From Folioceros fuciformis (Eukaryota): a stretch of 35,864 bases of DNA. The stretch is taken from positions 194,794 to 230,657 of the forward strand of contig JBNGIO010006235.1 in assembly GCA_049999805.1 (NCBI GenBank), in the 5' to 3' direction. This document shows positions 1 to 35,864 of this stretch, piece by piece (the first letter of the stretch is position 1; every line of letters starts with the position of its first letter). Position numbers and translations under genes: made by a program. The notes under the pieces are model-generated. The model had not been told where the DNA came from. It made no database searches and was given only the letters and a program-made list of their open reading frames with translations.

Positions 1-2144
1 CGACTATGTCCCAGAGGATCCCTTCTCCCTGGACCGGGCGGCTTTTGCTCTGGCACTCTCCACTGCAATGCCGCTCCCTTCTCCAGCAGCACCTCAACCC
101 CCTTCAATTTGGCATCGCCACTCCAGGGGGCTGCGAGTCTGTGGTGCTAGGGGTGAAGGCTTGCCTTGATACCCACCCGGAGTGGGTGGTCTTACAGGTG
201 GATGTCGAGAATGCCTTCAATTCCATTGCCCGGAGCGTCATCTTTGAGGAGCTCAGGGATGCTGGCGGCGTCGTGGGGAGTCTTATACCGTTTGTCCGGT
301 GCTTCTACGGGGGGTCCTCCAACCTCTACTACCAGCACAGGACCGTCTCTTCAGGATTCACCGTCTCCGTCTTGGAATCGGCCACAGGTACCAGGCAAGG
401 CGACCCGCTAGGCGGTGCTCTCTTCGCCATTGCCCACTAGAGGGCCCTATCTAGGGCTGCCTCCTCCGCACGCGACTGTGTCTTCCCCTCGCTGGCAGAC
501 GATTCTCACATCCTCGGGCCTGGGAACAAAGTCAAGGAGGCCTTTGAGATCTTCTCTCACGAGCTTTCTTTGGTGGGCTTGAAGGTCAAGCTGCCCAAGT
601 GCCGCGTCTGGTCTCCGTCGGGGATCCTGCCTACTCTGCAGTTTCCTGCTGGGGAGATTGCTCCGGCTTTGGGACTGCGGATTCTAGGGGTACCCTTCGG
701 TCCCCCTGACTTCATCGGGAGCTTCCTAGACCAGGCCCTCGCAGAGGACGTCTCCCATGTTGAGGACCTCCCTTTGCTGGGGGATGCTCAGGTGGCCTTT
801 GGAATTCTGTCCTCCTGCTTCGCCAGGCGCCCTGGGTACCTCATCCGTACACTGCCTCCGTCTCCGGCCCTTTTGTCCCGGCTGCGGGGGTTTGATACGA
901 AGATTATGGATACTCTCGGGGACATCCTAGGCTCAGGGGCTTTTGAGTGCCCTGGGGGCGACCTGGCCCGCTGGCAAGCATCCCTGCCTTTGCAATTTGG
1001 AGGCGTTGGCCTGCTCTCATTGGAGGTCTCTTCCCCGGCGGCTTTCTTGGGGAGCTGGGCGCTCTCTTCCCCCGCCTTGGCTTCCCGCTTCATCCTCCAT
1101 GACAGGCCCTTTCTCGAGGATCTTGTATCAGGTGTGGAGGAGGGAACCTTCTCTCTCCAATCGTCCTTGAGGCAGGCCAGAGACATGTTATCAACGGATG
1201 CTCGGAAGGACTTCCCTCCTTTTTCCACATTTATCACTGATGGTTTTAGGGGGTTGCAGGCATCCCTACTGGAGAAGCAGCTCGGCCAGGCTTTTCAGTC
1301 TGTGTCCTCCAGGACCCGTCCATCTCCAAGTCCACTAGAGCGCGGCTCCGCTCTTGTTCTGGGAAGGGCGCAGGCGCTTGGCTAGTGGCTCGCCCATGCG
1401 TACGGGGATTTCACATTGCACCAACCACCTTCACTACTGCGATGTGTTTCCGTCTCGGCCTGCTCCAGCCTGTGGCCTCTTCGCTCCTTACCTGCGAGTG
1501 CCGATCTGCCCTTGATGACTCTGGTGTCCACCTTGCTCGTTGTCCCCACGGGGGTCATTGCATCGCCACTCACGATGCCATCCGTGATGTCATGTTTGCC
1601 ATGGCTCGCGAAAGTGGCTATATGGCCTGGAGGGAGCGGGGGTATGTATACTCTTCTTACAGGCCGTTCAATCAGGGCGGACCTGTACCTTGTCCGTGGC
1701 GATCAGGTTGTGGTGGCGGATGTAGTCGTTACTGACCCCACACGTGACACTACCTCCGCTCAGGGTCATCACCAACCGTCCAGGCTGGGCTGCTGCCCGT
1801 GCAGCGGCTCTCAAGTCCGCAAATACAGCAGGATGCAAGCGGGCCACCTCTTTATCCCGCTTGCGCTAGAAACGTATGGGGCAATGGCGGAGGGCTTTGA
1901 CAAATTCGTCAAGTCCTGTGCCAAAGCTTACCATGCGCGCAGGCATAGTGCAGGGCTGTCCCTCTCGTACTTCACAGCATATTTTCGACAGCGGGTTTCT
2001 ATTGCCCGTCAACGAGCGCTTTCAACGGCGATCCTCCACAAGGCAGCGACAGCGGGTGACACAGTTTCCTCTACCTCCGTGGTTTGCAGGCCGTTTATTC
2101 TTCCTGCATATCACATTGTGGGTGCAGTTGGTGACTTTAGGTAG
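1..2144 (+). mobile_element. Decayed CRE-clade (RLE-type) non-LTR retrotransposon, RT to 3' end; 5' part outside the window
   Basis: RT motifs QFGIATPGGCE, DVENAFNS, GTRQGDPL. Reading through TAG 438-440 gives SLADD in the same frame as the 570-1385 ORF. After a frameshift near 1300: ARLRSCSGKGAGAWL, zinc finger CEC..HLARC..HDAIRD, and RLE motifs RADL..ADVVVTDP..RKY..FIPLALETYG. AATAAA at 2235-2240. One in-frame stop and several frameshifts. Confidence 0.88.
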
Positions 2145-3678
2145 GGAGCTCAGTTGCTCCCCCTCACTTTGACCCCCGGGTCCCCTTTTGGTTGTCCCCT
2201 CCTAGATGGGCCCTTCCCATCGTTCTTTCACCTCAATAAATCACGTACATCTCATGTAGGGTAGGGAGCTCACTCAACGCACTCACCACAAGGCTTTGGC
2301 TTTTATCTGGTAGCAGTGCAACGAGTGGTGGTGTATGGATAGATGGATGCATATCCGCCCTCTTGCCCTGCGTGCACCACTTGTATAATATTTTTTTATT
2401 TTTTTATTTTATGGAGTGGGTGGACGAGCCAAGGCCAAGGCCAAGGCCAGCTGCCCCCCACCCCCACTACCCCCACTTTGGTTGTGCTGGTCAACAATTC
2501 AATTTTAATTTTGTGGACCCCTGGGAGTGACAATCCCCGCGGATGGATCCCTTGACCAATTCTTTCCAGACCCCCATCATGGGGCCATGTGGCCATGTGG
2601 TGGTACCAGGTGGGGCAGCCCGGCCCATCACGTCGCTTTCTTTGGATTCACTCCCTCCCCTAAATGGAGCTTGCTGCCTGGCCTGTGCAGGCAGCTCCAC
2701 TCACAGCTCACAGGCGGGGCGGGCACCTACATACAGTACAGTACCTTCTTCTGGTGCATGTACTGTACATATGCAGAAAAGGTGGTGAACCTGACGAGGC
2801 ACGCTCCCCCTTTCGCAACGGCAGGGCATCATTGCATTCCCTTTCCCTCACGGCATTCCCTGGATTCCTGTTGTGCCAAGGCCCTAAATTCTGTTCCGTT
2901 TTTTCTCCCACTTATGATCGTCGCGTGTACACGGCTAATGAATCGTTCACAGAAAATGAGAAAACGAAAACTACACCAAATTACAACAATCCAAGTCCAT
3001 GTCTAAAAATAAGAACAGGACAACAAAATACTACTCCTAATCATAATATTCAATTAAGGATAGGGCAGTAAATTAAATTGTCCAGGCAACAAAAATGTTA
3101 CATCTCCTTGTAACAATGCATCCAGTAAGGATCAATATCCTAAAAAAACAAAAAGTCAATGTTACTCCCACTGTTAGTGTTCAGCCGAGGATGGTGAATG
3201 GTCCAAGAAAAGGAAATACCCTCACCAGCAATTTCTTCGTTAGGATTTAGGGTCCCCTGATTTTCCAATGCGAAAAGACCGTCAGGAATAAGGAAATATC
3301 ACAACTCCAACGAGTAAAAGAAAATATCACGTTGTGGCAACTTATAATACTACGCTAAGTATGGAGGGCGATTGAGAACTATTGACATACGATAAAATAA
3401 ATCCATCCTTCATGAATGAATGGACGATCACTTAGAAAAGATCAAGATGATAAAATTATTTTATATTTCAAATTATGAGATACATTGATATCTACATTTT
3501 CTATCCATGAACAACTTCATGAGACTGAATCAATAATAAAAATATCCTTAAAATATCAACTTGCCTCGTTCCTCATCACTTGTGGCACTGTGCACCTTGT
3601 ACGCACATGGTTCCAGTGCATCTTTCATTCCACCACAAAACAAAACCAGCGTAGCGTTCGAAAAAAAAACTTGTCAGG

Positions 3679-4945
3679 TCAAATTGCACTGATTACACTG
3701 GAGAGGATCCGCCCTGCAGCCTGAAGACAAACCGATGAGCAAAAGACAGAGAAGTTCATGTCAGTACCGCATGCTTTTGCTCAATTGCCAGGCAGGTGAA
3801 ACCAAAAGGATGTGGAGAGGCAGGCCAATGGGAGGCAAGGGCTCGTAGATAGGAGAGGTACCCCGGACACGATGCCGGCCCAGTCTGTCGGATCGGACAT
3901 GTTGGCGAGGGAAGTGATCACATTTGCCCAGCTTGACGGTCTAAGCACCTCGGATCCTTTCTTCTTGACGTAGTAGACGTAGAAGGTGTATGGCCCCTTG
4001 GACATCTTGGAGCGAGCGAACTCGTAGGTAGGCATCTTCCTCAAAACCTCGCTTCCGAACGCCCCCATAGGTACCGTATCAGGCCGCCCCACTACCACCT
4101 CATCCACATCCTCCCTATTGTTGCAGACCACAATGACGCACTTTTTCCCGCTGGTGCCGACACCCAGGGTCGCGACGTGATACACGTTCTGAATGAGCCT
4201 GCCCCGTGCGGACTGGGAGTAGGTCACGAGGCCGTGCTCCTTGTACTCCTTGCAGTGGAGGGGGTACGCCCGCTGCGCCACCTGCTTCCCGAAATCCAGC
4301 CCCTTCACCGTCTCCGCCGGCTGGAAACCGTTGGAAGCCCATATTTTCAGCAAACCGGATCCTTGTTCCTCGCCCCCAGTGGCCACGGCCTGCCCATTCC
4401 CATCAACGGGACCTTCAAAAACAAAGCGAACGCACTCAAGGCCGTTGGGGAAGCGCAGCCGGGTGAACTCCACCCTATTAGCCGTCTCACTCCCGTGCAC
4501 GTAGGGCGGGAACACCAACCCATTGGGATCGGGAGATAGTCCCAAGTGGCGCACCATAGCCTGGAGCGGTCCCATGTTAGCTTGTGACTGCATCGCCATG
4601 GGAAAGGGCGGATCCTGAGCACCGACATCCTGCGCACCGTCGCGGACTCGCTGCCTTCCGGAGTAACTCATGACACACCTCCAGCTCCAGCAAACCGTCA
4701 ATCCGCTTCTATCAGCTGCAGGCGCGGCTTCTCTTCCTTAGGAGGGGCCTTCAAAGCAGCTCTGTCCGGTGTGCAGTGTGCAGTGCATGTTCTCAACATG
4801 TTCCACAACAGGTTTGAATTTCTTCACAATACCGGCCAATGCGTCGCAATGCTTGTGACACTGTGCCGCATTCTTTACCTCCTTTTATCAACTGATCCAA
4901 AAGCATACCAACAGTGTAGGGAACGAGACCTCCTGGATCTGCCAT
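3679..4945 (-). pseudogene. Probable RPW8/HeLo-like N-terminal helical domain fused to an unknown C-terminal domain; frameshifted in the N-terminal part
   Basis: ATG 4945 gives MADPGGLVPYTVGMLLDQLIKGGKECGTVSQALRRIGRYCEEI; after a frameshift KPVVEHVENM...CWSWRCVMSY, resembling the RPW8 pattern by eye. The 3781-4701 frame is open for about 300 codons. A predicted phase-0 GT-AG intron 3861-3721 adds the terminal exon AAGRILSSVISAI* (3720-3679). Confidence 0.5.
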
Positions 4946-5189
4946 AGCCCCCCAGCAGACCTCTGGAAGACCGAGTGCAACGCTAGCAACAGTCTTGTCC
5001 AAGCTAAGTGCACGGTACAGTATGAGCTCACCCAACTCATGATCGCCATCGTCGTCCTGATCCACAGCCACCCTGATAGTGAGCTCTACAGTATTTCAGA
5101 TTTCGTACACAGTACAACGAGTGGACCGGACTGATTGCCGAACCACTGCCTTTTGCAGAGTTCTATATTGCAGATTCGCATTACCATAC

Positions 5190-6600
5190 CTAGCGCACGT
5201 GGAGGCAGGCTGGAGGAGGCTAAGGATGTGCTCACCAGAGTGGAGGGCCTCGTTTTGGCTGACCATGTTACATTTGCCTGCCTTTTAAAGGCCTGTGCAA
5301 GGACTGGGGACTTACAGAATGGCAGCCATTTGCACTTACAGATTGCTGAAAGACAATCTAGTGTTGGGCACCTGCCTCGTTGACATGTATGCAAAATGTG
5401 GTCAAATGGAAGATGCACGCCGTGTTTTTGACAGCTTGGCCACCAAGAACGTGGTGACACGGACGGCCCTGTGTGCTGGGTATGCACGGCAAGGGCTCGA
5501 CCAAGAGGCCCTTGTCGTGTATGGACAAATGGAGGAGGAGGGGCTCATCCTGGCTGACCATGTAACATTCGCTTGCCTTCTCAAGGCCTGTGCAAGCACT
5601 GGTGCCTTACAGAAGGGCAAGCAGCTGCACTCGCAGATTGTGGAAAGAGGACTGCTGGATAACGTGGTGTTGGGCACCTGCCTGGTGGTCATGTACGCAA
5701 AATGTGGTGAAGTAGAAGATGCATGCCACATTTTTGACAGCATGAAAACAAAGAATGTGGTGACATGGAATGCCCTGATATCTGAGTATGGTAGTCTGTG
5801 ATGATGGTCAGAGAGCTGTAGCTTGTTTTCAGGACATGTTAGATGCGGGTATCCAATATGATGGTGGTACTTTCACTTGCCTTCTATCAGCATGCAGTCA
5901 TGAGGGACTTGTGCAGGAGGGTCTCAAACACTTTGATTCCATGGCTGAAGAGCATGGCATCCAACCCACTATTGAGCATTACACCTGCATGGTCGATCTT
6001 CTTGGGCGTGCAGGCCAGTTAGGTGAGGCTGAGAGCTTGCTAGTGTCATGTGAGGGCCAAAGTAATGTTGTGGTCTTGACGTCCTTGTTGAATGCGTGCA
6101 AAAATCACGGGGACAGAGAGAGGGCGATGTGGTGTTTTTGGAAGCATTGTCAGGTTGGACCCCCACGAGGCGCCTGCGTATGTGTTCATGGCCAATGCTT
6201 ACGCAGATGCAGGCAGGTGGACCGATGTACACAGAGTCGAAACACAGAGACACATAGCAGGAGCTCACAAGAAACCTGCGGTGGCGACCGTTGAGATGAA
6301 TAAGCAGGTACATAAGTTCCTGGTGGGAGAAAGGAGGGAGGCCTCATATTGCCCTTAAGGTAGAGAGCTCGAATGCACGGCTGAAGCTGGAAGGGGGCCA
6401 TGTACCTCACACAAAATTGGTGTTGAAGCCAGTTTCTGAGACGGAGAAGGAAGATGCGCCTTGTGGGCATGCTGAGAAGCTTGCCCTGGCGTTTGGTCTG
6501 TTGAAGACTCCGAGTGCGACCCCTCTGGTGGTAACGAAGAATCTACGGATGTGCAGTGACTGCCACAGTTCCACAGAGATCATGTCAAGGCTCATGTCAA
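5190..6600 (+). pseudogene. PLS-class PPR-E-DYW (KP-type) RNA-editing factor pseudogene, copy 1
   Basis: P/L/S repeats (DMYAKCG..ARRVFDSL..NVVT; DHVTFACLLKAC), TFTCLLSACSHEG / HYTCMVDLLGRAG, E domain, KKPAVATVEM (6269), CGHAEKLALAFGL (HAE at 6468), KNLRMCSDCH. Several frameshifts and internal deletions; truncated before the DYW C-terminus. Confidence 0.93.
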
Positions 6601-6764
6601 GATCATGTCATGCCAACAACCCATAAACAACAATACTATGCAATGAAGCTCCCTTAACAACTCTTTCCTTAAACTCGACCCTAATCAAAAGCCCTTTCTT
6701 GTATGATTTATGCAGATGCGAATGAGAAACCGTCTGTATGTCATTCGACACTCTCTTATGCTGC

Positions 6765-7025
6765 CGAAGCTCTCTACTTCTCTCTGGAGCGGCTTTGAGC
6801 ACCCACAAATCTCTACCCTACCCGGGCACAAGAGGAAACATCAGGGCTCAATTTCAGGAGCTGCACCCTTCAAACTTGAGCTTTAGGGGCTCCTTGCAGC
6901 CCTTCAAACTTGAGCTACGTTACGTCCAGCCGCGCTTCTTCAGGAAGTTCAAGCATGCAAATCGTAAAAGCTAAACACTATGTCATACACCCCTTGAGGC
7001 TTGCGGGCTTGCAAGTCTAGCCAGC
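6765..7025 (+). repeat. Dispersed non-coding repeat; second copy at ~12275-12485
   Basis: Shared blocks cacccacaaat..ggcacaagaggaaacatcaggg, ctgcacccttcaaactt and aagctaaacactatgtc in both places, same orientation. Confidence 0.8.
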
Positions 7026-8619
7026 CACACACACTACGCGCCTCATTTGTGCGTGGCAAACAAGGAGAGGAAAACCACATCCGGTCGAAATGGTCCTGTT
7101 ATGGACAAGCTCTCGTCCTCTCCGATTTCAGCCTGTCTGGAACACAGGAGCAGAGATTGTCTGCTGGACATGGTAGGTCGTAGAAGAGAAATCCTTCTGC
7201 ACCTCTTCATTTGCGCATGATGCCATTGGCAATGCCCCGCTCATGGACTCATATGATATGTTCCTCAGTGGAGGGGTCAGGCATCTGGTTGGCGTGGTGG
7301 CAGTGCAAGACAGGCCAGGACGAATGGGCCGTTCTGTTGGAAGGCTGGCATCGGATGATGTTCGACATCTCTGCCCTACAACACCTCGACTCACAACACT
7401 GTGCCTTTGGCCCGGTACAAACTGGACATAACTCACACGGAAAGAGAAGTTGGCCAAGTTGTGTCACTTCTGCAGCCAGCCAGCGAGGGATGAGGATCTG
7501 CATCTCGGAGGCAACGCCTTACTATTCACCAAGCCGAAACGAGTCGCACAGCCTGGCTAATGAAACATCTGTCTACCAACACCGACACACGCCCCGTTCA
7601 CAATTCCACTTGACATCCCATCCTGAAGAATCCCGACAAGAACAAACTTACTTGAAATCAACCTGTGGATTAGGCAACTCGAGATTCATCGACGAGAATT
7701 TGCTCGAAATCTGCTTTTGGAGTTCTAGCCGTTACCCACGATAGCTCCACAAACCGAAACAGACCCAACACGGCACACAGCAGGTCGGTCTACTATTTCT
7801 TGAATCTGAACCGACCGAGAGATGTCAGATATGTCACTACAAGCAGCTCACGGTACAATGCAACACCATTTTCCACATGCGGTCGGTCTGGAGCTTGCCT
7901 TGCACACACACGTTTCGTCCGTGACCGCGAACTTTCATAGCCGCTGCTGATGGGAACAACAATATTATGTTGCCTACTGTTTTGTGAAGAGAACCGGGGC
8001 TTTATTCGAAAGGGAGCGACAAGGCCGTGCTCCAAACCAGGATACAGGACGCCGAGAAGACCGAACCCGAATCACTGGACAAGGCCCCTTCATGTGCTAC
8101 CAACCGTAATCCAGTTATCACAAGCCGTGAGCTACAGCTCCGTTCTGTCTGGTGCCACTGTGACATGAAGGCAGAGGCTACAGACGCGATTCCAGAGAGG
8201 CACATCCTGCCCCAGCTTTTGGCTGGTCGGGAAGGGAAGATGGGGCATACATCCTCACGCCGGTGTACAGAACATTGTAAAAACCAGAAGACCCCAAACT
8301 TGAACTTTGCCTCTTGAAACCAAGAGCTCCTAGCTGTGTACAAACACAGCACCTTCTTCCCTCCCTACACATAGCCTCCATGACCCATCATCTGTTCATC
8401 CACACAAGGTCCCTGTGAGAGGGTCTCTCTTGCCAAACAGGAATTAAGTAATGCATAGAAAGGGAGAAGTGAGAAGATCCTATTACAAGCAGTTCGATAC
8501 ACCAACAAACAGACAGTATGTAGCTAGAGACGATACCTGACACTTGATGGAAGGCATCACAGGCCCTGACCACCCGCTACTCACGCTAGCCAACCAGGCA
8601 TGTGTAGCGAATGGAATGG

Positions 8620-9399
8620 TTAAGACCAGTATAGCTTTCCAGTAATTGTGGTGACGACCTGGGGCCACTGCACTTCCTCCATGTTCGTGACCTCATTAAT
8701 CACTCTTGTAAGAATGCTCAACACATCTTCTGTTTGAGAGTGCTCAATGATGGCTTTCATGAAAGCTATGATGACGTTTGTGCCTTCCTTCACATCTCTC
8801 AAAGATATATCTCCAGGACTGGTGGAGAAAACGGTTAGGAAGTCTTTCACAGAAGACAGGAGTCGAACTCTCTTGCTGACTTGGCTTCCCTCAACGTCTG
8901 ACACATTGGCTTTGCTGCTGGTGGCAGGGTTGGCGGTGCTTGACCCCTGCGATTTCATGCTTTTCAGAAGATTGCCAGTGCCTCGACAAGCATTTACGAC
9001 AAGCACCTTAGGCTTGTTTGCCAAATATTTGCATTCAGCGATGGGCTTCAAAATATCATCTTCAACATAAAGCTTCTCGGCCTTGTCTTTTTCCCCTAAG
9101 AGCACGTACTCTCTTCCGTCTTCATCAGTCCCACCATGGGCGTTCATGCAAAACAGAAAGCAGTCGTCCTCTGCTAGGAAAGGGACTTCGGGCTTCACAG
9201 GCCGTCGCCCGTCCAGGAGAAGCAAAGCCCTGTAAGCGCTTTGAGTATCATGGCATGCCAAGGTTTCCCTGATGATGGCGCCCTTTCCCTTGCACGCCAG
9301 GTTTTCGACAGCTTGGTCACGAAGGATGTGGTAGCATGGAATGCCCTCATAGCTGGGTATGCGCGAATGGAGGAGGAGGGCCTCGTTTTGGCTGACCAT
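8620..9399 (-). CDS. Caspase-like cysteine protease domain (clan CD, C14A-like p20+p10); native 5' end apparently lost at ~9290
   Basis: Open, intronless frame. DCFLFCMNAHG (His 9136-9138), YLANKPKVLVVNACRG (Cys 8986-8988), S/T-rich linker, p10-like DFLTVFSTSPGDISLRDVKEGT..ILTRVINEV..QWPQVVTTITGKLYW*. Codons 9399-9291 are the antisense strand of the adjoining PPR fragment, so the ATG at 9399 is probably not native. Confidence 0.85.
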   Translation of the reverse strand: MVSQNEALLLHSRIPSYEGIPCYHILRDQAVENLACKGKGAIIRETLACHDTQSAYRALLLLDGRRPVKPEVPFLAEDDCFLFCMNAHGGTDEDGREYVLLGEKDKAEKLYVEDDILKPIAECKYLANKPKVLVVNACRGTGNLLKSMKSQGSSTANPATSSKANVSDVEGSQVSKRVRLLSSVKDFLTVFSTSPGDISLRDVKEGTNVIIAFMKAIIEHSQTEDVLSILTRVINEVTNMEEVQWPQVVTTITGKLYWS

Positions 9400-10230
9400 G
9401 TTACATTTGCCTGCCTTCTAAAGGCCTGTTCATACAGAATGGCAGCCATTTGCACTCACAGATTGCTGAAAGATAATCTAGTGTTGGGCACCTGCCTAGT
9501 TGACATGTATGCAAAATGTGGTCAAATGGAAGATGCACGCCGTGTTTTCGACAGCTTGGCCACCAAGAACGTGGTGACATGGACGGCCCTGTGTGCTGGG
9601 TATGCACAGCAAGGGCTCGGCCAAGAGGCCCTTCTCATGTAGGGACAAAATGGAGGAGGAGGGGCTCATCCTAGCTGACCACGTAACATTGGCTTGCCTT
9701 CTGAAGGCCTGTGGAAGCACTGGTGCCTTACAGAAGGGCAAGCAGCTGCACTCGCAGACTGTGGAAAGAAGACTGCTGGATAACGTGGTGTTGGGCACCT
9801 GCCTGGTGGACGTATGCAAAATGTGGTGAAGTAGAAGATGCACGCCACATGTTTGACAGCATGAAAACAAAGAATGTGGTGACATGGAATGCCCTGATAT
9901 CTGGCTGTGGTAGTTGTGATGATCATCTGGTCAGAGAGCAGTAGCTTGTTTTCAGGAGATGTTAGATGCGGGTATCCAGCCTGATGGTGGTACTTTCACT
10001 TGCCTTCTATCAGCATGTAGTCATGAGGGACTTGTGCAGGAGGGTCTCAAACATTTTGATTCCATGGCTGAACAGCATGGCATCAAACCCACTATTGAGC
10101 ATTACACCTGCATGGTCGATATTCTTGGGCGTGCAGGCCATTTAGGTGAGGCTGAGAGCTTGCTATTGTCATCTGAGGGCCGAAGTAATGTTGTTGTTTT
10201 GACGTGCTTGTTGAATGCGCGCAAAAGTCA
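9291..10230 (+). pseudogene. PLS-class PPR pseudogene, copy 2 (close duplicate of ~5240-6105)
   Basis: Long near-identical runs with copy 1, including shared lesions; extra stop near 9640; ends within the E domain. Confidence 0.92.
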
Positions 10231-10244
10231 AAATTTGAGAACAG

Positions 10245-10547
10245 GATATGGATGGCCTTAGGGTGATCCACCTCTCTCTCTCTTAAGCACTACCTTGATA
10301 GGTATGCGGGATTGAGTGTGGGCAAACCAAACCCCGCTCTCTCTCTGTGGAATGTCATGCTTCAGATCGATTCAAGTGGCAGAGCGTAACAACACCAACT
10401 GACCTTTTTCTGGGTACCCAACGACAATACGCCTGCAATATCTAAGAGATCCTTCTTTCTTTCATGGTGATGTTGTCTTGCACAGTTCGTAGCCTGTACA
10501 TACGTGGTCTACCTGGTTTAGTCTGTTGTCATAGCCTCTCCGTCGCT
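10245..10547 (+). repeat. PPR-family upstream module; copies at ~17180-17545 and partly ~13560-13795
   Basis: ggatatggatggccttagggtgatccacctctctc ... gtctgttgtcatagcctctccgtcgctgga shared with 17180-17545. About 10485-10660 is nearly identical to about 13620-13795. Confidence 0.88.
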
Positions 10548-10599
10548 GGAGCATTTGAGGACGGGGAGTAGGGTGAGTTTAGGGTAGAGAGGTGGTGGT

Positions 10600-11185
10600 G
10601 AGATTCCAAGGCTCCAACTGCATCAGAAAGCTTGCCCTGCTCACGTAACACCCCTTTCCCTCCCGTCCGCGTGCCATCCCGTCCGCGTGCCAGGTTTAGC
10701 ATGAACAGGAGAGCCCAACTTGGAAGACGAGACACAATGAGCCTGAGCCTGAGCCTCACCCATCAGAATATCGAATGGAACGAGCTGCTCATCAACCCAA
10801 GCTGGCTTGTGCATGCTGTTCAGCCACAGCACCTCGCCGGACACCTTACGTCGGAAGTCAGGCGAACGGGAGCTCTTCTTATCTCGTCTGTTGTCCCCAA
10901 CCTGGTAGGGTCCAGGAAAAATTCGTACCACAAGTGCTGCTCCTGCTCCTGACGGCGAGCATCCCTGGAAATCCCGTCCCCGCCACTCACACCTTCCCTG
11001 GGAAGGTGCAGTGCTGGGCTACGAGTCCTTGCACTGCTGCATCTGGAGGTCTTGTGTGCCAGGGGTTGCCACCCCAAGCTGTGATGCTTCGGAGCTCCTC
11101 CTAGAATTCGTGTACAAATAGCGTTTTGTTGGGCGCACAACGGGTCCATTTGATGCCATGCCGCTGTGGCCATCGTCCAGCGATG
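10600..11185 (-). pseudogene. Inverted 5' fragment of the same PPR gene family (upstream region and first codons)
   Basis: Minus strand encodes EQGKLSDAVGALES (cf. QQGKLSEAVGALDS at ~18020 +). Similar to the reverse complement of ~17540-18065 and directly similar to ~22460-23330. Confidence 0.8.
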
Positions 11186-12114
11186 GCCGTCGGAGGATGG
11201 ACATCACAGTAGAGTAGACTTTATGGCAGGTTGCCCAGGTGGTGATGGGAGATGGATGAGTGTAAGCCACCCATGTCGACCCATTTCTCTCAAACTTGGC
11301 CAGGGATGCAATCTAGGGACAACATTCAAGTTCACGCCCACAGGTAAGAAAAGCTATTGAATAGTAGGTGGTCTCTAAAGAGCAAAGCACACCGGAGCAG
11401 TTGGTGGCTTTGATGTGTGCCGAAACGGCAGCGCCGACCAGAGAGCAGACAGAACACCTTAGTGAGGGGGCAGACAAATTAATTGTACAAAGTCCCCTCT
11501 CCCCCGTTCGATTTTACGGCTCCCCTCCCGTCATGAATCCCCTCAAGGTTTATTGGACTGCAAAGGCCTTGCTTTTGCTACCTTCATTGACAAATTTTCC
11601 ATCACACTTCGGAGTGAGTGACAATGCACTCAATCAGTGAGTTAAGTCAGACGAGATGACAAGTTCTACATCTCACTCCAAAGCGAGTGGATGCTCAATT
11701 GCTCCCCTCGGCTGTAACGAAATTCATGACCGGACGAAAAAAAGAATGTTCACACCACGCAAGAGACGGGTACATGCCATTCCTGCTTCATTCTCCTGGA
11801 CACAACTCATGATTCTCTAGAACATCTCGCACAACTGCACAACTACTCTACTGTGTGCTTCACAAGGTGCACCAACATGCAGATGGCAAAGTTTCTTTTG
11901 GGCAGTGCGTCATCATACCATCTGGTGGCTGGTTTAGGGTGGTTGACAAAACGAGGCAGTCACTCACAAAATGCAGGGGATCAAACCATCCAAGCTTTCT
12001 CACTGACGACATAGCTTCTCTTCGACGTCTTAGCCCCTTGACGGTTGTCCGAGGCTCGACAACCCTTCGTGATAACACACTTTTGGCTTTTCTGCCGCAT
12101 TACTGCGTCCCGTG

Positions 12115-12181
12115 ATGAAACCCATCAATGAATACAGTTACATACCTGGCAAACAAGCCCAAAGTGTCTACCATTAATGTT
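12115..12181 (+). pseudogene. Short remnant of a second caspase-like paralog
   Basis: MKPINEY-(frameshift)-YLANKPKVSTIN aligns with LKPIAECKYLANKPKVLVVN of the 8620-9399 ORF. YLANKPKV is identical in protein but uses several different codons. Confidence 0.6.
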
Positions 12182-13894
12182 CTGGACATGGCTTTCTTCA
12201 TACAAATACAACACCATATCAGTGTCAGCAGCTCGAACCCTGCATCTCATCACAAAGTACTGCTACTAACCCTGATGCCGCAGTCAAGAGGAAGCTATTT
12301 ACATCTCCGGACCTTTCACCACCCACAAATCCATCCTACCCAGGCACAAGAGGAAACATCAGGGATCTCAGAAGCCTGGCTGCACCCTTCAAACTTTGAG
12401 CTACGTACAGCTGTAGGTTCAAGCACCCATCTTGAAAGCTAAACACTATGTCCTACACCCCGTTGAAGCTTGCTGGCTTGCAAGTTGTAGGGGCAGGAAA
12501 GACAAACATAAGCCTAGGTATATTGCAAAACACCGCAGCAGCTCAAACCCAGCATCCCCAAAACACCCGGCGGCCACTCTAACCAAACACACGGCATCAT
12601 AACTCCTGCGGCAGGGAAGGGAACAAAGCACGAGTGCCTAGGGTAACCGGACTTTTATGTTCGGCTAAGGAGCTTCATATGCTTCACGGGACATTACGCA
12701 GTGAGATATGGGGTCTATATGAGTCCTTCATGAGCAGGTGGTGAGGATACGCACGTAATTATTTCAATACACGTAAGCTAAGCGCATGGCTAAGCTAAGT
12801 CGTAATCACAGTTGGCGCACGATGCCAGACTACCCTTCCATCTAACACCAACCCATGTACCCAACCTACCACTTTGCTCTTCACAGGAGCAAGGACTTGA
12901 AACTTCATACTGTGCTGACCCCTTTGGTCACCACTCCACTTTTTGACGGGAGCAAGCTTGCGCTCGAAACGTTTCGTGGTCTCCACTGTTTCGTCGGTCG
13001 TTCTTGGTGGATCATGGGTGACATCTTGCTGTGGTGGCATATGCAGCAAGCTGCCTGCTTGTGGCTACTTGTGACAAGAGCCAGACACAGCTGTTGGTGC
13101 CCTCTGTTTCGTTCGCGATTCATGGTCATGTTTCATTTCCAGAGTCTGAAGATTTATAGCCACCTAGGTTACATATGCACCCCTCCTTGACGCGTCTCCT
13201 GAGTGCAAACGTATAGTCCTCCTTGTCAGACAGACAGTTGTAAGTCCCTGACGTAAGTGGTTGATCCTTCAGCAGGCCGTGCTTCACTGCATGACTCCAA
13301 CAAAAAGACTGAAGTGGAAAGACCTGCTCCAGCAAAGCTGCTATCTGCAGTGCCCTAAACCTAGCTTCTGAGCAGCACCTTCACGGCTCACTAGAGTGAG
13401 GTCGAGTAATATCAAGGGCGGCTTGCGCCGTGGAGGCTGTAAATAGCGTTTGGGCTGATGTACAGCTCCCGAATACGATGGTTGCTGCGCAGCATTCCGG
13501 CCAGGGCGTCTGCCAGGCGCGCCGCCGGCCAGGGCGTCTGCCAGGCGCGCCGCCTTTTCCTGGATACCCAACGACAATCCGCCTGCGCTAACTATCCTGC
13601 TATCTTTCATGTCTTGCCCAGTTCGTAGCCTGTCCATACGTGGGCTACCTGGTTTAGTCTGTTGTCATAGCCTCTCCGTCGCTGGAGCATTTGAGGACGG
13701 GGAGTAGGGTGAGTTTAGGGTAGAGAGGTGGGGGTGAGATTCCAGGGCTCCACCGGCATCAGAAAGCTTGCCCTGCTCACGTAACACCCCTTTCCGCTCC
13801 CGACCAAACACAGATCGTCCTTGTGTTGCAGGTCCTCTCCCCGTTCGATTTTACGGCTCCCCTCCCGTCATGAATCTCCGGTACACCAGATTTT

Positions 13895-14385
13895 GCTCTG
13901 CAAAACTGTGCATACATCTCCACCACGCAAGTGCCCACCACTATGTCATCCAGAAGGTTCCTTTCAAAAATCTGCAAGTGCAGCTGCCTGCCTTTCAGGA
14001 TTCCGCGCTGAAGCAGCGCAGAGGAGGTCCGGGGAGTCCCACACTCTCCATGTATCTTCCAAGCGGCCACATTCTACATTTGCAGACATGTTCACCAAAC
14101 TGCAGGCCACAAACATATCATCTTCATGTCCTCGTTCCTTAATTTGCTCATGAAACTCCTTTCCTCGCTTTAAAGAGGTTCTGCCTAAAGTTGCAGATGC
14201 CTGCAGAGGCAGCTAAATGTCACGGAATCAGGTGAAGCCTCTTGCATACCACTGTACAGGCGAAGGGCTTCCTGGCCCATGCCGTGCTGGGGAGTTTCCT
14301 GCTATCATGGCATTCCACGTTTCCACAATAATTTTCTGACCTATTTCATCAAACACAGCTGCCAAACTCGTCGTGCATCCTGCAA
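13895..14385 (-). pseudogene. Strongly decayed PPR fragment
   Basis: VFDEIGQKIIVETWNAMIAG and KGRQLHLQIFERNLLDDIVVGTCVVEMYAQ on the minus strand, separated by frameshifts. Confidence 0.8.
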
Positions 14386-14440
14386 GCTGCAAAATCAGAG
14401 AGAAGTGACCGCGTTTCAGTCACTCTCCGGTATAGTTGGT

Positions 14441-14817
14441 GTGGGTTGATGGCGGATTGGACTTGATTGGGAAAGACGGTAAGCATCGACCCAACTTGAG
14501 GACGACAGTGGAGCGGATTTGAAGAGTCGGAGAGGGTTTAGCTCTGACCCCGCCATGTTCGTACAGGTAGCAGATTAAGTTGGCTTCATCCGTTTTCTTT
14601 CCTCTCCTCTGCAGAGTGGCGAGGCGTAGTGATGTACAGCATCCGCTCGGGTTGATGGCGGATTGGTAGTGACCGGGAAAGCAGCAACCCAGCTTGAGAT
14701 CGACAGTGGAGGATTTGAAGAATCGGAGGTTTAAGTTCTGAGCCCGCCCTTTCCCCACACCCACAGGAAGCAGATTAAGTTGTGCGTGCCAAAGGGTTTG
14801 GCTTCATCCGTTTTCTT
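14441..14817. repeat. Two diverged tandem copies of a ~170-200 bp unit upstream of the Crinkler-like gene
   Basis: gggttgatggcggattgg..cgacagtggag..agcagattaagtt..tggcttcatccgttttctt occurs from ~14442 and again from ~14649. Confidence 0.85.
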
Positions 14818-14862
14818 CACGCTTCCTTATGCATAACTACGTGACTGTCCTTATTATTCAGG

Positions 14863-16553
14863 ATGGAGCAGCTCAACCGGGACATTGCTGCCGCGAATGA
14901 ACAGAGCATCGCTCTTGAGAAGGACTTGCTCAACACCACAGACCCGCAGCGAAGAATCCTTTTAGAAAAGGTATGGGAGAGGTCGGTGGAGAAGTGGCAG
15001 GCGCTGCAGGAGATTGCTGCAAAGGAAAGGCAGCTAAACCAGGAGATTGCTGCAAAGGAACGGCAGCTAAACCAGGAGATTGCTGCAAAGGGATGGCAGC
15101 TAAACCAGGAGATTGCAGCAGCAAAGGAAAGGCAGCTAAACCAGGGGATTGCTGTCTTAACTGGGGAGATTGCTGCCGCGAATGAACACATTACCGCTCT
15201 TGCGAAGGACTTGCTCAACGCCACAGACCCGCAGCAAAGAACCCTTTTGAAAAAGGTATGGGAGAGGTCGTTGGAGAGCAAAGAGCGCCTCGTGGCGAAC
15301 CGGCAGGCGCTGCATGATAGCTTTCTGGCCAAGCAGTCCATCCCAGGTCAGTGCACTCCGCTAAGGGAAGGTGTCATCTGCATCATGCTATCATATGTTT
15401 GTTTGCAGACTTGTTAGTATTTGAATGGCAGACATGCTTGTAATTGGAGCTCCGAGGTTCTTATCTTGATGTAGGCGATGTCTTGAGTACAAGAAAAACA
15501 GAGGAGCAGCTCCAAGCTATATTTGATATTGTGCAAGAGGAGAGAAAGGAAAAGTCAACCGTCTGCATAAGCAGCGTGAAGACTGAAACATGGTTGGCAG
15601 TGCAAAGCACTGCGAAGCTATCTACCCTTGTAGTTGAGGATCTGCCAGCAACTTCACCAAAAGAAGCGGTGGTTGCATTTGACTGGGATGGCAGCGTCGA
15701 ACGTGCCCAGGCTGACAGGTGTCGTTATGATATCAATCTTGTAATCTTGTAGGTGTGTTATAATCTTGGATTTGTTTATGGCTGACCGTCTTGTGCTAAT
15801 GAGATGTTCTGTGTATGAACAGGTACATAGCCCATCTCCGGCAGATCATCAACCTTGATAACAGGAAGATTGATTGGGTGGACGCAAATCATTTTCCACA
15901 GTTATTGAGTTATCCTGGAGTAGAGACGCTTGGCCGGAACTTCAGGGGTACCACTAACGTTTTGATAGCTGACACTTCAGTAATTAGGGCCCGGCAACCA
16001 TGGCTGGGCATGCGGGTCTTATTTGAGCTCAAGAAAAGGGTTCGAAATTCTCATATCAACCAGGCACAAATTTCCTTGTTGTTGGCCAACCTACTTTCTC
16101 CGGAATCCAAACCAGTAACGGTAAGATCTGAGTCTGAACCACCATCTTTTGCACTTAACATTCAGGGGTCTTAAAATTTTGGTTGGGTTGTGGCAGGTGC
16201 TCACAGACCTCTGTGATGAATGGCATCTGTTCTGGTTGGATGGCGCAACAATCAACCAGCACGTTTTTTTATCCAGAGAACGGGCTGTAAGTTTTATCGA
16301 AGATGTTTTGGCTGGGCGTTTGGAAGCAAGCGAGGAACTTGACCGTACTGCTGTCCCGGTATCGAAAAGGCGCAAGGTATTCAACAGATTGGTATCGACT
16401 CCGGAATTAGAGAACACACTCACTGAAGATCAATTAGAGAGTCTGGAAGGTGTGTTAGCTCCAAGTGAGATCACACAGATGAGAGCTCATCGTTTCATCC
16501 GCCAACTCGAAACTCTCCAAAATTGGAAGCAAGTCCCAGATATAGATACGTAG
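14863..16553 (+). CDS. Crinkler (CRN)-like protein: coiled-coil repeat header plus C-terminal PD-(D/E)xK REase-fold domain; 4 exons, 460 aa
   Basis: Exons 14863-15346, 15475-15718, 15823-16120 and 16197-16553 join in frame through GT-AG introns of 128, 104 and 76 bp. Motifs FDWD..E, FRGTTNVLI, LFELKK, QAQISLLLANLL, PVTVLTDLCDEWHLFW resemble oomycete/fungal CRN C-termini. Gene model is firm; the family call is by eye. Confidence 0.8.
15008..15150 (+). repeat. Coding minisatellite, about 4 x 33 bp (QEIAAKERQLN)
   Basis: caggagattgctgcaaagga..ggcagctaaac repeated directly; one unit has a 3-nt insertion. Confidence 0.95.
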
Positions 16554-16689
16554 ACACTCTTTACGTCTCTGACATGTTGTTCGTTATCGTACTTGGAATC
16601 TTGGAAAGAAGCCTGGACCAAGAAACGTCTTGGTGCTGTCGAGGCACTGCGACCTTCTTCCGAGGTAGTTGATGTTGCGTGTCGTATCA

Positions 16690-16846
16690 CCAGTTTCCCA
16701 GGTCAACTGTCGTCTCCCATGACGGATGTTACCAACTGTCGTTTCCCATGACGATGTTACCACCTGTCGTCTCCCATGACAGATGTTACCATCACCGTAG
16801 TCCAGGGTGACGGAAACCAAGAATCCAGGGTGACGGAAACCAAGAA
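16690..16846. repeat. Cluster of short imperfect tandem repeats
   Basis: ctgtcgtytcccatgac..atgttacca x3, then tccagggtgacggaaaccaagaa x2. Confidence 0.85.
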
Positions 16847-17207
16847 TCCTGTGAGAAAACCCCGGGACAACCAGGCGCTTTCCTTTAACGGCCACACTTT
16901 GATGTTATCCCTTGTCCCTATGCTCCGAGCGGCTGAGCATGCAGGTGGGTCTATCACCACTACTCTGCAATGGCTATGGCCCTGATCAGATCAGCCTGAC
17001 ATGGGGTATTCAAGGCCAGGATGCTTGTCAGCGAAAGCAGGTACAGCTCTCACAGTTTCTAGGTGTACTGTGTTCACAAGTTTGTCCTGATGGTCGCTAT
17101 CAAGCATTGGTTCGGATACAAGAAGGAGTACTAGTACGTCTTTTCTTATCATGGGCTGTCATGCAAGGTGTTGCCCAGAAGGATATGGATGGCCTTAGGG
17201 TGATCCA

Positions 17208-17322
17208 CCTCTCTCTCTCTCTCTCTCTCTCTCGCAAGCACTACCGTGATAGCTATGCGGAATTGAGTGTGTGCACACCAACCCCCCCCCCCCCTCCCCC
17301 TCTCTCTCTCTCTCTCTCTCTC
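17208..17322. repeat. (CT)n microsatellites and poly-C tract
   Basis: Directly visible; the paralogous copy at ~10270-10345 has much shorter tracts. Confidence 0.95.
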
Positions 17323-17995
17323 TGTGGAATGTCATGCTTCAGATCGATTCAAGTAGCAGAGCGTAACAACACCAACTGACTTCTATCTCCATCTATTTAC
17401 CTTTTTCTCGGTACCCAACGACAATCCGCCTGCACTAGCTATCCTTCTTTCTTCCATGGTGATGTTGTCTTGCACAGTTCGTAGTCTGTACGTACATACG
17501 TGGGCTACCTAGTTTAGTCTGTTGTCATAGCCTCTCCGTCGCTGGACGATGGCCACAATGTATGGCAACCAGACCCGTTGTGCATCCAACAAACCCCTGT
17601 CTGTGTGTGTACAGGAGTTGTACGAGGCCACAGCGTAGGGAGGCAACCCCTGGCAAACACGGCTTCCAAGTGCAGAGCTGTAAGAAGCCCAGCATTTCCA
17701 CCTCCCGGAAAGCGTAGGGACGGCATTTCCAGCGATGATCGTCGCCTGAGCACTTGTGGCAATAGCTTTTTTCTGCAACCCTGCTATGTGGTGGGACAAC
17801 AGACGAGATGAGATCAGCTCCCGGTCGCCTCACTTCCGGCGGGCGAGGTCTCGTTGCCGAACAGCATATCCAAGCCAGGTTGGGTTGATGTGAAGCTTGT
17901 TTCCTTGGATATGCAGATGGGTTTTGGTGCCTCTCCTTCTGACTCCAGCTCTGGGGATAAGCCTAAACCTGGGAGGCGTGCAGGATCGTTCGGGA

Positions 17996-18420
17996 ATGGC
18001 TAGAACCGTGAGCGTCTCGTGTCAGCAGGGCAAACTTTCTGAGGCAGTTGGAGCCCTGGATTCTCTGGCGCAGACAGATACTGTCAACTCTCAGTCTCTG
18101 TCATGCACTTTGCTAAAACTGTGTACAGCTAACAAGGATGTGGTTGTGGGGCGACGATTGCATCATTCTGTCTCAAGCTTGGGCACGAAGTCGAATGCAT
18201 ACTTGGGGAACCATATGTTGCGCACGTGGAGGCAGGCAGGAGGAGGCTAAGGATGTGCTCACCAGAGTGGGGAAACCGGATGCCTGTATGTGCTCTTCCC
18301 ATAATCTCCGAATACTCTCAGCATGGGAAGCCCCCCGAAGCCATACAACTGTACCATGAGATGCGCAGGTCATGAGTGAAGCCGGATTCTCACGTCTTTG
18401 TGGCTGCCCTTCAAGCTTGT
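17996..18420 (+). pseudogene. 5' fragment of a PLS-class PPR gene
   Basis: MARTVSVSCQQGKLSEAVGALDSLAQ..LLKLCTANKDVVVGRRLH..YLGNHMLR / EEAKDVLTRVGKPDA / KPDSHVFVAALQAC, with frameshifts; paralogous to 22010-22560 (-). Confidence 0.88.
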
Positions 18421-18809
18421 AACCCTGTAATCTACAGATGCACAGATCATCAAGTTTGTGTCAGTCATTACTCAATCAAGGTGCAGGCCACGATGCCAGC
18501 CATTCCTGGCCACTTTTGCTGGCTTTCTCCCTTTACCAACCAGGGGCCTGCAGTTGGGCTGAAGATCTTGTTCTGCAGGAGTCAGCGGCTTGCACAACCA
18601 GACGTGACAAATTCGATAAAGTTGGGCGTCAGCAAAGAAAGATATACTATACAGCAGGATTGGGCTCTACATGTACATTCTAGTGCGTGTCTAGGACCTA
18701 CCACTATCCGACTGCAGATGCCTCCTCGAATCATCCTGCAGATGCCCAAGTCAGGCTGCAGCACACGACGTCTTAATTGCTCCCGTCGACGTCAGAGCAG
18801 CTGATAGAC

Positions 18810-19715
18810 TTGTCTCTTGATTCCCATCCGCATGCACACCCTTCGCAAACCCATGCCACCCCTCGTCCTCCTCCGTAAGGCTCTTCCCAAACAAAGGTCG
18901 CAGCGAGAGAAACCACTCCATCCAAGGTGGTAGCAGGGCTTGGAACAGCACCCCCAATGCTGGCCACCACATGTAGGCCGGCCTTGCCCAGGAAGAGCAA
19001 TATCTTTGCACCGTTGATCGCTAGGGGCCTGATCCAGCTCCACTTCGCATCCTCCAATGTCAAGTCAAAGCCAGCTTGGCCGTCGGAAATACCCAGACGT
19101 TGGGACTGGTGGGTCGGCGTCTTGTCGTGCGCGCACCTCCTTCTCTGCAGGCAGTACGAATTCCACCGCAGCTGCATACACGTTGGAGACTGTTTGAAGG
19201 AGACCTGTTCGTCGCGTGTGCAAGACAGCCAACATTTCACCAGCCCCTCGAAGGCATTCTCCAAACAAGCTTTCAGGGCATGCTGGCCACGACCATCTGT
19301 TCTCCACCAGGTCCAACGGGGAGAAAATCTCCCCCTTTACACCCTTGGCGGTCTGCAAGAACAGACTGGAGCAAAGTCCAGTCTGCGTTAGCACTGAACT
19401 GGTAGATACAGAGTGTGAGGTTTTGGGACACACTCGGTCCTGATAATCCCTCCCACGAGCTCGACTCCCGGACTGCCTTCAGGTTTAGGGTAAAATGATC
19501 TCAACTTTGCAATCACATGTTCCATGAGAAACTCGATAGTTTCATCATTGCTCTTGGACGACCTCACCACAATATCAGTGGTGATCACCCATGTCTCCGG
19601 CCTCCTCTCTGATGTCCCCAATTGCGAATCGATGCACACGATATCCATCCCAAACCGTTTAGGGTCACGTCTTCATCACGCTCACGGTCGACCCTTACAA
19701 CTGCAAGTACCAGCT
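18810..19715 (-). pseudogene. C-terminal remnant of a TORNADO1-like Roco (ROC-COR) protein
   Basis: DIVVRSSKSNDETIEFLMEHVI..PGVELVGGIIRTECV, DGQAGFDLTL..WIRPLAINGAKILLFLGKAGLHVVASIGGAVP and GVAWVCEGC occur in the same order as recalled TRN1 segments (IDILAC..IIRPECV; DQMGC..LKIGAHLAAGMG.MIP; IAWIC). Frameshifted and internally deleted. Confidence 0.62.
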
Positions 19716-19719
19716 GCGA

Positions 19720-22560
19720 TCGGTACCCATCTCTCACAACAATGTCTCTCCCTTCGAGCCTTGACATGATCTCCGTGGAACTGTGGCAGTCACTGCACAT
19801 GCGTGGATTCTTCGTTACCACCAAGAGGTGTGTGCCACTCGGAGTGTTCAACAGTCCAAACGCGAGAGCTAGCTTCTCCGCATGACCACAAAGCGCATCT
19901 TCCTTTTCCTTCTTCTCACGCACTGCCTTCAACACCAGCTTTGTGTGTGACGAACATGCCCTCCCTCCTGTTTCAGCCGTGCATTCCTACTTTCCGCTTT
20001 CACTGCAAGATCCATCCTCTCTCCTTTCCCCCCGACCTCAAATCTGTGCACTTCCTCTTAAGTCACCTCTACGCTAGCCATTGCGGGGTTTTTGTTAGCT
20101 CCTGCTGCCATTCTCCATCTTTCAACCCTGTGTCTACATCGGTCCACCTACGTGCATCTGCGTAGGCATTGGCCATGAGCACATAGGTGGATGCCTAAAC
20201 TCCTTAGGTTCCAGCCTGACAACACTTTCAAAACACCACATCGCCCTCTCCAAATCCCCGTGACTTTTGCAGGCATTCAACGAAGACCTCAGGCCCACGA
20301 CATTCCTCTGACCCTCTAGTGACAACACCAACTTCTCAGCCTCATCCAAATGACCCGCACGCCCAACAAGGTAAGGTCAATCATGCAATTGAAGTGCTCA
20401 ATAGAATAGTAGGTATGATGCCATACTGGTCAGACATGGAAGCAAAGTGCTCGCGACCCTCGTAAACTAGACCACCGAGACTGCAAGCGACTACAAGGCA
20501 AGAAAAAGTAGCCCCATCGGGCTGAACACCGGCAACTAACATGTCGTCAAAACAACTTAACGCTCTACGCCAATCATCACATATACCATACCCAGATATC
20601 ATGGCATCCCATGTCACCACAGTCTTGATGTTCATGCTGTCAAAAACCTGGCGTGCGTCTTCCAGTTCACCACATTTCGCATACATGTCCACCAGGCAGT
20701 TGCCCAACACTACCACGTCCAGCAGTCCTTTTTCCACGATCTGTGAGTGCAGCTGCCTGCTGCCCCTTTTGCAAGGCACCAGTGCTTCCACAGGGCCTTC
20801 AGAAGGCAACAAAAAAGTCACATGGTCACCCAAAATAAGGCCTTCTTGCTCCATTCGGCCGTACAGAATAAGCGCCTCATGTCCGAGCCCTTGCCGAGCA
20901 TACCCGGCAATCAGGGCATTCCATGTCACCACATGCTTCATGGCCAAGCTGCCAAACACCTGCTGTGCGTTTTCCACTTCACCACATTTTGCATACATGT
21001 CCACCAGGCAGTTGCCCAACACCACATTTTCCAGTAGACCACTTTTGACAAGCTCTGAGGGCAGCTGCCTGCCCATCTCTATGGCGCAACAGGCATCGAG
21101 AAGGCAAGCAAAAGTAACATCATTAGCTATGACGAGGCCCTCCTGCCCCACTTGTCCATACAAAAACAAGCCCCTCAATTCCCAGACCTTGCTGTGCATA
21201 CCCAGCAATCAGCGCCGTCTATGTCACCACATCCTTAGCGGCCACTCTGTCAAAAAACACGGCGTGCATGTTCCACTTCACCACATTTTTGTATACATGT
21301 CCACCAGGCAGTGGCCCAGCACTACGTTATCCAGCAGTCCTCTTTCGACTATCAGTGAGTGCAGCTGCCTGCCCTTCTGTAAGGCACCACTGCTTCCACA
21401 GGCTTTCAGAAGGCAGGCAAAAGTAAAAGTGACATGGTCAGCCGAACTGATGCCCTCCTGCTCCATTACTACTCCATAAGACAGCAAACGCCTCATGTCC
21501 GAGCCCTTGGTCAGCATACCCAGCAATTACGGCATTCCATGTCACCACATCCTCTGTGGCCAAGCTGTCAAAACCCTGTCGTGTATTATCGAGTTCACCA
21601 CATTTTGCATACATGTCCACCCAGCACTACTCTATCCCAGCAGCCCTCTTTCAACGATCAGCGAGTGCAACTGCCTGCCCTTCCGTAAGGCACCCGTGGT
21701 CACAAGGCAAGCGAATGTAACATGGTTACCCAGAATCAGCTCATCCTGCTCCAACTGCCCATACAGAGCAAGGGCAGAATGTCCTAGCCCTTGCTCCGCA
21801 TATCCAGATATCAGGGCATTCCATGTCACCACACTCTTTGTGTTCATGCTGTCAAAACGTTGGTGTGCATCTTTCATTTCACCACATTTTGCATGCCCAG
21901 ATATCATGGTATTCCATGTCACTACATCCTCTGTGGCCATACTGTCAAAAACCCTGGCGTGCATCCTTCAGTTCGCCACATTTCGCATACATGTCCACCA
22001 GGCACTCACCTACGAACAGGGGTAGTGGGAATGCCACTGGAAAATCTCACAATGCACTTTCCTGCCAGATTCCAAGTCGGTAGCAAATCCACACGCTTGA
22101 AGGACAGCTACAAAGACGTGACCATTTGGCCTGACTCCTGAACGTCGCATCTTGTGGTACGGTTGCATAGCCTCCTTAGCTTTGCCATGCTTGGTGTGTG
22201 CGGAGATTATGGAATGCCACATGAAGGCATCTAGTTTGCCCACCCTGGTGAACACGTCCATTGCCTCCTCTAGTCGACCTAGACATCCATACATGCGTAA
22301 GATAACGTTCCCCAAGCATGAATTCCACTCATACCCGAGTTTGAGAGTGAGGTGATGTACTCGTCGACCCACAACTAAATCCTTGTTGGCTGCGCACAGG
22401 TTCAGCACAGTGTGAGACAGCGACAGAGAAATTGCAGAATGTGATTGCGCCAGAGATTCCCGGGTTTGAACGCCCTCAGCAAGCTTTCCCTGCTGACATA
22501 ACATGCTGACGGTTGAAGCCATTTCGAATCGTGCACGCCTGCCAGGTTCATGCTTATCTG
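19720..22560 (-). pseudogene. Near full-length PLS-class PPR-E-DYW (KP-type) pseudogene, copy 3
   Basis: N-terminus MASTVSMLCQQGKL, many P-L-S repeats, E domain, KNPAMASVEV, EDALCGHAEKLALAFGLLNTP..KNPRMCSDCHSSTEIMSRLEGRDIVVRDGYR, then truncated. Many frameshifts and stops. Confidence 0.93.
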
Positions 22561-23961
22561 GAGAGGTAAACTTGGAAGGAGAGGCACCATAACCCATGTG
22601 CACAACATCCCAGGAAACGAGCTGCTCATCAACACAAGCTAGCTTGAACAGGTTCATGCCTCAACCACAGAACCTCACCACAGCCCTTACGTCGGAAGTC
22701 AGGCGAACGGGAGCTCTTCTTACCCCGGCTGTTATCTTGCCAGATGGTAGGTGTTGCCACAAGTTTTCCTGCTCCTGGCGACGACCGTCGCCGGATATGT
22801 CATTCACCCCCCCACGCTTCGTATCGGCAGTGGAAGTGATGGGCCTCGTATAGCGCTACACATGGAGGCCATTCGCGATTCTGCACGCCTGACAGATTCA
22901 GGCTTAATCCCATGTGCTCGGATCGGAAGGAGAGGGACCACGGCCCACGGGCATCTCCAACGACACTAGCTGCATGCTGTTTAACCACAGCACCTCGCCG
23001 TATCCCTTATGCCGGAAGTGAGGCGATCGGGATCCCCTGTGAGCTCGTTTGTTGTCCCACCCCACGGTGGGGTCCTCAACACCTGTTGCCACATCTGATC
23101 CTGCTCCAAGCGATGACCACCATCGATGTTGGAAAACCCATCCCGGTCCCGACCCACACATTTGATCACTAGTGGAAGACCTTGGGTCCTTACACTGCTG
23201 CACCTGGCCGCTTCGTTGGCCAGAGGTTGAGTCCCAAGGTTGAGCTGAGCGGGAGCTCCAAACAGCATCCCCGCACACATAGCACATAGCACATAGCACA
23301 TGGTTGGCTCCATAACGGGTCCAGTTGCCATACTGGGGCCATCGTTCGAGGACCACAATCGGAAGATGAAGCTAATATATAGCAGACTATGCCACACCTC
23401 CCACCTACTCCTAATAACACCAGTGTGTTCGATGAAGTCACCAAATCCACCTGCCTTTCGCGTCGTACCCTAAACTCTACTCGACCCAAGGCCAAAGGAG
23501 TCCTCAAGTGTGGCATACCAAAAGACGATAGAGAGTCCCAACCTTTTCCTTCACTGTTTTGAAAAAACAAAAAGGACAATTGCTTCCTGCTCGTGGATGA
23601 ATTTTGGCGACAGGAACTACGTACATCAGCATCGTCAAACCTCGGGACGTGACCAATTGGACGGACCAATCGGGCGTTTTTCTCCTCTTCAACATTATGC
23701 ATGGTAGCATCCCGTTATTCTGCCTTCATCGCTTTAGCACTGTCCGCTATGCACTGAAACTACGTTGTCGAATGTGTGTTGCGAGATTCAAGCTATTCCC
23801 ATGCGCTCAGAACTCGCCGCACACTCAGCCGAGGGTAACGGAGTCCAGAGGACCGCTCCGCGTCATTGTCCGGAGGAGGCCAAGTGCTAGTGTCCGGTGT
23901 TTGATGTTTACCTCTTGCTTTTGCTTCTAACTGCGTGGCTTGCCCCACCCCGTAAGGGGGT

Positions 23962-25780
23962 GTTAGTTGGTGGTATCAGAGAGCAAAGGTTGAAGCGTCC
24001 ATAACTAGTACGCTAGTTTGAGTTAGTTGGTGGTATCAGAGAGCAAAGGTTGAAGCGTCCATAACTAGTACGCTAGTTTGAGATGGCAGACCCCGTTGAG
24101 CCTAGCAAAGCAGAGAGAGTACGGCGCAGGAGGGAGAAAGCTCCGCTTGCCGAAGCCGTTGTGGAAGAGCCACATACACATCCGCAAGTTCTGGGAACGG
24201 CGGAGGAAGGAGCCCCGGGGCAGAGGACCAACACCATGATACAGGACCAGCTCCACAAGATCATGATGAGATTAGATGCCATGGATCAAGAGATCAAAGG
24301 CAGGAAGAAGCTCAAAGAAGTTGAGCATGAAGAGTTGGAACTTGAACCTGAGAGCAATGGTGCAAGAAAGTCCAAGAAGTTGAAGTTGAGCATGCAGGCC
24401 CCAAAGAGTTCGAAGAGTTACAAGGGCGAACGTGACGGAGAGAAAATCAGTTCTTGGTTTTTCTCTTTATAAGTGTACCTCGAGTCATGCGGAGTTTCGC
24501 AAGACGAGTACCTAAAGCACGTCACGAATTTCCTGGAGGTAAAGCACATCACGAATTTCTTGGAGGATTATGCTCTTACTTGGTGGAGAACTTACGTAGA
24601 GAGCATAAGGCAAGGCAAGGCAATCGCAGAGCAACTATTTTCACATGGGCAGACTTCAAGGAAGCGCTGCAACTTCGTTTCCAACCCGCTAATGCAGCGA
24701 GTTTGGCGCGAAGAATGCTCGATATTGTCAAGCATACTTGAACTTTGCGGGAGTATGTGACTATGTTCAGCTCAGTGGTATTGTAGTGTCCTGAAATGCA
24801 TGAGCAAGATAAACTCCATAAGTTTACTATCGGACTTTAACAGTCCATAAGTTTACTATCGGACTTTAACAGGTGGGCTCATGAGAGAGTCATGCGAACA
24901 AATCCTCAAACGCTGCAAGAAGCCATGGCAGCAGCAGATGCGATACCAAACATATACGATGAGGAAGCACCAATGTCAAGAGGAAGGTATCCAAGATCTC
25001 AAGGTAGATCCAGAGGTAGAGGACAAGCCACCGCCACTGGGAATAGTGGTTTGAATGAAACTGCTGGCAGAGGAAGAACTAGAGGAGATAATAAAGGTTG
25101 TGGAAGAGATAATAAAGGTTGTGGAAGACGACAAACAATGCCTACTTCTGGCGTGTGCTGTACAGCTGTGGAGAGCAAGGACATTTTGCTAGAAATTGTC
25201 CACATGCTGGAAATTCTAAGTTGAATTTGGTAGCCGCCAATCCGTCTGTTTCAAGACTCGGGATTCAAGAAGTTCCTGAAGAGCCCAAATGACGCCAGGA
25301 GCCACATGTTGTGAAAACATGTGGTGAGTCGTCTAGTGTCAAGGATGACACTATTTCCAGGGAAGGTGGAGCCCTGATGTATGTATGTGGGAAGATGAAT
25401 GGCTCAGAAGTAGAGTTGTTATTAGATTCTGCATGTATGTGGGAAGATGAATGGCTCAGAAGTAGAGTTGTTATTAGATTTTGCAGCCACCCACAATTTC
25501 ATATCTCCTTGTAAGGCAAGAGAGCTTGGTCTAGAGTGGGCAGAAACTTCCACGCCATATGGAATCAAGCAGGCTAAGGGACTCTCCAATTTTTGGGCGA
25601 ATTGCATGGAGTAAAGCTGCAAATAGAGGCGTGGAAATGAAATGTGAATTTCACAGTTGTGGATATGGATGATCATGATATATCTTAGGCCTGGAGTGGA
25701 TGAGATCCAATGAAATGCCTATGGATGTGAAGTCATGCACCGTTGAGATATACAGGAAGCGCAAGGTGGGTTGTGCTAGT
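23962..25780 (+). mobile_element. Ty3/gypsy LTR retrotransposon remnant (PBS, gag, aspartic protease; RT/RH/IN absent)
   Basis: PBS, gag from ATG 24083 (ALTWWR, TWADFKEALQLRF, PQTLQEAM), CCHC knuckle C/YSCGEQGHFARNCP (~25156-25203), protease LLDS / AATHNFIS and ILGLEWM. Stops and frameshifts throughout; LTR limits not resolved. Confidence 0.88.
23971..23981 (+). promoter_or_regulatory. tRNA-iMet primer-binding site (duplicated at 24031-24041)
   Basis: TGGTATCAGAG matches the canonical plant iMet PBS and lies about 100 bp upstream of the gag ATG. Confidence 0.85.
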
Positions 25781-26255
25781 GCTAGCCAGAAGCCTGAAAG
25801 TACATAGAATAATATACGTACAGTAGATCATAACCGACAGAAAAATTCGCCGGTTGGAGCTGACGCTTCATCGGGAGGGCAAAGGTCGCAGAAATTCCCG
25901 CATCGACTGAACACTCTTCGTGATCCCTCGTGCGGAGAGGCGATGCACAGAGTGTTGCAAGACTCTTGTTGCGCTTTGCATCGACGCGAGTGGGACGGTT
26001 GATCTTCGGAGCGAAGGGAGTGTTGGCGGGGTTTTCGTCTGAGAAGGTTGTAGACGTTGAGTTGGCCGGGAGGTTGCTGCAAGCTGGTGCGGGTCCTTGT
26101 AGAGCTGCGGTGCTAGGGTGCTGTGAGATTGCTAGCAGCGCTGTGGCATGGTACGGAATTTGTAGCTCTTGCATTCTTGAATTCATGTGGTTTGCGGACT
26201 GGTCCGCATAGGGCATGATAGTGCGGCTTGTGTCCCGGATTTTCGACCTTTGTAG

Positions 26256-29200
26256 GAGAATCCGATCCTGCAAGGATGGCGGGGTGTGGCGCATTACCGC
26301 ACCGAGAACCGGCGGAAAGTTTTCATCAAAAAGTTGGTACACTCAGCAATGTGCTGTGCAACCGTGGTGTCTCCGGCATATCTGGACACTGACGCCTTGT
26401 GGATTGGACATGGCGGATTGAAGGCCGGAGGATAGAACAAACAGCGAGCTTTATATCTTGGAAGAAACAGTTTCGCACACCAAGCTGATTAGCGATCTTC
26501 CGCTGATTAAGCGCCTTGAGGCAAGACTAATTGTGACGCCTCCAGATAGCCTCTTGCGTACTGTCAGAAAATCACATGATGATCTCCAGGCGGAATTTGG
26601 GTATAAGGCCTCTGTGTGACCTGTTGTACGCAGGTTTGCAAGCACCTCACCTATCAGGAGGTACCAGAAGATACAGTTGGTAGGTAGACCCTGCCAGCTG
26701 AAACAGTTGCTTTTAAGTTCTGTTCCGCTTGTTGCCGCGATGGATCTCCCATTCGGCATGTTTTCTCATAGTCTTTTCTGGCCTGGTTCTGATAGTTTTC
26801 AGGGAAAAAGAGATTGGCAAAACCTTTTATATCATATTCACAGGATCTGTCGTGGTACCTGGATTCAACTCCTTTTTATGCACGAAGCTCACTGTAGCAT
26901 GATTCTGGAGCTAGCTTTCTGTATAGCTAAGGAAGATGATGCTGCAAGAAATTCCAAGGATTGACATCTACATGCCATGGTTTCCTTCGCGGGGTCTGTT
27001 GTGGTTCTGTCTTCCTCCGTCTGATTCAGCAAGCAGCATCTGAGTAGTGCGGTCAATTACCTGAGCAGGTGACTATCGCCAAGGAAGATGCTAAGGAGGG
27101 CACTCCTCCGCAGGTTGTGGCGGTGTTATATTCGGGTGATAGTTTTGGTGAACTTGCACTCCTCAATGAAAATAACCTTAGGTAATTATGAGCTGCCCGA
27201 CGATGCATTCCATTTGGCTTAAAGAATCTGTCGTGAACGTAATGCTATCTGGGCGTTGGATTGCAGGACCGCAACTGTAACGACCAAAGAGAAGGTACAA
27301 AGCTGCATCTTTCAATGGCAAGAAATGTGTATGCAAAGAGCTTGAATGCTGCTTGTTATGCTGTAGAAGATACTTAGTGATCATCATCCTGGGCTTGATT
27401 GTGCTTTGAATCACAGTGTGAGCTATTAACATTAACTAAGGCTGACTTCGACGCGATACTCAAGTTCACTGAATCTGAAGACATTACGGAGAGGGTGAAG
27501 TTTTTGCAAGTACGTAGCCAAAGCATCTTTCTATCCTCTATTCAAATCGATCGTAGCGCCCTGTTGTTTCCTAGCTTACTGTATGACTTACTTCCATTGT
27601 GCAGAGCATTCCTGAACTCCGGAACCTGCCATTGGTGAGCTTGCAAAGGCTTGCCCAAGTTCTCACTCCTCGCTCTTTCCCTAAGAATAGAGGTGCGTGG
27701 TTTGATCTGCAAGGGATGGTTTTCTACCGAAGTGATATCTCAACTTCAGCTAAGTGTTTGGCAATTGCAGTGATTACTTTACAAGGAGAAGATGCTGATG
27801 AGATGTATTTCGTGAAGTACGGAGAGTGTCGGGTCAGCATCCTTGTGCTGTCATTCCTTGCAGGATACAGGTAAAAGTTAAGTCCGTGAATTTCAATAGG
27901 TTGCGGGAGAGTTGAGGACTTCGAATTGCATTTGTGCAGGTGGTCATGGAAATTTTCAACCCACTCAAAAATGCAATCATGATCCCTCGTGTTGCAAGCT
28001 TATCTCCCCAGTAAGGTGCAACATCTCTAAGACGTGTAACGTTCTCATGTTCGTGCATCCCCGTTTCTGGGACCTCACCAATTGGACCTTCGTTTGCTGA
28101 TGCCTGGATAGGCCAACAGTCCACCAGGACACCGTACACGTGAAGAAGTGGTGGCATCCTCGCCAGCAGAGACTCTCTAGTCACCATGCCCCACTGAAAG
28201 TGCGAATCGCTGCCAGAGCCTCCCAGCGACTGTCACGGGCATCCGCATTACCCTCTAAAGCCATGTCTGACCTCCTCCCATACTTTTCAGTTTCATGCCA
28301 CCAGGTAGGCATTTTGGAGGGGAGTGTTCCCTCTGCTAGGAGTCTCCAGTGCGACCGGTGTTCGTCGTCAGCAATACTGAAGAGTGATGCACGTTGTTAT
28401 TTCAGGACGTCATAGGGCCCTTCTGAGTGATTCTGTGCATGCCTGTGCAGCGCATTCAATGTGGACCTACGGAAGGATTCTACTGTGAAGCCGGAGGGTA
28501 TCTCGGAGGAACCAGTTGAGCGCCCGGAGTCTAGTATTGGCCCCCCACCAAGCGAGGTTTCGGATGCGGCTTCTGAGACACAGCAACGACGGGCATCTCT
28601 TCAGCCGCGCAAAGTCTCTTTCTCCACTGTGGCATCTGCTGTCATACCGACACCACCACTGTCCGGGGTGTTCAAATCCAAGACTCAGGTGGGAGCAGTC
28701 CTCAAGCAACCTGAACCCAATTCGCTGGCATTGGAGGACAAGATCGTGTCGGCACCAGAGTGGAGGCTGTCAACGCAAAGGAGGTCCAAGAAGAAAAGTG
28801 TGGACTTCAAGAAGACCTCGCTGACAGCATTTGTGCGAGAGCTTAGGAGGAGGCAGTATATGCACTTTTGCCACGACCTTGATTTTTCCGACAGGCAGCA
28901 ACAATTTTGGCACAGCACAACTAGTGCGAAGTTTGAGAAATGGGTGAAGAGAGTCATATCCAGGGAACGGAGCGTTATGGCTGAGAAGACGCTACTCGAA
29001 GCGCGTCAGGTGCAACGAATTTTGGGAGCGGCGCGGGCCATCAGTGCGTCATCGGGAAAGTTTAACCTCCATGATCATCGGGCCAGCGCATTTGCCGAGG
29101 TAGTCTTTTTCTTTCCTGACTGTGGATGGAGCTTCTTCGAACTCTGTCGTCTGAGCTTCTGATTCTCGTGGTGAAATGTGTCTGAGTTTACACACCACTG

Positions 29201-29851
29201 ATCAATCCTTTCTGCAGGGAACCGCAGTGTTGGACATTGGGCAGTTACACGCCGGCCAGTACTTTGGTGAGGTGGGAAACTGATCAGGTCCATTCGGGGG
29301 CTGGTCTATTCAGTTTCTGTTCTAACATAGCCATGATACGAATGCAGATGAGTCTTTACTACAAAACAACGAGGGCCGCAAGTATTGTTTCCGTGACACC
29401 AGTGGATGTGTTGGTCTTGAACAAGTGGGACTTTCATAGGCATCTGGACAAGGACCTTATGGATTGCTTTTCTTCTCATGTAACTTTGTAACTTTCGCTT
29501 CTATTATGATTCTATTTGCAGCTGTCAAACCATACACGTAAGTTCGGGGACAGCCACAGCAGCACTGAACCCGCCTGTCGATGTTCCTTATGCCCAGGAA
29601 TTCGACAAAGGTGACAACATGTATAAGAAGTACAAGAAGGCCTGCAGATGGGAGCTTTACAAGGTAAGCAGCGACACCCATTCTTGCTCTCCGAGCTTGT
29701 GTTCTCCGAATTAAATTTATATTTAAAACTGTCATGTCTGAGATTGCAGCGGAGAGCTGTGGCGGAAGTATTTAGATGCTCTCAATTCCCTGCCATCAGG
29801 CAACGCCACAACGCCTCTACACAAGAGGAGTCTTCAAAAGCCTGGACATAG
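26256..29851 (+). CDS. Multi-exon protein with tandem cyclic-nucleotide-binding domains (CNBD1/2-like); start not resolved
   Basis: Spliced peptides KPEDRTNSEL..LPLIKRLE|VCKHLTYQEVPEDTV|FREKEIGKTFYIIFTGSV|..GDSFGELALLNENNLR|TATV..|CELLTLTKADFDAIL; second domain QGEDADEMYFVKYGECR ... GQYFGE|MSLYYKTTRAASIV..VLVLNKWDF; WELYK|RRAV; stop 29849-29851. Confidence 0.85.
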
Positions 29852-30235
29852 ACTAGCATCTCTGAATATCTACATCCCACCTTCGGAGGTAATGGGGCGG
29901 ACGAATATAACGCTCTCGGGAACAGCCAATCGCACACTGAGCCCAAATAATTGGATTTATTTCAATAAAACTGACAATCACAAAAGAGGGATACTCCTTC
30001 GTGCTGAACCTGGTAAGAGATGACTACGTTAGAAGGGTGACCACCGTAAAACCACGGGCAAAACGGACTACCTTATCAGATCTTACGTAACAATCGGGTT
30101 ACCTTGTCAGGTAGCACGTGCCAGAAGGTTGGCTTGCCATGCGCATTAGCACACGTTTATCAAGGCACTTGTGTACTCAGCTTGCTGACATCCCCTAAGT
30201 TTCATCATCAGAATTTGCAACTTCATGTCATGTAC

Positions 30236-33200
30236 TCAAGGAATCTCGAAAAGCTTTTTTAGCTTAACCACCAGCCTCCAATCTTCATTAGACAAATCAT
30301 CCTGAACAGCAGCCAGTGTCATACGAACAATCAGTAGCGACTCCACTCACCGTACTATCCACCGGCCCAAGAGGTGCTGTAATGAGCCTACATACAAGAT
30401 AACATAAGTCTCCCCTTACTCTGTAGTTTTCCTTAAGTAGGTCAATTGAGTTCCGTGTCAAGGTGCTGACAAGGTTGTCTTCAACAAAGAAATGCCTCCC
30501 CACCATTTTCTGCGTCTCTTCCGCATTAGTTCCCACGATCTGACAGACAACGAGACAGGTCGAACATTCAGTACAGTGCAAATACCAAGGGGCAACAAAC
30601 CCGACCCGTTTCAACAAGGTTCCTAACCTTCATAGCCACACTTTGACCCTTTTTGGCTGTATCCACATCTTTGTGATTAACTTCAATTGAGGCTATCTTC
30701 CCGATGGCAATGTATTCCTTGGAAGGAACACATAGTGGTGTCCCAACCTGCCACACAAACATACATGAAATTGTCAGCTGGTCGAATGTCGGCAGACCTA
30801 TTTCAAATACCAACCATGAGAGTGTGAGGTGAAGAACAGGAATCACGCACTTTTGCGATGCCTTCTACCACATTCACGCCAACCACGATTGGGTCCTTCT
30901 TGTTGAAGACACACTGTGGAAGAATTTCAAGAATACATGGAAACACTGCTTCCTCAGCCGACTCCTTCCGCTTCTCTTCCTTCACACTGTTCATATAAGC
31001 TGTAAACTGATCAAACAAGTGGTATATGATATCTGCCATGAATATCTTCACACCATATTCCTCTGCCAACTCCTTTGCTTCAGGAGTAACCTTCACATCA
31101 AACGCCAGAATGGTTGCATACTCCTTCCGCTTTCTCTCAAGCATGACACTGGCTCGCATGACATCTTTCTTATGGACAGGGCCGATGCCAATGCCACTGA
31201 CAGGAATCTTCACACTAGGACTCTTCAGAAACTCCAACAGGGCTTCCAGTGAACCGAGGGTAGATGCTTGTACACACACGCCCTCCCCACTTTTGTCAAT
31301 ACGGCTCATGACACTCTTCATATCCTGCATAGCTTCCTCCTTCACATCTTCAAGGTCGTCCTCCGGTCCAACAACATATAATTGAGTGCCAGCTATTGCA
31401 TGCTCAAGGCCCTAGATTGCAAGTTTCAAAGAACACCTCAGACATGACTAACATCTTACACACCAGACAGCGGACTGACAAGAGAACCTACCAGGAAACG
31501 AGGAACCAAACATGATACGTAAGACCAAACCTCCAGTAAAAATGTAAGATTCACGCACCTGAGCTGTTATTTTGATTCCTTGAGCTGCTTTCAACTCCTT
31601 ATGATGCTGATATGATCCCTGCCACACAGAACAAGAGAATCACCCTGAGAGAGCAAACAAAGCTCTTCTGTGCACCACGTGATCGTTATAACTATGTAGC
31701 TTATGTAAGAACCATGACTACAATCCACCGAACTAACATCACTAACCTTCACTCGGAGCTCCTTCATAGGGTGTGGCGTTAACAAAGCTCTAATTGTTGT
31801 GACGACGGGCTCCTGAAGATTGTTTAGACAGCAGTTAGCACCACCAGAAGATGTCTGGAATACCTGGGGTGATAGTTCCTCCACCCACAACGAGCAAAAT
31901 TTGGTCAAGATCTGACCTGCATTCCACACACAACAATCTGATCTCCTTCATGGAGGACACCGTTCACCAGAATGACATCAATAGTTGTGCCCAATCCCTC
32001 TACCACCTTCACCTCCAATACGGTGCACTGCATTGCACACACGCAAAAGCACAATGAGTTTCCAGTTGTTTCCCTCCAATCGCAGAAAAGCTCATAGGGC
32101 AGGCAAACTTATGTTGGAAAACCAGGACCCACCTGCACTTCACTGATGTACATGAGCTTGTCCTCCATCATCTTCTGTGTCAACTGTATCAATAACATGA
32201 GAATATCGGGGACACCTTCTCCACTGCCAACCAGGGAAGGAATCAAGTTCAAGAATGAAACTGAGAGAAATGAAAGTTTTTGCTCAACTCTGTCCCAACA
32301 GTTCTGTCGCCAACCTGATTGCGCTTGTAGGAACAATGCTTATAAACTTCCGAATTTCCTTGTTCCTGTAGTACAACTCTGAGTTCAGCCCCTGCTCTTT
32401 CAGCTGTGTCACAATCTGCAAAAGCATGGAACAACGCGACATTGAGAGTGATAACACTCAGAGATTTCACTTTCAGGAAGTCAAAGTAGCTGTAATTATT
32501 CTTGAACTAGATGTCACTCAACAGAGCAGGCACCTTCCAGATGACTGCAAAACACCAAAAAACTAGATAGGTGGTGATGCAACATACGTGGGTCATTCGA
32601 GTCTCAAATTCTTTTTTCACATCTTGTGTCTGCTGATTGAAAGCATCTTTGATTGGCTTATTTGGACAGGCTTTCCACCCATATAACCTATCCACCTGTT
32701 CTCGCTCAGGAACACCCATGTTGTTGACTGGTCAGAAAACTTGTCGCACACCATGAGGGACAAATAGCGTTAAGCAAAGCCCGAAGAAGCACCCATCTTG
32801 TCTCGTCAAGCAACTTGTGGTGCAACATGCAGACAGAGAGAGGTAAAAGCATCGTCACCTTATTTAAAGCGACCACAAATGGCGTCTTCCGAGATTTCAG
32901 CAAATTCAAGGATTCTATTGTCTGTGGTTCCAGACCATGCATAATGTCAATCACCAAAATGGCTATGTCACATAAGCTAGAACCTCTCGCCCGTAAATTC
33001 GTGAAGGACTCATGGCCTGGTGTGTCAATCACAAGCAAGCCTGGGACTCGAAGTTTAGCCTGAGACTGTAGTTCTTTTGTTCTCTCTCGGATGTTTTCCA
33101 TGGGGAAATAAGTGGCTCCAATCTGCTGAGTGATCCCACCAGCCTCTCCTTCTTGAACGTTTGTCCTTCGAATACAATCGAGCAATTTTGTCTTCCCTGT

Positions 33201-35864
33201 ATCGACGTGGCCAAGAATGCAGCATATTGGTGACCTCAGATCCTCCGCACTCCGCTTAGTCAGGGCTTCTGCTTTCCTAGCCTCTCGTTTTGCTTTGGCA
33301 TCTTGTCTCCTCTTGACGTCTGAATCTTCTTCCTTACTCTCAGTTTCTTCACTATCAGTTTCACCTTCATTTTCACTCTCCTTCTGCTGTTGCATTCCGG
33401 GCTTCAATTTCACTGGCAAAACCTTGGGTGGTCCTGCTGGCAGCTTGGAATGACCACTGCTCGTTGAGTCCTGCCGTGAAGCAGAAGACCTGCTAGAATC
33501 TTGCCTAGAGAGGGCCCTCGACAGCTTTCCGCTTGTGGTTGAGCTAGAGTCTTGTTCTTCTTCCTCTGCAAACGCTGATTTTATCACAGGAAGTGCTACC
33601 TCTTGCTCCCAGCTCTTGGCATCCCAGTCCTCCTCTTCTTCCTCATCTTCCTCCTGCTCCTCTTCGTCCTGCTGCTGCTCCTCCTCCTTCACAAGCTCTT
33701 CTAACTCGACCACTTTCTCTGGCATTTGTTGTAGCCCCAACTTGGCATCTACCTCGGCATCTAGCATGTCAGACGATGCAGCCGTATCAACGTCTAGTGG
33801 GACGTCCGACTGAGATGCAGCAGGCCGCTTTTTCTTTTTCGTCTCATACTTGGGTTTGGGTCTCGCCTTCGCTTCCTCAGGAACTAAATCGTCACCCAGA
33901 GGACCCCCCGTCTGAGCAATAAACTGCTCTCTCATGGCTGCTAACCGTCGTTGCTCCTGCTTTTGCTTCTCATTGAGAAGTTTTCCCTCTTTCTTTTTCT
34001 GCAATAGCTTCTCTTTTTCACGCTCCTTGCGCCTTCGTTTGGCCTCCTCCTTTTGCCTCTCCAATTCTTCCAGCCTTGCTTGTTCCTCCTCCTCTTTTCG
34101 GCGTTTCTCTTCTTCTTCTTGCCTTCTCTTTTCTTCAAGCTCCTTCATTCGCGCCAGGCGCTCTTGCATCTCACGAACATGCTTAGGCACTTTCTTATCA
34201 GGTACTTTAGCTTTTGTCTCTTCTTTGACTGCTTTGGTCTCTTCTGCTGCTTCAGCTTGCTTGTCAATCGCAGCTGCTTTTGCTTTCTCCTTTTCCTTTT
34301 CCTTTTTCTTCTTTTTCTTCTTGGCAGCTGCTGACTCCACGACCTCCTCTACTTCTGTGCTGCTCTCCATAAGTGCTGATGCAGTGACAACAGCTGACTC
34401 CTGTTTGGCATCCAGGGTAGGTGCAGCTTCAGAAACCGGAGCCGGTGGAGCTTCAGGGGTTGTAACCACTACCGGTCCATCCAACATTGCAAGTATGGAA
34501 GACAGATCTTCCTCCTCTTGAGGAGTTCTCCCACTTGTTTTCCCGGCCTTTTTCTGCTTCTTCTTTGAAGAAGCGGATGAGCTTGACACCTGTGGAGGCT
34601 CAGCCTCTGATTGGATGACAGGATCCACAATAGCCTGTGATACTTGAACCTTGGGAGCCTCGACCTTAATCTCCTCTTCTCCTTGTGCCTTGCCTCCTTT
34701 TTTCACCGTTTTGCTCTTCTTCTTCCCATCAAACTGCACAATATCATCCTCCCCCAGCTCCGAGGGAGCAACAACTTTATCAGCAGCCAACGGAGAGACC
34801 GTAGATTCTTTCGGAGGTTCAGAGTCCAGAACCGCGTCCGAATCGGCAGGCAGTGCGTACTCATCATCATTCAGCACCACCTTGTCCTTCTTCCCCTTCT
34901 TCGCCTTCTTCTTCCCCGTGAAGAGAACTGGCTCCTCCGCATCCGACAAAACGGTTGACTCATCCTCCAAAGCGTAAGCATTAGCTGAAGCATCTACCAA
35001 GAGCTCGGAATCCGGCACCTGCTCCGAGCTCTTCTTCCCTTTACTCTTCTTCTTCCCCGTGAAGAGAGCTAGCTCCTCCGCATCCGACAAAACGGCTGCT
35101 TCATCCTCCAAAGCGTGAGTGTTGGCTGAAGCATCTACCAAGAACTCGGAATCCGGCACCTGCACCGAGCTCTTCTTCCCTTTACTCTTCTTCTTCCCCG
35201 AGAAGAGAAGTGGCTCCTCCGCACCCGACAAAACGGCCGCTTCTTCCTCCAAAGCGTAGGCATCAGCTGAGGTAGTATCTAGCAGGAACTCGGAATCCGG
35301 CACCTGCACGGAGCTCTTCTTCCCTTTACTCTTCTTCTTCCCCGCGAAGAGAACTGGTTCCTCTGCATCCGACCAAACGGCTGCTTCATCCTCCAAAGCG
35401 TAAGCATTGGCTGAAGTATCTACCAAGAACTCGGAATCCGGCACCTGCACCGAGCTCTTCTTCCCTTTACTCTTCTTCTTCCCCGAGAAGAGAGCTGGCT
35501 TCTCCGCATCCGACAAAACGGCTGCTTCATCTTCCAAAGCGTAGGCATCAGCTGAAGTAGTCTCTAGCAAGAACTCGGAATCCGGCACCTGCACCGAGCT
35601 CTTCTTCCCTTTACTCTTCTTCTTCCCCGAAGACACAACCTCATCTACCACCTCCGACAAAATTCCAGCCTCCTCTACCACTACCAACACATCCACACCG
35701 CCGACTAGTTCCACATTCTCATCCAATGCAAAGTCCTCATCAAAGTCTTGCAGGTGCTTGAAGGATGCAGTTTTCTTCCCCTTGCCCTTGTCCTTGCCCT
35801 TTTTCTTCCCCGTGAATGCAATGTTCTCCGTGACCGTGACATCCTTCCCCGTCTCCCCACCATT
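30236..35864 (-). CDS. eIF5B: Eukaryotic translation initiation factor 5B (IF2 homologue), multi-exon, 5' end outside the window
   Basis: [84 protein letters not shown] (TGA 30236-30238). The long charged exon stays open to the window edge. Confidence 0.97.
34905..35635 (-). repeat. Coding tandem repeat in the eIF5B N-terminus, about 5 x 138-141 bp (46-47 aa)
   Basis: [42 protein letters not shown] repeated, with high nucleotide similarity between units. Confidence 0.95.

Follow-up and report, generated by a model that had tools for sequence, protein, structure and literature searches.

Our analysis of a 35,864-nt stretch of the Folioceros fuciformis genome (contig JBNGIO010006235.1, positions 194,794 to 230,657 of the forward strand; here referred to as the window) revealed a caspase-type domain encoded amid plant-type neighbours, which include PLS/DYW PPR genes and an eIF5B-like gene. 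The domain is carried by a minus-strand frame (8620–9417) that comprises 265 codons from stop to stop and is open throughout (Table 1). The sequence-only reading of this DNA had placed the feature at 8620–9290, within an open frame of about 220 codons. The feature is real and the frame is open; however, it lies on the minus strand, is longer than had been stated, and runs upstream into non-caspase sequence, only residues ~82 to 265 being caspase-like. All motifs quoted in that reading, including the His-Gly/Cys dyad and the p10 part, were found in the minus-strand translation of 8620–9417, which contains CFLFCMNAHGG, LANKPKVLVVNACRGTG, KANVSDVEGS, DFLTVFSTSPGDISLRDVKEGTNV, SILTRV, VQWPQVV and, directly before the stop, GKLYWS. 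The arginine of the S-L-R motif (R207) is indeed kept, and the Q of QACRG is replaced by N (N-A-C-R-G).

Table 1. Features of the caspase-type locus and its surroundings (positions in the window)
Feature	Position	Strand	Basis or remark
Caspase-type domain (Peptidase_C14, C14A-like) without the first ~65 positions, frame residues ~82–265	8623–9174	−	Strand 3 to p10 end; Pfam, clade profile, AlphaFold and fold matches
Stop codon TAA directly after GKLYWS	8620–8622	−	Equals the domain end in relatives
Codon of catalytic-type His H94 (N-A-H-G-G)	9136–9138	−	Sequence; column is His in 17/20 clade rows
Codon of catalytic-type Cys C144 (V-N-A-C-R-G)	8986–8988	−	Sequence; column is Cys in 19/20 clade rows
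Codon of p10 Arg R207 (S-L-R), R341-type S1 pocket residue	8797–8799	−	Sequence; Arg in 17/20 clade rows
Variable linker between p20-like and p10-like parts, residues ~147–190, with N-V-S-D-V	8848–8979	−	Predicted disordered; unconserved across the clade in alignments
Junction stretch, residues 61–81, AYRALLLLDGRRPVKPEVPFL	9175–9237	−	Neither caspase profile nor PPR antisense
5′ portion of the open frame, antisense to PPR repeats	9238–9417	−	tblastn of residues 1–60
3′ flank of the caspase frame	8170–8619	−	Summed contig depth raised like that of the frame (DNA-run depth bins)
PPR gene fragment (pseudogene piece), in several frames	9375–10230	+	92.3% identity by blastn over 872 nt to 5242–6107; Pfam PPR matches; ORFs in different frames
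Neighbouring PLS/DYW-type PPR gene copy	5183–6626	+	It or a relative is the source of the fragment at 9375–10230

The domain is of the caspase type

The translated frame matched the Pfam family PF00656 with an E value of 1.6e-19 (70.9 bits; cut-off, 21.4), residues 83–263 being aligned to profile positions 66–233 of 233. At an E value of ≤1e-3, 300 library proteins matched the frame, and a profile built solely from 17 full-length relatives recovered it with 153 bits (E value of 1e-48), while NCBIfam returned 0 families. When the frame was compared with the PDB by phmmer, 108 distinct chains were matched at E ≤ 0.01; the best 60 of these 108 were all caspases, with Dronc at the top (3.2e-12). 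The family profile matched 238 PDB chains, the best 60 of which were all caspase-3, -6, -7 or -8, and its best match (7.6e-33) covered nearly the whole domain. Structure prediction pointed in the same direction. The AlphaFold model of the caspase piece reached a mean pLDDT of 75.4, with values below 50 at model residues 86–115, and Foldseek listed only caspases at ranks 1 to 50. The same was true of the listed top 50 matches for the model of a relative from the liverwort Riccia, with target-normalised TM-scores of up to 0.79. No metacaspase or paracaspase was found among the PDB sequence, profile or fold matches listed. The window domain is caspase-type (C14A-like) and not metacaspase-like, as the sequence-only reading had proposed.

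In caspase-1 numbering, the basic S1 pocket consists of R179 (following strand 1), Q283 (preceding the Cys) and R341 (in p10). The window copy has the p10 arginine R207 and an Asn at the Gln place, and the R179-type position is absent. It retains 31 of the 38 conserved columns, with only conservative replacements in the other 7.

The window copy is truncated and joined to a PPR fragment

The absence of the first strand and of the region equivalent to R179, already noted from the sequence, was confirmed by the Pfam alignment. Missing from the copy are the first ~65 domain positions, with strands 1 and 2, helix 1 and, of two S1 arginines, the R179-type one, and it falls short of the complete catalytic domain of six strands (profile positions 1–233). 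On the 311-position profile of the 17 full-length rows, it occupies positions 110–292. Among the 1116 ORFs of the window in six frames, no other one supplied the missing N-terminal part (E ≥ 2.1 for all others), nor did these ORFs include an N-terminal exon within 26 kb upstream of the copy. A weak tblastn/HMM match at 12112–12439 on the plus strand (E values of 0.02 to 2, no Pfam C14 match) was attributed to chance.

The sequence that takes the place of the N-terminal part is of another kind: residues 1–60 of the frame match, by tblastn, the antisense strand of other PPR copies in the window. In the neighbouring PPR gene copy, the ORF at 6300–6626 ends in KNLRMCSDCHS, which we take to be a DYW-type motif. 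Dispersed repeats were also observed at 10243–11186, with further occurrences at 13553–13805 and 17180–18065. The only upstream in-frame ATG of the caspase frame (9399–9397, minus strand) stands in a fair context inside the PPR-antisense part, and no ATG occurs between residues 7 and 91, a range that includes the place where related ORFs of the hornwort Nothoceros start. Initiation at 9399 could yield a chimeric protein of 259 residues. By reading of the sequence, a possible splice acceptor (ttacag/G) can be placed at ~9233 on the minus strand.

The locus belongs to a bryophyte caspase-type clade

In a FastTree phylogeny of 151 rows, the window frame fell within a clade of 20 sequences with an SH-like support of 98, and the same 20-row clade received an SH-aLRT of 98 in a quick IQ-TREE analysis of 58 rows; both trees are unrooted and contain no C14B outgroup, and 3 of the 20 clade members are named. 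These named members are all bryophytes, namely, two transcript ORFs of the hornwort Nothoceros and one chromosomal gene of the liverwort Riccia fluitans, whereas all nine named matches outside the clade are animal caspases. The catalytic columns are largely preserved within the clade (Table 1), and 18 of 20 rows, that of the window copy included, carry Asn instead of Gln. An R179-type arginine is present in 16 of the 17 full-length rows and in none of the three hornwort-type rows. Full-length members align to PF00656 positions 1–233 (P0008, P0164 and P0007), 1–232 (P0034) or 1–231 (P0018), and Pfam detected no CARD or DED prodomain in the nine clade proteins scanned. The Asp of N-V-S-D-V, which could be a processing site according to the sequence-only reading, lies in the linker, whose sequence varies across the clade. 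The window copy belongs to a real bryophyte caspase-type family, in agreement with the plant caspase-like family postulated earlier, members of which are found in a hornwort transcriptome and on a liverwort chromosome.

The hornwort members share their domain start, which falls at position 110 of the 311-position profile in the window copy, 107 in P0002 and 109 in P0005. By Pfam, P0005 covers positions 67–233 and the window copy 66–233. As to the intact paralogs elsewhere on which the sequence-only reading laid weight, full-length relatives do occur in the family as a whole; however, since the two hornwort transcript ORFs are equally truncated, intact paralogs may be absent from hornworts. As the trees are unrooted and three of the 20 members are named, the origin of the family is compatible with either transfer or inheritance.

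A word-based search for proteins of near ORF length gave 357 candidates, none of them at E ≤ 1e-3. A search with the clade alignment for longer proteins returned only a bird DED-caspase and no fused form, which is weak evidence. Searches with two short peptide patterns gave 21 matches among IMG/VR viral contigs and 12 among prokaryote genome contigs, with 0 confirmed in either set, and with only two such patterns these counts weigh little against a viral or a bacterial source. The 25 loci found in metagenome contigs were set aside as ordinary caspases: none is closely related to the clade (over alignments longer than 100 residues, identity did not exceed 33%), and for 19 of the 25 an insect caspase gave a higher score than the clade member P0003 did.

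Plant context and sequencing runs

The GC3 of the caspase frame is 0.547, compared with 0.49–0.57 in the neighbouring PPR and eIF5B-like frames, and its composition is host-like. Together with the PLS/DYW PPR and eIF5B-like genes nearby, this bears out the land-plant setting assumed by the sequence-only reading.

Sequencing of DNA from the same organism also shows other copies of the locus, as several contigs at least 90% alike. At position 9094, another letter is found in four (run X1), five (run X2) and three (run X3) contigs that are at least 90% alike. Runs X1 and X2 contain 8498–8765 and 8811–9059 without any difference; these two runs are possibly the assembled sample itself and do not count as independent support. 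The depth of run X3, whose label ‘RNA?’ is a guess, tracks that of the DNA runs in most bins. Summed contig depth is raised over 8170–9340, and the bins at 8170–8619 show values of ~100–185 versus ~12–30 in single-copy bins, although summed depth does not equal copy number. Because of this shared elevation, the 3′ flank at 8170–8619 is probably part of the same repeated unit as the frame. No bridging contig over the junction between the caspase and PPR parts (9175–9375) was found among the read contigs listed, and the junction is given by the assembly alone.

Discussion

On balance, we consider the window locus to be a truncated copy of a caspase-type family, probably a pseudogene or chimeric ORF that is most likely inactive. 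It would represent one copy of a small, recently duplicated land-plant family of the MEROPS C14A-like type. Its full-length members possess the entire domain and the His/Cys dyad, and their S1 pocket is basic (Arg/Asn/Arg, with Asn in place of Gln); judged from the pocket residues, they may act as cysteine endopeptidases with cleavage behind acidic residues. The window copy begins at strand 3, like the two Nothoceros ORFs but without their start codon, and its upstream side is joined to a PPR pseudogene fragment in antisense, within a mosaic of repeats. The missing strands, arginine and start codon, together with the PPR fusion, make it most likely that this copy is inactive and not a working protease. 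On the other hand, the fully open frame and the well-preserved domain argue against a long-dead copy, and the occurrence of the same truncation, with a Met start at the same column, in two distinct hornwort ORFs points to the short form being a gene type that is maintained. If so, the window copy could be functional in some way.

Several other explanations have to be weighed against this one. That the frame encodes a diverged metacaspase, paracaspase or other C14B protein of the ordinary plant kind is conceivable inasmuch as PF00656 spans both subfamilies; yet no such protein occurs among the best 60 PDB sequences by phmmer or by profile or among the listed top 50 folds of two models, and N-A-C-R-G followed by a p10 S-x-R gives basic pocket residues, so we hold this to be extremely improbable. 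Hardly more credit can be given to the idea that the frame is foreign DNA, derived from a plant-dwelling animal or protist and joined to plant sequence through an assembly error. Small animals are common in bryophyte samples, and the stretch at 9175–9375 is unbridged by the contigs listed. However, the composition and GC3 of the frame resemble those of the neighbouring plant genes, its clade stands apart from all nine named animal matches, the liverwort member sits on a 56-Mb contig, and DNA runs labelled as this organism, which come from two studies, contain exact pieces along with several paralogous contigs. This makes contamination very unlikely.

Two further explanations accept the plant origin and differ from ours on what the copy does. 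The frame might be a working gene, or its last exon, for a hornwort-specific short caspase-like protein that naturally lacks strands 1 and 2. Such a protein might be a pared-down protease; it might instead pair via its p10 strand with full-length relatives, as their regulator or as a decoy, or work jointly with an N-terminal piece encoded elsewhere. In favour of it are the two Nothoceros ORFs, which belong to different Trinity genes and have a Met at the same column and the same domain start; the Pfam span of P0005, which mirrors that of the window copy; the open frame with its 31 of 38 conserved columns and retained His, Cys and p10 Arg; and the candidate acceptor at ~9233 and the ATG at 9399. 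Nevertheless, the conserved start place has no ATG in the window, the upstream sequence is PPR pseudogene material in antisense, 26 kb upstream contain no N-terminal exon, and the protein would have a central sheet minus two strands and a single S1 arginine, so we regard a working short gene as rather unlikely, though it is the strongest of the competitors. We give a still smaller chance to the idea that a transposable element (Pack-type or Helitron-like) captured the caspase-like piece and spread its copies; the piece would then stand beside a captured PPR fragment and would itself be functionless. The mosaic of caspase fragment, PPR fragment and dispersed repeats at 10243–11186 would fit such an event, as would the several contigs at least 90% alike and the raised depth over 8170–9340, but raised depth of this kind does not measure copy number, the surroundings of the locus yielded no terminal inverted repeats, LTRs or transposase or reverse-transcriptase ORFs, and an independent capture would leave the domain start shared with another hornwort genus unexplained.

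Beyond the truncated copy itself, a bolder proposal would be that bryophytes, at least hornworts and a liverwort, own a true C14A-like lineage with an Arg/Asn/Arg pocket and cleavage after Asp or Glu, of which hornworts keep a form without strands 1 and 2 that would serve as a regulator or decoy or be completed in trans. We put this forward tentatively and would sooner bet against it than for it in this full form.

Plant cell death shows caspase-like (Asp-directed) activities, which have been attributed to unrelated proteases. Our literature search found no paper on C14A-type caspases in plants, although the family may be listed in gene-family or HGT tables that accompany publications on bryophyte genomes. 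The term ‘caspase’ in two papers on bryophyte NLRs refers to CARD domains and bacterial NLRs. The family is not wholly unseen, since the Riccia protein carries the UniRef label ‘Caspase family p20 domain-containing’. PMC10896300, PMC9104976 and PMC12521494 describe caspases as confined to animals and plants as having metacaspases only. If the bolder proposal is true, the statement that caspases are absent from plants would not hold for early-diverging land plants. A caspase-type family in bryophyte genomes would be a directly testable candidate in transformable species, and it would provide a data point on whether early eukaryotic caspase-type proteases were subsequently lost or gene transfer took place. 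The window copy is probably dead, and its value is that it draws attention to the family and to the unusual short form that hornworts share.

Comparison with known systems

Metacaspases and paracaspases (C14B) share the clan, the Pfam family and the His/Cys dyad chemistry with caspases. They cleave after Arg or Lys, have an acidic S1 pocket and carry a different Cys motif (cf. PMC10565124). The window copy differs from them by its N-A-C-R-G motif, and its clade by the Arg/Asn/Arg pocket. PMC10565124 reports caspase-type C14 homologues outside animals, in Reticulomyxa filosa and some bacteria, and states that such homologues are absent in plants and fungi.

Animal caspases (C14A: caspase-3, -6, -7, -8 and -9, Dronc and CED-3) are the best counterparts by sequence, profile and fold. 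The order of p20-like part, variable linker and p10-like part is the same, as are the His-Gly, x-A-C-R-G and p10 S-x-R motifs and the C-terminal Q...L..LY[WF], and full-length clade members also have the R-x-G arginine after strand 1. On the other hand, identity to animal caspases is only about 20–30%, the Gln of QACRG is replaced by Asn in most clade rows, no named animal sequence falls inside the clade, and the window copy and the two hornwort ORFs are without the first ~65 domain positions.

The closest named relatives are the two Nothoceros aenigmaticus ORFs (EukProt EP00246 P009469 and P000030, here P0002 and P0005), with 32–41% identity. They share the domain start, the motifs and the end point with the window copy; unlike it, they have a Met start ~13 residues before the C-F-x-C-F strand, and P0002 has a long charged insert in its p20 part. 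Riccia fluitans R1flu_002472 (P0034) falls in the same clade on a long branch, with about 28–29% identity to the window piece. It differs from the window copy in being full length (Pfam 1–232) and in having an N-terminal extension of ~160 residues of no known family. Its A-H-G, N-A-C-R and p10 S-W-R motifs correspond to those of the window copy, its model folds as a caspase, and its gene is a plant chromosomal one, located on a 56-Mb contig.

Results

The window carries on its minus strand a frame of 265 codons, open from stop to stop, whose translation contains every motif quoted in the sequence-only reading: N-A-H-G-G, L-A-N-K-P-K-V-L-V-V-N-A-C-R-G, N-V-S-D-V, D-F-L-T-V-F-S-T-S-P-G-D-I-S-L-R-D-V-K-E-G-T, I-L-T-R-V, Q-W-P and G-K-L-Y-W-S, the last followed by the stop. 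Residues 83-263 matched Peptidase_C14 (Pfam PF00656; E value of 1.6e-19; 70.9 bits, cut-off 21.4) over profile positions 66-233 of 233, and NCBIfam returned no family. The caspase-like feature was confirmed with two amendments: it lies on the minus strand, and only part of the frame is caspase-like, the rest continuing upstream into other sequence.

That reading had also called the domain an animal-type caspase (C14A-like), and in neither sequence nor fold was the best match a metacaspase, a paracaspase or a non-C14 protein. A phmmer search of all PDB chains with the window ORF gave 108 distinct sequences at E ≤ 0.01, the best 60 of which were all caspases, headed by Dronc (3.2e-12) and then caspase-8, -7, -3 and -9. 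With a profile of ten family members, 238 PDB matches were obtained, and the best 60 were all caspases-3, -6, -7 or -8, with E values of about 1e-33 to 1e-30 and alignments spanning nearly the whole domain. The AlphaFold model of the window piece (mean pLDDT of 75.4, pTM of 0.71, linker disordered) retrieved only caspases at Foldseek ranks 1-50 in the PDB (best, caspase-8, 3.1e-10). For the liverwort relative, which is full-length, the model (pLDDT of about 80-95 across most of the domain) had only caspases and CED-3 among the fold matches listed, with a target-normalised TM-score of up to 0.79. In a language-model atlas the window piece adjoined three chordate caspase clusters (0.95-0.93), which is a lead only.

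When 1.84 billion representatives were scanned exhaustively with HMMER, 300 proteins passed E ≤ 1e-3 and 10 passed ≤ 1e-10, with none at ≤ 1e-30; identity to the window ORF was 41% in the best match. Names were looked up for 30 of the 300 and seen for 18 further matches; 12 carry an organism name. These are two hornwort ORFs from the Nothoceros aenigmaticus transcriptome (EukProt), the liverwort protein R1flu_002472 of Riccia fluitans, on a 56-Mb contig, and nine animal proteins (Mytilus, Ladona, Lamellibrachia, Patella, Haliotis, Dreissena, Batillaria, Arctopsyche and Eudromia). Pattern-limited scans of viral contigs and of prokaryote genomes found no relative. Metagenome matches were set aside as ordinary caspases.

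A FastTree tree was built from 151 of 167 stored proteins; the 16 left out, including P0161-P0163 and P0165, close relatives of P0010, had a best single domain of <150 profile positions. The window ORF fell inside a 20-row clade (SH-like support of 98). A quick IQ-TREE search (LG+C20+F+G4 PMSF) on 58 rows, comprising the 20 clade rows and 38 chosen to span the FastTree tree, recovered the same clade (SH-aLRT of 98) and, inside that clade, grouped the window, Riccia and the two Nothoceros rows with weak support (82). All three clade members with an organism name are bryophytes, the other 17 of the 20 coming from Logan, JGI/IMG or ENA assemblies, and the eight named animal rows present in the trees lie outside the clade. 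Both trees are unrooted and contain no metacaspase- or paracaspase-type (C14B) sequence.

In the 20-row alignment, the catalytic His column is kept in 17 rows, the catalytic Cys column in 19 and the p10 Arg column in 17, and Asn replaces the Gln of QACRG in 18. The R179-type arginine of the S1 pocket is present in 16 of 17 full-length rows and absent from the three hornwort-type rows (the window ORF and both Nothoceros ORFs). Tyr replaces the catalytic His in a subclade of three homologues (P0012, P0094 and P0160), in which the Arg after the Cys is replaced (by Ile, Ser and Thr) and the p10 Arg is also lost. Such joint losses would be expected if the catalytic set were under selection in the other rows, and the three are probably pseudo-proteases. 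Because the dyad is conserved and full-length members have an Arg/Asn/Arg pocket, these members are predicted to be cysteine endopeptidases that cut, caspase-like, after an acidic residue. Pfam found PF00656 alone, and no CARD or DED, in nine clade proteins. The Riccia protein (P0034) has an N-terminal extension of ~160 residues (1-160) that matches no Pfam family and is modelled at low confidence; N-terminal extensions also occur in P0008, P0018 and P0164. Of the 38 well-conserved columns within its span, the window copy keeps 31, all seven changes being conservative, a retention comparable to that of other divergent clade members.

Missing from the window copy are the first ~65 domain positions, and with them strands 1 and 2, helix 1 and the Arg-x-Gly loop that carries the R179-type arginine. 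On a profile of the 17 full-length relatives only, it matched positions 110-292 of 311, starting at residue 82. None of the other 1115 six-frame window ORFs of at least 20 residues gave a match to the family (E ≥ 2.1); a weak match at 12112-12439 was dismissed as chance. Residues 1-60 are antisense of PPR repeats, with matches to the antisense strand of further PPR copies in the window. Upstream of the domain the frame contains a single ATG, at 9399. Since PPR antisense, a PPR fragment and, immediately past it, dispersed repeats flank the domain, the caspase piece sits in a mosaic of fragments. The upstream part of the frame is open because antisense frames of the two PPR genes stay open over long stretches.

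The two Nothoceros ORFs derive from different Trinity genes, and both start with a Met ~13 residues before the C-F-x-C-F strand. On the full-length profile they begin at positions 107 and 109, versus 110 for the window, and the PF00656 span of one of them (P0005) is 67-233 versus 66-233. They are 32-41% identical to the window ORF, and all three sequences have one common domain start, which is either a maintained hornwort short form or a shared exon boundary. At the start place of the Nothoceros ORFs the window has no ATG; a candidate splice acceptor, ttacag/G, is predicted from sequence at ~9233.

Besides PLS/DYW PPR genes, the window holds a DUF7851 frame and an eIF5B-like gene; the atlas cluster closest to the latter consists mostly of Streptophyta. 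GC (0.484) and GC3 (0.547) of the caspase frame are similar to the values of the PPR and eIF5B-like frames nearby, with no composition step at the caspase locus. Contigs of two DNA runs labelled as the same organism cover 8498-8765 and 8811-9059 with zero differences; they may represent the assembled sample and hence are not independent support. At position 9094, 4, 5 and 3 contigs (three runs, two studies), at least 90% alike, carry a different letter, and across 8170-9340 the summed contig depth lies at about 100-600 versus about 12-30 in single-copy bins, a measure that is not a copy number. We take this to indicate no more than the existence of several close paralogous copies. The caspase/PPR junction rests on the assembly, since none of the contigs listed bridges 9175-9375. 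Just downstream of the frame, one contig of a third run, RNA only by guess, skips 182 nt, reflecting either a spliced transcript or an indel between accessions.

Features of the window by position
Position	Strand	Feature	Observation
3781-4737	-	DUF7851 frame (1.5e-15)	GC-rich; GC3 0.705, above other frames checked
5183-6626	+	PLS-type PPR gene	Inverted relative to 20230-22660; 75-88% alike over many repeat units
6300-6626		Frame in PPR gene	DYW-type tail at end
7312-7812	-	Contig of third run	Joins 7469 to 7652; skipped stretch has GT at start, AG at end
8620-9417	-	Caspase frame	
9174-8623	-	Caspase-like piece	
9175-9237	-	21 residues of the frame	Neither caspase nor PPR antisense
9375-10230	+	PPR fragment	92.3% copy of 5242-6107 in neighbouring PLS/DYW-type PPR gene; split across several frames
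10243-11186, 13553-13805, 17180-18065		Dispersed repeat family, probable remnant of a transposable element	77-88% identity, one copy inverted; summed DNA depth 850-1700 at 10675-11008
14845-15417	+	Open frame	33-nt tandem repeats (14974-15156); 285-nt-spaced duplicate (14879-14992 / 15164-15277); weak Pfam matches below cut-off
20230-22660	-	PLS-type PPR gene	
23962-24081		60-nt unit	Perfect tandem duplication (two copies, 100% identical)
30803-35864	-	eIF5B-like gene	GTP_EFTU in long frame 32706-35864; IF-2 and GTP_EFTU_D4 in 30803-31411; N-terminal coding tandem array, period about 141 nt (34848-35699)

Discussion

Three kinds of source, independent of one another, agree, and on this basis we are highly confident that the caspase-type family exists and is integrated into the genomes of plants. 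The junction that rests on the assembly is what a contaminant or chimeric contig would have in its favour; with plant genes around it, an even composition and bryophyte relatives, we consider such an origin very improbable. That the protein belongs to C14B, a class without a row in either tree, is practically excluded by its best matches in sequence and structure.

As to the locus itself, the missing strands and the mosaic upstream lead us to favour, with some reserve, a truncated copy, probably without activity, from a caspase-type gene family of bryophytes, recently duplicated and with PPR antisense fused upstream. If the locus encoded a functional short form of hornworts, the common domain start and the well-kept columns would fit; given that the Nothoceros start codon has no counterpart here, we hold this to be rather unlikely. 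Capture of the fragment by a transposable element, which overlaps with the truncated-copy reading, draws on the adjacent dispersed repeats, in which no element protein was found at the three window places, and appears less likely still.

Three papers describe caspases as restricted to animals or nonexistent in plants (PMC10896300, PMC9104976, PMC12521494). Full-text literature searches retrieved no article that describes caspases of the C14A type in plants; tables and supplements of bryophyte genome papers, outside their scope, could list the family. The automatic UniRef label of the Riccia protein, 'Caspase family p20 domain-containing', shows that annotation pipelines have already seen the domain. 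What we rate as new is the caspase fold with its motifs in a new host group, with Asn in place of Gln, to which the hornworts add a short form.
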